From assembly GCA_044225365.1 (NCBI GenBank), contig JBGAIQ010000002.1, positions 32,001-96,000 on the forward strand: DNA of 64,000 nucleotides. Reading direction: 5' to 3'. The number at the start of each line of letters is the position of its first letter. The stretch's first letter is position 1. A program made the position numbers and the translations under genes. The notes under the pieces are model-generated. The model was given only the letters and a program-made list of their open reading frames with translations, did no database searches and was not told the DNA's origin. Below are positions 1 through 64,000 of the stretch, piece after piece. The DNA is from Planctomycetota bacterium. Lineage in GTDB: Bacteria; Planctomycetota; B15-G4; JADJEK01.

Positions 1-357
1 CTCGCCCATCACGGCCGCCGTGGGCCCCTGGAGCCCGCCGGTTTCGTCGATCGGCGTCGCGGGATCGTCGGCGACGAGCGTGTTCAGGAAGTTGCCCAGT
101 CCGTCGAACCGCAACACCTGCTTTGCTTCTTCGCACGCGATGATGAGGGAACCATCGGGTGCGTAGAGCAGTGACTGCGCGCCGGGCATCGACCCGATCG
201 CTCCGATCGAGCCGTTCGGTGTGCCGTCGAACTTGAATCGCAACACCGATCCGCCGGTGTAGCTCGTCACGATGAGATCGGGATCGCTCGCGACGGCGAG
301 CGACGCAGGCGCGAGGGCGAGCGCGAAGAGGATGGACGCGCGACAAGACGAACTCAT
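1..357 (-). CDS. Secreted NHL/Vgb-like beta-propeller protein (5' part only; runs off window start)
   Basis: Reverse frame from ATG at 357: MSSSCRASILFALALAPASLAVAS (signal peptide), then repeats such as LIVTSYTGGSVLRF and LLYAPDGSLIIACEEAKQVLRFDG. Confidence 0.75.
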   Translation of the reverse strand, partial: MSSSCRASILFALALAPASLAVASDPDLIVTSYTGGSVLRFKFDGTPNGSIGAIGSMPGAQSLLYAPDGSLIIACEEAKQVLRFDGLGNFLNTLVADDPATPIDETGGLQGPTAAVMGE

Positions 358-440
358 GGTGACTCCCAATCGTCGCAGCGGCCGCGGCGGACTGCTCCGA
401 CGACGGAGTCGAGTCTCCGACATGGGACGGCGCCAGGCTG

Positions 441-1340
441 TCACGATCTTGCGCGCATCGCACGCAGGTCGGTGCGATATCGCGACGGAGTCTTCGTGTA
501 GGCGCGACGAAACCGGTTCGTGAAGTGACTGTGACTCGAGAAGCCGAGCTCGAACGCGATCTTCGTCAGGTCGCAATCGGGATCGTCCCGCAGGCGCACC
601 AGCGCGAGCGCGAGCCGCGTGTGGTCGCGGAAATCGCGCAATGTCACACCGTGATGCTCGTGGAAGACGCGCGAGAGGTGGAATGGCGAGGTGCCGAGTT
701 CGGCTGCGAGGGTGACGAGGGAGAGTGGTTCGCAGCAACGGCGTGCGACGAGCCCCGCGGCATCGAATGCGAGCTTCCGGCGTGAAGCGAGCGTGTGAGG
801 GACGGCTCGCGGTGGGCCCAGCGCTTCGGTGAGAATCTGGCGGGCGACCTCGACCGCGGCCTCCTCGGCGCGGAGCGCGTCGCCATTCCGTGGATCGCAG
901 GTCTTGAGGTCGTGGAAGGCGAGGTGCGCCGCGAGCAGCGTGCTTCGCGACAACGGTGCATCGCTGATGCGGAACATCCGGCCCGCGCGCTCCACCGCGG
1001 AGGGATCGAACTCGTGGAGCACGGACGCGAGGAATGCATCGTCGAGCGCGAAGTAATACCCCTCATCGCAGAAGCCGTACGGATGACTCGTGCGGTAAGT
1101 GTCGGCGGGATTGAAATAGACGGAGTGTCCGGGCGCGACGAGGATCTCGCGATGGCCGTGATGCTTCACGTAGACGCCGTGCGTCGCGATGTTGAACGAG
1201 TGACGGGTCGATACCTGTTCGGGGCCACGTCCGACGTTGAGGTGCGCGCAGTGATATATCCCGAAGCGGACGTGTTCGCCCTGGAAGACGAGTTCATACG
1301 TCTTTCGTCCGTCGGGGAGTTGCGTGAGGCCGTGTGCCAT
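441..1340 (-). CDS. AraC/XylS family transcriptional regulator
   Basis: C-terminal double HTH: LSLVTLAAELGTSPFHLSRVF ... LTKIAFELGFSSHSHFTNRFRRAYTKTPSRYR; cupin-like N-terminal part; start taken at MAHGLTQ. Confidence 0.9.
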   Translation of the reverse strand: MAHGLTQLPDGRKTYELVFQGEHVRFGIYHCAHLNVGRGPEQVSTRHSFNIATHGVYVKHHGHREILVAPGHSVYFNPADTYRTSHPYGFCDEGYYFALDDAFLASVLHEFDPSAVERAGRMFRISDAPLSRSTLLAAHLAFHDLKTCDPRNGDALRAEEAAVEVARQILTEALGPPRAVPHTLASRRKLAFDAAGLVARRCCEPLSLVTLAAELGTSPFHLSRVFHEHHGVTLRDFRDHTRLALALVRLRDDPDCDLTKIAFELGFSSHSHFTNRFRRAYTKTPSRYRTDLRAMRARS

Positions 1341-1535
1341 GTGTGTACTTCTCGCTCGTGCTCGTTCGATACGGCGTGGAGCGCGATCTGCTGGAAGTTT
1401 CTCGATCTGGCCCCGTGACGAAGAGTGATGTCGATGGAGTGTCCGAGTCTGGATCCGCGCCTCGAACTCCTGGTAGCGCGGGAGGTCGAAGCCGGTAACA
1501 AGGTCGCAGCCCGAGGCGAGGCGTACGACGGCCGC

Positions 1536-2723
1536 ATGTCGGTCCGACTCGAGCGCCCGTTCCACGAGGAATACCGCGCGACCCTCGGCGAACCTGGGAT
1601 CCTCTACCGTCGCGACGTGAAGAGCGACGGACCCGCCCCGTATCGATATGACGAGGAGTATCTCGAGACCGCTTCCTGCTTCGTCAAGGCGCCCTCGCCG
1701 GACCGCGACGGCAGGAAGGAGCGGGTCGCGCGATCGAAGGGGATCCAGCTCGACTCGAAGAACTGGCTTCGGTCAGGTCCCCCGGATCGACATGAGCGAC
1801 TCGGAGCGATCGCGGACGCGATCGAGCGCGAACTGCGGCGCCTCGGCGTCTGGATGACGAGCCCACCCGCGAGAGTACCGGAGTTCAAGGCGGCATTCGG
1901 CGCGGACGTCCTGCCTTTCGTCCACTGGATCCAGCTCGTGATGGTGCCGCGAGTCAGGGAGATCGCGGCGACGCGCGCAGCGATCCCTGGGCGGGGCGTC
2001 GCGGCGTACGCCGTGCGAGAGTTCGACGGCCAGGACGAGTATCGCGGACTGGAGCAATTGCTCTACGCACTCGACGAGATCTGCACGCCGCAGGCGCGAC
2101 CGCAGATCCGCCTCATGGGTTGGCGCCAGATCGGAGCCGCCTTGCTCCTCTTCGCGATCGCGATCCCGCTCGCGCTGTTCGGCATTCAGTTCTCGACGCG
2201 CATGAACGACGAGATCGACCACCGTTTCCCGCCTCGGTTCATCCTATCCGCGCAACTCGAAGGCTTGGAGTCGAACGCCATCCGATGGGTGGAGCTGTTC
2301 GTGGAAGGCGTGGAGAAGAGTGAGGGCGCGATCGCGACGGAGTCGTGCACGCTGGTCACCGTCCGCAGCTCGACATTGCGGATCGGCGTGCGTCCGCTCG
2401 CGCTCTCCGCAGGCGAGCCGATCGATCCGCATCGCATCGCCGCGTGGCTCGGAGAATGGGGGGCGCCCATCGACGCCGCGTCGACGACCTCGGACGCGAA
2501 CAAGATCCGTGAGACGGCGGAGTCGTTCTTCGCCTCGAAGACGAAGTCCGAGCTGATGGCGAAGCGCGAGGTGAGCGGAACGCGCGTCGAGCCCGCGACG
2601 GAATGCACCGTGTTTCCGGGCCGCGCATCCGAGACGGTTCACAACCTCGTACTGCTCGCGACGCTGATCATCCTCCTCGTGCCGCTCCCCTTCGCCGCTC
2701 TCTGGGTCCGGCGCAGGCTGTGA
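1536..2723 (+). CDS. YqcC (DUF446)-like domain fused to a membrane-anchored region
   Basis: DRHERLGAIADAIERELRRLGVW...AFGADVLPFVHWIQLVMVPRVREI resembles YqcC; two hydrophobic segments (IGAALLLFAIAIPLALFGI; LVLLATLIILLVPLPFAALWV); start uncertain. Confidence 0.6.
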   Translation: MSVRLERPFHEEYRATLGEPGILYRRDVKSDGPAPYRYDEEYLETASCFVKAPSPDRDGRKERVARSKGIQLDSKNWLRSGPPDRHERLGAIADAIERELRRLGVWMTSPPARVPEFKAAFGADVLPFVHWIQLVMVPRVREIAATRAAIPGRGVAAYAVREFDGQDEYRGLEQLLYALDEICTPQARPQIRLMGWRQIGAALLLFAIAIPLALFGIQFSTRMNDEIDHRFPPRFILSAQLEGLESNAIRWVELFVEGVEKSEGAIATESCTLVTVRSSTLRIGVRPLALSAGEPIDPHRIAAWLGEWGAPIDAASTTSDANKIRETAESFFASKTKSELMAKREVSGTRVEPATECTVFPGRASETVHNLVLLATLIILLVPLPFAALWVRRRL

Positions 2724-2834
2724 CGACGCGCATCGGTTCCTGGACCGCCGCGCTCCAGAGCGGCTCCGATGTGTCTTCGCCCGTCCGAGAGGGTTGATGG
2801 GCACGAAATGGGGTATTCGCGTTCGATCGAAGTA

Positions 2835-2883
2835 TGCGAATAAAAATTCACGATAGCGCGCAGCGAAAGCATGATTATTCTTT
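2835..2883 (+). promoter_or_regulatory. ARG boxes (ArgR operators) upstream of argR
   Basis: AT-rich island in GC-rich DNA; tgCGAATAAAAATTCAcg (2835-2852) matches the TGNATWWWWATNCA-type palindrome; weaker aaaGCATGATTATTCttt (2866-2883). Confidence 0.75.
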
Positions 2884-2888
2884 CTCCG

Positions 2889-3332
2889 ATGAGTCGAACA
2901 CAGGACCGTCGACGCACGATCGCGGCGTTGCTCGCCGAGCGGGACATCCGCAGCCAGAAGGAGCTGCGGTCCGCGCTCGCGCGCCGTGGGCATCGAGCTT
3001 CGCAGCCCGTGTTGTCGCGCGATCTGCGCGCGATGAAGGTTGCGAAGAGCAACGGCATCTACCGCGTGTTCGATCAAGAGCGGGTCACTCCGCTCGAAGG
3101 TCTGAAGGCATTGCTGCGCGGAGTGGAGCCGGCGAACCACTTCGTCATCGTGTTCTGCGAGCCGGGCGCGGGTTCGGCCGTCGCGCGTGCGATCGACCAG
3201 TCGGAGACCGAGGGTCTCGTCGGCACGATCGCGGGCGACGATGCGGTGCTCGTTGCGTTGGACTCACCTTCGGCCGCGCGCGACGTGAGGCGTCGGGTCG
3301 GCGATCTCATCACTACGGCGGTTGGAGACTGA
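2889..3332 (+). CDS. argR: Arginine repressor
   Basis: IRSQKEL...SQPVLSRDL HTH region and GTIAGDD arginine-binding motif; first gene of the arg operon. Confidence 0.95.
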   Translation: MSRTQDRRRTIAALLAERDIRSQKELRSALARRGHRASQPVLSRDLRAMKVAKSNGIYRVFDQERVTPLEGLKALLRGVEPANHFVIVFCEPGAGSAVARAIDQSETEGLVGTIAGDDAVLVALDSPSAARDVRRRVGDLITTAVGD

Positions 3333-3333
3333 C

Positions 3334-4551
3334 ATGCGCGTGCTCCTTGGATACTCCGGTGGACTCGATACCTCGTTCCTCGTCGCGTGGCTCACGCGCG
3401 AGCAGAATGCGAGCGTGACGGCGCTCGCCGTGGATTGCGGCGGCTTCACCGTCGACGAGCGGAGCGAGATGGGAGAGCGCGCGATGGCGCTCGGCGCGAA
3501 GGAATTCCGCCTCGTCGACGCGCGCGCCGAGATGTTCGATCGCATGCTGCGATTCCTCGTCGCGGCGAACGTGAAGCGCGGCGGCGTCTACCCGCTCTGC
3601 GTCGGCGCCGAGCGTGGCTTGCAGGCCGAAGTCCTCGCCCGCGTCGCCCTCGAGGAAGGATTCGATGCGGTCGCCCACGGCTGCACCGCGGCGGGCAACG
3701 ACCAGGTGCGGTTCGAGGCAGCCCTTGGGACGATCGCGCCACAGCTCAAGGTCGTTGCACCGGTGCGCGACCTCGGTCTCGAGCGAGGGTTCGAACGCGA
3801 TTACCTGACGAAGGTCGGATTCCCACCGGCGGAATCGCGCGCCCGCTATTCCGTGAACCAGGGCCTGTGGGGTCTCACGATCGGCGGCGGCGAGATGGCG
3901 ACGAGCAGCGATCCTCTGCCCGAATCGGCGTGGGTCTGGACGAAGGGCGCGAACGAGCCGAATCGACTCGCGGCTTCTCTCGCGCTGAAGTTGTCGTTCC
4001 ACGACGGGATCCCCGTCGCCCTCGATGGCAAGGCCCTCGACAGCGTCACCCTCGTGGAGACGTTGAATCGGATCGGCGGCGAGTACGGCGTCGGCCGCGG
4101 CTACCACCTCGGCGACACCGTCCTCGGGATCAAGGGGCGCATCGCGTTCGAAGCGCCGGCCGCCGAAGTGATCCTGGCGGCGCACCGCGAACTCGAGAAG
4201 CTCGTGCTCACGGAGGAGCAGCGCTTCTGGAAGGACCATCTCGGCGAGGTGTACGGTCGGCGTCTGCATCAGGGCTTGTTCCACGACCCGTTCCAGCGCG
4301 ATCTCGAAGCGTTCTTCCTGTCGAGTCAATCGCGGGTGACGGGTGATGTGGTCGTGCGTCTCGCGCACGGCAAGGCGATCGTCGAGGGTACGACCTCGCC
4401 GTTCTCGCTGATGGCCGCGTCGGACGCCCGCTACGGCGAGCGTGCGGCCAAGGAGTCGGATCCGCGATCGGCCGTCGGTCTCGCGAGGTTGCTCGCGGAG
4501 CCGGGTCGATTGCATCGCCGGGCCGGGATGGCGAAGGGAGCCTCGCAATGA
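3334..4551 (+). CDS. argG: Argininosuccinate synthase
   Basis: LGYSGGLDTS PP-loop, AHGCTAAGNDQVRF, GIKGRIAFEAPAA. Confidence 0.96.
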   Translation: MRVLLGYSGGLDTSFLVAWLTREQNASVTALAVDCGGFTVDERSEMGERAMALGAKEFRLVDARAEMFDRMLRFLVAANVKRGGVYPLCVGAERGLQAEVLARVALEEGFDAVAHGCTAAGNDQVRFEAALGTIAPQLKVVAPVRDLGLERGFERDYLTKVGFPPAESRARYSVNQGLWGLTIGGGEMATSSDPLPESAWVWTKGANEPNRLAASLALKLSFHDGIPVALDGKALDSVTLVETLNRIGGEYGVGRGYHLGDTVLGIKGRIAFEAPAAEVILAAHRELEKLVLTEEQRFWKDHLGEVYGRRLHQGLFHDPFQRDLEAFFLSSQSRVTGDVVVRLAHGKAIVEGTTSPFSLMAASDARYGERAAKESDPRSAVGLARLLAEPGRLHRRAGMAKGASQ

Positions 4552-5612
4552 GAAGGGTCGAGATCGACAAGATCGGGTCGGTGACGCTGCGTCTCCTCCT
4601 CGAGAAGAACGCGGTTCTCGGCGACGACATCCCCGCCGTCGAAGGCACGGTCGTCGCGGGCCGCGTGAAGAACGCGAAGACGACCTACAACACGCTCGAG
4701 GACGTCCACGGCCGCATGGTGACGCTCTACCCGGGCGACATCATCGCGGGCGCGCTCGGCCATCGCGACGCGCTCTATGGCTACTCCGGTCGCATTCCGT
4801 TGCACGTGCGACCGGGCGACGAACTGAACATCCTCAATCTCGGCGGTGTGATCGGTGAAGGCGCGACGGCAACGCCCGGCATCGGCGAGCCGTTTCGCAT
4901 CGAGGTCCTCGGCGCCGTGCTCGAGTTCCCGTACGTGGGGACGCGCGTCGGCGTCCCCGCCAACGTAGCGCGCGGAGCGCTTCCGCCGCTCGACTTGCCG
5001 CCGACCGGCGAGATGCCGCCCGTGATCGCTCTCGTCGGTACGTGCATGGACGCGGGCAAGACGACGGCGGCGAGCGTCATCATCGGTGAACTGGCGCGGG
5101 CGGGCAAACGCGTCGCCGCAGGCAAGCTCACCGGTGTGTCGCTGCGCAAGGACGTCCTTTCGATGAAGGACTGCGGCGCCGAACCCGCGCTGTTGTTCAC
5201 CGATTTCGGCATCGTGACGACGAGCGACACGACGGCGGCCGCCACCGGCAAATCGCTCCTCGCGCACCTCGTCGAATCGGAGCCCGACATCATCGTCCTC
5301 GAACTTGGCGACGGCCTGCTCGGCACGTATGGCGTGCGTGCCCTTCTCGAGGACATCGCGTTCCGCTCGTCGCTGACCGCGGTCGCCCTCTGCGCTCAGG
5401 ACCCGGTCGGCGCGTGGGGCGGTCAGCAGATCCTGCGCGATCGCTACGGTCTCGAGGTGGCGGTGGTGTGCGGCCGCGTGACCGACACTCCGACGGGACT
5501 TCGATTCTGTCGCGAGAAGCTCGAGGTCTCGGCCTGGAACGCGTTGCATGACGGGCCGCAACTCGTCGGCGCGCTCGAAGCGGCGATCGCCCGTAAGGCG
5601 GCGAATCGATGA
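4548..5612 (+). CDS. DUF1611/DgcN-like P-loop protein inside the arg operon; function unassigned
   Basis: Walker A-like VGTCMDAGKTT, then AAGKLTG, FTDFG, IVLELGDGLLG; ATGA overlaps with argG and argC. Confidence 0.8.
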   Translation: MRRVEIDKIGSVTLRLLLEKNAVLGDDIPAVEGTVVAGRVKNAKTTYNTLEDVHGRMVTLYPGDIIAGALGHRDALYGYSGRIPLHVRPGDELNILNLGGVIGEGATATPGIGEPFRIEVLGAVLEFPYVGTRVGVPANVARGALPPLDLPPTGEMPPVIALVGTCMDAGKTTAASVIIGELARAGKRVAAGKLTGVSLRKDVLSMKDCGAEPALLFTDFGIVTTSDTTAAATGKSLLAHLVESEPDIIVLELGDGLLGTYGVRALLEDIAFRSSLTAVALCAQDPVGAWGGQQILRDRYGLEVAVVCGRVTDTPTGLRFCREKLEVSAWNALHDGPQLVGALEAAIARKAANR

Positions 5613-6703
5613 CGAACGAAGACCCGCGCGGCGCCTCGGTCCCGCTCGTGCTGTTCGGCGCGAGCGGATTGCTCGCAGGCGAACTGCTTCGCCTGCTCGA
5701 GAATCATCCGTCGTTGCGTCTCGCCGTCGCCAGCACGCGCGAGGGCGGCAGTCTCGCCGATGCGCAGCCGCATCTCTCTTTCGCTCCTGTATCGATTCCG
5801 ATCGAGGCGGCGATGGAGCAGTGCGTCGCACTCGCGGCGGAGGGTCGCGTGGCGATCGCGTTCGCACTTCCGCACGGCGAATCGGCGACGTTGTGGAAGA
5901 GTCTGCGATCTCGTCTCGGTTCGAACGCGACGAACGCGGTCGTCGTCGATCTCGGTGCCGATTACCGCATTTCGGACCTTTCGAAGTACTCGAAGGTCTA
6001 CGGCGCGCCGCATCCCGACGCCGCCGAAGTCGCGAACTTCGTCTACGGCCTTCCCGAGTTCCACCGCGCGGCATTGCGCGAGTCCACACGCGCTGCGGCG
6101 GGCGGCTGTTTCGCGACGGCGATGCAGCTCGCGATCGTTCCCGCGTTCGCTTCGGGTCTCGCCGATTCGTCGCGCCCGATCCTCGTGAGCGGGATCACCG
6201 GATCCTCGGGTTCGGGAAACAAGCCCGCGCCGAACACGCATCACCCGCATCGTGCGGGAAACCTCTGGGCCTACTCGCTCACCGGGCATCGTCACGAAGC
6301 AGAGCTCGAACAGGCGCTCGCGAGCGCCCCGATCGACGGCGTACCGTCGATCCACTTCGTCCCGCATTCGGGACCCTTCGTGCGGGGTATCCACCTCACG
6401 GCGTTCGTGGCATTGCGCGCAGGGGCGACGGGAGCCACGGCTCGCGACGCATACCGCGCGCGCTTCGCGAACGAGCCCTTCGTGACCGTGCTCGAGAAGG
6501 GCACGCCCGACCTGCGTCGAATCGTGGGTTCGAATCGCGCGTGCCTCGCGCTCGAATCGCGCGGCGACGTGCTCACGGTCTGCCTCACGCTCGACAACAT
6601 CACCAAGGGCGGGGCGGGTCAGGCGCTGCAGTGTCTCAATCTCATGCTCGGCGTCGAAGAGACGGCCGGGTTGCCGCGAACCGGTCTGGGAGTCTCGGGA
6701 TGA
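5609..6703 (+). CDS. argC: N-acyl-gamma-glutamyl-phosphate reductase
   Basis: FGASGLLAGELLRLL, ALPHG, DLGADYR, YGLPE, GCFAT, GSSGSG, DNITKGGAGQA. Confidence 0.95.
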   Translation: MTNEDPRGASVPLVLFGASGLLAGELLRLLENHPSLRLAVASTREGGSLADAQPHLSFAPVSIPIEAAMEQCVALAAEGRVAIAFALPHGESATLWKSLRSRLGSNATNAVVVDLGADYRISDLSKYSKVYGAPHPDAAEVANFVYGLPEFHRAALRESTRAAAGGCFATAMQLAIVPAFASGLADSSRPILVSGITGSSGSGNKPAPNTHHPHRAGNLWAYSLTGHRHEAELEQALASAPIDGVPSIHFVPHSGPFVRGIHLTAFVALRAGATGATARDAYRARFANEPFVTVLEKGTPDLRRIVGSNRACLALESRGDVLTVCLTLDNITKGGAGQALQCLNLMLGVEETAGLPRTGLGVSG

Positions 6704-7857
6704 GTCTTGCTGAATGGAATGCGTATTCGCGTCTGCCTCTCGATGTCGTTCGAGCCGAGGGATCCGAGCTGATCCTGCGCGACGGCCGTCGCGTCCTCGA
6801 TCTCTACGGAGGGCACTGCGTCCTCTCTCTCGGCGCCGGCAATTCGCTGCTCGCCGACACGCTGGCCGCGCAGTGGAAGGATCTCGGGTTCGTGACGAAT
6901 CTGCTCGATCACGCCCCGCGTCATCACTTCCTCGCCGCATTCGAGAAGAACCTGCCCGCAGGCGACTGGCGCGTGTTCTGTTCGAACAGCGGGGCCGAGG
7001 CCAACGAGAACGCGCTGAAGTGCGCGCTCTCGGCGACGGGTCGTGAGCGCGTCGTCGCGTTCTCCGGCGCCTTCCACGGACGTACCGCGGCCGCGAACGC
7101 CGTGACCGACACCACGAAGAAGGCCACGCCGCGAACGCCGTTCGACGTCGTGCGCATTCCGTGGGGCGATATCGAGAAGTCGCGCGCAGCGATCGACTCC
7201 ACGGTCGCCGCGGTGATCCTGGAGCCGATTCAATCGCTCGCGGGCGTCGTCGATCCTCCCGAAGGTTTCTTGCAGGCTCTCCGGCAAGCGTGCGACGCCG
7301 CCGGCGCCGCGCTCGTCTTCGACGAGGTCCAGACCGGCAATGGGCGGCTAGGCACGCCGTGGGCGAGCCAGTACTTCCACGTGACTCCGGATCTGTTCAC
7401 GACGGCGAAGGGCGCCGCGGGCGGCATCCCGATCGGGCTCACCGTCGCGAAGACGGCATGGGCCGACAAGGTTCCCGGCGCGCTCTTCGGCTCGACGTTC
7501 GGCGGCGGCCCGATGCCGCTCGCGCTCGCGACGATCGTCTCCGAAGCGATCGGCACCGAGGGTTTCCTCGCCAACGTCCAGGCCGCGTCGCGTGCGTTCG
7601 CGGCGGCGGGGTCGCATTATCCGGTGAAGCGAGTTCGCGGCGCGGGACTGCTCCTCGGCCTCGAACTCGAAGCGGGTTTCGAGGCGAAGAAGATCCGCGA
7701 TCTCCTGCTCGCGCACGACGTCCTCGTCGGCACCTGCGACGACCCGAAGGTCCTGCGACTCTGCCCCTCGCTGACGATCGCTCCCTCGGAAGCGCGACGA
7801 CTGCGTCACGCGCTCGAAGCCGTCGCGGCGACGATCGGAACGAGCGCCGCGCGATGA
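6700..7857 (+). CDS. argD: N-acylornithine aminotransferase (class III PLP)
   Basis: NSGAEANENALK, AFHGRT, ILEPIQ, FDEVQTGNGR, TTAKG, STFGG. Confidence 0.93.
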   Translation: MSLAEWNAYSRLPLDVVRAEGSELILRDGRRVLDLYGGHCVLSLGAGNSLLADTLAAQWKDLGFVTNLLDHAPRHHFLAAFEKNLPAGDWRVFCSNSGAEANENALKCALSATGRERVVAFSGAFHGRTAAANAVTDTTKKATPRTPFDVVRIPWGDIEKSRAAIDSTVAAVILEPIQSLAGVVDPPEGFLQALRQACDAAGAALVFDEVQTGNGRLGTPWASQYFHVTPDLFTTAKGAAGGIPIGLTVAKTAWADKVPGALFGSTFGGGPMPLALATIVSEAIGTEGFLANVQAASRAFAAAGSHYPVKRVRGAGLLLGLELEAGFEAKKIRDLLLAHDVLVGTCDDPKVLRLCPSLTIAPSEARRLRHALEAVAATIGTSAAR

Positions 7858-8945
7858 ACGGACTCTACGACCTCGCCGAACTCGATCCGCTCCTCGTCGA
7901 TCAACTCGCGGCACGCGCTCTCGCATTGCACCGCGGAGAGTTGCCGAGACGGTTCCCCGGCCGCTCGCTCGGCCTGCTCTTCTTCGATCCGTCCTTGCGC
8001 ACGCAGGCGTCGTTCCAGCGCGCCGCGGGCCTCCTCGATCTTCATCTCGTGCACCTCTCCGGAACGATCTGGGGACTCGAGACCGAGGAGGGCGCGGTCA
8101 TGGACAGCGACAAAGCGGAGCACGTGAAGGAAGCCGCGCGAGTGCTCGGACGCTACGTCGACGTGCTCGGCGTGCGGGCGTTCGCGAAGGGCAAGGACCG
8201 CGCGAAGGACCTCGCCGATCCGCTGCTTCGGGGATTTTCGAAGTACGCGGGAGTGCCCGTGATCAATCTCGAGAGCGCGCGGTTCCATCCGTGCCAGGCG
8301 CTCGCGGATCGCGTCACCCTCGATCAGTTCTCGATCCCCGTGCGATCGAAGTTCGTGCTCACGTGGGCTTGGCATCCGAAGGCGCTCCCGGTCGCCGTTC
8401 CGCAATCGACGTTGCTCATGGCGGCGCAGCGTGGAATGGACGTCGTGGTCCTGCGTCCCGAGGGATACGACCTGGAAGAGGACGTCGTCGCGCACGCCAC
8501 GCGTCTCGCGCGCGAGCGAGGCGGCCGTGTCGAGATCACGTCCGACCGGTCGGCGGTCGCGGGCGCGACGGCCATCTACGCGAAGTCGTGGGGCAGCCTG
8601 CTCGATTACGGCGATCCCGCTGCCGAGGCCGCGCGGCGGGCGAATCTGCGGCATTGGCGCGTCGAAGCCGGGACCTTCGCGACTGCGAAGGACGCCGTGT
8701 TCATGCATTGCCTGCCGGTGCGACGCAACGTCGTCGTGACGGACGAAGTGATCGATTCCGAGCGCAGCGTCGTGATCGAGCAGGCCGAGAATCGGCTGTG
8801 GGCGCAGACGGCGATCCTCGAGTCGATCCTCGGTGCGACCGCACCGCGCCGCGCATTCCGTTCCAGTATTCGCGCCCGGGAAGCCGGGAGTTCCAACGCC
8901 GGTCGAGTCGGCCGCGAGTTCGGTATCGAGGAGGGTTCGTCGTGA
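7854..8945 (+). CDS. argF: N-acetyl/N-succinylornithine carbamoyltransferase (ArgF')
   Basis: FFDPSLRT instead of STRT; HPCQALAD; FMHCLPVRRN; proline-rich loop TWAWHPKALPVAVP typical of AOTCase/SOTCase. Confidence 0.92.
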   Translation: MNGLYDLAELDPLLVDQLAARALALHRGELPRRFPGRSLGLLFFDPSLRTQASFQRAAGLLDLHLVHLSGTIWGLETEEGAVMDSDKAEHVKEAARVLGRYVDVLGVRAFAKGKDRAKDLADPLLRGFSKYAGVPVINLESARFHPCQALADRVTLDQFSIPVRSKFVLTWAWHPKALPVAVPQSTLLMAAQRGMDVVVLRPEGYDLEEDVVAHATRLARERGGRVEITSDRSAVAGATAIYAKSWGSLLDYGDPAAEAARRANLRHWRVEAGTFATAKDAVFMHCLPVRRNVVVTDEVIDSERSVVIEQAENRLWAQTAILESILGATAPRRAFRSSIRAREAGSSNAGRVGREFGIEEGSS

Positions 8946-9904
8946 AAGATCTGATTCGCGCCATTCCATACATCCGTATGCATCGGGATCGGGTGATCGT
9001 GATCAAGGCGGGCGGAGGCACGCTCCAGAAGGCCGCGCTCCAGCGTCAGTTCGCGCGCCAGGTCGCAGCGATCCACGCGCTCGGCGCGAAAGTGGTTGTC
9101 GTTCATGGCGGTGGTCCGCAGATCGACAAGGTGCAGCGCATGCTCGGCGAGGAGCCGCAGATGGTGGACGGGCGACGCATCACGTCGGAGACTGCGTTGC
9201 GCGCGCTCAAGATGTCGACGGCGGGCGAACTGAACGCCGACCTCGCCGCCGCCCTCCTCGAACAGGGCACGCCCGCGATCGGCATCACGGCGGGAAGCTG
9301 CGGTGCGCTCATCGCGCGTCGGCGCGGCCCGACGAAGACGAGCCAGGGCATCGTCGATTTCGGCCAGGTCGGAGACATCGCAACGGGTCTCGGGGATCCG
9401 ACCGCGATCGCGGCGCTGATCGCGGTGGGTCACGTGCCGGTGATCGCTCCGATCGCAGGCGACGGCGCGGGCGGGTATCTCAACGTCAACGCGGATCTCG
9501 CGGCGGCATCACTCGCGACGACGCTCAAGGCTTCGAAGCTCGTCTTCGTGACGGGAGTTCCCGGCATCTTGCGCGCTGCGCTCGATCCGGCGTCTCTCGT
9601 CTCGGCCTTGAGCCTCGACGAACTCGACGAACTCGACGCGACGGGCGTTTATTCGGGCGGCATGAAGGTGAAGGCGCAGGCGATCCGCAATGCGCTGCAC
9701 GGCGGCGTCGAACGCGTCCACGTCGTCTCCGGCCACGATCCCGAAGCCCTGCTCGCCGAGCTCTACACGACGCACGGAAGCGGCACGCTCGTCACCCGCG
9801 AGCCCGAACGTGCGCCCGAGGATGCGGCTGCGAGCACCCCGCCCGCGGCCAGCGTGACGCAGAAGAGCCAGGACAACGGGCTCTCCGCCGCTGCGATGGG
9901 CTGA
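8942..9904 (+). CDS. argB: N-acylglutamate kinase (no fused GNAT domain)
   Basis: VIKAGG, VVHGGGPQI, GRRIT, LNVNADLAA, GGMKVK; GTG start overlaps the argF' stop. Confidence 0.94.
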   Translation: MKDLIRAIPYIRMHRDRVIVIKAGGGTLQKAALQRQFARQVAAIHALGAKVVVVHGGGPQIDKVQRMLGEEPQMVDGRRITSETALRALKMSTAGELNADLAAALLEQGTPAIGITAGSCGALIARRRGPTKTSQGIVDFGQVGDIATGLGDPTAIAALIAVGHVPVIAPIAGDGAGGYLNVNADLAAASLATTLKASKLVFVTGVPGILRAALDPASLVSALSLDELDELDATGVYSGGMKVKAQAIRNALHGGVERVHVVSGHDPEALLAELYTTHGSGTLVTREPERAPEDAAASTPPAASVTQKSQDNGLSAAAMG

Positions 9905-9906
9905 CG

Positions 9907-10986
9907 ATGGAGCCCGAGGCACTGCTCTCAAGGATGGTGGCGACGCCGAGTCCGTCGGGCGACGAGGGCGCGCTCGCGGACTTCGTCATCGCGTTCGCAG
10001 GCGAGACCGGGCTGTCCACGCAGCGCATCGGCAATTCGGTCGTGGCGCGCATCGGAAGCGTGGGCGCCAACGCGCCGCGCCTGTGGTTGCTCTCGCATCT
10101 CGATACGGTGCCCGTCGGCAATGGCTGGTCCCACGATCCCCTGAAGGGTGAGTGGGAAGGCGACCGGCTGTACGGGCGCGGGGCGAACGACGCCAAGGTC
10201 TGTGGCGCGTCGATGCTCTCCGCGGCGGCGGCGCTCGTGCCCGAATTCTCGAGCGGTCGTATTCGTGGCGTGCTCGAAGTGGTGCTGACCGCGTGCGAGG
10301 AGACGACGAACGCCGGGATGGGCGAGGTGCTCGCCGCTCTCGGCCCGCCGGACGCGTGCATCTGCGGCGAGCCGACGAGCCTCGAAGTCGTCTGCGCGCA
10401 GGGCGGTCTCTCGGTGCTCGCCGCGAAATGGCGCGGGATCTCGTGCCACGCAGCGCATGCTGCGACCGTCGACAACGTGAACGCACTCTTGGTCGCGGCG
10501 CGCGATCTCGCCGAACTGCCGAGCGTGCTCCACGTCGGTCACGATCATCCGCTGCTCGGTCGCACTTCGGTGGTGACGACGCAGCTCAAGGCGGGCGAAC
10601 GACACAACGTGATCCCGGATCTCGCCGAGGCGGTGTTCGACGCGCGCGTCGCGCCTGGAACGAGTGCGGACGAGATCCGCGCCGAACTCGAGCGGCGGCT
10701 GCCGAACGCCGAGGTGACGATCCGCTCGAAACGACTCACAGCGGTGGAGACGGCGATCGATCATCCCGTCGTTCGCGCGGCGCTCCTCGCCGCCAAGAAG
10801 CCGCGCGCGATTGCATCACGGACGCTCTCGGACATGGCGTTCCTGATGGGCGTCCCGGCCGTGAAGTGCGGGCCGGGCGACACGTCGCGGTCGCACACTC
10901 CCAACGAATACGTGACGCGCGCCGAGCTCGACGCCGGCGTCCAGTTCTATCGCGCCGCCGTTCCTTCGATCCTCGCAGTCCTGTAG
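9907..10986 (+). CDS. argE: M20 family N-acyl-ornithine/citrulline deacylase
   Basis: SHLDTV, LYGRGANDAK, ACEE, GEPT, GPGDTSRSHTPNEYV; operon context. Confidence 0.88.
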   Translation: MEPEALLSRMVATPSPSGDEGALADFVIAFAGETGLSTQRIGNSVVARIGSVGANAPRLWLLSHLDTVPVGNGWSHDPLKGEWEGDRLYGRGANDAKVCGASMLSAAAALVPEFSSGRIRGVLEVVLTACEETTNAGMGEVLAALGPPDACICGEPTSLEVVCAQGGLSVLAAKWRGISCHAAHAATVDNVNALLVAARDLAELPSVLHVGHDHPLLGRTSVVTTQLKAGERHNVIPDLAEAVFDARVAPGTSADEIRAELERRLPNAEVTIRSKRLTAVETAIDHPVVRAALLAAKKPRAIASRTLSDMAFLMGVPAVKCGPGDTSRSHTPNEYVTRAELDAGVQFYRAAVPSILAVL

Positions 10987-10998
10987 GGAAGCCAAGTG

Positions 10999-12219
10999 AT
11001 GAGCGATTCCGAATCCGCGAACGAGAACAGTGCGCACGCGCGACCCGTGTGGGACCGTGGCGACGCGATCGATGCCGGCATGCTCGCCTTCACCGTCGGC
11101 GACGACTGGCTGATGGACCGAAGGCTCGTGAAGCACGACATCCGTGGATCGCTCGCGCACGTGAAGGGCCTGGAGCGCGTGGGACTCGTCAGCGCGGACG
11201 ACGCCGCCGCGATCACGCAGGGACTGAACGACCTGCTCGACCTTCATCACAAGGGTGAGTTCGACGTCACGGCGCGGGACGAGGACGTCCATTCGGCCGT
11301 CGAGAACGCACTCGTAGTGCGAATCGGCGATCCGGGCAAACGCCTCCACACCGCACGCAGTCGCAACGAGCAGGTGGCCGTCGACGTTCGGCTCTTCCTG
11401 CGCGAGGCGATCGGTGACGTGCGTGCGGCGCTCGATCGCGCGGTTCAGGCCTGTCTCGATCGCGCGCTCGCCTACGGCGATCTGCCCCTTCCGGGCTACA
11501 CGCACCTTCGCCGCGCGATGCCCTCGACGCTCGGGGTCTGGCTGCTCGCGCACGCCACGGCATTGCGCGCCGACATGTCGGAACTCGACGTGGCGGCGAA
11601 GCGGATCAGCAAGTGCCCGCTCGGGAGCGGGGCCGGATACGGCCTGCCGGTCGAACTCGATCGCGAGTTCGTTGCGAAGGAGCTCGGGTTCGACGCGCCC
11701 GAGGAGCCCGTGACGCTGGTGCAGCACTCGCGTGGGCGGGCCGAGCTCTCGTACCTGAACGCACTCGAGGCGATCGCACTCGACGTGATCAAGCTCGCGA
11801 CCGATCTCTGGCTCTTCACGAGCGAGGAGTTCTCCTTCGCCAAGTTGCCGGTCGCTCTCACGACCGGATCGTCGCTCATGCCGCAGAAGCGGAATCCCGA
11901 CCTCATCGAGCTGCTGCGCGCGAATGCGCGACAGGTGCTCGCCGAGCGCGACGCCGTCCGCGAGGTCGTGCGCGATTTGCCCTCCGGCTATCACCGCGAC
12001 TTCCAGTTGTTGAAGGGGCCGCTCTTTCGCGCGCACGATCGAATGCTCGCGATGCTGCCGATGGTCGACAAGCTCGTCCGCGGGATCGAGTTCGACGCCG
12101 GCGCACTGCGTGCGGCTTGCGCCGACCCAAAGCTCAATGCGACCGCACGCGCGCTCGAGAAAGCCAAGCAGGGCGTCCCGTTCCGCGATGCCTATCGCGA
12201 GGAGAGTCGCGGCGGCTGA
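10999..12219 (+). CDS. argH: Argininosuccinate lyase
   Basis: EDVHS, LHTARSRNEQV, PGYTHL, TGSSLMPQKRNPD, LPSGYHRD. Confidence 0.96.
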   Translation: MSDSESANENSAHARPVWDRGDAIDAGMLAFTVGDDWLMDRRLVKHDIRGSLAHVKGLERVGLVSADDAAAITQGLNDLLDLHHKGEFDVTARDEDVHSAVENALVVRIGDPGKRLHTARSRNEQVAVDVRLFLREAIGDVRAALDRAVQACLDRALAYGDLPLPGYTHLRRAMPSTLGVWLLAHATALRADMSELDVAAKRISKCPLGSGAGYGLPVELDREFVAKELGFDAPEEPVTLVQHSRGRAELSYLNALEAIALDVIKLATDLWLFTSEEFSFAKLPVALTTGSSLMPQKRNPDLIELLRANARQVLAERDAVREVVRDLPSGYHRDFQLLKGPLFRAHDRMLAMLPMVDKLVRGIEFDAGALRAACADPKLNATARALEKAKQGVPFRDAYREESRGG

Positions 12220-12244
12220 GCCGCCCTGCGTCGAAGCCCTACGC

Positions 12245-14827
12245 TCAATGCAGCAGTTGGATCCCGTTCGTCGCGGCGTAGCCGAGCGTCGCGCCCGGGT
12301 CGACGACGAAGCCCTGCATTGCGAGGTTCAGTCCGACCGCCGACGCGGGATAGACGGTCGGCAGCGAGAACGAACCGTTGCCGGCGCCGCCGCCCGCGAG
12401 CGGGAGCAAGAGGCTCTGCGGCAACACGGGGAAGAGCAGCAGACGACATCCGCCGCCGATCGGCAGGTTCGCGGGCGATGTTCCGAGCAGGACGACCATC
12501 GTCGCGCCGCCGAGTCCGAACTTCGCGCCGAGCTTGACCGTTTCGCCCGGATCGGGACACCCCGTGAACGTGAGGACCGGTGAGAAGCCGCCCGAGCCTG
12601 GGCAGCCCGAACCATAGGCCGCGGCCGCTGAAACGCACTTGTCCTGGATGAGGATCGCGAAGTCCTCCACGAATCCGAGCGAATGGCCGACGACGGCATC
12701 GGTTCGTCCGTCACCGTTCAGGTCCGCGAGATCGGAGCCGTAGAGGATCCCATTGCTGCTCGGGTTGGTGTCCCACCCGAAGTTCACGAGCGCGTTGCTT
12801 TCCGCGGGATCGAAGCCGTTCGCCGTGCCGGGAACGATCGTCCCGCCGACCGCGACGTCCGTGAAGCCGTCGGCGTCGAGATCGCCGAAGTGGACTGCGG
12901 CGGGCTGAATGACGAAGCTCCCGATTCCCGAATTCTCCGTGACGACGGAGAAACCGTTCGCGCCGTAGCTCAACTGGAAGATCCGCAGATTGCTGAGGAG
13001 GCAGAGATCCATGTCGCCGTCGTTGTCGAAGTCGCGCGCCGTACTGAATTGGAGGTCGGGCGCGAGGACGATCGGGGTGACGATCGAACTCGGCCCCGGC
13101 GAGAAGGTACCGGCGCCATTTCCGAGATACGGGTACAGGAGCACATGGGTCGATTGTGCGACACTGTTCGTCGAGACGACGAAGTCGATGAAGCCGTCGA
13201 GATCGAAGTCCGCGGCTGCGAGTGAGCCAAGACCGGTCGACTGCACGACGGCGGTGGACGTCGCGTAGGGATTCGGGCCCGGAGAAGCCGTGCACAGATT
13301 GACGTCGAAAGCCGTCAACGCGAACAGATCGTCGTCGCCGTCGTTGTCGATGTCGGCGGGCACCGGGGGAGCCTTCAAGAACAAGAAGTTCGTGGTGGTC
13401 GGAGGCGGTACGAAAGCTCCGTTCCCCACACCCAGGTGCGTAGCGATCGAACCGAGGAAGGACTGAGTACCCGCGACGACGAGATCGACGTTGCCGTCGT
13501 TGTTCGAGTTCACCGGGACGAGCCAAGGGAACAATTCGGACGGTGAGAGGACGGTGGGCCCGAACGAACCGTCGCCGGCGCCCTTTTGGAACCGGATCGA
13601 TCCGCCGTCGTTCACGAGGAGGTCGACCTTCGCATCTCCGTCGACATCGTGCAGGAGCGGCGCCGAGTTCACCGTGGTGGGAACGCCTGTCGTGGGCGGC
13701 AGTACGAAAGTGCCCGGGCTCTGGCTGAAGAGTCCGTAGACGCCGAGCGCACCGACGACGACGAGATCGATCAGGCCGTTGCCATCGAGATGCATCGCCG
13801 CCGCGGTCCACATCCCTCCGAGGTCGACGTTCGATGCGATCCCGAAGAAACCATGCTTGTTGCCGTAGCGAAGCTGCGGCGGCGCCCCCAAGATCAAGGT
13901 GAGGAGATCCGGGTTCTGATCGGAGTTGAAGTCGGCGACGACGCACTGGGTTGGACTGTTCGACGTGTTGATGTAGTTGATCGACTGACTCGAGGTGAAG
14001 CCGTTCACGGTGGCGAGCAGGATCCTCGTCGTTCCCGGGCTGCCGTTGTCCTCGTTGACCACGAGATCGCTTCGGCCATCGTGATCGAGGTCCGCCACCA
14101 GAATGAACTCGCCGGGTGTGGCGAAGGCCGGCAGCGGCGACGCAAAGACTCCGCCGCCCAGACCACGCATCGTGAAGACACCATGCGCCAGTCCGAACGC
14201 GGAGATCGCGACGTCTGCCGTTCCATCGCCATCGAAGTCGCCGACTCCGAGAACCGCATCGCCGATCGGCGCGGCCTGCGGCGGGGAAGCCACGAGGCCG
14301 TTCGCATTCAAGAGCACCTGGATCGAGGCTTGGAGTCCGACGAGGTCGTAGGTGTAGACCAGGATGTCGGCCTTGCCGTCCTGGTCGAAGTCGCCGCTCA
14401 CGAGACGCAACGGATCGATGCTGGGATACGAGGTCGGAGCGCCGAACGTCCCGTCCCCGAGATTCGCATACACGAGTACCGCGGAGGCGACGCCGTGAGC
14501 CGACGCCGCGATGTCGAGGTCGCCGTCGTTGTCGAAGTCACCGATCGCATCTTCGATCGGGCCGACGCCGATTCCGCCGGCGGACGGAGTGAAGCTACCG
14601 AATCCTCGATTCAGGAGGACCTGTCCGCGCGAGAGCAGATCGGGGATTCCGTCGCCGTCGAAATCCCCCGCGAGTGTGTTGCTCGCCTGACTCGGCCCTT
14701 CGAAGAACGAGAACTGCGGAGTCGATTCGAATCGAAACTTGGGAGGGGCGGCATGGGAATCCACGGCAGGAAGGAGCCCGACAAGAGCCATCGCGGACGA
14801 CCAAGGAGAAGCATGCTTCAACGTCAT
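12245..14827 (-). CDS. Secreted FG-GAP/VCBS repeat protein, paralog 2
   Basis: Signal peptide; many GDFDxDGxxD Ca-binding repeats; C-terminal YGSGCPGSGG...YAATNGIQLLH domain. Confidence 0.88.
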   Translation of the reverse strand: MTLKHASPWSSAMALVGLLPAVDSHAAPPKFRFESTPQFSFFEGPSQASNTLAGDFDGDGIPDLLSRGQVLLNRGFGSFTPSAGGIGVGPIEDAIGDFDNDGDLDIAASAHGVASAVLVYANLGDGTFGAPTSYPSIDPLRLVSGDFDQDGKADILVYTYDLVGLQASIQVLLNANGLVASPPQAAPIGDAVLGVGDFDGDGTADVAISAFGLAHGVFTMRGLGGGVFASPLPAFATPGEFILVADLDHDGRSDLVVNEDNGSPGTTRILLATVNGFTSSQSINYINTSNSPTQCVVADFNSDQNPDLLTLILGAPPQLRYGNKHGFFGIASNVDLGGMWTAAAMHLDGNGLIDLVVVGALGVYGLFSQSPGTFVLPPTTGVPTTVNSAPLLHDVDGDAKVDLLVNDGGSIRFQKGAGDGSFGPTVLSPSELFPWLVPVNSNNDGNVDLVVAGTQSFLGSIATHLGVGNGAFVPPPTTTNFLFLKAPPVPADIDNDGDDDLFALTAFDVNLCTASPGPNPYATSTAVVQSTGLGSLAAADFDLDGFIDFVVSTNSVAQSTHVLLYPYLGNGAGTFSPGPSSIVTPIVLAPDLQFSTARDFDNDGDMDLCLLSNLRIFQLSYGANGFSVVTENSGIGSFVIQPAAVHFGDLDADGFTDVAVGGTIVPGTANGFDPAESNALVNFGWDTNPSSNGILYGSDLADLNGDGRTDAVVGHSLGFVEDFAILIQDKCVSAAAAYGSGCPGSGGFSPVLTFTGCPDPGETVKLGAKFGLGGATMVVLLGTSPANLPIGGGCRLLLFPVLPQSLLLPLAGGGAGNGSFSLPTVYPASAVGLNLAMQGFVVDPGATLGYAATNGIQLLH

Positions 14828-17400
14828 CCGCCCCATCGACCTCGACCAAATCGGAGAAGACCCACCACGAGTTCGCAATCAGTGAAGGAGCTGGATCCCG
14901 TTCGTCGCGGCGTAGCCGAGTGTCGCGCCCGGGTCGACGACGAAGCCCTGCATCGCGAGGTTCAGTCCGACCGCCGACGCGGGATAGACGGTCGGCAGCG
15001 AGAACGAGCCGTTGCCGGCGCCGCCGCCCGCGAGCGGGAGCAAGAGGCTCTGCGGCAACACGGGGAAGAGCAGCAGACGACATCCGCCGCCGAGTGGCAG
15101 GTTGGCGGGTGACGTTCCGAGCAGGACGACCATCGTCGCGCCGCCGAGGCCGAACTTCGCGCCGAGTTGGACCGCGGCGCCCGGATCGGGGCAGCCGGTA
15201 AAGGTGAGTGCCGGTACGAATCCTCCCGACCCTGGACAGCCCGAGCCGTACGCGGTCGCGGTCGACACGCAGGTGTCCTGGAGGAGGATCGCGAAATCCT
15301 GTTGATTGCTGAGCGGCCGTCCCACGACGGCGTCGGTGCGCCCGTCGCCGTTCAGGTCCGCGAGGTCGGAGCCGTAGAACAGTCCGTTGCCGCTTGGATT
15401 GGTGTCCGAACCGAAGTTGACGAGCACGTTGCTCGCAGACGGATCGAACCCATTCGCGGTTCCGGGAACGATCGTCCCGCCGATGACGAGGTCCGTCAAA
15501 CCGTCGGTATCGAGATCTCCGAACTCCACCGAAACCGGCGGCGTGAGAAAGCTGCCGATCCCGGGATTCTGCGTAATGACGGAGAATCCACCGGTCCCGT
15601 AGCTCAACTGGAAGATGGTGAGGTTGCTGAGGACGCAGAGGTCCATGTCGCCATCGCCGTCGAAGTCGCGCGCCGTACTGAACTGGAGGTCGGGCGCCAG
15701 GACGAGCGGAGTGACGACCGAACTCGGCCCCTGCGTGAACGCGCCGGTGCCATTTCCGAAGAAAGGAACCGCGTTCACGTTGGGCGATACGGAGAAGCTG
15801 TCGGTGGTGGCGACGAAGTCGAGGAATCCATCCAGATCGAAGTCGGCCGGCGCGATCGAGCCGTAGGAAGTCGAGGGCGAGAGCGTGACCGAGTTCGCGT
15901 AGGGATTCGGGCCCGGAGCTGCTGTGAAGAGAGCGAGGAAGGGACCCGCCAATCCGAGCAGGTCGTCGTCACCGTCGTCGTCGACGTCGGCGGCGACCGG
16001 AGCCGTCTTGAACGCCAGGGTACTCGTGCTCGTCGGGGCGGCAGCGAAGCTTCCACTTCCGTTGCCGAGGAGCGAAGTGACCGTTCCGATGAAGAGGTTG
16101 TTCCCCACCGCGACGAGATCGAGGTTCGCATCGTTGTTCGAATGGACGGGCACGAGCCAGGGACGCGCCGCTGCGGCCGAGAGCACCGCCGGGCCAAACG
16201 TGCCATTACCCACGCCCTTGCGGAATTGAATCGATCCGTTGGCGTTCACGAGGAAGTCCGCCTTGGAGTCGCCATCGACATCGCGGAGCAATGGGCGCGA
16301 ACTGACGTTCGGACTCAGCCCCGTCGTCGGCGGCAGAACGAACGTACCCGGAGTCTTCCCGCGGAGGCCGTACACGCCGAGCGGACCCTGCACGACGAGA
16401 TCGATGAGGGCATCGCCATCGAGGTTCATCGCGATAGCGGTCCACATCCCTCCGAGGTCGACGTTCGTGGCTCCGCCGAAGAAACCATGTTTGTTACCGA
16501 GTCGAAGTTGCGATGGCGCACCCAGGATCAGAGTGAGGAGATCCACGTTCTGATCGGAATCGAAATCGGCGAGCACGCACTGCGTCGGACTGTTGGACGT
16601 GTTGATGTAGTTGATCGACTGGCTCGAGTTGAAACCGTTCACGGTCGCGAGCAGGATCCTCGTCGTGCCCGAGTTTCCGTTGTCGTCGTTGATCACGAGA
16701 TCGCTGAGGCCATCGTGGTCGAGATCCGCGACCAGGATGAATTCGCCCGGTACGGCGAACGCCGGCAACGCCTGCGCGAAGACTCCGCCGCCCAGGCCGC
16801 GCATCGTGAAGACTCCATGCGCCTGTCCGAATGCGGAGATCGCGACGTCGCTCGTTCCATCACCATCGAAGTCGCCCACTCCGAGCACCGCGTCGCCGAT
16901 CGGCGCGGCCTGCGGCGGGGAAGCCACGAGGCCGTTCGCATTCAAGAGCACCTGGACGGACGCGCTGAGTCCGACGAGGTCGTAGTCGTAGACCAAGATG
17001 TCGGCCTTGCCGTCCTGATCGAAGTCGCCGCTGACGAGATGCATTGGATCGATGCTGGGATACGAGGTCGGAGCGCCAAACGTTCCGTTCCCGAGATTCG
17101 CATACACGAGGACTGCGGACGCGACGCCGTGAGCCGAGGCCGCGATGTCCAGGTCGCCATCGTTGTCGAAGTCCCCGATCGCGTCTTCGATCGGACCGAC
17201 GCCGATTCCACCTGCGGACGGAGAGAAACTTCCGAATCCTCGATTCAGGAGGACCTGCCCGCGTGTCAGCAGATCTTGGATCCCGTCGCCGTCGAAGTCT
17301 CCCGCGAGGGTATTGCTCGCCGGACTCGGCCCTTGGAAGAACGAAAACTGAGGAGTGGACTCGAATCGAAACCTGGGAGGGGCGGCTTCCGAGCTCGTCG
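12245..17400. repeat. Tandem gene duplication with ~2.6 kb period
   Basis: Near-identical DNA, e.g. 12258-12530 vs 14892-15165, and the 5' parts of both genes. Confidence 0.9.
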
Positions 17401-17470
17401 CCGGGAGTAGCGCGGCAAGAACCAGCCCAACCAGCCACGGTGAAACACACGCGACGGAATTCGACTTCAC
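14879..17470 (-). CDS. Secreted FG-GAP/VCBS repeat protein, paralog 1
   Basis: GGAGG RBS before a GTG start; signal peptide; same repeat architecture and C-terminal domain as the adjacent paralog. Confidence 0.88.
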   Translation of the reverse strand: MKSNSVACVSPWLVGLVLAALLPATSSEAAPPRFRFESTPQFSFFQGPSPASNTLAGDFDGDGIQDLLTRGQVLLNRGFGSFSPSAGGIGVGPIEDAIGDFDNDGDLDIAASAHGVASAVLVYANLGNGTFGAPTSYPSIDPMHLVSGDFDQDGKADILVYDYDLVGLSASVQVLLNANGLVASPPQAAPIGDAVLGVGDFDGDGTSDVAISAFGQAHGVFTMRGLGGGVFAQALPAFAVPGEFILVADLDHDGLSDLVINDDNGNSGTTRILLATVNGFNSSQSINYINTSNSPTQCVLADFDSDQNVDLLTLILGAPSQLRLGNKHGFFGGATNVDLGGMWTAIAMNLDGDALIDLVVQGPLGVYGLRGKTPGTFVLPPTTGLSPNVSSRPLLRDVDGDSKADFLVNANGSIQFRKGVGNGTFGPAVLSAAAARPWLVPVHSNNDANLDLVAVGNNLFIGTVTSLLGNGSGSFAAAPTSTSTLAFKTAPVAADVDDDGDDDLLGLAGPFLALFTAAPGPNPYANSVTLSPSTSYGSIAPADFDLDGFLDFVATTDSFSVSPNVNAVPFFGNGTGAFTQGPSSVVTPLVLAPDLQFSTARDFDGDGDMDLCVLSNLTIFQLSYGTGGFSVITQNPGIGSFLTPPVSVEFGDLDTDGLTDLVIGGTIVPGTANGFDPSASNVLVNFGSDTNPSGNGLFYGSDLADLNGDGRTDAVVGRPLSNQQDFAILLQDTCVSTATAYGSGCPGSGGFVPALTFTGCPDPGAAVQLGAKFGLGGATMVVLLGTSPANLPLGGGCRLLLFPVLPQSLLLPLAGGGAGNGSFSLPTVYPASAVGLNLAMQGFVVDPGATLGYAATNGIQLLH

Positions 17471-17554
17471 CACGATTCGGCCTCCGATCGAAGCGACTCC
17501 CCGCCGCTTCGATTTCAACCCGACACATGCCGCTCGGGGGTCGATCATAGCACA

Positions 17555-17587
17555 CGGATCTCCGACGACGGGGTCGTCGGAGATCCG
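17555..17587 (-). terminator. Perfect 15-bp hairpin downstream of lon
   Basis: cggatctccgacgac-ggg-gtcgtcggagatccg about 20 nt after the lon stop; no clear U-tract. Confidence 0.6.
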
Positions 17588-17606
17588 CGGGTCGTCATCG
17601 CGAGAT

Positions 17607-19982
17607 TCAGTTCGTCGACGCCGCGACCTCGTCGGGCATGAGGACCGCATCGACCACTTCGTCCGCCGAGTCGACGAGGATGAATTCGAGGCGATCCCTC
17701 ACCTCCGCGGGGATCTCGTCGAGGTCGATCTCGTTGCGGCGGGGAAGGACGACGCGCTTCGCGCCGGCGCGAGCGGCCGCCAAGACCTTCTCGCGGATGC
17801 CGCCGACCGGAAGTACTTGACCGCGCAAAGTGATCTCACCCGTCATGGCTAGGTCGTGGCGTCCGCGTCGTCCGGTGAGGATCGAAGCGAGCGCCGAGAG
17901 CATCGCGACACCTGCGGAAGGACCATCCTTCGGCACCGCGCCCGCGGGGACATGGACGTGGTAGTCGAACTCCCTCGCGCGGGGAAAGACGTCCGGCTGA
18001 CTCTTCAGCCAGGTGAGTGCTGCCATCGCGGATTCCTTCATCACGTCGCCGAGGCTGCCCGTGATCTGGAGACGGCCGTCGCCGGGGGTGCGCGCGGCCT
18101 CCACGAAGAGGACTTCGCCCCCGACCGGTGTCCACGCGAGTCCCATGACGACACCGGGCCGCTGCACTCGTTCCAGCGCCTCGCGGAAGATCTTCTTCGG
18201 ACCGAGGAACCTCGTGAGATCCGCCGTCGTGACCTTCACGAACTCGTCCTTGCCCGTCGCGACCTCGAGAGCGAGTCGCCGCGCGATCGCGCCGAGCTGA
18301 CGCTCGAGCGAACGGACGCCCGCTTCGCTCGTGTAGCCCTCGATGATCGCCGTGATCGCGTCGTCGTCGATGTCGACGCGCAACGGATCGAGACCCGATT
18401 GCTCGGCGACCCGGCGCCACAGGTGGCGGCGCGCGATCACGACCTTCTCGAGCGCGGTGTAGCTCGGGATCTCGATCACCTCCATGCGATCGAGCAAGGG
18501 ACGAGTCAGAGTCTCGAGGGTGTTCGCGGTCGTGATGAAGAGCACGCGCGAGAGATCGAACGGCACCTCGATGTAGCGATCCGTGAAGTCCTTGTTCTGT
18601 TCGGGGTCGAGCACTTCGAGGAGGGCCGCCGCCGGATCGCCGTGATACGACGCAGCCATCTTGTCGATCTCGTCGACGACGAAGACCGGGTTCTTGGTGC
18701 CCGCCTTGCGCAGCGCGGAGATGATTCGCCCGGGCAGCGCACCGACGTAGGTTCGTCGATGTCCGCGGATCTCGGACTCATCGGAGACTCCGCCCACACT
18801 GATCCGCACGAGCTCACGGCCCGTCGCTTCGGCGACGGCCTGGGCGAGACTCGTCTTACCGACGCCAGGCGGCCCGACGAAGCAAAGGATCGGTGCGCGA
18901 CCGTCCGGTCGCAGTTTGCGCACTGCGAGCGATTCGAGGATGCGCTCCTTTGCCTTGCGCAGACCGAAGTGCTCGCGATCGAGAACCGCGCGCGCCTCTT
19001 CGAGATCGGCGCGCTCCTTCGAAGTCTTCGTCCAGGGCAGGGCTGCGAGCCATTCGAGATAGCTCACGATGTACCCGCGTTCGGGCGACGACGAGCCCAT
19101 CGATTCGAGTCGCTTCAACTCGCGATCGGCGACCGTGCGCGCTTCGGGATTGAGATCCGCCTTCGCGAGTTTCTCGCGCAGCGTGGCGATCTCGGAGTCA
19201 TCCTCCTCCCCGAGTTCCTTACGGATCGCGCGCAGCTGCTCGTTCAGAATCGCCTTTCGCTTGTGCTCCTCGAGTTGCCCATGCACCTGGGTCTCGATCT
19301 TCTTGCTCAGTTCCAGCACTTCGATCGAGCGGCCGACGAGGCGAGAAACGACGCGCAGGCGCTCCTTCACGTCGAACGCCTCGAGCACCTCCTGCTTCTC
19401 GTCGCGTTGGAAGGGCAATGCCGCGGCGATCATGTCCGCGAGTGCGCCCGGCTCGCCGATCCTCTCGGCGAGGGCCGAGAGGTCGTGGGCGGTCGTCGGT
19501 GAGTTCTCCGCGATCTGGCGCACGAGACTCTTGATCGTGCGCACGAGGGCGTCGGACTCGACGTCGTGTTTCGCGGGCGCTTCGGGCACGACTTCGATGT
19601 CGGCGAGCAGGTACGACCCGGTCGAAACGACTCGCGACAGAACGGCACGGGTCGTCGACTGGACGATCGCCGTGAGATTCTCACCGTCCTGATTCACCAC
19701 CTTGAGGACGCGCGCGATGACACCGATGCGGTGGAGATCGGCCTCGCTCGGCGTTTCCACCTCGACGCGCTTCTGCATCACGAGGAAGACCTCTTGTTCC
19801 GCGCTGCGCTGCTTCAGAGCGGCTTCGATGGCGGCGCGGGTCGCGGGGCGCCCAACGGCGAGCGGAGCGGGGATCCCCGGCAGGGGGACGATCCCGCGAA
19901 GCGGAACGATCGGCAGACTCCGCAGCTTGCCGATCGAACTCGTCGAATTCGTGTCACGGTTGGGCGTCGAGTTGTCGCGCAT
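17607..19982 (-). CDS. lon: ATP-dependent Lon protease
   Basis: LON N-domain; GPPGVGKTS; [13 protein letters not shown]; VVDEIDK; PKDGPSAG (catalytic Ser); VGGIREK (catalytic Lys). Confidence 0.97.
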
Positions 19983-20068
19983 GGGTGCCTCCTTTTGCGA
20001 TTCGATGACGAACAGCGCAAATGGGGGACCGGATCGATGCGTCGACCCAGGAAGCAGGCCGTTCGCGG

Positions 20069-20725
20069 TCAGCCGTAGCGGTCGAGCGAGCGGAGGTGTT
20101 CTTCGAACTCGGCGAGGGACCCGGCGCGGGTCGCGGCTTCGAACAGCGAGTCGAGCGACTCACTGTCGTTGGCCTTGCGAACGCTCGCGATCGCCGCCGC
20201 GCTTGCTGCGCCGAATCGGTTTTCGATCACGCGCTCGATGACTCGGCGCAAGGTCTCGACGCGTCCCTCGACGCGTCCTTCTTTCCGACCTTCTTCGACC
20301 AGGCTTTCGAGGAGATTGCGTGCCATGGGTTCCGCCTTGCGTCCAAGACGCTCACCGAGTTTCGCCGCGAATGCACGAGGATCGGTCCTGGGTTCGAGGA
20401 ACGACAAAGTGTACCGCCAGAGGGGCCTTGCGGCCCGGCCCGCCTCGTCGTTCTCGATCACCGCGCCCACCCAGGTCGACTCGGCGAGCAAGCGTTCTGC
20501 GAAACAAGGACGTCGCGAACACTTCAGCGGCCAGAGCCCGCATCCCGACGCGTTGTCGCGCTCGTGAATGCGACGAAGATCGAGGTCGGGCGTCGTACCG
20601 AGATCGACGAACACGACCGGAAACGTCGGCATCCATGCCTCGAGCGAGCACTTGAATGCCGGGTCTACCGCGAACGAACCGCGCAGATCCGTTTCGACCT
20701 TGTTGCTGGAAGGTCCGTGCTGCGC
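20069..20725 (-). pseudogene. Truncated Rpn/YhgA-like (recombination-promoting nuclease) gene, C-terminal half only
   Basis: HG..DL..F...WMPTFPVVFVDL and LVEEGRKEGRVEGRVETL...ENRFG...SLAEF tail typical of Rpn/DUF4351; no PD-(D/E)XK N-terminal domain recognisable upstream in any frame. Confidence 0.65.
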
Positions 20726-21128
20726 GTGAAGAGATCCAGGTTCGTGAAGGGGTCGGGGATTGCAATGGGGGCCTCGACCGACGAAACGCAGCCATGGCGC
20801 AAGGGTGATGAACCGGGGACGAAATCGATGAAGACCCACGGTGCGACGAGTTCGACCGCTCGAGTCGCAAGAGCGAGGAGAGCGCGCACGCCCGCGTTTC
20901 GCTTGGAGTTGGAGTGGTCGGCGTGTCGAACTCGGCGATGGATCGGGGAGCATCGACCCGGCGCCCCTGCCGCGTCGAGATCCGTGCGGGTGAGCGATCG
21001 TGCGTCCCATCGGAGTCACCGGGCGCTCGCGAAAGGCGTCGTGCAAGCGAACGGGCGCGCTCGAGCGCGCCCGTTCGACGATCCTCACGCGGCTTGCGAG
21101 AGGAGCTTGCGGCGGGGATTTCCCGTCG

Positions 21129-22151
21129 TCACTTCACCACGCGGCAGGAGCCGCCGTGCTTCGCGTGATAGTCCTGGTGATACTCCTCGGCGGGCCAGAA
21201 CGTCTCGCCCGGAGCATTCACCTGAGTCACGATCTTGCTGCCCTTGAACTCGTCGGTCTCGGAGAGTTCGGCGATGTACGCCAGCGCTTCCTTCTGCTGC
21301 GCTTCGGAGGATGCGAAGATCGCAGAGCGGTACTGATCGCCGAAATCGGGACCCTGGCGATTCAGCGTCGTCGGATCGTGGTTCTTGAAGAACGTGACGA
21401 GCAGATCGTGATAGCTCGTGCGAGCGGGGTCGAAGACGACCTTCACGGTCTCGGCATGGCCCGTGCCGTGTCCGCAGACGTCCTGATACGTCGGCTTCTT
21501 CGTCTTGCCGCCCATGTATCCCGACTCGGCATCGATGACGCCAGGGATCTGGGCGAAGACGTCCTCGACCCCCCAGAAGCAGCCGCCGGCGAAGTACGCG
21601 GTCTCCGACTTGACGGGCTGCGATTCCGGCGGGAGGGGCTGGCCGTCCTCGACGAACGAGAGGGCTTCGCCGTTCATGCAGAAGCGCAGGCCCGTGGGAC
21701 GCGGTCCGTCGTCGAAGACGTGACCGAGGTGCGAAGAACATCGCGCGCAGCGGGTCTCGACTCGCGCCATGCCGAGGCTGTCGTCCTCGACGTGTCCCAC
21801 GTGATCGGGATCGAAGGGCTGGAAGAACGACGGCCAGCCCGTACCGGAATCGAACTTGGCGTCCGACTTGAAGAGCGGCAGACCGCAGACGACGCAGGTG
21901 TAGATGCCGTTCTTGTGGTTGTCGACGAGCCCACCGCAGAACGGGCGTTCGGTGCCGGAGTCCTGGGTGATCTCGTACTGCTTGGGGGTGAGTTTCTTGG
22001 CGAGTTCGGCGACGCGGGCCTTGGAGAGCGGAGTGACGTCGTAGCCGGACTTGGAGTAGTGGGGACCGCGCACGGGAGTGTCCTCCTTCGGTTGCTGCGG
22101 ATCACAGGCGGGAGTCAACAAGGTCGAAAGTAGCACCAATGTTCGGATCAT
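21129..22151 (-). CDS. msrAB: Bifunctional methionine sulfoxide reductase, MsrB-MsrA order, with probable lipoprotein signal
   Basis: MsrB: GTERPF, CVVC, SGTGWPSF, CARC, HLGHVF, RFCMN; MsrA: AGGCFWG, HAETV, QYRSAIF, AEEYHQDY; N-terminus MIRTLVLLSTLLTPAC. Confidence 0.93.
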   Translation of the reverse strand: MIRTLVLLSTLLTPACDPQQPKEDTPVRGPHYSKSGYDVTPLSKARVAELAKKLTPKQYEITQDSGTERPFCGGLVDNHKNGIYTCVVCGLPLFKSDAKFDSGTGWPSFFQPFDPDHVGHVEDDSLGMARVETRCARCSSHLGHVFDDGPRPTGLRFCMNGEALSFVEDGQPLPPESQPVKSETAYFAGGCFWGVEDVFAQIPGVIDAESGYMGGKTKKPTYQDVCGHGTGHAETVKVVFDPARTSYHDLLVTFFKNHDPTTLNRQGPDFGDQYRSAIFASSEAQQKEALAYIAELSETDEFKGSKIVTQVNAPGETFWPAEEYHQDYHAKHGGSCRVVK

Positions 22152-22269
22152 GGGGAATCCTTCGGCATTCGAGAGCATCTTGGATGCATCGGTCGCGTCC
22201 GGGTTTCGGGCCGAACGAGGATTGTGGGAACCGCAGGGATTTCGGCTCCCCACAGCTTAATCTCTCGGG

Positions 22270-23172
22270 ATGGTGCAATCATCGGCTCCCATCGCATTGA
22301 TCGAAGGCGGCGGATCGTGGTTTCGCTGCTCCGTCGCGACGGAATCGTCGCGAATCGAAGTCGAGCAGACGATTGCGACGACGACCCCCGAGGAGACTCT
22401 CGCAGCGGTCACGGAGTTCTTCGCGCAAAGGTCCAAGAGCTACGCGGCCGTCGGGCTCGCGTGCTTCGGCCCCCTCGACATCGACTCCGACTCGCCGACG
22501 TTCGGGCGCATGCTCGATACGCCGAAGCCGGGGTGGTCGGGTTTCGACGTCACGGGATTCCTGAAGGATCGCCTTCACGCTCCGGTCAGCTTCCATACCG
22601 ACGTGATCGGCGCAGGCCTCGGTGAGTGGGTCGAAGGAGCCGCGCGTGGAGTGCAGTCCCTGCTCTACATCACGGTCGGTACCGGAATCGGCGGCGGCGC
22701 GATCGTGAACGGTGTTCCGGTGAGCGGCCGAATGCACTCCGAACTCGGCCACGTCTCGTTGCGTCGTGAACCCGGCGATCGATTCCCGGGCGTGTGTCCT
22801 TTCCACGGCAATTGTCTCGAGGGCCTCGCGTCCGGTCCTTCGATCAGCAAGCGTGCAATGAAGAAAGCGGAGACGCTGCCGCTCGATCATCCGGTGCTCG
22901 TGCGCGCGACGGGCTACCTGGCGCAGGCGATCGCGAACTTCGTTCTCACGCTCGCTCCGGACGTGGTCGTCATGGGCGGCGGCGTGATGCGCGGAGGCGA
23001 GATGCTGCAGCCGATTCGAACGCGGATCCACGAACACCTGCGGGACTATTTGCCGCGATTCAAGTCCGAAGCGGCGATCGAGCAACTCGTCGTGGGGCCG
23101 GCACTCGCGGAACGATCGGCTCTGGTCGGCGCTCGCGAACTCGTCACGCGGGGCCAGATCGTTCGTCGCTGA
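22270..23172 (+). CDS. ROK family sugar kinase (fructokinase-like)
   Basis: IEGGG, CFGP, TPKPGW, YITVGTGIGGG, HSELGH, CPFHGNCLEGLASG. Confidence 0.88.
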   Translation: MVQSSAPIALIEGGGSWFRCSVATESSRIEVEQTIATTTPEETLAAVTEFFAQRSKSYAAVGLACFGPLDIDSDSPTFGRMLDTPKPGWSGFDVTGFLKDRLHAPVSFHTDVIGAGLGEWVEGAARGVQSLLYITVGTGIGGGAIVNGVPVSGRMHSELGHVSLRREPGDRFPGVCPFHGNCLEGLASGPSISKRAMKKAETLPLDHPVLVRATGYLAQAIANFVLTLAPDVVVMGGGVMRGGEMLQPIRTRIHEHLRDYLPRFKSEAAIEQLVVGPALAERSALVGARELVTRGQIVRR

Positions 23173-24508
23173 TCGACCCGGGTGCGCGCAAGAGTACGAG
23201 GTGCTCGTGACGCCGCCCGCGCGCGAGGCGGTAGGTCGACGGACGCTCCTCGGATGCGGCGGCGACGAAGTCGAGGCCCGCCGCGGCAGCGCAGGCGGTC
23301 GTGAGCTCGAGTCCGTCGATGAAACGATCGCGGACGGCGGAATCGCCGACGATGAGGACGACGTTGCCGCCGGGCTTGGCGATCCGCCGCATCTCGCGCA
23401 GCGCGGCGGAGAAGTCGCTGCGGAATTCGTCGATCGCCGCGCCAGGATGGCGCTCGCGCGAAGTGCTGCGCGATCCGAGTTCGTGCGCCTTCGCCGCGGT
23501 GAGATCGATCGCGAACATCGTCGCACGGAGCGCCTGGATGCCCGCGTAGTCGTAGGTCCCGAGATATGGCGGCGACGAAACGACGAGCTTCGCGCAACCG
23601 CTCGAGAGCGGCAGGTTCCGAGCGTCGGCCATCGCGACGACGGGCTCCTTCGAACCCTGCGGCGTGACCCGACACAATTCGGCGATGCCCTTTCCGAACT
23701 CCTCGGCGCGATCGCGATAGAACCGCGCCGGCGCACCGCGCGGGACGCGCCCGACGCGTTGGAATTCGACCGTCTCCGCGCTCTTCTGCGACATGCGGAT
23801 CGCGATCGAGGAGAGCACCATCTCGAGGACGAATCGACGCGTGGTCTCGGGCTCGCGCGCGATCGCATCGCGCAGGGTGCGCAGTTCGGCGAGCACGTCG
23901 CGCGGGAACCAGTGCTCGACGGAATCGAGTGCGGCTTCGCCCTCCGCATCCCGTCGCGCGTTCCGCTCGGCGTAGTACTTGGCGTAGGAGAAGGGCTCCT
24001 TCTCGTCGTCCTCTTCGTCGTCCTCCACGAGCTCGCCTTCGCGCGAGAGTTTCAGCACGAAAGTGCCGAGCTTGGCGGCCGTCGCTTCCATCGTGCGCCG
24101 CTCGTCACCGGGCAGGCGCAGGGTCTTCACGCGCGCGATGCGCGCCGCGATCGGATTCACGTCGCCGCCGAAGGCGCGCCGGCCTGCAGCCAGCGCCTCG
24201 ACGAGCACCGTTCCGCTGCCGACGAAGGGATCGACGACGAGATCGCCCACGCCCGAAAACGAAGCGATCAGCGATCGCACGACGTGGGGATGGACCCGTG
24301 CGGGATAGGCGTGCAATCCGTGCGTCAGTTCGCGAGCTTCACCGCGGCCCGCACGCCACGCCGCCGCGAGTTTGCCGGCCTCGACGGCCGAGCCCTTCGT
24401 CTCGATCTTGCCCGTCGATTGCGAGACGGCGCGGCGTTGCTTCTGCGCCTGCTTCACTCGCTCCCGGCGGCGGCGATTCCTCTCGCCGCTGCGTTCATCG
24501 GCCGCCAT
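23144..24508 (-). CDS. Amino (probably N4-cytosine) DNA methyltransferase, orphan
   Basis: HGLHAYPA (motif X), DPFVGSGT (motif I), VSSPPY (motif IV) in alpha-type order. Confidence 0.8.
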   Translation of the reverse strand: MAADERSGERNRRRRERVKQAQKQRRAVSQSTGKIETKGSAVEAGKLAAAWRAGRGEARELTHGLHAYPARVHPHVVRSLIASFSGVGDLVVDPFVGSGTVLVEALAAGRRAFGGDVNPIAARIARVKTLRLPGDERRTMEATAAKLGTFVLKLSREGELVEDDEEDDEKEPFSYAKYYAERNARRDAEGEAALDSVEHWFPRDVLAELRTLRDAIAREPETTRRFVLEMVLSSIAIRMSQKSAETVEFQRVGRVPRGAPARFYRDRAEEFGKGIAELCRVTPQGSKEPVVAMADARNLPLSSGCAKLVVSSPPYLGTYDYAGIQALRATMFAIDLTAAKAHELGSRSTSRERHPGAAIDEFRSDFSAALREMRRIAKPGGNVVLIVGDSAVRDRFIDGLELTTACAAAAGLDFVAAASEERPSTYRLARGRRHEHLVLLRAPGSISDERSGPA

Positions 24509-25873
24509 TCAACCCCGATTCCGTTCGGTGCTCGGCGGCGCGCTGCGCTCGTTCTTGCGGATGTCCTCGAGGCTCTGCAATGTGATCTTCGCGGAGAGCG
24601 TGCCGGCATCGCGTACGTACTCGATCACGACGCCGTCGCCCGGCTGATGGGAGTCGAGGATGCGATAGAGATCGTCGAAGTTGTGAATGCGCTCGCCATC
24701 GATCGCGACGATCACGTCGCCCTTGCCGTGGTAGATGAGACTCTCGGGTTCCATGCTCCCTCGCAGCCCCGCGACTTGCGCCGGGCTGTTGGGGACGACG
24801 TAGCCTACCATGACGCCGTCGATCCGGTTGTTCAGCTCCGATTGGACCTTGATCCCGAGCCCGGCCTTCTCGGGCCGACCGCGCGTGATGAGATCGGGCA
24901 CGATCTTGTTGACGACATCGACGGGGATCGCGAAGCCGATGCCCGCATTGCCGCCGTTCTCGGCGACGATCGCCGTCGTCACGCCGATGAGTCGGCCGGC
25001 CGAATCGAGCAGGGGCCCGCCCGAGTTGCCGAAGTTGATCGCGGCATCGGTCTGGATGACGTCCTGGATGATGTTGCGCGAACCCGTCCCCGAGCGAATC
25101 GTCCGTCCGAGCGCGGAGACGAGCCCGCCCGTCAGCGTCGACGACAGTCCGAACGGGTTGCCGATCGAGAACACGCGTTGTCCCACTCGCAGGTCGCGAC
25201 TCTCACCGACGAGGATGGGGGAGAGGTGAGAAGCGGGAGCTTCGATCTTCAGGACCGCGAGATCCTTGTCCTCGTCGAACCCGATGATGTGCGCCGACCA
25301 GTCCGTGAGGTCCTGAAGCCGAACCATCAGATCGAAGTGGCCCTCGACGACGTGGTAGTTCGTGACGATGTGTCCCGCGTCGTCCCAGACGATTCCGGAG
25401 CCGCTGTCCCAGGCGAAGGCGCTCTCGAGCGCGTCGTTCTCGAGCTTGATCGACTTGCCGGTCGTCGGGCTCGGTAGCACCAGTTCGCCCGGCTTCACCT
25501 GCCACGATTGACGCAACTTCTCGATCGCGTCGGGAGCGAGGTTGAGCGAGACGTTGAGGCCCGGCACCGCGATCTGGTCGCGCAAGTGGCTCGCCGCGAT
25601 GAAGGCCACCGACTTCGACGCGCGATCGAACAGTTCGACGACCGACTGCTCGTCGGCGGGCAACGGCGTCGAGCGCGGCGACACTTCGCGCGGCTTGCTC
25701 GAATCGACGTGATGAAGACCCTGGAAGTTGAGGCAGTCGGGCGCGAAGAGTGCGCCCGCGAAGAAGCCCATGACCGCGATCACGAGCAACGGGAGCCATC
25801 GTCGAGGGCGCCCATGCGGCCCATGCGACCCATGCAAGGGCGGACCGTGCATGCCAAGCGATGCAGAGTTCAT
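24509..25873 (-). CDS. HtrA/Deg-like trypsin serine protease with one PDZ domain
   Basis: GSGIVWD, VTNYHV (His), DKDLAVLK (Asp), TDAAINFGNSGGPL (Ser); N-terminal TM; C-terminal PDZ (GDVIVAIDG). Confidence 0.92.
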   Translation of the reverse strand: MNSASLGMHGPPLHGSHGPHGRPRRWLPLLVIAVMGFFAGALFAPDCLNFQGLHHVDSSKPREVSPRSTPLPADEQSVVELFDRASKSVAFIAASHLRDQIAVPGLNVSLNLAPDAIEKLRQSWQVKPGELVLPSPTTGKSIKLENDALESAFAWDSGSGIVWDDAGHIVTNYHVVEGHFDLMVRLQDLTDWSAHIIGFDEDKDLAVLKIEAPASHLSPILVGESRDLRVGQRVFSIGNPFGLSSTLTGGLVSALGRTIRSGTGSRNIIQDVIQTDAAINFGNSGGPLLDSAGRLIGVTTAIVAENGGNAGIGFAIPVDVVNKIVPDLITRGRPEKAGLGIKVQSELNNRIDGVMVGYVVPNSPAQVAGLRGSMEPESLIYHGKGDVIVAIDGERIHNFDDLYRILDSHQPGDGVVIEYVRDAGTLSAKITLQSLEDIRKNERSAPPSTERNRG

Positions 25874-26159
25874 CGATCCTCGTCCCGGCAGGGGCCCACC
25901 ACCGGCGCGCACAGTGTACTCGACCGAATCGCGTTCGGCACGAATAGCAGGATTACTGCTCCCCAGTAACTGGGGATAACCGGGGCCGGCTAGCGGCGCG
26001 AGACGGGGCAGCGAACACCCAACTCGAAAAATGATCGGAGTTTCCAAGCGAAATCCGACCTGGGCACGCGTCCCGAGCCGGGTGCTTGCATTCGATCCAT
26101 CCTGTACCCTGGCGAGATCGCGAACTCGGTCCCCTTCCGTCCCTTTCATGGGTAGAGCG

Positions 26160-27395
26160 ATGCACCGAACCCGACTCGCCCTCGAAGGGCATCTCATCGA
26201 CAGCGGACTGCTCGCGCGCTGCTTCGCCACCGTGATCGAAGGCGGAGGGAGCTACGAGGTCCTCGAATTCCACGTCGGCCGCACGAAGCGCGAGTATTCC
26301 CGGGTGCACCTCCAGGTGAGCGCAGGAGAGCGCGCGACGCAGAGTCGGATCGTCGCGAATCTCGTCGCGCTCGGTTGCAGCGTGCCCGCACCCCTGCCAG
26401 TTGCGCTCGAGCGAGTGACGAAGGACGGTGTCGCGCCCGTACACTTCTATGCGAGCACCCATCATCCCACCGAGATCCGAGTGGCGGATCGTTGGATCAA
26501 GGTCCGCGATCAGCGGATGGACGGCGTGATCGTCGTCGACGGACGGCGCGCCCGGTGCGTCCTCATTCGCGGCTTGAAGAAGGGCGATCGCGTCGTTTGC
26601 GGCGTCGAAGGCGTCCGCACGACGCAGCCGTTCCAGGAGAAGAAGGCCGAGTCGTTCGCGTTCATGAAGTCCGAGGCGTCGAGCGAGCGCGCGGTCGAGG
26701 TGAAGGCGAAGGAGGTCGCGCGTCTCGTCCGCGAGGCGAAGGATCGCGGACAGAAGATCGTGTTCGTTCCGGGCCCGGTCGTCGTCCACACCGGCGGAGC
26801 GGACGCGCTGTGCAATCTCGTGCGGCGCGGCTGGGTCGATGCCGTTCTCTCCGGGAATGCGCTCGCCGTCCACGACATCGAACGGGCGCTCTATGGCACG
26901 TCGCTCGGCGTCGACGTGAAGCGAGGGATTCCGACGGCGGAAGGTCACATGCATCACCTGCGCGCGATCAACGAGATCCGCCGCTGTGGGTCGATCGAGA
27001 AAGCAGTGAAGGCCGGCGTCGTGAAGTCCGGCGTCATGCATGCGCTCGTGCGCGCGAAGGTGCCCTTCGTGCTCGCGGGTTCGATCCGCGACGACGGCCC
27101 CTTGCCGGACACCGAGATGGATCTGCTCGTCGCGCAGAAGCGCTACGCGGAGCAGTTGAAGGGCGCCGGGATCGTGATCGTGCTGGCTTCGATGCTGCAC
27201 GGCATCGGTGTCGGCAACATGACGGCCTCACAGGTGCCGATCGTCTGCGTCGATATCCATTCGAGCGTGGTGACGAAGCTCGCGGACCGCGGCTCCGCGC
27301 AGGCGATCGGCATCGTCACCGACGTCTCGGCCTTCTTGCATCGGCTCGACGTCGAGCTGCGAGGGCGGGCCAAGATTCAGCGAGGTAAGCGATGA
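26160..27395 (+). CDS. TIGR00300 family protein (LOR/SDH-region ornithine cyclodeaminase-like; AgrE/ArgZ C-terminal type)
   Basis: LEGHLIDS, FYASTHHPT, FAFMKSEASSER, GPVVVHTG, GNALAVHDIE, LAGSIRDDGPLPD, KLADRGS. Confidence 0.88.
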   Translation: MHRTRLALEGHLIDSGLLARCFATVIEGGGSYEVLEFHVGRTKREYSRVHLQVSAGERATQSRIVANLVALGCSVPAPLPVALERVTKDGVAPVHFYASTHHPTEIRVADRWIKVRDQRMDGVIVVDGRRARCVLIRGLKKGDRVVCGVEGVRTTQPFQEKKAESFAFMKSEASSERAVEVKAKEVARLVREAKDRGQKIVFVPGPVVVHTGGADALCNLVRRGWVDAVLSGNALAVHDIERALYGTSLGVDVKRGIPTAEGHMHHLRAINEIRRCGSIEKAVKAGVVKSGVMHALVRAKVPFVLAGSIRDDGPLPDTEMDLLVAQKRYAEQLKGAGIVIVLASMLHGIGVGNMTASQVPIVCVDIHSSVVTKLADRGSAQAIGIVTDVSAFLHRLDVELRGRAKIQRGKR

Positions 27396-29239
27396 CACGA
27401 CGGATCCCGCTCGAGGACTTCTTTCGCAAGCCGGAGCGTGCGCAGCTTCGACTCTCACCGACGGGGCGCTACCTCGCTTGGCTCGCGCCTCTCTCGACGG
27501 TGCGGCGTCAGAACGTGCACGTTCGCGATCTGACGACGGGCGAGGAGCGCGCGATCACCAACGCGACCGAACGCGACATCGCGGGATTCTGTTTCGTCTC
27601 CGACCGCCGCGTGCTCTTCGTCCAGGACACGGCGGGCGACGAGAACTACCGACTCCATGCCGTCGATGTCGACGGCGCGGATCCGCGTGAACTGACGCCG
27701 TTCCCCAACGTGCAGTGCTCGATCGTCGACGATCTCGAGGACATCGACGACGTCGTCCTCTTCCAGATGAACAAGCGCGACCCCGAGGTCTTCGACGTCT
27801 TTCGACTCGACACGCGAACGGGCGAGATGGAGGAGATCGCGCAGAATCCGGGCAACGTGCAGGCCTGGCTCACGGATCACGAAGGCCGGCTGCGCGTCGC
27901 GACGACAACCGACGGGATCAACACGAGCATCCTCTACCGTGCGACCGAAGCGACGGAATGGCAGGTCGTCGCGACCTACGACTTCAAGGAGTCGGCGACG
28001 CCGCTTGTCTTCACGTTCGACGATCGGCGGCTCTACGTGTCGTCGAACGTCTCGCGCGACAAGGCCGCGATCTTCGAATACGACCCGAGCACGGGCCGCC
28101 ACGAGAAGTTGATCTTCGAGCACCCCGAAGTCGACGTCGCGAACCTCCTCTACTCGAGGAAGCGCAAGGTCGTGACAGGCGTCTCCTTCGAGACCGATCG
28201 ACTGCACTACCACTTCTTCGACGAGCGGCGCGCGAGGATCCAGGCGTTGCTCGACGCCCGACTCCCGGGTCGCGACAACCGCATCACTTCGCACTCGCGG
28301 GACGAGGCGTTCTACGTCGTCTACTCCGGCAGCGACCGCGATCTCGGCACGTACTACGTGCTCGACGTGATGAAGAGCGAGATCACGAAGGTGTTCGACC
28401 TCGCGCCGTGGCTCGATCCCAAGGAACTCGCGCCGATGCGTCCCGTGAAGTACCGCACTCGCGATGGCTTCACGATCTCCGCCTATCTGACGCTGCCGCT
28501 CGATTCGAAACCGGGAGCCTCGAAGTTGCCGGTGGTCGTCAACCCGCACGGCGGGCCGTGGACGCGGGACACGTTCGGATTCCATCCCGAGGCGCAGTTC
28601 CTCGCGAATCGTGGCTTTGCGGTGCTGCAGATGAACTATCGCGGATCCGCGGGCTACGGACGGCGCTTCCTCGAAGCCGGGTTCAAGCAGTGGGGCCGCG
28701 CGATGCAGGACGACATCAGCGACGGCGTGAAATGGCTGATCGCGGAAGGCATCGCCGACCCCGAGCGCGTCGCGATCTACGGCGGGAGCTACGGCGGCTA
28801 CGCGACGCTCGCCGGCATGACGCTCACGCCCGAGCTGTATGCGTGCGGCGTCTCGTACGTCGGGATCTCGAATCTCTTCACCTGGATCGAGTCGTTCCCG
28901 CCGTATTGGAAGCCCTACCTCGAGATGATGCATGAGATGGTGGGGCATCCGGAGAAGGACAAGGCGCAGTACGAGGCGACCTCGCCGCTCTTCCACGTCG
29001 ATCGCATCAAGGCCCCGCTGTTCATCGCACACGGCAAGAACGACCCGCGCGTGAAGCAGGCGGAGTCGGATCAGATCGTCGCCGCTCTGACTTCGCGCGG
29101 CATCGCCGTCGAGTATCTCTTGAAGGAGAACGAAGGGCACGGCTTCCACAACGAGGAGAACCAGTTCGACTTCTATCGGCGGATGGAGGCGTTCCTCGAG
29201 CGGCACCTCCTCGGCCCTCGGACGGGGACGCGTTCATGA
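27392..29239 (+). CDS. S9 family peptidase (dipeptidyl/acylaminoacyl peptidase)
   Basis: N-terminal propeller; PHGGPW, GGSYGG, GKNDPRV, EGHGF. Confidence 0.94.
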   Translation: MTRRIPLEDFFRKPERAQLRLSPTGRYLAWLAPLSTVRRQNVHVRDLTTGEERAITNATERDIAGFCFVSDRRVLFVQDTAGDENYRLHAVDVDGADPRELTPFPNVQCSIVDDLEDIDDVVLFQMNKRDPEVFDVFRLDTRTGEMEEIAQNPGNVQAWLTDHEGRLRVATTTDGINTSILYRATEATEWQVVATYDFKESATPLVFTFDDRRLYVSSNVSRDKAAIFEYDPSTGRHEKLIFEHPEVDVANLLYSRKRKVVTGVSFETDRLHYHFFDERRARIQALLDARLPGRDNRITSHSRDEAFYVVYSGSDRDLGTYYVLDVMKSEITKVFDLAPWLDPKELAPMRPVKYRTRDGFTISAYLTLPLDSKPGASKLPVVVNPHGGPWTRDTFGFHPEAQFLANRGFAVLQMNYRGSAGYGRRFLEAGFKQWGRAMQDDISDGVKWLIAEGIADPERVAIYGGSYGGYATLAGMTLTPELYACGVSYVGISNLFTWIESFPPYWKPYLEMMHEMVGHPEKDKAQYEATSPLFHVDRIKAPLFIAHGKNDPRVKQAESDQIVAALTSRGIAVEYLLKENEGHGFHNEENQFDFYRRMEAFLERHLLGPRTGTRS

Positions 29240-30891
29240 GGAATCGCGCGGTCCGGCTCGCGATCTTCCTGATCGCGCTCTACGGGCTCGCGTTCGCGGT
29301 GCGCGTGTACGCGACGCAGACGAGGGTGAGTGCGGGGCACGGCGACGTCGCGGGGTACTACCACGTGGCGACGAACCTCGCGACGGGGCGCGGATTCGTG
29401 CAGGACTTCGTCGCCGAGTATCTGCAAGACCCGCGCGCGATCCCCACGCCGTCGAACACCTGGTGGCTGCCGCTGCCTTCGATCATCGCTGCGATCGGGA
29501 TGAAGGTCGCGGGCGCGACGGACTACGTGACGGCGAAGTACGCGATGATCGCGGTGTCGTCGCTCATTCCGCTGCTCGTCTTTTTTGCCGGCTGGTTCCT
29601 ATTGCGCTCGCTCGCCGGGGGCATCGGGAGCGCGTTGCTCGCCGTCGGTTTCCATCTCTACCTCGACCAGCCGTGCGCGACGCTCTCGCAGGGCCCGTAC
29701 GGGCTCTTCGCCGGCGCGGGCCTGATCGTCGTGATGGCCTGGCGCGAGCATCGAAGGCTCCTGCCGTGGTTCGGGCTCTGCTTCGGCCTCACGTATCTGT
29801 GCCGCGGCGACGGTCAGGCGCTCGTCGTGGGTCTCGTCTTCACGCTGATCGCGGAGTGGCGAAAGCGGCGAACGAGCGGAACTCCGGGGGCGATTCCGTG
29901 GCGTCCTCTCGTCATTGCATCTGGACTCTTCGTGCTGATCGCCTCGCCGTGGTGGGTGCGCAACCTGCGAGTGCTCGGGGAACCGATGCCCTCGGGGATG
30001 TCGAAGATCACGTGGGCGCGGAGCTTCGAGGACTGGTTCGTGTCGGATACCTCGCAGCTCGATGCGGCGCACTATCGAGAGTGGGGCGCCTCGAACATCC
30101 TGGCGCAGAAATGGGTGGGCGTGCGCGACGCGCTCGTCTACACCCCGTTCGTGTTCTTCCGATCGGTGACGCGCGAGCAAGGGCCGGAGGAGGGCAAGCC
30201 GGAGTACGAGCTCGCTTTGCTCTGCAAATGGATCCTCACTCCGCTCTGTCTGCTCGGGCTCATCGCTCTCGGATTCCAGCGCAGAGCCGCGCTCGGATCG
30301 CTCGTTCTCCATCTGCTCGTGCTCGCCGCCGTGTACGGGATCGTGTTCCCGGCGATCGGTCGCGAGAGTTTTCGCAGCAGTCTGTTCTCCGTGTTCCCAG
30401 TCCTCCTCGTCGCGGTCGTCGGCGGACTCGGAGCGCTGCTGACGCCGCTGCGGCAACGATCCCCGCGCGCCGCGGCGATCACGCTCGTCGTCGTCTCGGC
30501 CGCGCTCTCGATCGGCAATGTCGTCACCGCGATGCCGTACCTGCGCGCCAAGTATGCGAGTGTCGAGTCCACGCTCGCGCCATATCGCGATTTCGGTCGC
30601 TGGGCGACGGAGCAGCGCATCACGGGCGAGACGTTCATGGTCCGCAATCCGTGGGAGTTCACCGTCGAGACGGGGATGAAGTCGGCGATCCTGCCGAACG
30701 ACGGCGTGAAGGGAATCCTCGAGCGAGCAAAGCTCTACGGAGCGAAGTACATCGTCGACGAGAATCCGGGCGGGATGTCGATCTTCGACTGGCGCCCGGT
30801 CCTCCATGGCCTCGTGAGCAACGGAACGCTGACGCCCGTGTTCCCGCGGAGGCCGCCCCCGAACGGTTGGAAGATCTACGAGATCCACTGA
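29236..30891 (+). CDS. Polytopic membrane protein, probable GT-C (ArnT/PMT-like) glycosyltransferase
   Basis: First-loop GDVAGYYHVA.NL..GRGF; many TMs; GLTYLCRGDG; PWWVRN. Confidence 0.7.
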   Translation: MRNRAVRLAIFLIALYGLAFAVRVYATQTRVSAGHGDVAGYYHVATNLATGRGFVQDFVAEYLQDPRAIPTPSNTWWLPLPSIIAAIGMKVAGATDYVTAKYAMIAVSSLIPLLVFFAGWFLLRSLAGGIGSALLAVGFHLYLDQPCATLSQGPYGLFAGAGLIVVMAWREHRRLLPWFGLCFGLTYLCRGDGQALVVGLVFTLIAEWRKRRTSGTPGAIPWRPLVIASGLFVLIASPWWVRNLRVLGEPMPSGMSKITWARSFEDWFVSDTSQLDAAHYREWGASNILAQKWVGVRDALVYTPFVFFRSVTREQGPEEGKPEYELALLCKWILTPLCLLGLIALGFQRRAALGSLVLHLLVLAAVYGIVFPAIGRESFRSSLFSVFPVLLVAVVGGLGALLTPLRQRSPRAAAITLVVVSAALSIGNVVTAMPYLRAKYASVESTLAPYRDFGRWATEQRITGETFMVRNPWEFTVETGMKSAILPNDGVKGILERAKLYGAKYIVDENPGGMSIFDWRPVLHGLVSNGTLTPVFPRRPPPNGWKIYEIH

Positions 30892-30910
30892 GCGCGGATC
30901 GTCGCGAACT

Positions 30911-32143
30911 TCACTTGGCTCGGCGATCGAGGATCGCCTTGGTCTTTTCCGACATCGGCGGCGCCTTCTCGGCCTTCTGGGGCTTCGGCCCTTTGCGTCG
31001 CCGCTCGAAGAGATCCTGCAGCAGTCCGTTGTTGCCCTCGATCACGTTCTTGAACTTCGGGCTCGTCGCGAGATTCGGGTCCTTGCCCTTCGAGGGCCGT
31101 TCGAAGAGGTAGATCGAGTTCGGTTGCCCGCCATACAGGAGTTCGTATTGCGGGACGCGTAGGCAGAACGTCGGTTCGCGGCTGCCGGGTGAATAGCGTT
31201 CGAGCACGGCGCGATCGTTGAAGTAGTACCCGTTGAGCAGCGGCGCATTCCCGCCGGGGCCCGTCATCAGCGAGCGACCGCTGAACGGCAGATCGCCCTT
31301 CATCGCGAAGAGATCGAGGATCGTGGGCGCGAGATCGAGCAGCGAGCATGGCCCGGTGCGGGTCACGTTCGTGGGATTGCGCTTCGGGATCTTGAAGAGC
31401 AGCGGAACCTGTAGATCGCCGCCGACTTCGTCGTACGTGCCGGCCGCGATGATCAGCGTCCCTTCGTACCACCGCGCCTTGGTCAGAGCGGCCTCTAGTT
31501 CGGCGACGAGGTGTTCGAGGACCTTCGAGGCGTCGGCATCGCGTCCGTCCGCGATCGCGGGATCCGGCGTGCAGTGGATCCACAGGAAGAACGGCGTGCG
31601 GCCCACGGTCGCGAGCCATGCGGAAACCGAGCTCGCGAGCTCGACCGATCCTGCGTTCAAATCCTCGTGAGTCGTCGTGAACCCCGAGGAGAGACCGGTG
31701 AGCGAGAGCAGGGGCGCATTGGTGAACGCGGCCGTCGCGAACTTTCGGGCGGTGAAGGCCTTTGCGAGGGTGAACGTGCTTCCCGAGAGTCGATCGCTCC
31801 AGTCGAGCACGCCGAGAGTCGAGGGCAATGTGCCGGTCATGATCGCAGCGGCGGAGCGGGGCTCACCGTCGCTCGGCGCCATGGCGAGGTTCACCGTGAT
31901 CCCGAGGCGCGCCATCTCGTCGAGACCGGGCTGCGCCGGAAGCGCGGCGTCGTAGGGATGGAGCGATCGCGGAGCGATCCGATCGACCGTCACGATCGCG
32001 ACGGACATCGACACGCGGGAATCGACCGTTCCGAAATCGTCGCCCTTCGGCCGCATCACACATTTGCCCACCAGCACGGCGGGGCCGAGCGCCATCGCGG
32101 CGAGCAGGGCAATGAACGAAGTCCCCCGCGGTGGCGTGTTCAT
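30911..32143 (-). CDS. Membrane-anchored sulfatase-like (alkaline phosphatase superfamily) protein with degenerate active site
   Basis: IVTVD, AAIMTG, PFFLWIH, VPLLFK, SLLDLAPTILDL, FSGRSL. Confidence 0.75.
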   Translation of the reverse strand: MNTPPRGTSFIALLAAMALGPAVLVGKCVMRPKGDDFGTVDSRVSMSVAIVTVDRIAPRSLHPYDAALPAQPGLDEMARLGITVNLAMAPSDGEPRSAAAIMTGTLPSTLGVLDWSDRLSGSTFTLAKAFTARKFATAAFTNAPLLSLTGLSSGFTTTHEDLNAGSVELASSVSAWLATVGRTPFFLWIHCTPDPAIADGRDADASKVLEHLVAELEAALTKARWYEGTLIIAAGTYDEVGGDLQVPLLFKIPKRNPTNVTRTGPCSLLDLAPTILDLFAMKGDLPFSGRSLMTGPGGNAPLLNGYYFNDRAVLERYSPGSREPTFCLRVPQYELLYGGQPNSIYLFERPSKGKDPNLATSPKFKNVIEGNNGLLQDLFERRRKGPKPQKAEKAPPMSEKTKAILDRRAK

Positions 32144-32904
32144 GATCCGCTCGGGGTCATCTTCTGGAACAACCGCCCGGTCTTGTCGCGCCACCACAGG
32201 AAGAAGCTGAAGCGGAGCACCTTCACGAGCTTGCCGAACGTGAGGTTCGATTCGCCCGCGGCGCGCTCGACGAACGTGATCGGGACCTCGACGATCCGTG
32301 CACCCTTGCGATGCGAGCGAATCAGCACCTCGGGCACGATCTCCGGACCGACCGAGACCATCGTGTCGAGGCCGATCTTCTCGAGGAGATCACGGCGGTA
32401 GGCGCGGAATCCCGAGTTGCAGTCGCGGATCTTCACGCCGAGCAGCACGCGGTTGTAGAAGGTGGAGAGCGACGTGATGAAGACGCGATGCTTGCCGCGA
32501 CCGACGTCCTGACCGCCTTGGACGAGACGCGACCCGATCACGAGATCGGCCGTTTCGAGCGCTCTCAAGAGGTCGGGTACGTGCTCGGGACGATGCGAGA
32601 AATCGGCATCCATCTCGATCACGACATCGGCCTTCAGGTCGAGCGCCGCCTGGAACGCTTCGATGCCGGCGCGTCCGCGACCCTTGTCCTTCGTGCGATG
32701 GAGCAGGAAGACCCGCGGGTTCGTCCGCGCCATCTCCGCGACGATCTTCCAGGTTCCGTCCGGCGAGTTGTCGTCGGCGACGAGCACGACGATGCGGGCA
32801 TCGGTATCGAGCAATGCACGCGTGAGGCGCTCCACGTTCGCCGACTCGTTGTAGGTCGGGAGCGTGACGACGATCTTGCGGGCAGACGGAAACGCTTCGG
32901 TCAT
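32140..32904 (-). CDS. Polyprenol-phosphate glycosyltransferase (GT2, Ppm1/DPM1-like)
   Basis: LPTYNE, DDNSPDGT, EMDADFSH, VIGSR, DCNSGFRAY, EVPITFVER. Confidence 0.92.
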   Translation of the reverse strand: MTEAFPSARKIVVTLPTYNESANVERLTRALLDTDARIVVLVADDNSPDGTWKIVAEMARTNPRVFLLHRTKDKGRGRAGIEAFQAALDLKADVVIEMDADFSHRPEHVPDLLRALETADLVIGSRLVQGGQDVGRGKHRVFITSLSTFYNRVLLGVKIRDCNSGFRAYRRDLLEKIGLDTMVSVGPEIVPEVLIRSHRKGARIVEVPITFVERAAGESNLTFGKLVKVLRFSFFLWWRDKTGRLFQKMTPSGS

Positions 32905-34301
32905 GCGGGAACGATTCTCTTCGGTTCGCCGCCAGCATACCGTCGTCCGATCAGGGACCACGCGACGAGCAGCGTGAACAGGGCCGTGAGCGCGATGCGC
33001 ACGTCGTAGAGGTGATACCAGAACGGCGTCAACGTCCAGGTCTGGTCGGGATTGAGAGAGCCGCGCAGCGACGTCCCGCGGATGATCGAGAACTGGGCGT
33101 AGATGAAGAGGTCGAGCGCGATCGCGGTCGCGACGAGCAGTCGCTCGCGCATGAACACGAGCGCGAGCGCATTCGTCCACATCACCCATTGCGGTGAGTA
33201 GAACTTCGCGAAGAGCACGAAGAACGCGGTCGCGAGGCACATCCAGCGCACGAGGCCCTCGTCGTCGTCCATGCGAACGAAGAAGGCGAAGAGCGCGATG
33301 ATGAACTGCAGCGCCGCGAGGATCTTCAGGATCTTCGCCTCGGTCGCGCTGCCCGAGGGGATCTCGAACCATTGTTGCGAGATCTGCTGGTAGAGACCGC
33401 CGGGATTGCTGATCCGCGCGCCTTGGTGCAGATAGGGCGCGAGCGCGGCGCGGAAGCCGCCGGTCGCGAAGGTGCGCCAACCCTCCGGCAGCTTCGAGAC
33501 GAGATCGTCGACGCTCTTCGGCACGTCGGTCTTCGGGAGCGCGGCGAGGCGCGTGCGCGGATTCGGACCGTTCGCGATCTCGGAGTAGCGCAGGCCTCCG
33601 CTGACGAACGTCGTGCCGACGACGGCGATCGCCGTCACGGCGGACACGAGCGTCGGCAGCACGATGTTGCGACCGAGCCTCCTCCCGATGTAGTTCAGGT
33701 AGAACGGCAAGAAGAGGATCGCGTACCACTTGGTGAGCACCGCGCACGACAGCGCGAAGATCGCGAGCAGGTGGCGCTTCTTCAGGAGTAGGAGCAGCGA
33801 CGTCGAGACCAGGAGGACGGGGAGCACGTCGTAGCGCGAGAGCGAGAAGTAGAGCGAGGCCGGCAGGATCGCGACGAGCGCGAAGCGCGGATCGCGCTGG
33901 AAGTGCTCACACAGCTTCGCCGAGACGAACACCAGGAGCAGCAGGAGGACGGCCATCTCGAGCGAGTGGATGTTGGCGTAGCGCTCGAAGATCGCGAGAT
34001 GGCGCTTCACCGCATCGGGTTGGCCGCTCTCGTAGGTCGCGGCATCGCTCGGCGCGTCGATGAAGAGGAACGGAATCGCACAGAACCACGTCGCGAGTTC
34101 AGGATACTCCGAGCTCACCTCGAGGAACGGAACCTGATGGCGTGGCAGGAAGCTGCCGCGCTGCAGGTAGACGTCCCGGTCGTGGTCGTCCTCGAAGAAA
34201 TGCACGTCGCTCTCGCCTGGTGTCTTCAGGGCGAGGACGCACGCGGTGAACGCGGCGATGACGATAGCGGCGATGGCCGTGACGCGAGCGGCGGAAGGCA
34301 T
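32901..34301 (-). CDS. GT87-like (GT-C) membrane glycosyltransferase
   Basis: SEYPELA, SRYDVLP, LTKWY, KFYSPQWVMW; many TM segments. Confidence 0.72.
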   Translation of the reverse strand: MPSAARVTAIAAIVIAAFTACVLALKTPGESDVHFFEDDHDRDVYLQRGSFLPRHQVPFLEVSSEYPELATWFCAIPFLFIDAPSDAATYESGQPDAVKRHLAIFERYANIHSLEMAVLLLLLVFVSAKLCEHFQRDPRFALVAILPASLYFSLSRYDVLPVLLVSTSLLLLLKKRHLLAIFALSCAVLTKWYAILFLPFYLNYIGRRLGRNIVLPTLVSAVTAIAVVGTTFVSGGLRYSEIANGPNPRTRLAALPKTDVPKSVDDLVSKLPEGWRTFATGGFRAALAPYLHQGARISNPGGLYQQISQQWFEIPSGSATEAKILKILAALQFIIALFAFFVRMDDDEGLVRWMCLATAFFVLFAKFYSPQWVMWTNALALVFMRERLLVATAIALDLFIYAQFSIIRGTSLRGSLNPDQTWTLTPFWYHLYDVRIALTALFTLLVAWSLIGRRYAGGEPKRIVPA

Positions 34302-34343
34302 GGGGCGGGAAGACTACCACGGGATCGGCGCGACTGCCCTCCT

Positions 34344-34371
34344 CGCCAACCGCCAATCGCCGATCGCCAAT
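34344..34371. repeat. Four tandem imperfect heptamers (CGCCAAT-like)
   Basis: cgccaac cgccaat cgccgat cgccaat in the intergenic gap. Confidence 0.5.
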
Positions 34372-34377
34372 CGCGTT

Positions 34378-37300
34378 TCAGTTCCCTTCACACGCGCAGC
34401 TCTCGGCGCCGGCAGTCACGTTCGCCGGGTCGGAATCGAAGAAGAAGTGCGGTTCCTCGACGCGACCCCCGCCGATCATCGAAGCCGCTTCGTAGATCTC
34501 GCCGTTCTGGATCACGAGGCGGATCTTCTGACTGTTCTTGATGTCGGCGAGCGGGTCCGCGTCGAGCACGAGGAAGTCCGCGAGCTTGCCCTTCTCGAGC
34601 GAGCCGAGATCCTTGTCGAGGCCGATGTAGCGCGCCCCGTCGAGCGTCGCCGCACGCAGCGCCTGCATCGACGTGAGGCCGCCCTGCGTCAGCATCGTGA
34701 GCTCCCAATGGGCGCCGAGCCCCGCGAGCTGGCCGTGGGCGCCGAGTTGGACGTGCTCACCGGCATCGACGAGCGACTTGCAGATCGTCGCCGCGCGGAA
34801 GTGGTTGTACTCCTCGAGCGGCGCCCGCGTGCGGCGGCGCGATCGCGGATCGATGATCTCGCGCGGCACGAAGCGATTGAGTCGTTCGTTCTCCCACACG
34901 TTCGTCGTGTCGTACCAGTAGTTCTCGCCCCACATGCCACCGTAGGCGACGATCAGCGTCGGCGTGTAGCCGACCTCGCTGCCCTTCCACAGGGAGACGA
35001 CGTCCTTGTAGACGTGCTCGACCGGGAGCGAGTGTTCGATGCCGGTGTGGCCGTCGACGACCATCGTCAAGTTGTGCTGCAAGGTCGAGCCACCTTCGGG
35101 CACGACCATCATGTGGAGCTCGCGCGCGGCGGCGAGGATCTTCTGGCGCTGATCGCGTCGCGGCTGGTTGTAGCTCTTCACCGAGAACGCGCCGATCGAC
35201 TGGAGGCGCTTCAGGTGGCGCTTGGCGTCGTCGACGCTCTCGATCTCGGCCTTGAACGAGCCGTACGCGCCGTACAGGATCGTGCCGGTCGAGAACGTCC
35301 GCGGACTCGTGATCAGACCCGCGCGCTGCATCTCGGCGGCGGCGAAGATCGCGTGCGTGTTGGCGCTCGGATCGTGGATCGTCGTCACGCCGAACGCCAG
35401 GTTCGCGTAGTGGACCCAGTCGCGCTGGGGGTTGATCCCCTGCTCGGCCTGGCCGCCGTGCGCGTGGACGTCGATGATCCCGGGCATGACGGTCGCGCCG
35501 CGGAGGTCGTAGACTTCCTGATCGTTGCCGATCGCGAATCGCTCCATCGGAACGACCTCGACGATGCGGTTGGCTTCAACGTGGATCGCGCCGTTCGCGA
35601 TCACCTCGTCACCCTTCATCGTGATGATTCGAGCATCCGTGAACCACTTGCCCATGGTCGGTTTCGCCGCCGCCTGATCGAACGTGATGTCGACGCCCGT
35701 CTCCGGCAGCTCGGGCAATGGCGACGGGGCGCCCGCGAGGAACGCGAAGGCATTGGTCAGCGGTCGCGTGAAGAGCTGCGGGCCGAGCGACCAGAGCAGA
35801 TTCTTCGAGTCGCCGCTGAACTGGACGAATTCGCCGGCATCCTTCGACACGCGGGCGACGGGCAGCGACTTCTCGTTCGGGCCGACCTTCAGTTCGCGTC
35901 CGGTCTCAGGGAACGCCGCGACGTAGGCCTGGAAGCGCTCGACGAAGCCGAGCCACTTGCCGTCGGGCGACACCGTGAACTCGACGGCGTTCTCGGAGCT
36001 CGCATGGGTGTGCGGGTCCTTGCCGTCGAGACCGATCGAGATCAGCGTGTGGCGGTCCGGCTCCTTCGATTCTTCGTCACTCCGCAGGTAGACGCGATCG
36101 TTGCTCGCGCCGAAGCAGGGATGCTCGCCGCTCTTCGTCACGAGCTTCGGTTCGCCGCCCGCGGTAGCGACTACGTACACGCCCGGTTCGAAGCCGTAGC
36201 GCGGACTCGTGAGGCCGCCGCCCGTCACCTTGCGATAGACGATCTTTGCGCCGTCGGGCGAGAACACGGGCTCGACGTACATTCCCGGCTTCGTCGTGAC
36301 CGCGCGACCCTCGCCTCCGCTCGCGCTAGCGACGCGCACGACGCCGAGGCCGTCGTCGTTCCACGCGACGTAGACGATCGATTTCGAATCGCGCGAGAAG
36401 CTCGGGAAGAACTCGAAGTCGTCCTTCTGCGCGGTGAGGCGCTTCGGCGTCCCGTTCGGTAGATCGCGAACGTAGACGTGGCCGAGGGCCTGGTACGCCA
36501 CCTTGTTGCCGTCCGGAGCGACGGTCACCGATTGGATCGCCTTCACGTGGAAGACGTCCGGCGCGACTTCCTGCGGGAAGCGCACGCCGCTGCTGACCTT
36601 TCGCGTGTCCTTCACGTGGAAGGGGATCACGTGATCGGCTCCGTCGTCGATGCCGATGCGATGGATCTTGCCCTTCGACTGCAGAACGATCGATTTGCCG
36701 TCGGGCAGGTAGCGCATGCGCGGATACACGCCGTGGATCGCCCACGTCTCTTGCATGTCGCGCTCGAGGTTGCCGCAGATCTGGCGCTTCGCCCCGCTCG
36801 TGAGATCGATCGTCCACAATGTCGTCTCGAAGCGGACGCGATGGATGTAGGCGAGCGATTTGCCGTCGGGCGAGGGGGTGGGGCGGCACGCGCCGCCGGG
36901 GCCGGCGACGAGCGTGATCGTCTCACCGGTCTGTCGATCGAGCCGCTGGATCGCGTAGATGCCGGCGTTGCTGTCCTTGCTGTACTGGAACGTGCCGCCT
37001 GGCGTGGCGTCGAGGCTGAAGTACAGGTAGCGGCCATCGGGTGAGAAGACCGGTTCGCCGACGTCCTTCTCCTCGGTCGGTTTCGTCGTCATCGGCAGGC
37101 CATCGGTGCCGGAGACGTGATAGAGCCACATCTCGCCGGCGCCGAGCGAGCGATGCGAGACGAAGTGCTTGCGCGCGACGATCCACTGTCCCGACGGCTC
37201 CCACGATGGCTCGTTGAGCAACCGGTAGGTCTCCTTCGTCACCGCTTTCGGGTCCGACCCGTCGCGATTCATGACCCAGATGTTGTCGCCGCCCGCGCGA

Positions 37301-37611
37301 TCGGAGGTGAATGCGATCTTCGTCCCGTCGGGCGAGTAGGTGGGCTGCATGTCCCACGCGATGCCGGACGTCAGCGCCTTCGCTTCGCCGCCGTCGATCG
37401 GGATCACGTAGATGTCTCCGAGCAGGTTGAACGCGATCTCCTTCCCGTCGGGCGAGACGTCGAGGTCCATCCAGGTTCCTTCGTCGACGTCGATCGGCAC
37501 GTCGCGCATCGGCAGGGGCGGGTTGTTGACGTCCCATTGCGGTTCGTCGGCGCGGACAGCGAAGGCGATGAGAGAGGACAGGGAAACCGCGACGACGGAA
37601 AGGCCACGCAT
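34378..37611 (-). CDS. Secreted TolB/PD40 propeller plus amidohydrolase family protein
   Basis: Signal peptide; SPDG repeats; PGIIDVHAH; LGAHGQ; LGSLEKGKLADF. Confidence 0.92.
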   Translation of the reverse strand: MRGLSVVAVSLSSLIAFAVRADEPQWDVNNPPLPMRDVPIDVDEGTWMDLDVSPDGKEIAFNLLGDIYVIPIDGGEAKALTSGIAWDMQPTYSPDGTKIAFTSDRAGGDNIWVMNRDGSDPKAVTKETYRLLNEPSWEPSGQWIVARKHFVSHRSLGAGEMWLYHVSGTDGLPMTTKPTEEKDVGEPVFSPDGRYLYFSLDATPGGTFQYSKDSNAGIYAIQRLDRQTGETITLVAGPGGACRPTPSPDGKSLAYIHRVRFETTLWTIDLTSGAKRQICGNLERDMQETWAIHGVYPRMRYLPDGKSIVLQSKGKIHRIGIDDGADHVIPFHVKDTRKVSSGVRFPQEVAPDVFHVKAIQSVTVAPDGNKVAYQALGHVYVRDLPNGTPKRLTAQKDDFEFFPSFSRDSKSIVYVAWNDDGLGVVRVASASGGEGRAVTTKPGMYVEPVFSPDGAKIVYRKVTGGGLTSPRYGFEPGVYVVATAGGEPKLVTKSGEHPCFGASNDRVYLRSDEESKEPDRHTLISIGLDGKDPHTHASSENAVEFTVSPDGKWLGFVERFQAYVAAFPETGRELKVGPNEKSLPVARVSKDAGEFVQFSGDSKNLLWSLGPQLFTRPLTNAFAFLAGAPSPLPELPETGVDITFDQAAAKPTMGKWFTDARIITMKGDEVIANGAIHVEANRIVEVVPMERFAIGNDQEVYDLRGATVMPGIIDVHAHGGQAEQGINPQRDWVHYANLAFGVTTIHDPSANTHAIFAAAEMQRAGLITSPRTFSTGTILYGAYGSFKAEIESVDDAKRHLKRLQSIGAFSVKSYNQPRRDQRQKILAAARELHMMVVPEGGSTLQHNLTMVVDGHTGIEHSLPVEHVYKDVVSLWKGSEVGYTPTLIVAYGGMWGENYWYDTTNVWENERLNRFVPREIIDPRSRRRTRAPLEEYNHFRAATICKSLVDAGEHVQLGAHGQLAGLGAHWELTMLTQGGLTSMQALRAATLDGARYIGLDKDLGSLEKGKLADFLVLDADPLADIKNSQKIRLVIQNGEIYEAASMIGGGRVEEPHFFFDSDPANVTAGAESCACEGN

Positions 37612-37801
37612 ACCGATACTCCGGGATGGGTCGAAGAGCGCCGGATGGTACTGCGAAGATGGGTCAGAAGTTGGAGAATCACCAAGCGCGAGGCGCCAAC
37701 TGCAATGGAAAGACATGGCGACGATGTCCGACGCTGTCCTGGCGCTTCGCAGCCGGGCGAATGCCGGCCGAGTTTTTCCACGGGCTGTTAAGCTTCGCCG
37801 C

Positions 37802-39637
37802 GTGTCGCCCATCGCGCCCATTCCCCGGCAGACCCGGCTCATCGTCTTCCTGCTGCTCGTCCTGCACGGCGGCGTGCTCGTGCACACGGCTCTGCGCAAC
37901 AGCGAGACGTTCGACGAGCCGATGTACCTGCTCGCTTCGCGGTCGTACTGGGATCGCTTCGACTTCTCGTTCAATCGCGAGCATCCGCCGCTGTCGAAGC
38001 TCCTGATCGGCATCCCACTGAAGCTCGCGGGACTCGACCTTCCTCCCGACTATCAGACCGCCGGCGCGACGCAGCTTCGATTCATGTACGAAGTGAACGA
38101 CGATCCGCAGCGGACGCTCTTCCTCGGGCGAATTCCGATGATCCTCGTCGGGCTCCTCCTCGGGTTCTACGTCTTCCTGTTCGGGCGGCTCTTCGGGGGC
38201 GATCGCGTCGGCATCGTCTCGCTCGTCGCCTACATGCTGATGCCCGGGATGACCGGCAACACGCCGCTCGCCGCGCTCGATCTCGGCGCGGCCGCGTTCG
38301 GACTCATCGCGTTCTACCACCTCGCGCGCGCGCGCATGGCGCCCTCCCACGGCAAGACGCTGATCGCCGGGATCACACTCGGTCTCGCGCAACTCACGAA
38401 GCTCAGCAATCTGCTGATGGGGCCGGTGTACGTCGTGCTCGCGGTCGCCGACACGATCCGCGAGCGGTCGTGGAAACCGCTCGCGCGGCTCGCCGCGATG
38501 GGGCTCGTCTGCTTCTCCACGATGTTTGCGGGCTACGGCTTCGAGATGCGCACGATCGCCTCGGTGAAGGGCCATCCCCGCTACGACGACGATCCGGTCG
38601 CGCGTTCCGAGGGCTCGGTGTTCGGCGATCCCTTGATGCGCAAGATCACGAGCCACTTCGGGGACAAGCCGATCCCGATGCTCTCCTTCTTCAAGGCCTA
38701 CGACTATCAGAAGCGCGAAGCCGGTGGCGAGGGGCACCCGAGCTACTTCCGCGGCGAGTACAACAAGGGCGACGGCTGGAGGACCTTCTACCTCGTCACG
38801 CTCGCCGTGAAGACGCCGATCGGAATGGTGTCGCTGCTCGCGATGGCTCTCCTGCTCGCAACGGTCTGGCCGCGCACGCGGGGAGCGGACGGCGCGCTGC
38901 TGCTCTATCCCGCGCTGGTCTTCGTCTACTTCTCGCAGGCACCGACGCAGCTCGGTCTGCGCTACGCGCTTCCTGTGCTTCCGCCGCTCGCGGTGCTCAT
39001 CGGCCGACTCATGAGCCTGTTGCCCTCCGCCATCGAGTCCCTGGAGACCGCGCGACGGCGCGACCTCGCGGTCAAGATCGCGGGGTTCGTCGGGTGCATC
39101 GCGCTGCCGATCTACCTGACGTTCGCATTCGAAGAACGAGGCCCGGCCACGGCCGCCCTCTTCGCGTTCGCGGCGATTCCCCTGCTCGCGGGGATCGCGC
39201 TCGTCTCGTTCGGGCGAAGAGTGCTGGGTCCGGTGATCGCGGTATTGATGCTCGCGTCCGCCGTCGAAGTCGGGCGCCAGCATCCCGACTACCTGATGTT
39301 CTTCAATGCCTACGCGGGCGGTCCGGATCACGGGTACAAGATCGTCTCGGTCGGCGACGACTGGGGGCAAGGCGCGTCGCAACTCGCGGAGCTGCAGCGC
39401 GAGCGAGGTTGGGGCGAGATCGCCTACGACTACTACGGGACCGGAAAACCCGAGATCTATGGGCTCAAGTATCACGCCTTCAATGGCGATAAGACTTCTG
39501 GGTTGGTGGCCGCGCATGCGGTCCAACTGACTCGCGAGCGGTTCCGACCAAGCAACACCCGCTACTCCTTCCTCGACGGACTGGAGCCGATCGCGCGAGT
39601 GAACTCGATCTTCGTGTTCGACGTGAAGCCGAAATGA
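37802..39637 (+). CDS. ArnT/PMT-like (GT39/GT83) membrane glycosyltransferase
   Basis: SETFDEPMY, NREHPPLSKLL, LAVKTP, LGLRYALP, DWGQ; start uncertain. Confidence 0.8.
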   Translation: MSPIAPIPRQTRLIVFLLLVLHGGVLVHTALRNSETFDEPMYLLASRSYWDRFDFSFNREHPPLSKLLIGIPLKLAGLDLPPDYQTAGATQLRFMYEVNDDPQRTLFLGRIPMILVGLLLGFYVFLFGRLFGGDRVGIVSLVAYMLMPGMTGNTPLAALDLGAAAFGLIAFYHLARARMAPSHGKTLIAGITLGLAQLTKLSNLLMGPVYVVLAVADTIRERSWKPLARLAAMGLVCFSTMFAGYGFEMRTIASVKGHPRYDDDPVARSEGSVFGDPLMRKITSHFGDKPIPMLSFFKAYDYQKREAGGEGHPSYFRGEYNKGDGWRTFYLVTLAVKTPIGMVSLLAMALLLATVWPRTRGADGALLLYPALVFVYFSQAPTQLGLRYALPVLPPLAVLIGRLMSLLPSAIESLETARRRDLAVKIAGFVGCIALPIYLTFAFEERGPATAALFAFAAIPLLAGIALVSFGRRVLGPVIAVLMLASAVEVGRQHPDYLMFFNAYAGGPDHGYKIVSVGDDWGQGASQLAELQRERGWGEIAYDYYGTGKPEIYGLKYHAFNGDKTSGLVAAHAVQLTRERFRPSNTRYSFLDGLEPIARVNSIFVFDVKPK

Positions 39638-39772
39638 AGATCGAGTCGGGGGGTCGCTCCCCCGATGGCGTTCCTTGACCTTTGGCTTGGTTCACGTAGG
39701 CTAGCACGTTCTTTTCCCAATCCGGAAATCACTCCGGACCAGCACGTCAGCCTGAATCCTCGGAGTCAGTTC

Positions 39773-41083
39773 ATGAAGATCGCGGTCGTTGGAACCGGTT
39801 ACGTCGGGCTCGTTGCAGGCACGTGCTTCGCGGAGTCCGGGAACACCGTCATCTGCGTCGATGTCGACCAGGCGAAGATCAAGGCGCTCAACAACGGGCA
39901 GATCCCGATCTACGAGCCGGGTCTCGAGGAACTGGTGAAGAAGAACGTCGAGGAGGAACGCCTCACGTTCACGACCGACATCGACGCCGCCGTCAAGTCG
40001 TCCCTCATCCTGTTCATCGCCGTCGGCACGCCGCCCGGCGAAGACGGCAGCGCGGACCTCAAGTACGTCCTCGCGGCCGCCCGTTCCATCGGCAAGGCGA
40101 TGAACGGGTACAAGATCATCGTCGACAAGAGCACGGTGCCGGTCGGCACGGCGCGCAAGGTCGCCCAGGCGATCGCGTCCGAGACCTCGCATCCGTTCAA
40201 CGTCGTCTCGAACCCCGAGTTCCTGAAGGAAGGCGCGGCGATCGACGACTTCATGAAGCCCGACCGCGTCGTCATCGGCACCGATGATCCGCGCGTGGCC
40301 GAGATCATGAAGGAGCTGTATTCGCCCTTCGTCCGCACCGGCAATCCGATCATCATCATGGACGTGACGTCCGCCGAGCTCACCAAGTACGCGGCGAACG
40401 CGATGCTCGCGACGCGCATCTCGTTCATGAACGAGATGGCGAACATCTGCGAGCGCACGGGCGCCGACGTCACGAAGGTGCGCGAAGGCATCGGCTACGA
40501 CGCGCGCATCGGCATGCCGTTCCTCTTTCCGGGCCCCGGCTACGGTGGATCGTGCTTCCCGAAGGACAGCCGCGCGATCATCTCGACGGCCCGTGACAAC
40601 GGCTACACGTTCAAGATCATGGAAGCCGTCGAGCAGGTCAACACCGATCAGAAGCGCGTCCTCTTCAAGAAGGCGCAGAAGTTCTTCAACAACGACCTCG
40701 CGGGCAAGACGTTCGCGGTCTGGGGTCTCGCGTTCAAGGCGAAGACCGACGACGTTCGCGAGTCGTCCGCGCTCGTGCTCATCAAGGAGCTGCTCGCGGC
40801 CGGCGCGAAGGTGAACGCCTCCGATCCCGAAGCGATCAATACGACGCGCAAGGAGATCGGCGACAAGGTCCAGTACTTCCCGCACAACTACGAAGCCCTC
40901 AAGGGCGCCGACGGGTTGTTCGTGGTCACGGAGTGGAGCGAGTTCCGCAATCCCGACTTCGAACGCATGAAGAGCCTGATGCGCACGCCGGTCATCTTCG
41001 ACGGCCGCAACCTCTACAACCCGCACACGCTCGCCGAGGTCGGCTTCAAGTACTTCCGCATCGGTGCTCCCGGCGTCGAATGA
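39773..41083 (+). CDS. ugd: UDP-glucose 6-dehydrogenase
   Basis: [42 protein letters not shown]. Confidence 0.96.
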
Positions 41084-41120
41084 CGCACGGGGTCGCCTGA
41101 TCGCAGCGAGGATTCACGCA

Positions 41121-41153
41121 AGAGGGCGCCGGCGATGCTCGCCGCCCTCTTTC
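41121..41153. terminator. Hairpin between convergent ugd and the RGG-rich gene
   Basis: agagggcg ... cgccctct followed by ttc. Confidence 0.5.
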
Positions 41154-41278
41154 AAGCAGCCCGAGTCGGCTCGAAGGCTGGAATGGATCGATCACGAAGG
41201 GATCAACCGCGGTCGTTGCCGCCACCGCCGCCGCCGTAGCCGCCGCGATCGCCACCCCGGTCGTTGTAGCCGCCACGA

Positions 41279-41773
41279 TCACCGGCCGCCACCTCCACCG
41301 CCCCCGTAGCCACCGCGGCCACCGCCGCCGGGACCGCGACGGAATCCGCCACCGCCGCCACCGCCCGGGCCGCGACGGAATCCACCGCCGCCGCCACCGC
41401 CGCCGGGCCCGCGACGGAATCCACCGCCACCGCCACCGCCGGGCCCGCGACGGAATCCACCGCCGCCGCCGCCACCCGGCCCGCGACGGAATCCGCCGCG
41501 ATCGCCTTCGCCGCCTTCACGATCGCGTGCAGAGCCACGCAACTCGTTGCCGGGTGAAGGGGAGGTGAGTTTCCAATTGGCGCGCTTCGCGATGCGGCGC
41601 GCCGAGCGCGCCATGTAGCGAGTGATCTCGAGAAGCTTGTCGATCAGGACCTCTTCGGCGCTCACGAGACGCATGACGTCTTCGCAGGAAGACTTGATGT
41701 TGTCCGCAATCTTCGCAACTTTGTCGCGACCGATTACTTCGAGGGCAGCCGGGGTTTCCGCGGGATCCGTCAT
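41279..41773 (-). CDS. Small protein with helical N-terminus and Gly/Arg/Phe-rich (RGG-like) tail; probable frameshift near the 3' end (would extend to 41203)
   Basis: MTDPAETPAALE...; five GGFRRGPGGGG repeats; the alternate frame continues GDRGGYNDRGGDRGGYGG. Confidence 0.7.
   Translation of the reverse strand: MTDPAETPAALEVIGRDKVAKIADNIKSSCEDVMRLVSAEEVLIDKLLEITRYMARSARRIAKRANWKLTSPSPGNELRGSARDREGGEGDRGGFRRGPGGGGGGGFRRGPGGGGGGGFRRGPGGGGGGGGFRRGPGGGGGGGFRRGPGGGGRGGYGGGGGGGR
41318..41497. repeat. Intragenic tandem repeat, five copies of a 36-39 bp unit
   Basis: Core cgcgacggaat at about 41335, 41371, 41410, 41446 and 41482. Confidence 0.9.
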
Positions 41774-41965
41774 CTCAGCTCTTTCTGGCAGCAACACTCG
41801 AATCGAGCAAAGCTCGACCGCGAGTCGTCCAAGTAGGGGTGGACCTTACATGCTCTAATACGGAGAGACTTTCGTCCTCCACCGATTCGAAGTCCATCAT
41901 AGCAGACGAACGATCGCGGAGCCGAACACCGACGAGAATTTCACCAAGGGCCGGGAAACAGGAGA

Positions 41966-41999
41966 CCGGGGAGACTCGTGAGGTAGCGAGTCTCCCCGG
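41966..41999 (-). terminator. Perfect 13-bp hairpin followed by a pyrimidine-rich tail on the minus strand
   Basis: ccggggagactcg-tgaggtag-cgagtctccccgg; minus strand continues tctcctgtttccc. Confidence 0.6.
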
Positions 42000-42176
42000 C
42001 TCGGCGTTCGGGGGGGCAAGGCGTCACGGTGTGAGAGAATCCAACCCTATGAGTCCGTGATCACCTCACTTTGAGTCGAACGACTCCGCCGGCATCGGCC
42101 CGTGCGCGAAGCGCCCGGTCATCGTCGGCCATCGTCGTCCGGTTCTTCGCTGGACCCCGTGCCGACCGCAGAGCGG

Positions 42177-43043
42177 TCAGCGCCGATCGTCCCCGTCGTC
42201 TTCCGAATCGGCGTCCGGGTCGGGTGTCTGCTTCCCGTTCGCCGCATCGAGTTTGTTCTGGGCGCGCATCTTGCCGAGTGCGATGTCGACCTCGGGAGAC
42301 CACCAGGGCTGATCCTTGTTGTCCGACCCGAAGCGAGCGTCGACGTCGTCGAGGATCTTCTTCGCGCCGGCGTCGTCCCCATCCGCGATGAGCGAGAGAG
42401 CGGCCAGGTCGGCGGCCCGGATCGCGAGGACCGGTTGCGACGGGAAGCGCTGCGCGAGCGAGAGCCAGGTCTTGCGCGCTTCCTCGGAATGACCCTGCGC
42501 CGCCTCGACCTTGCCGGCCCAGGTGATGGCTCGCGCGCCGGACGCGTCCTGTCCAGGGAACTCGTCGGGCACGCGTCGGTAGATCGCGAGCGCCGCATCG
42601 AGTTGGTCGCTGCGCCGCTCGATGTGGGCTACCTCCTCGAGCGCGCGCGCGCCGAATTGCGGTGCTGCCTTGCCGACCTTCGCGACGGCTTCGAAATCGA
42701 CCTTCGCTGCGGCGAGATCCCCGAGAGCGCGTGTGATCTCACCCGCGCGGAACGACGCCTCGGCGCAGATCATCGGCTGGTCCGCGGTCTCGCTCGCGAC
42801 CTTCCGATACGCCTCGGCGGCCTGGGCGAGCGCCTTGCGTCGCTCTTCCCCCGCCTTCTTGCCGGCGGCTCGCCGCATCTGCTTCGCCGTCTCGAGCTTC
42901 TCACGAGCGCTGCTCGCGCCCTTCGAGCTACTCGCCTTGGCCGCAGGGGCGGTTTTCGTACTGCCGCTCGTCTGCGCGAGGATCGCACCGTGCGCGCCGA
43001 GGGCGAACGTCGTGACGAGCAAGCCTGTCCTGAAGAAGTTCAT
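42177..43043 (-). CDS. Secreted tetratricopeptide-repeat-like protein
   Basis: Signal peptide; helical repeats such as AEASFRAGEI..LGD..AAK..FEAV and ALAIYRRV..EFP. Confidence 0.7.
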   Translation of the reverse strand: MNFFRTGLLVTTFALGAHGAILAQTSGSTKTAPAAKASSSKGASSAREKLETAKQMRRAAGKKAGEERRKALAQAAEAYRKVASETADQPMICAEASFRAGEITRALGDLAAAKVDFEAVAKVGKAAPQFGARALEEVAHIERRSDQLDAALAIYRRVPDEFPGQDASGARAITWAGKVEAAQGHSEEARKTWLSLAQRFPSQPVLAIRAADLAALSLIADGDDAGAKKILDDVDARFGSDNKDQPWWSPEVDIALGKMRAQNKLDAANGKQTPDPDADSEDDGDDRR

Positions 43044-43286
43044 GATTCGCGGTCTCCCGTAGTTGCCTCGCGTCGAAAGGGCGAGGCGATCTCATCGATC
43101 GAGTCCTGCCGCGAGCGCGGCAACCGGGGCTACATCGCAGTGGAAGAACGAGCGTCAGCTCGAGAATCCGATTTCGTGTGAGTGAGCTCGTACGTGCGAA
43201 TCCACGGCGCGGCGTAAATCACGGGCTGCCCGAATCGAGGAGCGATTCGATCGGAGAGTGCATTTCGAGGCGAGGAGTCCTTCCCC

Positions 43287-44933
43287 TCAGGCAGAAGAGG
43301 CGTGCGCGGTGCCGTGCGCGCTCACCTTCGACATCGTCGCGCGGTGGGAGGTTCGATGCATGGCGTCTTCCGAAGGGCCGTCGCACGGAAGATCGATCCG
43401 GAACGTCGATCCACATCCGACCACGCTCTCCACCTCGATGCGTCCGCCGTGGCGTTCGACGATCTCCTTCGCGATCGGAAGGCCGAGCCCGGTCCCGTTC
43501 GGTTTGCCGCGCAAGGAGTCCTGCGCCTGGTGGAAGCGCTCGAAGATCCGGTCCCGCTCGGTCGCCGCGATACCGACACCATGATCCGCGATCGCGAGAC
43601 GGACGTCTTTGTCGTGGGCATCGAATCGAATCTCGATCGTGCTCCCGTCGGGCGAGAACTTGATCGCGTTCGAGAGGAGGCTGTCGAGCGCGCGGAGGAT
43701 CTTCTCGCGGTCGCAGCGAACGGACGGGATCTCACCGTGCGATTCGAATACGACCTGCATGCGATGGACCACGAGCAGAGGAGCGAAACGTGCCACTGCT
43801 TCGCGTGCGGCCGCGGGAAGGTCGACTCGATCGAGGACCCAGTTCCCTTCGCCGGAGAGGAACCGCACGTAGTCGAGGATGTTCGTGATGAGCGTGGAGA
43901 GTCGATCGCTCTCGCTCAAGATGATCGAGACGAATTCGTTTCGAACGTCGGTGGGCTCGTTCGGATGATGGAGCAGGATCTCCGCGAAGGCGCGCACCGA
44001 GGCGAGCGGCGTTCGCAGCTCGTGCGAGACGCAAGTCAGGATGTTCTCCCGAGTCTTCTCGGCTTCGTGCGCGGCGGCGAGCGCGCGTTCGAGTTTCTGC
44101 GTTCGCTCGGAGATTCGATCCTCGAGGTCGGCGTTCATCGCGCGCAGTGCGCGGTCCTTGAGCGCGAGCGCGTCCGACATCGCTCTCAACGCTCCCGAGA
44201 GTTCGGCGAGTTCCCCCTCCTTCGGCAGCTCCACGTTGCCGACGTCGAACTCGCCACGTCCGATTGCATGCGTCGCCGCGACCAGCGTGCCGAGTGGCGC
44301 GAAGAAGACGCGAACGAGGACGATCGACACCAGTGCCGCGAGCAGCGCCGCGACGAGGACGACGAGCGCCAGGTTGCGCCGCATCGTTCGAATCTCGGCG
44401 AGCAAGCCATCCTTCGACAGACCGATGCGCAGCGATCCGACCATGGCGGCGCGCCGGTCCGGTTCCGCGAGCGATGCCGAACGCGACCCCCGCGGATCGA
44501 TCCTTCGCGTGCGAACGATCGCGTCGAACTCGCTGTAGGTGTGGGAGTCGAGACGAGCCTCGTGGGAGGCGGCATGGATCGTGCGCAATTCCGTTGCGGA
44601 GGGCGGTGGCGATCGGAGCGTCGAATACGACGCTAGCGGCGCGCCGGTCGCATCGAACGCCGTCGCGTATCGGACGAGCCCCGCCGCGCAGGTCTCTCCG
44701 AACATTGCCTCGATCCGCTCCAGGTCGCGATCCTCGACGCTGTCGCCGAGCGAATGCGCGAGATCGGAGGCGATCTGCATGCCGAGGCCATCGTGCTGGG
44801 CCTCGATGCGGCTGCGACTGTATTGGAAGATCACGAGTCCGAGGATCGCCGCCGTCGTCGTTGCGACGAGGGCGCAAGCCAGCATCAGCTTGAAGCGCAG
44901 GGTCTTGGTGATGCTTCGAGGCAACGCGCCCAT
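43287..44933 (-). CDS. Sensor histidine kinase (2 TM, HAMP, HisKA, HATPase)
   Basis: VSHELRTPL, LLSNAIKFS, DHGVGI, IFERF, GTGLGL. Confidence 0.93.
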   Translation of the reverse strand: MGALPRSITKTLRFKLMLACALVATTTAAILGLVIFQYSRSRIEAQHDGLGMQIASDLAHSLGDSVEDRDLERIEAMFGETCAAGLVRYATAFDATGAPLASYSTLRSPPPSATELRTIHAASHEARLDSHTYSEFDAIVRTRRIDPRGSRSASLAEPDRRAAMVGSLRIGLSKDGLLAEIRTMRRNLALVVLVAALLAALVSIVLVRVFFAPLGTLVAATHAIGRGEFDVGNVELPKEGELAELSGALRAMSDALALKDRALRAMNADLEDRISERTQKLERALAAAHEAEKTRENILTCVSHELRTPLASVRAFAEILLHHPNEPTDVRNEFVSIILSESDRLSTLITNILDYVRFLSGEGNWVLDRVDLPAAAREAVARFAPLLVVHRMQVVFESHGEIPSVRCDREKILRALDSLLSNAIKFSPDGSTIEIRFDAHDKDVRLAIADHGVGIAATERDRIFERFHQAQDSLRGKPNGTGLGLPIAKEIVERHGGRIEVESVVGCGSTFRIDLPCDGPSEDAMHRTSHRATMSKVSAHGTAHASSA

Positions 44934-45276
44934 GGCTGCTTTGGAATCGGGGGTCGGGAGGGTCTCTTTCGCTTCGGAATCGCGTAAGACCCGGACGGAT
45001 CCTTCGGATGCGGCGACGGCCGGGCTGCGCGGTGCCAACTCTTCTTCGGATCCGACCCGCATCGGACTTGAGTCAAACGTGAACGAAAGCGGTCCGCTGC
45101 ATCATCAAGCCGCACCCATGCAATGGTCGATGAAGCTCGGAATCGTGCGGATGGATGCTATCCCTTGAGAACGTCGCATCGCGGCAGAAGAATGGCTATC
45201 GCGGGCGCCCAGCCCGACCCTCAATTCACTTCGAACGACCGATTCGCGGCGGAAGGCCGCGTGGAGTACTGATCCG

Positions 45277-46632
45277 ATGGATTCGAAAGTCGTGTGCTTC
45301 CTCGCCCTCGCCGCGGTTTTGGAGACGGCCCAGGCCGCCGAGTTCAGTTCGAACCATTTGTTCGTCGTGAACGCGCAAGCGAGCTCGGAAGCGGTGGCAG
45401 AACTCGACTACACCATCGTCGAGACGTCGGGTGCGGTGAACGCGAGTTCGACGGTCCGCTCGATCGGCAGCAGCACGGACCTCCTCGCGCCCCAGGGTTG
45501 CGCCTTCTCCCCCGATGGAAAGCTGTACGTCGTCACTGCGGATCCCGGGACTCCGTCGCAGAGCCGCGTCCTCGTCTACGGTCAGGACGGCGCGCTCGTC
45601 GGCTCGCCGATCACGTCGGTCGGTATGAACTCGGCGCGCGGGATCGCCTTCGGCCCGGACGGACACTTCTACGTCGCGGCGAGCGCGACGAGCGTCGTGA
45701 TGGAGTTCAACGAGAACGGCACGTTCGTGAAGAACATCGGGATCGGCGCGGGCATGGTGGAGCCCACCGGCATCGCCGTCGGCCCGAACGGCAATCTCTT
45801 CATCACCGACGCCAGCGCAAACAAGATCTACGAGTTCACGACGCTGCAATCCGTGAGCCCGGTGCGGACGATCAGCAATGCGGCACTCAACAGTCCGTGG
45901 GGCTGCTGCTTCGGCCCGCGCGGGCACCTCTTCGTCGTCAACAACGGCGCGAACGACGTGCTCGAGTTCGACGAGAACGGCAACCTGGTGTTGACGATCG
46001 GTGCGATCTCGACGCTCAATCAGCCGCAGTACATCGCGCTCGGATTCGACTCGAATCTCTACGTGACGTCGAACGGATCGAGCCGGATCGTCGTGTTCGA
46101 CGGCGACGAGACGCCATCCGGGCAGCCGAACCAGCAGATCGAAGTGATCGGCGGAACGGCGAGCGTCACGCTCGCGGGTCCGACGGGCATCGCCTTCTCG
46201 CCGCAGCGATTTGGTGTAAACATCACCGGCAAGCTCTACGAAGCGTCGAAGCTGAAGGCGACGCTCAACCAGACCTACAAGAACAACTCCGGCCCCGTGA
46301 TCAGTTGGGCGCCGGGCACTCGCTTCGCGATGATGACGCTCGTCGACACGGCTTCGACGAGCGACCTCGTCTCCGCGTTCGGAAGCGATCACTACGTGTT
46401 CAATGGCTTCCAGACGACGCAGGACGTGCAGAACGACGCCCGCGCCTTCGCGGGCGTGATGATCCCGGCACCGAACTTCGAGAGCGGCTCGGCGACACTC
46501 GTACTCGACATCGCGGGGAAGGTGAACGCCGAGGATCAGTTCCTCACGAAGAGCTTCAGCGGAAAGATCATCATCCAGGCGCGCAATGCGATCTATCAGG
46601 GCAAGGTCACGTTCGTGAAAGAAGTGAAATAG
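45277..46632 (+). CDS. Secreted NHL-repeat beta-propeller protein with an extra C-terminal domain
   Basis: Signal peptide; repeated P.GIA.GP.G.LFV motifs. Confidence 0.85.
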   Translation: MDSKVVCFLALAAVLETAQAAEFSSNHLFVVNAQASSEAVAELDYTIVETSGAVNASSTVRSIGSSTDLLAPQGCAFSPDGKLYVVTADPGTPSQSRVLVYGQDGALVGSPITSVGMNSARGIAFGPDGHFYVAASATSVVMEFNENGTFVKNIGIGAGMVEPTGIAVGPNGNLFITDASANKIYEFTTLQSVSPVRTISNAALNSPWGCCFGPRGHLFVVNNGANDVLEFDENGNLVLTIGAISTLNQPQYIALGFDSNLYVTSNGSSRIVVFDGDETPSGQPNQQIEVIGGTASVTLAGPTGIAFSPQRFGVNITGKLYEASKLKATLNQTYKNNSGPVISWAPGTRFAMMTLVDTASTSDLVSAFGSDHYVFNGFQTTQDVQNDARAFAGVMIPAPNFESGSATLVLDIAGKVNAEDQFLTKSFSGKIIIQARNAIYQGKVTFVKEVK

Positions 46633-46674
46633 CGGCGGAGGGCGCGCCGCAGATCCCGCGACTACGATGGGAGC

Positions 46675-48141
46675 ATGCGGCTCACACTACGCCTCCTCGC
46701 GATCCTCATCGCGTTGATCATGATCCTGCTCTCGATCGAAGGAATCGCGTTCGAGCGCAGGGAGACGGAAGACCTCAAGCGAGACGTCGGGCAGTCCCAG
46801 GCGCGAATCGAGTTCGCCCTGAAGCGCTCGATCCAGGCGATCGCGGCGGCGTCGAAGAGCGGGGAGGAGATCCCTGCGATCGAGGCCTTCTGCGAGGACT
46901 TCCAGAATGCAGACAAGTCCCTCGTACTGCGCCTCGTGCACCCCGCGCGCCCCGTGCGCCCCGACGCGAGCCCGGAAAGCGCGGTCGTGCCCCGCGGGGA
47001 TGCTTCGCCTTCGCAAGAATCGGGCGCCAAGGCGCCGTCTCGGACCGTGTCGCTCGATCTGCGGTGCGATCCGGAGTTGAGGCTCGAGATCAGCGACGAG
47101 TCGACTCGCCTCAAGAAGATCGAGTCGAAGGTGATCTCTCGACTCGCGATCTTCATGGCGGCGCTCATCGTGGGCGGAGGGATCGCCGCGAGCATCCTCG
47201 GCGTGATGTTCGTCGGACGTCCGTTGAAGCGACTCGTCGCGAAGACGCAGGCGATCGCTGCCGGCGACTTCAAGACTCCCGTCGGACTGCACGGCGGTGA
47301 TGAACTCGGCGAACTGGGAGTCGCGCTCGACCGCATGGGGGAGAGCCTCGCGACCGCTCACGAGCGAATCATCCGCGAGACGGGCGAACGAATCGCGGCG
47401 CTCGAACAGCTACGACACGCGGACCGGTTGAAGACGGTGGGGCAGTTCGCGTCGGGCATCGCTCACGAGCTCGGAACGCCGCTCAACGTCATCCTCGGTC
47501 GAGCGAGCCTGATCGGAGGCGGCGCTCTCGGGGAATCCGACCTGAAGCGTTCGGCGCAGGTCATCGGCGAGCAGGCGTCGCGCATGACCTCGCTCATTCG
47601 ACAGTTCCTCGAGTTCGCGCGTCGTGGGTCACCGCGGCGGGAACGCTCCGACCTCGCGGAGATCGTCGTGAAGACTCGGGACCTGATGAACTCGCTCGGC
47701 GACAAGGGGCGCATCGACGCCGTGGTCGCGAAGGGCGATTGTCGCGTGGAGGTCGATCCCGCGCAGATCCAACAGGTGATCACGAATCTCGTGGTCAACG
47801 CGCTGCAGGCGGTCGGCAAGCAAGGAACCGTGCGTGTCTCGTGCGAACGCGTGCGCGGCGCGCAGGACTCGCAAGGATCCGCCGTGAGCGACGCCGACTT
47901 CGTTCGCCTTCGAGTCGAGGACGACGGAGTGGGAATTCCGGAGGATGTGTTGCCCAGGATCTTCGATCCGTTCTTCACCACCAAGGACGTTGGGCAGGGA
48001 ACGGGACTCGGGCTGTCGATCGTGCATGGCATCGTGCGCGATCATGGCGGGCATATCGCCGTGCACAGCGTGGAAGGAACGGGAACCCGCTTCGACGTCT
48101 TCCTTCCCGTCGCGGGCGCGCAGACGGAGACCCAGCGATGA
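46675..48141 (+). CDS. Sensor histidine kinase (NtrB-like)
   Basis: HAMP; IAHELGTPLN; NLVVNA; DDGVGI; IFDPFFTTK; GTGLGL. Confidence 0.93.
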   Translation: MRLTLRLLAILIALIMILLSIEGIAFERRETEDLKRDVGQSQARIEFALKRSIQAIAAASKSGEEIPAIEAFCEDFQNADKSLVLRLVHPARPVRPDASPESAVVPRGDASPSQESGAKAPSRTVSLDLRCDPELRLEISDESTRLKKIESKVISRLAIFMAALIVGGGIAASILGVMFVGRPLKRLVAKTQAIAAGDFKTPVGLHGGDELGELGVALDRMGESLATAHERIIRETGERIAALEQLRHADRLKTVGQFASGIAHELGTPLNVILGRASLIGGGALGESDLKRSAQVIGEQASRMTSLIRQFLEFARRGSPRRERSDLAEIVVKTRDLMNSLGDKGRIDAVVAKGDCRVEVDPAQIQQVITNLVVNALQAVGKQGTVRVSCERVRGAQDSQGSAVSDADFVRLRVEDDGVGIPEDVLPRIFDPFFTTKDVGQGTGLGLSIVHGIVRDHGGHIAVHSVEGTGTRFDVFLPVAGAQTETQR

Positions 48142-49508
48142 ACCACGGGCGGCTCGTCGTCGTCGAGGACGACAAGGACATGCGGGAGACCCTCACGATC
48201 GACCTCACCCGGCGTGGGTTCGTCGTCGATGCGTTCGGAGAGGCTGCGCTTGCCTTCGAACACGTTCGAACGGTTCCCTGCGATGCAGTCCTGACCGATC
48301 TGCGGATGCCGGGGATGGACGGCCTCGCACTCTGCGAGCGCGTCGTCGCGAACTGCCCGGAACTGCCGGTCGTGGTCATCACTTCGTTCGGAAATCTCGA
48401 GACGGCGATCGGTGCGATTCGCGCCGGTGCCTTCGACTTCGTGTCGAAGCCCGTCGACTTCGAACTCCTCGCGATCGCGATCGATCGGGCGGTCCGTCAT
48501 GGCCAACTGAGCCGCGAGGTGCGCAACCTGACCGCCGGCGACAAGGATCTCGTCCGGTTCGACGAACTCTTGGGCGGTAGTCCGCCGATGAAGCGCCTGT
48601 ATCGCGATCTCGAGTCCTGCGCCGCGAACGACGCTTCGGTGCTCGTCGTCGGCGAGAGCGGAACGGGAAAGGAGGTCGTGGCCCGCGTGCTCCACGGCAG
48701 ATCCGTTCGTCGGAAGGGACCTTTCTGCGCCATCAATTGTGGCGCGGTGCCCGACAACCTGCTCGAGAGCGAATTGTTCGGCCACGTGCGGGGGGCGTTC
48801 ACCGATGCGCGATCGGATCGGCGCGGAGTCCTGTTCCAGGCCGACGGGGGCACGCTCTTCCTCGACGAGATCGGCGAGTGCTCACCGGCATTCCAGGTGA
48901 AGCTCCTGCGGGCGCTCGAGGAGCGACGAGCACGGCCGGTCGGCAGCGACCGCGAATTGCCGTTCGACGTTCGATTGATCGCGGCCACGAATCGCGACCT
49001 CGAGTCCGCGATCGAGGAAGGGCGCTTTCGTGAGGACCTCTACTTCCGCATCAACGTGATCCAACTGCGTCTGCCGCCGTTGCGCGAGCGCGGCTCGGAC
49101 GTGCTCCTCATCGCGCAGCATTTCGTCGAGACGTTCGCCACGCGATCTGGCAAGGACGTTCGCGGTCTCTCCGACGCGGCGGCCGCGCGGCTGCTCGACT
49201 ACGGATGGCCCGGCAACGTGCGCGAACTTCGCAACGCGATCGAGCGCGCAGTAGCACTCACGCGCGAGGCTCGCATCGTCATCGAGGATCTGCCCGAGAA
49301 GATCCGGGCGTACGAGAGCGACCGCATCGTGCTCGGGAGCCACGACCCGACGGAGCTCGTACCCATGGCGGAGATCGAGCGGCGTTACATCACGAACGTG
49401 CTGAAGAGCGTCGCGGGCAACAAGACGGCCGCCGCGCGAGTCCTCGGCTTCGATCGCAAGACGCTCTACCGGAAGATCGAGGCCTATCGAATCGATCCGG
49501 GCGAGTAG
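48138..49508 (+). CDS. Sigma-54-dependent response regulator (NtrC family)
   Basis: Receiver VVEDD and TDLRMP; GESGTGKE; GAFTDA; FLDEIG; WPGNVREL; Fis-type HTH. Confidence 0.95.
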   Translation: MNHGRLVVVEDDKDMRETLTIDLTRRGFVVDAFGEAALAFEHVRTVPCDAVLTDLRMPGMDGLALCERVVANCPELPVVVITSFGNLETAIGAIRAGAFDFVSKPVDFELLAIAIDRAVRHGQLSREVRNLTAGDKDLVRFDELLGGSPPMKRLYRDLESCAANDASVLVVGESGTGKEVVARVLHGRSVRRKGPFCAINCGAVPDNLLESELFGHVRGAFTDARSDRRGVLFQADGGTLFLDEIGECSPAFQVKLLRALEERRARPVGSDRELPFDVRLIAATNRDLESAIEEGRFREDLYFRINVIQLRLPPLRERGSDVLLIAQHFVETFATRSGKDVRGLSDAAAARLLDYGWPGNVRELRNAIERAVALTREARIVIEDLPEKIRAYESDRIVLGSHDPTELVPMAEIERRYITNVLKSVAGNKTAAARVLGFDRKTLYRKIEAYRIDPGE

Positions 49509-50326
49509 CACTCGATCCGTCGTCGCGAGGACGACGCGAAAAAAGAGCCGAGGCGACCAGAGGAGGAGTCTCTGATCGCCTCGGTGCGTTCCAGATCAGC
49601 GCGCGCGTCGGGTCGGGTAGGAGTGCGTGGATCGCGCGAAGATCGCTCGGTCAGCCCAACTTGGATTCGGACGACAGTTTCACGGCGTGTGCTTGAGGGA
49701 GGAGACTTAGGAAGTCTTCACGCCGTGTTTGGCTGCCGGCACCGGCTCGTGGAGAATGACGGCTCGTAGTCGCGATGAGGAAACCGCGACCCGGATTGCC
49801 GGATTCGAGAACGGTTGGGAACGCGCAGCAAAACTCGAAGCTCGAGGTGATCGGGACGCCGGAATCGTGCTCGATTCCAGACGGGCCATTCACGAATGCG
49901 GGGACGTTTCGATGCGACGTTCTCATGTACGGGCTCGCGTCCGAGGAGTTCATCGCGCTCATTCGAGGCAGCACGACTCGCTCGAGGAACGCGGAGCATC
50001 TCTGCAATCACCGGGCCACGCGAACCGATCGGCGACCGTTCGCGACGACGATGAGCCAAGATGGTCCCAATCGCCCAATAGGACGAACCCAGAGGTACCC
50101 TGAAGCTTCGAGGACCGAGGATGGCCGCGTTCCAAGTCGCCGAGCCGGGGTGTAGCCAAATGCCACGGCGAGGCAGGATGCGGCAGCGGCGGGGCGGCCT
50201 TGGTCGCGTTTTCGGGGGAGCTTTCCGCGATTCTTCGGCACGCGTTGTGTGAAGGACAGCGTCGCGCGATCGGCACGACGACGCGCGAAGGACGAACCCA
50301 TGTACCGTCGAACGAAGTACGCACCG

Positions 50327-50773
50327 ATGTCCGAACGCCTCAACCCGAAGCACCGACCCTTCGTCATCGTGGCCGAAGACGACGAGGAGATGCGAACGCT
50401 GCTTCGCATGACTCTGTCGGCGGCGGGCTGCGACGTCTGTGAATGCAACGACGGAGCGGAACTCGTCGCGGCGCTGGACTCGCGCGCTGCGGTCGGCGAT
50501 CTCGACGCGATCGACCTCGTCGTCTCGGACATCCGCATGCCGAACGTCACGGGGCTCGAGGCGCTGCGAAATTCGTCTCAGCACATGGGGGCGCCGCCGA
50601 CGATCCTGATCACGGGCTTCGGCGATTCGAATACGATCGAGCAAGCGATCGAGAGCGGCGCCGACGCGGTGTTCGACAAGCCGTTCGACCTCGGATTGCT
50701 CCTGATCCGGGCGCAGGAACTCATACGCGATCGTCGCGGACGAACCTCGCCGTGGACGGACTTCGACTTCTGA
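50327..50773 (+). CDS. Single-domain response regulator
   Basis: VAEDD, VSDIRMP, ITGFG, KPF; alternative start at 50300. Confidence 0.88.
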   Translation: MSERLNPKHRPFVIVAEDDEEMRTLLRMTLSAAGCDVCECNDGAELVAALDSRAAVGDLDAIDLVVSDIRMPNVTGLEALRNSSQHMGAPPTILITGFGDSNTIEQAIESGADAVFDKPFDLGLLLIRAQELIRDRRGRTSPWTDFDF

Positions 50774-50785
50774 TCTCTCGTGCGA

Positions 50786-52279
50786 TCACTTGGACGAGAC
50801 GATCGAAAGATCGATCTGGCCGAGGTTCTTCATGATCCCGCCGAACTCCGACTGGAACGCGCCGGACTTGAGACTCGCGGCGGTCATGCGGATGTGAGTC
50901 GGATCGGCGCTGCCGATACCCAGCGTGCCGTCCAATCCGTACCACTTCCCGTCGATCGCGACCTCGCACCACGCGTGGCCGCCGAACTCGCCATTGTCGC
51001 CCATGTTGACATAGAGCAGTCCCATCGCCACGCGCGCCGGGATGCCGACGGAGCGACACGCCGCCGCGAGTAGGACGGCGTGCTCGGAGCAGTCGCCCTC
51101 GCACGAAGTCAATGTCTCCGCCGCGCTCGCGAATCCCACTCCCATGTTCTTCTTCGTGATGTGGAGGAACACGGCGTGCTCGATCTTCTGGGCGGCTCGC
51201 CACGCGTTCTTCTCGTCGCCGATCGCCTTCTTCGCGAAGGCGAGGATCGCGGGATCGTCCGCTTCGACGAGGGAGCTCGACGCCAGGAACTCGGCGTAGC
51301 CCTGCTTCAACGATTCGTCGCCGACGAGTTGCGCGCCATCGTTCTCGGGAGTCACCGTCCGAACGACGAAGAGCCGCTTGCCGTCGAGTCCGCTCTCCAG
51401 ATCGACCCACTCCTGATGCGGATCTTGCGGGAGATCGACCTTCTCGAGCGGCGGCTTCGGCTGGATGTCGTACGCGACCTCGACGAGCGTGCGCGGTGAC
51501 TTCAGCACGATGTTCGAGCGAATCATCAACTGGGTGAAGACCTCGGCGCCCTTCGAGCCGCCGGCCTCGACGTACTGCTCCTTCGTGGCGTCGAGTGCGT
51601 CGAACGAGAGTCCGAGCATGCTCACGATCTCACGGCGAGAATCGCCTTCGTCGTCGAGCCAGCGCGTGCTCGGCGGAACGGTCGGCGCGTCGGAGACCAT
51701 GTGGAAGCGATGGAGGTTCATCTTGCCCGTCGGCAGTTCGACGACCTCGTCGCCTTCGCAGGTGGCGCGAACCCTGAACGGGTCGCCATTGCTGAAATCG
51801 AACTGATAGAAGGTGATCGTGGCACCCTTCGCGAACTTCGTCGCTTTGAACCGGCGCGCGGTCTCGCGCGGTCCCGGGATGTCCTCGCTCCAGTCGACCT
51901 CGACCAAGCGAGGCTTGCCGCTCGATTTGACCGTGACCTTCATCGTGTCTCCGACCACGATGCCTTCGAACTCCTGCGGCATCTTGGAGAACGTCACGCT
52001 GGAGGTCATCTTCGTGATGTGTCCGGCGGCGTCCTCGTAGGTCGTTCCACTCTGCTCGATCTCGATCGGAGTCTGGAGGCGCGCGAGTCGCATCACGAGG
52101 CTCGACGTCGTCTCGTAGCTGCTCTCGTTCCCGTTCTTCTTCTCGACGGTCGTCGTCTTGCCGAAGCCGGAAGTCTTGCCCTCGACCTTCATCACGATGT
52201 AACTGTCCGCGGCCCGCGCGGTGCACAGCAGTGAGAGGGCCGAGAGTGTGACGATGAGGCTGCGGACGGCGACACGCAT
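50786..52279 (-). CDS. Secreted transglutaminase-like domain protein
   Basis: Signal peptide; GDCSEHA (Cys), GHAWCEV (His), LDGT (Asp). Confidence 0.88.
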   Translation of the reverse strand: MRVAVRSLIVTLSALSLLCTARAADSYIVMKVEGKTSGFGKTTTVEKKNGNESSYETTSSLVMRLARLQTPIEIEQSGTTYEDAAGHITKMTSSVTFSKMPQEFEGIVVGDTMKVTVKSSGKPRLVEVDWSEDIPGPRETARRFKATKFAKGATITFYQFDFSNGDPFRVRATCEGDEVVELPTGKMNLHRFHMVSDAPTVPPSTRWLDDEGDSRREIVSMLGLSFDALDATKEQYVEAGGSKGAEVFTQLMIRSNIVLKSPRTLVEVAYDIQPKPPLEKVDLPQDPHQEWVDLESGLDGKRLFVVRTVTPENDGAQLVGDESLKQGYAEFLASSSLVEADDPAILAFAKKAIGDEKNAWRAAQKIEHAVFLHITKKNMGVGFASAAETLTSCEGDCSEHAVLLAAACRSVGIPARVAMGLLYVNMGDNGEFGGHAWCEVAIDGKWYGLDGTLGIGSADPTHIRMTAASLKSGAFQSEFGGIMKNLGQIDLSIVSSK

Positions 52280-52403
52280 GAACGACTCCTGGACCAGGTT
52301 CCATCGGCAGGGGGATGGCGGACGCCGCCGATTGTAGATGGAAGGGCTTCGCGAAGCCCTTGTACAATCGCCGCCACGTGGAAGCCCGCACGATGGAAAC
52401 ATC

Positions 52404-53243
52404 ATGACCTCGAAGAACGACGAGCCGCGAGCTCGTGCCGAGAAGCCCGAGAAGGTCACGGCGCCGAAGATCGCCGCGATGAAGGGCGCGAAGAAGATCG
52501 TTGCGCTCACCGCGTACGACTATCCGACCGCGCGCCTCGTCGACGAGGCGGGGCTCGACTTCGTTCTCGTCGGCGACTCCGCGAGCAACGTGGTGCTCGG
52601 CAACGACAGCACGCTGCCAATGACGCTCGATGCGATGCTGCTCTTGTCGCAGGCGGTGGTGAAGGGGTGCGCTCGAGCGCTCGTCGTCGGCGATCTCCCG
52701 TTCGGGAGCTATCACGCGTCGACGCGACAGGCCGTGCGATCCTCGATCCGATTCGTGAAGGAAGCGGGCGTCGGCGCGGTGAAACTCGAGGGCGGCATCG
52801 AGCGCGCCGAGGCGGTGAAAGCGATCGTCGAAGCGGGCATTCCCGTGATGGGACACGTTGGACTGCGGCCGCAAGCGCTGCTCGCGATGGGTGGGTACAA
52901 GGTGCAGGGGCGCGGCGACGCGGCCGCGGCCCGCATGATCGAGGACGCGCAGGCGATCGCCCAAGCGGGCGCTTTCGCCGTCGTCCTCGAGGCGATCCCA
53001 GCGCCGCTCGCGGCGCAGATCACGCGTGAACTCCGAGTTCCCACGATCGGCATCGGCGCGGGCGGCGAGTGCGACGGCCAGATCCTCGTGCTCCACGACT
53101 TGATCGGGCTGTCGTTCGGCAAGCGGGCGAAGTTCGTGCGGCCCTACGCCGACGTCGCCGCGGTCCTGCGCGATGCGTTCGCGCGGTTCAAGGACGACGT
53201 CGCGAGCGGCGCGTTCCCGAGCGAGAGCGAGACGTATCGCTGA
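52404..53243 (+). CDS. panB: 3-methyl-2-oxobutanoate hydroxymethyltransferase
   Basis: LTAYD, LVGDS, DLPFGSY, VKLEGG, GHVGL, IGIGAG, DGQILV. Confidence 0.97.
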   Translation: MTSKNDEPRARAEKPEKVTAPKIAAMKGAKKIVALTAYDYPTARLVDEAGLDFVLVGDSASNVVLGNDSTLPMTLDAMLLLSQAVVKGCARALVVGDLPFGSYHASTRQAVRSSIRFVKEAGVGAVKLEGGIERAEAVKAIVEAGIPVMGHVGLRPQALLAMGGYKVQGRGDAAAARMIEDAQAIAQAGAFAVVLEAIPAPLAAQITRELRVPTIGIGAGGECDGQILVLHDLIGLSFGKRAKFVRPYADVAAVLRDAFARFKDDVASGAFPSESETYR

Positions 53244-53261
53244 CGGCGAAACGGCTCGTCT

Positions 53262-54431
53262 TCAGCGACGTCGCAGCGCTTCGGTCGGCGTCATCGATGC
53301 GGCGCGATAGGCCGGCCAGACGCCACCGAGCAATCCGAGTCCGAGCGAGAAGAGTACCGCGACGACCAGCACCATCGGCGTGATCTCGAATGCGAACGAC
53401 ACATCGGTGAAGGTCGCGAAGTTCGACGTGCTCGTCTCCCTACCATTGAGAGGTTGCACCAGCACGCAGCCGAGCAATCCACCGAGCAACCCGAGCACGA
53501 TCGACTCGAAGAGGAACGACAGGAAGATCGACCACGGCTTGAAGCCGATCGACAACAGGATCCCGATCTCGTGGGTGCGCGACGCGAGCGCCGCGAGCAT
53601 CGTGTTCGTCGCGGTGAAGATCGCGGCGATACCCATGACGACGCCGAGGAACGAGCCGAGCCCGATGAGGACGCCCGACAGCATCTCGGTCTGCTTGCCG
53701 AGGTACTCGCGTTCGGTGAGGACTTGCGCCGGAGTCTGCGGGTCCTTGTCGATCACGGCCGCGAAGTCCGCGAGCTTCACGCCCGGCTTCAATTTCGCGA
53801 TCACGCGGCTGAAGTTCGGGCGCTGCAGTGCAACGGAGATGCGTTCGATGTCGCCCCAGATCTCGGAGCCGAACGGTCCATCGTTCTCGAACACTCCGAC
53901 GACCTTGAAAGGAGTCGTGTTGAACACGATCGAATCGCCGAGTCCGCAATCGCGGAACTTGCCGACGAGTCGACTGCCCACGATCACCTCGTCGCTGCCG
54001 AACGTGAACATCTTGCCGTCGCGAATCGTCACCGATCCGCCGTTGATCGCGAGGCTCTGCGGCTGGACACCGCGAATCGGCACGTTCGTCTCGCCCCCGC
54101 CCGTTCGATAGCGGCGGACCGCGAGGAAGCACTCCATCGCCGCCAGCGGTTGGCCGCTCGAGTCGACCGCGATCTCCGGTCGCGACTTGATCAGGATCTG
54201 CGCCTGTTCACGTTGGAAGAACGAGTCGCTCTCGTTGGTCGCGCCGGGACGCAAGAACACCACCACCTCGCTGCGCCCGCCGGCATCAAACATCTTCGCG
54301 AAGCCTTGCTGCAGAGCGATGACGCCGGCGACGACGGTGACCGTCGCCGCGATGCCGAGCAGCGTGAGGAACGTGGCAGAGCGGCGGACGAAGAGACTGC
54401 GCAGGTTGTAGGAAAGAGGTACGAGAGCCAT
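53262..54431 (-). CDS. ABC transporter permease (MacB/FtsX family)
   Basis: RTHEIGILLSIGF; four-TM layout; PAYRAA..PTEALR. Confidence 0.9.
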   Translation of the reverse strand: MALVPLSYNLRSLFVRRSATFLTLLGIAATVTVVAGVIALQQGFAKMFDAGGRSEVVVFLRPGATNESDSFFQREQAQILIKSRPEIAVDSSGQPLAAMECFLAVRRYRTGGGETNVPIRGVQPQSLAINGGSVTIRDGKMFTFGSDEVIVGSRLVGKFRDCGLGDSIVFNTTPFKVVGVFENDGPFGSEIWGDIERISVALQRPNFSRVIAKLKPGVKLADFAAVIDKDPQTPAQVLTEREYLGKQTEMLSGVLIGLGSFLGVVMGIAAIFTATNTMLAALASRTHEIGILLSIGFKPWSIFLSFLFESIVLGLLGGLLGCVLVQPLNGRETSTSNFATFTDVSFAFEITPMVLVVAVLFSLGLGLLGGVWPAYRAASMTPTEALRRR

Positions 54432-55603
54432 CACGCCTCCGCCCGCAGAGCATCGACGACTTTCGTGCGCAGGATCATCGCGGCGGGTGCGAGTCCGGCG
54501 GCAATCCCGATCATCAGCGCGACGATGGTGCCATTGCGCATCGTCTCGATCAGTACGGCGAAGCCCGGGAAGCGCGTTCCGAGCATGGCTCCGAGCGAAC
54601 CCTCGATCGACTTCGCGAGCAGGATTCCCGTGCCGCCGCCGACCAGGGAGATGACGATGGCCTGCAGGAAGAACAAGAGGAAGACCACCAACCCGGTGAA
54701 TCCGAGCGCTTTCAGGATGCCGATGTCGCGAGTCTGCTCGCGCGCGGCGAGCAGCATCGTGTTGACGACGGCGAGCAGGATCGCGAACGCGACGGCGCCG
54801 CCGATCGAGCCGACGAAGAACGGTACGTTGCCGAGCATCGAGACGAACTGTGCCTGGAACTCCGACTCCGACGTGCTCTGCGTACGTTGCGGACCGTTGT
54901 GGAAGAGTTGGTCGATCTCGCGCATGACCGCGATCGGCTCCGCCGATTTCTCGATCAGGGAGACGATCACGCCAACGCCCTGCGGCCCGAGGGCGGCGCC
55001 CGCTTCCTGACTGTCTCGCACGTACTGATCGTGGAAGAACATCGTCTGCTGGTCGACGTTGCGCGAGGTCGAACGATACACGGCGGCGAGCTTGAACTCC
55101 CAGGGCTGGCCGTCGAGGCGCGGATAGATCGTGCCCTGCAAGGGGATCGTCTGGCCGACTTGCCAACCGTACTTCTTCGCGAGATCGATTCCGACGATGC
55201 ACGATCCGCGCGAGCGGAGGAACTCGTCCTTCGATCCTTCGACGACCTCGATCTCCGGATAGGTCTGGAACAGATGCTCCTCGTCGACGCCGAACTGAGC
55301 GAAGAAGTTCGATCGTTGCTGGTAGATCCCGCCGAACCAGTTCCACGCCACGACTTCGCGGACGCCCGGCACCTGACGGATCTTCGCGAGATACGAGCGC
55401 GGCATCACGACGAAGAGCGATACCGCCGACTGCGTGATCACCCGATCGGAACGCGCGTTCTTCACGCCGGCTTCGAGCGTGGTGAGCAACGAGTACAGCG
55501 TGACGATGAGGAACAGGGCGATGACGACCGACCCGAGCGTGAGGAGCGATCGGATCGGATGCTTCAGCATGTTGCGAAACAGGAGGAGCGTCGGGAATCG
55601 CAT
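54431..55603 (-). CDS. ABC transporter permease (MacB/FtsX family)
   Basis: EQTRDIGILKALGF; large periplasmic domain; VVDALR. Confidence 0.9.
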   Translation of the reverse strand: MRFPTLLLFRNMLKHPIRSLLTLGSVVIALFLIVTLYSLLTTLEAGVKNARSDRVITQSAVSLFVVMPRSYLAKIRQVPGVREVVAWNWFGGIYQQRSNFFAQFGVDEEHLFQTYPEIEVVEGSKDEFLRSRGSCIVGIDLAKKYGWQVGQTIPLQGTIYPRLDGQPWEFKLAAVYRSTSRNVDQQTMFFHDQYVRDSQEAGAALGPQGVGVIVSLIEKSAEPIAVMREIDQLFHNGPQRTQSTSESEFQAQFVSMLGNVPFFVGSIGGAVAFAILLAVVNTMLLAAREQTRDIGILKALGFTGLVVFLLFFLQAIVISLVGGGTGILLAKSIEGSLGAMLGTRFPGFAVLIETMRNGTIVALMIGIAAGLAPAAMILRTKVVDALRAEA

Positions 55604-55605
55604 GG

Positions 55606-56307
55606 TCAGCGTGCTCCTGGCGAAACGGCCTCGACCTCGGCGAGTCGGCCCTTGTCGAGATGGACGATCGTCTTCGCCGAACGCGCCGCGACCGGATCGT
55701 GCGTGACCATGACGATCGTCTTGCCGAGTTCGCCGTTCAATCGGCGAAGCAGTTCGAGGACCGAGTCCGCCGAAGTGCGATCGAGATCGCCCGTTGGTTC
55801 GTCGGCGAGGATCAGCTTGGGGTCGGTGACGAGCGCGCGAGCGATCGCGACGCGCTGCTCCTGACCGCCGGAGAGTTGTCCCGGCCGATGATCCATGCGG
55901 TCCTTCAGGCCCACGAGTTCGAGTGCATACTCCGCGTGTTCCTTGCGCTTGCTGCGCGAGAGCGGCGTGAGCAGAAGCGGAAGCTCGACGTTCTGCAGGG
56001 CCGTCAACACCGGAATCAGATTGAAGCCCTGGAAGACGAATCCGACGTGGTCGGCGCGCCAGCGCGCGAGCGCATCGCCCTCGAGGTCCATGAGGTTCTC
56101 GTCGCCGACGATCACGTCTCCCGAGTCTGCACGATCGAGGCCGCCGATCAGATTGAGGAGGGTCGACTTGCCCGATCCCGAGGGACCCATGAGAGCCACG
56201 AACTGGCCCGCGGGAATCTCGAGGTCGAGGTGGTCGATCACGGTCAGCGTCTCCCCGCCGCGCGCGTACGACTTCGTGACCTGTCGCAGTTCGATCAGAT
56301 TGCCCAT
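55606..56307 (-). CDS. ABC transporter ATP-binding protein (LolD/MacB-like)
   Basis: [30 protein letters not shown]. Confidence 0.95.
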
Positions 56308-56318
56308 GGTGAACGATC

Positions 56319-57776
56319 CTACTTCGAGGAATTCGACGCGGGGGAAAGGGGAAGGACGCGGTCGCCCGAGCGCAACGTCGGCGGCGGTGAGCGCAGGACG
56401 ACATCGCCTTCGGTCACGCCGCTCTTCACGACGATCAGGTCGGAGATCTTCTCGCCGAGGTCGACGGCGCGCTCGACCGCGACGTCGCGCTCGAGGACGA
56501 ACACGAACGTCTTGCCGCCGACGCGCACGACGGAGTCCTGCGGCGCCATGATCAGGTCCGGCGACGTGGTCGCGCCCACATCGGTCTTCGCCTGTGCACC
56601 GAACACGATCCGGCACTGCATCTCGGGTCGCAGTCGCTCATCGGGAGTCGTGATCTTCGCGCGGACTTCGATCGTGCCCTTCTGCTTGTTCGCGGTCGGC
56701 CAGATGCGGTCGACGATCGCGGCGTAGGGCTTGCTCGGATAGGCGTCGAGGAAGAACGTCGACGGCGCGTTCAACTCGACGAGCCCGATCGATGCCTCGG
56801 GCACCTCGGCTTGCACTTCGAGACTCGCGAAGTCGACCATCGTGGCGACCGAGCCGCGCGCGTTGCCGCCAGCCTGGACGTTCGGCGACACGACTTCGCC
56901 CACTTCGGCATCCTTCAGAACGACGATGCCGTCGAAGGGCGCACGAATCACGGTCTTGTCGAGGCGCGCCTTGGCTTCATCGCGCGCGGCCGCCTTCACC
57001 TTCAATAGTTCGACCGCTTGCTTCGCTGCGGACTCCTGGACGCCGATCGCGGCGGCGCCCTGCGCGAGATCGGCAACCGCGGCCGCTTCCCGCGCCTTCG
57101 CCGATTCGACGCGCGACTTCGCGGACTTCAGCGAAGCCTCGGCCTGCTCCAGCAACTTGACGTTCTCGGCGCCGTCCTTGACGAGATCCTGCATCCGTTT
57201 CACTTCGAGCGTCCACAGCACGTCGTCCGCCTCGGCTTCGGCGATCGACGCCGTGGCCGCGTTCTTGACGCTCTCGAGGCGATCGCGTTCGGCCTTGGTG
57301 CGAACGAGCGTCGCGACCTCGCGTCGCGAGGCCTCCTGCGCGACCTCCAGATCGCCCTCCGCCGCCGCGAGCGCGGCTTTGTACTCCTCGTCGTACAGGC
57401 GGGCGACGACGAATCCCTTCGACACTTTCTGACCCTCGACGACGTTGAGTTCGACGATGCGGCCCGGTGTGTCGGCCGAGAGCGCGGCCTTCACTCGTGC
57501 GATGATGTACCCGTTCGCCGATGCGCCGGCGATCGTCCCCGCGGCCGCGGGACTACGACGCACGACTTCACCCGTCGCGACCTTCGGGAGGCGCATGCGA
57601 TCGATTCCATCCAGGATCGGAGCCTTGAACAAGACGCCGCACGCAACGACGACTCCGAGGGCGACGAGCTTGCCGATCGGCCACGGTCGACCGCGTCCGC
57701 GCGACGCGGTCGCTGCGGCGCGGGGAGGGGTCGACGATTCGGGGCCGCGGTCGATCTTGAGGCGATTGAGGTCCAA
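56319..57776 (-). CDS. Efflux periplasmic adaptor (membrane fusion protein)
   Basis: TM anchor; [11 protein letters not shown]; coiled coil; IRAPFDG; LRPEM; TTG start after a GAAGG RBS (start uncertain). Confidence 0.9.
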
Positions 57777-57922
57777 CGAAACTGCCTTCGATCCGAGGAT
57801 TCGAGCCGAGTAGTTCACGCGCCCGACGCGTGAATTGCAATGGGGCCGTCGCTTCGTCGTGTCGGGGCGAGCGGATTCAGTAATCTGGTGGGGGATCGCT
57901 CCTACCGCTGCGAGTGAACCTC

Positions 57923-58513
57923 ATGAAGAAGTCGCGTCCGATGCGTACGCCGTTCCGGTCCGAGCCGCTCCACACGGCGAATTTCCCAGTGTTCGAACGT
58001 CTGTTCGGCGAGCGCGGTGCATGTGGCGGATGCTGGTGCATGACTCCGCGCCTCACGCGGCGCGAATACGAGGGCAGCAAGGGCGAGCCGAATCGCCGCG
58101 CGATGCGGAAACTCGCCGCGCGCGATCTCGCGCCGGGCGTGCTCGTCTTCAAGGGAGGAGATCCCGATGCCGTCGGCTGGTGCGCCGTCGGACCGCGTGA
58201 GGAGTTCCTCCAACTGAAGAACTCGCGCATCCTCGCTCCGGTCGACTCGAGACCCGTGTTCTCGATCGTGTGCTTGTTCGTCGCGAAGACCGCACGCCGA
58301 ACGGGAGTCTCGGTTGCCGCCATCGAGGCGGCGGTGGAGTACGCGAAGAGTCATGGCGCCGAGTGCGTCGAGGCCTATCCGATCGCGCCGAAGAAGGAGG
58401 ATGTCCCTCCGGTATTCGCGTACCCCGGATTGCTCGCGGCCTACGAAGCCGCGGGCTTCGTCGAGGTCGCTCGACGATCGCCGACGCGTCCGATCGTGCG
58501 TCGCGATCTGTGA
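57923..58513 (+). CDS. GNAT family acetyltransferase
   Basis: GCWCM, VGWCAVGPR, IVCLFV..ARRTGVS, VEAYP, AGFVEV. Confidence 0.88.
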   Translation: MKKSRPMRTPFRSEPLHTANFPVFERLFGERGACGGCWCMTPRLTRREYEGSKGEPNRRAMRKLAARDLAPGVLVFKGGDPDAVGWCAVGPREEFLQLKNSRILAPVDSRPVFSIVCLFVAKTARRTGVSVAAIEAAVEYAKSHGAECVEAYPIAPKKEDVPPVFAYPGLLAAYEAAGFVEVARRSPTRPIVRRDL

Positions 58514-58520
58514 GGAGTGT

Positions 58521-58766
58521 TCAGCGCTTCGCGCGTGCGGCGAGGATCGCTTGGACCAATTCTTCGGGGATCCCGTCCATCGGGGCGGCGGGATCGCGGC
58601 CGACGAAGGCGTCCTTCGTGAGCGACACCGTCTGTCGATAGCTCGCCATGTAGTCGACGCAGCCCGGGCAGAGCCGGAGGTGCTCTTCGAACGCCTGCCG
58701 CTCCGTCGCCGGGAGCGTGCCGTCGAGATACTCCATCAGGAAGCTGACGAATTCGCGGCACGTCAT
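58521..58766 (-). CDS. Zinc-finger (zf-HC2) anti-sigma factor
   Basis: MTCRE...EYLDG...FEEHL..CPGC (HxxxCxxC); overlaps the sigma gene stop. Confidence 0.9.
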   Translation of the reverse strand: MTCREFVSFLMEYLDGTLPATERQAFEEHLRLCPGCVDYMASYRQTVSLTKDAFVGRDPAAPMDGIPEELVQAILAARAKR

Positions 58767-59518
58767 GACGCAAGACTCGTTCGGAAGCGCTTGTCGAGGA
58801 TGCCACGGAGCGCTTGGCGCGCACGATGCAGGCGGATCTTCACGGCGTTGACGGAATCGCCGAGCAGGGTTGCAGTCTCCTCCGTCGAGCGACCCTCGAG
58901 ATCGCGGAGCTGGATCACCGCGCGATACGGGAGGGGGAGCTGATCGATCCCGTCGCGAACGATCGCCTGCGTCTCCGCGATCTCGGCGGGGGAATCGTGA
59001 CGCGACCACGGTTCGGGCCAGTCGGCGTGGTGGCCGTCGTCGAGGAAGCGGGGCAGCAGATCCTCGATCGCCAGCTCCGGGCGGCTCCTCTTCGCGCGGA
59101 GCTTCATCAGGGCGGCGTTCACGGCGATCCGATGCAGCCAAGTGGAGAATCGAGCCTCCGCACTGAAGCGATCGATCGAACGAAACGCGGCGAGGAACGC
59201 CTCCTGCACCGCGTCCATCGCATCCTGCTCGTCGTTCAGGATCCGCCGTGTGATGACGAGGATTCGCGGGCCGTACTCGCGGACCGCGAACTCGTAGGCG
59301 CGGGGATCGCCGCCGCGGAGGGCTGCGACGAGCGACGCGTCGTCATCGAGCGTGAAGAACGTGGGAGATGGCGAGCTCGCGCCAACTCCACCGGCGGCGG
59401 CGGACATCGCGAGCATCATCGCGGCGCGCAGGAGCCAAGACAATCCCCCGCCGTCGCGCTTCTTGCGGGCGGGCTGTTCGAGCGGCTCGGATTCGCGGTG
59501 TTCGGTGGGCTTCATCAT
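58763..59518 (-). CDS. ECF sigma-70 factor
   Basis: DAMDAVQEAFL, FSTWLHRIAVN, region 4 LRDLEGRSTEETA..LG.S.NAVKIRLHRAR; start uncertain. Confidence 0.9.
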   Translation of the reverse strand: MMKPTEHRESEPLEQPARKKRDGGGLSWLLRAAMMLAMSAAAGGVGASSPSPTFFTLDDDASLVAALRGGDPRAYEFAVREYGPRILVITRRILNDEQDAMDAVQEAFLAAFRSIDRFSAEARFSTWLHRIAVNAALMKLRAKRSRPELAIEDLLPRFLDDGHHADWPEPWSRHDSPAEIAETQAIVRDGIDQLPLPYRAVIQLRDLEGRSTEETATLLGDSVNAVKIRLHRARQALRGILDKRFRTSLAS

Positions 59519-59699
59519 CGGTGATTCGGGTTCGGGCGCTCCGATGCCGCTTCGGGTCGTGAGGTTGCATGGCGTGACCCCCGGAATCGAAGAAATCGAC
59601 TCCCCCGTTCCAACCCCGCACGTGTCGTCCGCGGCAGAAGTTATCCACAACTCATGAACACCCCTGGGAATTGGGGTCAGATCGTTATACTGCCCTGCG

Positions 59700-61226
59700 A
59701 TGGCGGGACTGAAACGAGTGCTGGTCGCGAACCGCGGCGAGATCGCGGTCCGCGTTCTGCGTGCATGCCGTGAGGAAGGCATCGAAACCGTCGCGGTGTA
59801 TTCCGAGGCGGATCGGAATGCATTGCACGTCCGCCTCGCCGATCAGGCTTTCTGCATCGGCAAACCGCAGGCCTCCGAGTCCTACTTGAACTCGGAGAAG
59901 ATCCTCGCCGTGGCCCGCCGCGCGGGTGCCGACTCGATCCATCCCGGATACGGATTCCTTTCCGAAAACGCCGATTTCGCAGACGCTTGTGTCCGCGCCG
60001 GCGTGAAGTTCATCGGCCCGTCCGGGGACGCGATGCGGAAGATGGGCGACAAGATCGAGGCGAAGCGCCGGATGCGCGCCGCCAACGTCCCGGTGGCCCC
60101 GGGCAGCGACGGTCCGATCGCCGACCCGGCCGAGGCCGAACGGATCGCGACGAGCATCGGCTTCCCGGTGATGATCAAGGCCGCGGCCGGTGGCGGCGGC
60201 AAGGGGATCCGCATCGTGCGCCAGGCCAGCGAGCTGGCCTCGGCCCTCGAACGCGCCCGCTCCGAAGCGGAAAAGTCGTTCAAAAGTGGTGCGGTCTATG
60301 TGGAAAAGTTCCTCGCGCGCCCGCGGCACGTCGAAATCCAGGTCCTGGCCGACAGCCATGGCAACGTGATCCACCTCGGCGAGCGCGAGTGCTCGGTCCA
60401 GCGGCGCCATCAGAAGATCATCGAAGAGACGCCGTCGTGCATCGTCGATGCCGACCTGCGGCACCGGATGGGCAGCGCGGCGGTCGCGGCGGCGAAGGCC
60501 GTCCACTACGAGAACGCCGGCACGGTCGAGTTCCTCGTCGATGCCGACCGCAATTTCTACTTCCTCGAGATGAATACCCGACTGCAGGTCGAGCACCCGA
60601 TCACCGAGTCGGTGACGGGCGTCGATCTGGTGCGCGCGCAGCTCCGCGTGGCCGCGGGGCAGCGTCTCGAAGTCACGCAAGCCGACATCGTTCAACGCGG
60701 ACACGCGATCGAGTGCCGCATCTGCGCCGAGGATCCCGACAACAACTTCCTGCCGTCGATCGGAACGATCAAGAAGCTCGACGTGCCGGGCGGCGGCCGC
60801 GTCCGCATCGATGGCTGCCTGTTCGAAGGCATGAAGGTCGAGGTCTGGTACGACTCGATGCTCGCGAAGCTGATCGTGCGCGCGAACGATCGCGAAGAAG
60901 CGATCGCGAGGATGAAGCGCGCGCTCGCCGAGTTCCAGGTGAGCGGCGTGAAGACGAACATCGGCTTCCTGCTCCGCGCGCTCGAGCAGCCGGAATTCAT
61001 CTCCGGTGAGTACGACACGGGTTTCATCGAACGCAACAAGCAAGCGCTCCTCGCCGGCCCAGCGGACGGCGAGATGGAAGATGTCGCGGTGATCGCGGTC
61101 GTCGTCGCGCGGGAGTTGCGTCGCCTCCGCTCGGCGAACGCTCGCAGCCTCACGGCTGGAGGCTCGAGCGATCCTTCCGTGAATCCGTGGCGGCGCGTCG
61201 CGCGCGGCTCGACATTGCGGCCCTGA
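59700..61226 (+). CDS. accC: Biotin carboxylase subunit (acetyl/propionyl-CoA carboxylase type)
   Basis: VANRGEIA, IHPGYGFLSEN, GGGGKG, ERECSVQRRHQK, FLEMNTRLQVEH, YDSMLAKL. Confidence 0.9.
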   Translation: MAGLKRVLVANRGEIAVRVLRACREEGIETVAVYSEADRNALHVRLADQAFCIGKPQASESYLNSEKILAVARRAGADSIHPGYGFLSENADFADACVRAGVKFIGPSGDAMRKMGDKIEAKRRMRAANVPVAPGSDGPIADPAEAERIATSIGFPVMIKAAAGGGGKGIRIVRQASELASALERARSEAEKSFKSGAVYVEKFLARPRHVEIQVLADSHGNVIHLGERECSVQRRHQKIIEETPSCIVDADLRHRMGSAAVAAAKAVHYENAGTVEFLVDADRNFYFLEMNTRLQVEHPITESVTGVDLVRAQLRVAAGQRLEVTQADIVQRGHAIECRICAEDPDNNFLPSIGTIKKLDVPGGGRVRIDGCLFEGMKVEVWYDSMLAKLIVRANDREEAIARMKRALAEFQVSGVKTNIGFLLRALEQPEFISGEYDTGFIERNKQALLAGPADGEMEDVAVIAVVVARELRRLRSANARSLTAGGSSDPSVNPWRRVARGSTLRP

Positions 61227-61252
61227 ACGAGTTCGAAGACGAGGATTTCGTA

Positions 61253-61783
61253 GTGCGCTACTTCGCAAAGGTCGGCAACCGAGACTTCGAGTTGGAACTG
61301 CGCACGAGTGCGCAGGGCCTCGAAGTCGTGTTCGGGGGCAAGACCTTCGCGATCGACTGCTCGTCCGTGAATGCCGGAGCGCGCGGCGACGGCACGGGAG
61401 AGAAGTTCTCGATCCTCATCGACCACCGCTCGTTCGACGTCATCGCCGACGGCGATGGACGCAAACTCTCTTTGATCGTCGACGGCCACGCGTATCACGC
61501 GGAGGTCGAGGACGAACGTGAACGCGCGATGAGCGCCATCGCGGGGCATGGCGGCCCCGCGGGCGGACTCGTCGAGAGCGTCATGCCCGGGATCGTTCGC
61601 AAGGTCGACGTCAAGGTCGGCGATGCGGTGAAGCCCGGCGATCGCCTCCTCGTGCTCGAGGCGATGAAGATGGAGAACGAGATCCGCGCCGAGCACGGCG
61701 GTCTCATCGACAAGGTACTGATTGCGGAGGGTCAGACGGTTGACGGCGGTCAACCCCTGGTCCTGATCGTCGCGGCGTCGTAG
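61253..61783 (+). CDS. Biotin carboxyl carrier protein with N-terminal BT-like domain
   Basis: MPGIV, LEAMKMENEI biotinylation motif; GTG start after GAGGA. Confidence 0.92.
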   Translation: MRYFAKVGNRDFELELRTSAQGLEVVFGGKTFAIDCSSVNAGARGDGTGEKFSILIDHRSFDVIADGDGRKLSLIVDGHAYHAEVEDERERAMSAIAGHGGPAGGLVESVMPGIVRKVDVKVGDAVKPGDRLLVLEAMKMENEIRAEHGGLIDKVLIAEGQTVDGGQPLVLIVAAS

Positions 61784-61824
61784 CCGCGGCAAATTCGTCG
61801 CCCCTGGACTCGGGAGGGAGTCCC

Positions 61825-64000
61825 ATGATGAAGATGACTACTGTTTCGTCGATCGGCGCACTGCTGATCGCAGCCCTCGCCGGACGTACGTCCGACGCGG
61901 GTGTTCCCCACGTTCTCGCCGGCAACGCTCCCCTCGTCGAACAGGAGGTGGGAGCTCAGCTCTCGCAATTGCTCCAGGCCAAGCGCGTGCGCGGCCGGGA
62001 CGGGATGCGCGAGACCGCGCGCACGATGCGGGTCGACGTCGCGGACGACGACTCGTTCGAGGTCGACCTGATCCCCAAGGACAAGAAGGGATTCAGCGTC
62101 GAGAAGCTGATGGCGCTCGGACTCGACGTCGTTCGCCATCGGAAGCACGCCACGACGATTCGCGCGACGCTCGATCAGATCGAGAACATCTCGCACATCG
62201 TCCCCGGACTGCAACACATCGACATCCCCGCGCCGGCCTGGCCGATGTCGGGTGAAGGCGTGATCGTCAGCGGCGGCCAGATCGCGCAGTTGAAGGGCGC
62301 GCGCGGAAGCGGCGTGAAGATCGCGATCATCGACCTGGGCTTCAACGGGCTCTCGAACCTCATCGAGGACGAGGACATCCCGGCCCCGATCGCGACGAAG
62401 GTCTACACCAAGACCGGACTCGAAGAGACCACGAACCACGGCACGCAGGTCGCCGAGGTCGTGAGCGAGATGGCGCCCGATGCCAGCCTCATCCTCATCA
62501 AGATCGCGAACGTCTCGCAGTTCGTCGACGCGGTGAGTTACGCCAAGACCCAGGGCGCGAAGATCATCAACGTCTCGATCGGTTTCCCGGGCGCCAACTA
62601 CGGCGACGGAACCGGCTCGGCCGCGGCGGCGCTCGACAAGGCGTTCGACCTCGGCGCGATCCCGGTCGTCTCCGCGGGCGACTTCGGTGACAAGCACTGG
62701 ATCGGTGGCTGGGCCGACAACTCGCCGGCGAATCGCGTCCTCGACTTCGATCAGGCGCTCGGCGACGAAGGACTCACCTTCGCAGCGAACAACGGCGATC
62801 CGGTCAAGGTCTACCTGACTTGGAACGACTTCCCGAAGACCAGCAAGGATCTGAAGCTCGAGGTCTTCTACACCGGCACGGCGCAGAACCCGCTGCCGAT
62901 GGATGCGACGACGCTTCAGGGCACGTCCGACGTGTGGCAGAAGGGCAACCAGGCTCCGCTTGAAGTCGTCGCCTTCACTGCGCCGCTCACGGGTCAGTAC
63001 TCGGCTCGCGTCACGCTGATGTCGAAGGACCCGACCAACCCGCAGCTCGAAGGACCGCCGCCGATCCCACCGAGCTCGGTGCAGCTCTTCGTTTCTCAGC
63101 CAATCGTCGACACGACGCTGCAGAGCAAGTGCAGCATCGTGACGCCGGGTGACTCCGAGAAGTCGATCACGGTCGGCGCGCTGGGCGTCGAGAACTGGCT
63201 CACGGGACCGATCCGTTCCTACTCGAGCCGCGGGCCGACGACCTCGGGCAAGGACAAGCCCGACATCTCCGGCCCGGATGGCGTCAGTGCGACGCTCGTC
63301 TCGCCGTTCTTCGGAACGTCGGCCGCGGCCCCGCACGTCGCTGGCGCCTGCGCCCAGATCTTCTCGGTGCAGTCGAACCTGACGGCTTCCGACGTGCGCG
63401 CGCGCGTGCTCGCCTACGCCGAGCCGATGGGAGACAAGTACGACTTCGGTAAGGGACGCCTCGACCTGACGGACGACTTCTTCCCCCCGACGCCGAATCC
63501 TCCGACCTTCGACAAGGTGGAGACGAAGGCCGATGCGACGGCGCTGCGCGTCGTCGTCTCGCCGCTGAACGACGAGACGGGGCCGGTCCAGTACCGAATG
63601 GAGATCTCGGGTACGACCGGGACGGGTCAGTCTGCGTTCGACTGGCAGCCGAGCAACGAGTTCCTCGACGACGGTCTCACGCCGAATCGCCAGTACAAGT
63701 ACAAGGTCCAGGCGCGTGACTCGGCGAATCCGCAGAACTACACAGTGCTCTCGAGCGAGACCAAGTTGCGGACGATGGCGGCGATTCCTCCGTCGCCCGA
63801 CGTCCTCGACGTCACGGCCGACACCGTGAAGCTGAGCTTGCTCGCGGGCATCAACCCGAGCGACGTCGAGTTCTCGCTCTTCTTCGTCGAGGACAATCGC
63901 TACCTCGCGCCCGATGGCTCGGAGAAGAAGACGCCGGTCTGGGCCACGATCTCCTCGTGGAAGAACGTCGTCGTCTCCGACCTCGATCCCGCCACGCCGT
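61825..64000 (+). CDS. Secreted S8 subtilase with downstream FN3-like domains (runs off window end)
   Basis: Open frame from ATG 61825 after GGAGGGAG; signal peptide; KIAIIDLG (Asp), NHGT (His), KPDISGP, FGTSAAAPHVAG (Ser); later LTPNRQYKYKVQARD. Confidence 0.9.
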   Translation, partial: MMKMTTVSSIGALLIAALAGRTSDAGVPHVLAGNAPLVEQEVGAQLSQLLQAKRVRGRDGMRETARTMRVDVADDDSFEVDLIPKDKKGFSVEKLMALGLDVVRHRKHATTIRATLDQIENISHIVPGLQHIDIPAPAWPMSGEGVIVSGGQIAQLKGARGSGVKIAIIDLGFNGLSNLIEDEDIPAPIATKVYTKTGLEETTNHGTQVAEVVSEMAPDASLILIKIANVSQFVDAVSYAKTQGAKIINVSIGFPGANYGDGTGSAAAALDKAFDLGAIPVVSAGDFGDKHWIGGWADNSPANRVLDFDQALGDEGLTFAANNGDPVKVYLTWNDFPKTSKDLKLEVFYTGTAQNPLPMDATTLQGTSDVWQKGNQAPLEVVAFTAPLTGQYSARVTLMSKDPTNPQLEGPPPIPPSSVQLFVSQPIVDTTLQSKCSIVTPGDSEKSITVGALGVENWLTGPIRSYSSRGPTTSGKDKPDISGPDGVSATLVSPFFGTSAAAPHVAGACAQIFSVQSNLTASDVRARVLAYAEPMGDKYDFGKGRLDLTDDFFPPTPNPPTFDKVETKADATALRVVVSPLNDETGPVQYRMEISGTTGTGQSAFDWQPSNEFLDDGLTPNRQYKYKVQARDSANPQNYTVLSSETKLRTMAAIPPSPDVLDVTADTVKLSLLAGINPSDVEFSLFFVEDNRYLAPDGSEKKTPVWATISSWKNVVVSDLDPATP

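What the first reader, a model, noticed from the sequence alone, without database searches (positions are those of the whole stretch)
4548..5612. Candidate new N-acylglutamate synthase: a DUF1611/DgcN-like P-loop gene fills the missing ArgA slot of the arg operon
Seen: the operon encodes ArgR and every glutamate-to-arginine step except the first, the N-acylation of glutamate (carAB also absent). There is no argA or argJ, and ArgB has no GNAT domain. One extra gene is coupled by ATGA overlaps between argG and argC and carries a Walker A-like GTCMDAGKTT (5037-5066). Known: an ArgE-type linear pathway needs a dedicated acyl-glutamate synthase; similar Bacteroidetes operons use a GNAT gene; the DUF1611 family includes DgcN, a D-glutamate N-acetyltransferase with a P-loop fold. 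Inference: this protein makes N-acetyl- or N-succinyl-L-glutamate, either from acyl-CoA or, given the intact-looking P-loop, as an ATP-dependent amide ligase. The DUF1611 assignment is by eye.
Basis: partly seen in the sequence, partly recalled or inferred. Interest (0 to 1): 0.88.

Follow-up and report, generated by a model that had tools for sequence, protein, structure and literature searches.

The report
Missing first enzyme of arginine synthesis
An uncharacterised two-domain P-loop protein that always sits between argG and argC is very probably the missing enzyme that puts a succinyl protecting group on glutamate to start arginine synthesis, possibly by an ATP-driven ligation instead of the usual acyl-CoA transfer.

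Summary
Gene X (4548-5612, 354 aa) lies in a tight operon argR-argG-X-argC-argD-argF'-argB-argE-argH, joined to both neighbours by ATGA overlaps, with GTCMDAGKTT at 5037-5066. The 94%-complete genome gave no ArgJ, classical ArgA or NAT domain.

X is not a DUF1611/DgcN member. It scores 12.6 bits against a 25-bit cut-off, lacks the DUF1611_N domain, and a true DgcN ortholog lies elsewhere in the genome. X combines an all-beta N-domain with no solved structural relative and a SIMIBI P-loop domain that is as close to dethiobiotin synthetase as to DUF1611.

X homologs sit in arg clusters in 99 of 100 loci examined, from several phyla. The linked ArgF' proteins carry the N-succinylornithine signature (A/P/V in the window). 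The likely product is therefore N-succinyl-L-glutamate, not N-acetylglutamate.

X keeps the full DTBS-type ATP/Mg residue set in 158 of 158 sequences, which DUF1611 lacks. I therefore favour an ATP-dependent succinate:glutamate ligase over a succinyl-CoA transferase.

GapMind 2026 (PMC13759103) already predicts, without an experiment, an apparently equivalent gene in Steroidobacter. No activity has been shown for X.

The parts
2871..3332 (+). argR, arginine repressor
   Evidence: Pfam Arg_repressor and Arg_repressor_C
3322..4551 (+). argG, argininosuccinate synthase
   Evidence: TIGR00032 at 294.7 bits, over its cut-off. Its stop overlaps the X start as ATGA.
4548..5612 (+). X: predicted N-succinyl-L-glutamate-forming enzyme (P0001, 354 aa)
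4548..4997 (+). X N-terminal all-beta domain (residues 1 to about 150). It has no Pfam match and no solved structural relative. Conserved E51 and R73.
   Evidence: Model pLDDT 95.6. Best VIA Z 3.1, with 0 of 48,161 chains at Z>=5. Foldseek found 0 hits at E<=0.001. Pfam gave nothing at E<=10.
5010..5609 (+). X C-terminal SIMIBI/DTBS-like P-loop domain (residues about 155-354)
   Evidence: VIA Z 16.7-15.7 to DUF1611, ApbC, DTBS and DgcN. hhalign to BioD gives 95.2% and to DUF1611 92.9%.
5037..5066 (+). Extended Walker A motif GTCMDAGKTT (G164-T173)
   Evidence: Read directly. K171 is kept in 158/158 sequences and T172 is T or S in 158/158.
5609..6703 (+). argC, N-acyl-gamma-glutamyl-phosphate reductase
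   Evidence: TIGR01850 at 287.7 bits, over its cut-off
6700..7857 (+). argD-type class III aminotransferase
   Evidence: Pfam Aminotran_3, E 7e-74
7854..8945 (+). argF', knotted acyl-ornithine carbamoyltransferase with the N-succinylornithine-type signature (A88, P179, V294)
   Evidence: NF003384 at 368.7 bits. Alignment to the X. campestris AOTCase chains. Discriminating residues from PMC4581275. Residue positions.
8942..9904 (+). argB, acyl-glutamate kinase with no acyltransferase domain
   Evidence: Pfam AA_kinase only. TIGR01890 matches positions 2-280 only.
9901..10986 (+). argE-type M20 deacylase (start 9901 or 9907, uncertain)
   Evidence: Peptidase_M20 and M20_dimer; ArgE/DapE NCBIfam hits, all below their cut-offs
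10996..12219 (+). argH, argininosuccinate lyase
   Evidence: TIGR00838 at 303 bits, over its cut-off

Best explanation
X catalyses the first committed step of a succinyl-type arginine pathway: it attaches a succinyl group to the alpha-amino group of L-glutamate, giving N-succinyl-L-glutamate. That product is then processed by ArgB, ArgC, ArgD, the N-succinylornithine carbamoyltransferase ArgF', the ArgE-type desuccinylase, ArgG and ArgH.

The mechanism I favour is a dethiobiotin-synthetase-like, Mg-ATP (or NTP) dependent ligase. The C-terminal P-loop domain phosphorylates a succinate carboxylate to an acyl-phosphate, and the glutamate amine attacks it, releasing ADP and phosphate. The new N-terminal beta domain, with invariant R73 and E51, would supply substrate binding.

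What is shown:
- gene anatomy and tight operon coupling;
- conserved synteny across phyla;
- the SOTCase signature in the linked ArgF';
- no ArgA, ArgJ or NAT domain found in the genome;
- the fold, and conservation of the catalytic residues.

What is inferred: the reaction itself, the acyl donor and the use of ATP. I put about 0.72 on 'X makes N-succinylglutamate by some mechanism'. The confidence given below is for the ATP-ligase version specifically.
For: Slot and gap:
- The operon has every step except the first.
- No ArgJ, classical ArgA or NAT domain was found in a 94.3%-complete genome.
- None of the 19 GNAT hits reaches any NAGS-model cut-off, and none lies in the cluster.

Synteny:
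- 19 of 20 loci from relatives show argG-X-argC-argD-....
- 80 of 80 named genome loci place X in an arg cluster, directly before argC in 78. They come from Planctomycetota, Woeseiaceae and other Gammaproteobacteria, Fimbriimonadia, Myxococcaceae, Acidobacteriota, Eisenbacteria and Rhodospirillaceae.
- There are 97 X>argC and 95 argG>X adjacent pairs, with no room for another gene inside the clusters.
- Among 41 relatives, X is in 27 and is adjacent to argC in 26; the remaining one sits at a contig end. No genome has an arg-type ArgC without X.

Acyl group:
- ArgF' has A/P/V at the positions where AOTCase has E92/N185/K302 and SOTCase has A,S,P,V,Q / P / V,I,E.
- In 74 of 74 linked ArgF' proteins, position 92 is never E and position 185 is always P.

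ATP chemistry:
- hhalign to a BioD profile gives 95.2%, E 2.8e-8. It aligns X K171/T172, K193, D202 and E252 with the BioD GKT, KP-Lys, Asp and EGxGG Glu.
- These residues are kept in 158/158, 158/158 (T or S), 158/158, 158/158 (D or E) and 158/158 sequences.
- DUF1611/DgcN has M, R or K instead of the Walker Thr in 25 of 29 sequences (a Thr in 1; no motif match in 3). It also has gaps at the K193 and D202 positions.
- Structural neighbours include ATP-dependent C-N ligases: DTBS Z 16.0, CTP synthase 14.6, formyl-THF synthetase 14.4.
Against: - No biochemical or genetic data exist for any member of the family.
- The structural top hits are tied within 1 Z unit (DUF1611 16.7 and 16.6, ApbC 16.2, DTBS 16.0, DgcN 15.7), so the fold does not choose between a DgcN-like acyl-CoA transferase and a DTBS-like ligase.
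- The only characterised relative acting on glutamate, DgcN (EC 2.3.1.312), is named an acetyltransferase (7xrj title). Price et al. 2026 name their candidate a synthase by that analogy.
- Intact NTPase residues could serve another NTP-dependent role.
- One of the 19 generic GNATs could still be the real first enzyme, and the genome is 94% complete.
- Paralogs of X occur outside arg clusters, so the superfamily has other functions.
- The DTBS residue numbers and their roles are recalled, not taken from a call.
- I had no model coordinates, so I could not check that E51 and R73 face the P-loop.
Confidence: 0.44

Rival explanations
1. X makes N-succinyl-L-glutamate as a succinyl-CoA:L-glutamate N-succinyltransferase. 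It would work like the DUF1611 enzyme DgcN, with the P-loop holding the phosphates of CoA and no NTP hydrolysis.
For: - It rests on the same context, gap and SOTCase evidence as the best explanation.
- The C-domain is remotely homologous to DUF1611 (hhalign 92.9%, E 3.7e-7, 227 columns).
- DUF1611 structures and DgcN 7xrj are among the top structural hits (Z 16.7, 16.6, 15.7).
- 13 of 59 family members give sub-threshold PF07755 hits.
- Price et al. 2026 predict a synthase on this analogy.
- The known Bacteroidetes enzyme for this step is a GNAT family acetyltransferase, a family that mostly uses acyl-CoA.
Against: - X keeps the Walker Thr/Ser, the DTBS-type Lys (K193), Asp (D202) and Glu (E252) in all 158 sequences.
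- DUF1611/DgcN has replaced or lacks the first three. Such strict conservation of Mg-NTP ligands is not expected for a CoA-only site.
- X lacks the DUF1611_N domain.
- It is at least as close to BioD as to DUF1611.
Confidence: 0.28
2. X is an accessory NTPase of the arginine pathway rather than the acylating enzyme. It could be a chaperone, an assembly or channelling factor, or a regulator acting on ArgC or ArgB. The first step would be done by an unrecognised GNAT or another protein encoded elsewhere.
For: - Many SIMIBI P-loop proteins (HypB, UreG, ApbC, MeaB, MinD) are accessory NTPases, and they appear among the structural hits.
- The genome has 19 GNAT hits of unknown substrate.
- Weak MobB and CbiA hits are the most frequent Pfam matches in the family (28 and 20 of 59).
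- X is always next to argC.
Against: - It leaves the first step without a gene in every one of the 99 arg-cluster loci, although all other steps are clustered.
- No GNAT reaches a NAGS-model cut-off.
- X carries the DTBS-type substrate Lys and the EGxG-like motif typical of ligases, not the NKxD or deviant Walker A signatures of the accessory NTPases.
- The large, highly conserved extra domain with an invariant Arg and Glu fits small-molecule binding better.
Confidence: 0.14
3. X makes N-acetyl-L-glutamate, and the pathway runs on acetylated intermediates as in Xanthomonas.
For: - NCBIfam names the ArgF' match 'N-acetylornithine carbamoyltransferase' (NF003384 at 368.7 bits).
- The closest solved chains are X. 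campestris AOTCase entries.
- DgcN is an acetyltransferase.
Against: - All three residues that separate AOTCase from SOTCase are of the SOTCase type in the window (A, P, V).
- Position 92 is never Glu in 74 of 74 linked ArgF' proteins.
- The best-scoring PDB chain, 3l02, has Ala where the other chains of the entry set have Glu, Ser or Val; that this is the E92 position follows from my count of the alignment.
Confidence: 0.06

Closest known systems
[quoted passage not shown] 2026, PMC13759103)
   Same: It is described as a very distant homolog of a D-glutamate acetyltransferase, sitting in the arg cluster of a bacterium that lacks ArgA and uses succinylated intermediates, with no experiment. 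X homologs of about 50% identity lie in arg clusters of Woeseiaceae and other Gammaproteobacteria.
   Different: I could not obtain that sequence or S1B Text, because supplements are closed, so identity of the two families is inferred and not tested. The paper's main text gives no mechanism, domain analysis or distribution. Here the family is traced to Planctomycetota and several other phyla, shown not to be DUF1611, and shown to carry DTBS-type ATP-site residues.
DgcN, D-glutamate N-acetyltransferase (DUF1611; PDB 7xrj; EC 2.3.1.312)
   Same: It N-acylates glutamate. It has a P-loop C-domain of the same fold (Z 15.7, rmsd 3.0, 185 aligned) and remote profile similarity. It is about 340 aa with two domains.
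   Different: DgcN has a Rossmann-like DUF1611_N domain, whereas X has an unrelated all-beta domain. The DgcN P-loop is GTDCSVGKM, with no Walker Thr. The hhalign alignment shows no K193 or D202 equivalents. The window's genome has its own DgcN ortholog next to an enolase-type racemase gene on another contig.
Dethiobiotin synthetase BioD and related ATP-dependent C-N ligases (CTP synthase, CobB/CobQ, formyl-THF synthetase)
   Same: - An extended P-loop G-T-x4-G-K-T.
- A Lys after strand 2, an Asp, and a Glu in an E-G-x-G-like motif, all aligned with X.
- The same fold (Z 16.0, rmsd 2.8, 180 aligned).
- Their chemistry (recalled) joins an amine to a phosphorylated carboxyl-type group.
   Different: X does not reach the Pfam AAA_26 cut-off; only 6 of 59 members score at E<=0.01. 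X has an extra 150-residue N-domain. Its substrates are unknown, and its genomic context is arginine rather than biotin.
ArgA2 (BT3761-type GNAT), N-succinylglutamate synthase of Bacteroidetes
   Same: It has the same predicted product and the same kind of operon, with SOTCase-type ArgF' (PMC7311316 and PMC9026213, passages read).
   Different: ArgA2 is a GNAT family acetyltransferase supported by fitness data. X is a P-loop protein with no GNAT similarity. X would be a non-orthologous replacement.
LysX/ArgX ATP-grasp ligases of the LysW carrier pathway
   Same: They protect the amino group of glutamate or aminoadipate by an ATP-dependent ligation (recalled). This is a precedent for an ATP-driven protecting step in this pathway family. 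LysW-LysX-LysY-LysZ-type clusters occur in some relatives.
   Different: They have an ATP-grasp fold and a protein carrier, whereas X has a P-loop fold and presumably a small acyl group.

Membership tests
DUF1611 / DgcN (PF07755 + PF17396) | Scores over the Pfam gathering cut-off of PF07755 (25 bits) | tested here: not met
   X scores 12.6-12.7 bits and is not listed at E<=0.01. Of 59 family members, 13 give E<=0.01, best 1.3e-5. The genome's true DUF1611 scores 251-253 bits.
DUF1611 / DgcN (PF07755 + PF17396) | N-terminal Rossmann-like DUF1611_N domain | tested here: not met
   Residues 1-150 of X give no Pfam hit at E<=10. In the model they are all-beta. The genome's DgcN ortholog has PF17396.
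DUF1611 / DgcN (PF07755 + PF17396) | P-loop of the form G[TS]D..xGK followed by M or R | tested here: not met
   In 29 DUF1611 sequences the residue after GK is M in 17, R in 7, K in 1 and T in 1, with 3 unmatched. DgcN 7xrj reads GTDCSVGKM. X has T in 156 and S in 2 of 158.
DUF1611 / DgcN (PF07755 + PF17396) | Shared fold and remote homology of the P-loop domain | tested here: met
   VIA gives 2obn Z 16.7, 2g0t 16.6 and 7xrj 15.7. hhalign gives 92.9%, E 3.7e-7 over 227 columns. These are tied with DTBS and ApbC, and hhalign to BioD gives 95.2%.
DUF1611 / DgcN (PF07755 + PF17396) | Acetyl-CoA-dependent N-acetylation of glutamate | not testable with these tools
   This needs an enzyme assay. 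The primary DgcN paper was not held.
Dethiobiotin-synthetase-like ATP-dependent ligases | Extended Walker A G-T-x4-G-K-T with the Thr/Ser kept | tested here: met
   GTCMDAGKTT. K171 is kept in 158/158 and T172 is T or S in 158/158. BioD has T in 29 of 30.
Dethiobiotin-synthetase-like ATP-dependent ligases | Lys after strand 2, Asp and Glu of the Mg/phosphate site (DTBS K37, D54, E115; numbers recalled) | tested here: met
   hhalign and hmmsearch align X K193, D202 and E252 with the BioD consensus K(P), D and E(GxGG). Conservation is 158/158, 156 D + 2 E, and 158/158.
Dethiobiotin-synthetase-like ATP-dependent ligases | Scores over the Pfam AAA_26 (PF13500) cut-off | tested here: not met
   X itself gives no hit. 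Of 59 members, 6 score at E<=0.01, best 1.8e-4.
Dethiobiotin-synthetase-like ATP-dependent ligases | ATP-dependent C-N bond formation through a phosphorylated intermediate | not testable with these tools
   This needs an assay.
First-step enzyme of the succinyl-type arginine pathway (function, not homology) | The linked carbamoyltransferase carries the SOTCase residues | tested here: met
   The window ArgF' has A88, P179 and V294 at the E92, N185 and K302 positions. The rule comes from PMC4581275. In 74 of 74 linked ArgF' proteins, position 92 is not E and position 185 is P.
First-step enzyme of the succinyl-type arginine pathway (function, not homology) | No other known first-step enzyme in the genome | tested here: inconclusive
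   ArgJ, classical ArgA and NAT were not found. There are 19 GNAT hits, none over a NAGS-model cut-off. An ArgA2-type GNAT could not be searched for by sequence, and the genome is 94.3% complete.
First-step enzyme of the succinyl-type arginine pathway (function, not homology) | Conserved clustering and co-occurrence with the pathway genes | tested here: met
   99 of 100 loci place X in an arg cluster. There are 97 X>argC pairs. X is adjacent to argC in 26 of 27 X-positive relatives, and no arg-type ArgC occurs without X in 41 genomes.
First-step enzyme of the succinyl-type arginine pathway (function, not homology) | Forms N-succinyl-L-glutamate | not testable with these tools
   This needs an assay or complementation.
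Family of ACG33_RS14135 (Price et al. 2026) | Sequence homology to A0A127FCT3 | not testable with these tools
   The sequence could not be reached. S1B Text is closed.

The most novel reading that the evidence does not exclude
X is a new kind of enzyme: an ATP (or GTP) dependent succinate:L-glutamate ligase. It would start arginine biosynthesis by making N-succinylglutamate from free succinate through a succinyl-phosphate intermediate, directly re-using the succinate released later by the desuccinylase. It is built from a dethiobiotin-synthetase-like P-loop domain plus an N-terminal beta domain of a fold not seen in solved structures. It is used in place of any acyl-CoA transferase by Planctomycetota, Woeseiaceae and several other phyla.
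Probability: 0.4. Interest if true: 0.85.

Novelty: new variant of a known kind. Interest (0 to 1): 0.62.

Why it matters
The enzyme that protects glutamate at the start of arginine synthesis is a recurrent gap in genome-based metabolic reconstruction. For the succinyl pathway only a Bacteroidetes GNAT has genetic support.

This family would close that gap for many uncultured Planctomycetota, marine Woeseiaceae, Armatimonadota, Acidobacteriota and others. That would change auxotrophy predictions for these groups.

If the ATP-ligase reading is right, it adds a new reaction class to a textbook pathway and a function to a large 'hypothetical protein' family that includes a domain of unknown fold. 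The work needed is an ordinary in-vitro assay on a small soluble protein, and one cultured carrier (Lentisalinibacter salinarum) was seen among the hits.

Tried and rejected
Direct annotation:
- Pfam, NCBIfam and PDB sequence searches of X gave only sub-threshold P-loop hits.
- A profile of 59 members against PDB sequences gave only P-loop-segment matches, to DTBS, FtsY and MobB.

Fusions as Rosetta-stone evidence:
- P0166 (687 aa) is out-of-frame junk on inspection.
- The three 'longer' hits (X+ArgC 721 aa, ArgG+X 765 aa, and a 1430-aa form) are single records and are probably run-on gene calls of overlapping genes.
- P0178 (X + AA_kinase, 626 aa) reads as a continuous protein, but it is one record.
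- I do not lean on any of these.

ArgJ anticorrelation: ArgJ is over its cut-off in only 2 of 41 relatives, and weakly, so there is nothing to contrast.

X-less relatives:
- I expected a GNAT in their arg operons. Instead 12 of 14 lack any ArgC over the cut-off.
- The other 2 carry ArgC/ArgB/ArgD/ArgE-like clusters. LysW and LysX were confirmed only for G034.
- No displacement test was therefore possible.

Other checks:
- Carbamoyl-phosphate role for X: rejected, because CarB is present.
- Paralog context (G026:C40): uninformative; the neighbours are BNR, beta-helix and Topo VI-B genes.
- N-domain fold: no clear match with either aligner. This is not proof of a new fold.
- No family breakdown was given for the order of G157, so I could not show that the gene is present in Steroidobacteraceae.
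- Complex prediction, sequencing-run tools and RNA tools were not used, because no claim here depends on them.


Full report
**Observation.** The ORF at 4548-5612 (+) encodes a 354-aa protein, called X here (P0001).
- The argG stop overlaps the X start as ATGA at 4548-4551. The X stop overlaps the argC start as ATGA at 5609-5612.
- Bases 5037-5066 encode GTCMDAGKTT.
- Pfam and NCBIfam scans identify the surrounding genes as argR, argG, argC, an argD-type aminotransferase, a knotted acyl-ornithine carbamoyltransferase (argF'), argB with an amino-acid-kinase domain only, an M20 argE-type deacylase and argH.
- Several of these genes also overlap by 4 bases, judging from the ORF coordinates.
- The operon therefore has every step from glutamate to arginine except the first.

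**The gap is genome-wide as far as I can see.** The genome is 94.3% complete, in 103 contigs.
- ArgJ (PF01960) gave no match.
- The classical ArgA model TIGR01890 matched only positions 2-280, the kinase part of the window's own ArgB.
- The NAT domain of bifunctional NAGS/K gave no match.
- PF00583 found 19 GNAT hits. None is in the arg cluster, and none reaches the cut-off of any N-acetylglutamate-synthase model in NCBIfam. The best such scores are 28-31 bits against cut-offs of 154-280. A generic GNAT doing the job cannot be excluded.
- CarB is present on another contig, so X is not needed for carbamoyl phosphate.

**What X is.**
- X itself gets only a weak MobB hit (E 0.003), nothing in NCBIfam, and nothing in PDB by sequence.
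- It belongs to a large family of proteins of about 350 aa, all labelled hypothetical: more than 1866 hits in one search and 1360 cluster representatives in another.
- AlphaFold2 with 59 diverse homologs gives a very confident model (pLDDT 96.9) with two domains: an all-beta N-terminal domain (residues 1 to about 145) and an alpha/beta P-loop domain (about 155-354).
- The P-loop domain is a SIMIBI-class fold. The best VIA matches are two DUF1611 structures (Z 16.7 and 16.6), ApbC (16.2), dethiobiotin synthetase (16.0, 15.9, 15.7) and DgcN 7xrj (15.7). All are tied within one Z unit. Foldseek gives the same picture.
- The N-domain folded alone (pLDDT 95.6) has no convincing structural relative. 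Its best Z is 3.1, none of 48,161 chains reaches Z 5, and Foldseek finds nothing at E<=0.001. It has no Pfam hit even at E<=10.

**X is not a DUF1611/DgcN member.**
- X scores 12.6-12.7 bits against PF07755, whose cut-off is 25.
- The same genome encodes a genuine DUF1611 protein on contig C63. It scores 251 bits, carries the DUF1611_N domain, matches the DgcN structure 7xrj at E 4.6e-121, and is followed by an enolase-superfamily gene.
- A profile-profile comparison of the X family with a DUF1611 alignment I built from 29 genomic sequences gives 92.9% probability, E 3.7e-7, over 227 columns. The same comparison with a 30-sequence BioD alignment gives 95.2%, E 2.8e-8, over 173 columns.
- Across the 59 members, sub-threshold Pfam hits scatter over MobB (28), CbiA (20), DUF1611 (13) and AAA_26 (6).
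- X is therefore a separate family of the same fold class, about equally far from DUF1611 and from dethiobiotin synthetase. The 'by eye' assignment caught the P-loop resemblance but not a family membership.

**Genomic context.**
- Among the 41 genomes searched (G000 and 40 relatives), X is present in 27.
- I fetched 20 loci around these homologs, down to 39% identity. Nineteen show argG-X-argC-argD-(argF')-argB-(argE-argH). The exception is a second, 33%-identical paralog.
- A scan of species-representative genomes found at least 600 matches. The best 80 come from Planctomycetota MAGs, many Woeseiaceae and other Gammaproteobacteria, Lentisalinibacter salinarum, Fimbriimonadia, Myxococcaceae, Acidobacteriota and Holophagaceae, Eisenbacteria and Rhodospirillaceae.
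- All 80 place X in an arg cluster, and 78 place it directly upstream of argC.
- Over the 100 loci there are 97 X>argC and 95 argG>X adjacent pairs. No gap inside the clusters is large enough for another gene, apart from one 758-base argE>argH gap.
- In 26 of the 27 X-positive relatives an ArgC hit lies next to X. The 27th has X at a contig end.
- Of the 14 X-negative relatives, 12 have no ArgC over the cut-off. The other 2 have ArgC/ArgB/ArgD/ArgE-like clusters of a different type, which in G034 sits beside LysW and LysX genes.
- No genome in this sample has the arg-type cluster without X. Relatives are not independent, so I give this as counts and not as a test.

**Which acyl group.**
- The review PMC4581275 (passage read) states that Glu92, Asn185 and Lys302 of X. 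campestris AOTCase distinguish it from SOTCase, which has A/S/P/V/Q, P and V/I/E at those positions.
- In the alignment to the AOTCase chains, the window's ArgF' has Ala, Pro and Val at these positions (residues 88, 179 and 294).
- Of 74 ArgF' proteins linked to X homologs, none has Glu at position 92 and all have Pro at position 185. Sixty-three read A-P-V.
- The pathway is therefore predicted to run on succinylated intermediates, as in Bacteroidetes (PMC7311316 and PMC9026213, passages read). The missing enzyme is then an N-succinyl-L-glutamate synthase.

**Mechanism.**
- The X family conserves a complete nucleotide/Mg site of the dethiobiotin-synthetase type.
- In 158 distinct sequences: K171 is kept in 158. 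T172 is T in 156 and S in 2. K193 is kept in 158. D202 is D in 156 and E in 2. E252 is kept in 158. In the N-domain, R73 is kept in 157 and E51 in 154.
- hhalign and hmmsearch align these residues with the BioD GKT, the Lys of the K-P motif, a conserved Asp and the Glu of EGxGG.
- From memory, not from a call, these correspond to DTBS K15/T16, K37, D54 and E115, which bind Mg-ATP and the carbamate.
- DUF1611/DgcN instead has Met, Arg or Lys after GK in 25 of 29 sequences, with a Thr in one and no motif match in three. 7xrj reads GKM. In the hhalign alignment DUF1611 shows gaps at the positions of K193 and D202.
- Enzymes with this fold and site include DTBS, CTP synthase and formyl-THF synthetase, all among the structural hits. 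From recalled knowledge, they join an amine to a carboxyl-type group activated by phosphorylation.
- I therefore favour succinate + ATP + L-Glu -> N-succinyl-L-Glu + ADP + Pi, with the new beta domain supplying substrate binding. This step is inferred. The succinyl-CoA transferase alternative, which the analogy with DgcN suggests, remains a serious rival.

**Prior art.**
- A full-text search led to Price et al., PLoS Genet 12 Nov 2026 (PMC13759103). I read the matching passages, the outline and section 13.
[quoted passage not shown] The entry is marked as not experimentally confirmed, and the rationale is in S1B Text, which I could not open.
- The description fits X, and X homologs are common in related Gammaproteobacteria. 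I could not compare the sequences, so the identity of the two families is likely but untested.
- Searches for 'DUF1611', for 'DgcN', for the two enzyme names, and for 'N-acetylglutamate synthase' with 'Planctomycetes' found no other treatment of this family.
- The 2015 NAGS review states that the glutamate-succinylating gene was then unknown (PMC4490483, passage read).
- The primary DgcN paper is not held.

**Verdict.**
- The functional inference is well supported by context but unproven. I put about 0.72 on X making N-succinylglutamate.
- The family label is wrong in the strict sense, and the acyl group is predicted to be succinyl.
- Novelty is reduced by the 2026 prediction.
- Three points appear to be new: the ATP-ligase signature, the unmatched N-domain, and the breadth of the family across phyla. 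They make a simple decisive assay worthwhile.

Noticed in passing
G000 contig C63, about 97164-99393 (L037:901-3130): The genome has a genuine DgcN ortholog (DUF1611_N + DUF1611_C; matches PDB 7xrj at E 4.6e-121). It is followed by an enolase-superfamily (MR_MLE) gene. This looks like a DgcN-DgcA type D-glutamate to N-acetyl-L-glutamate pair, unlinked to the arg operon.
   Followed up: partly
L149 (G034:C8:114000-133999) 6498-11840; also L150, L151, L152: Four relatives have a second cluster of ArgC-, ArgB-, ArgD- and ArgE-like genes. In G034 it lies next to LysX (ATP-grasp) and LysW (zinc ribbon) genes, which marks a LysW-carrier lysine/ornithine pathway. G034 (92% complete) has this cluster but no X-type arg operon.
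   Followed up: partly
L085-L147 (Gammaproteobacteria and Woeseiaceae loci): In 44 loci argB is followed directly by argH, with no argE-type deacylase in the cluster. The desuccinylase of these organisms must be encoded elsewhere or be of another type.
   Followed up: no
L023 (G026:C40) 7910-9076 (-); G157:C1:506672-507484 and G157:C2:812871-813644: Paralogs of X (33-36% identity) occur outside arg clusters. In G026 the paralog lies among BNR-repeat, beta-helix and Topo VI-B genes. The wider family therefore has at least one other, unknown function.
   Followed up: partly
G002, G007, G015, G018, G019, G021, G023 (relatives at least 90% complete): These relatives gave no X and no ArgC over the family cut-off. 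They may lack arginine synthesis from glutamate altogether, or use something unrecognised.
   Followed up: no
window 3322-9904: The operon is translationally coupled almost throughout. argR and argG overlap by 11 bases. There are 4-base overlaps at argG/X, X/argC, argC/argD, argD/argF' and argF'/argB, and probably at argB/argE.
   Followed up: partly
window 12245-14878 (-), 441-1565 (-), 1425-2723 (+): The flanking genes are an 877-aa FG-GAP repeat protein downstream of argH, an AraC-family regulator, and a 432-aa ORF with a DUF446 (PF04287) segment upstream of argR.
   Followed up: no
P0178 (626 aa, metagenome protein): This is a single record in which an X-like protein continues through a linker of about 45 residues into a complete amino-acid-kinase (ArgB-like) domain. 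It may be a real X-ArgB fusion or a sequencing run-on.
   Followed up: partly
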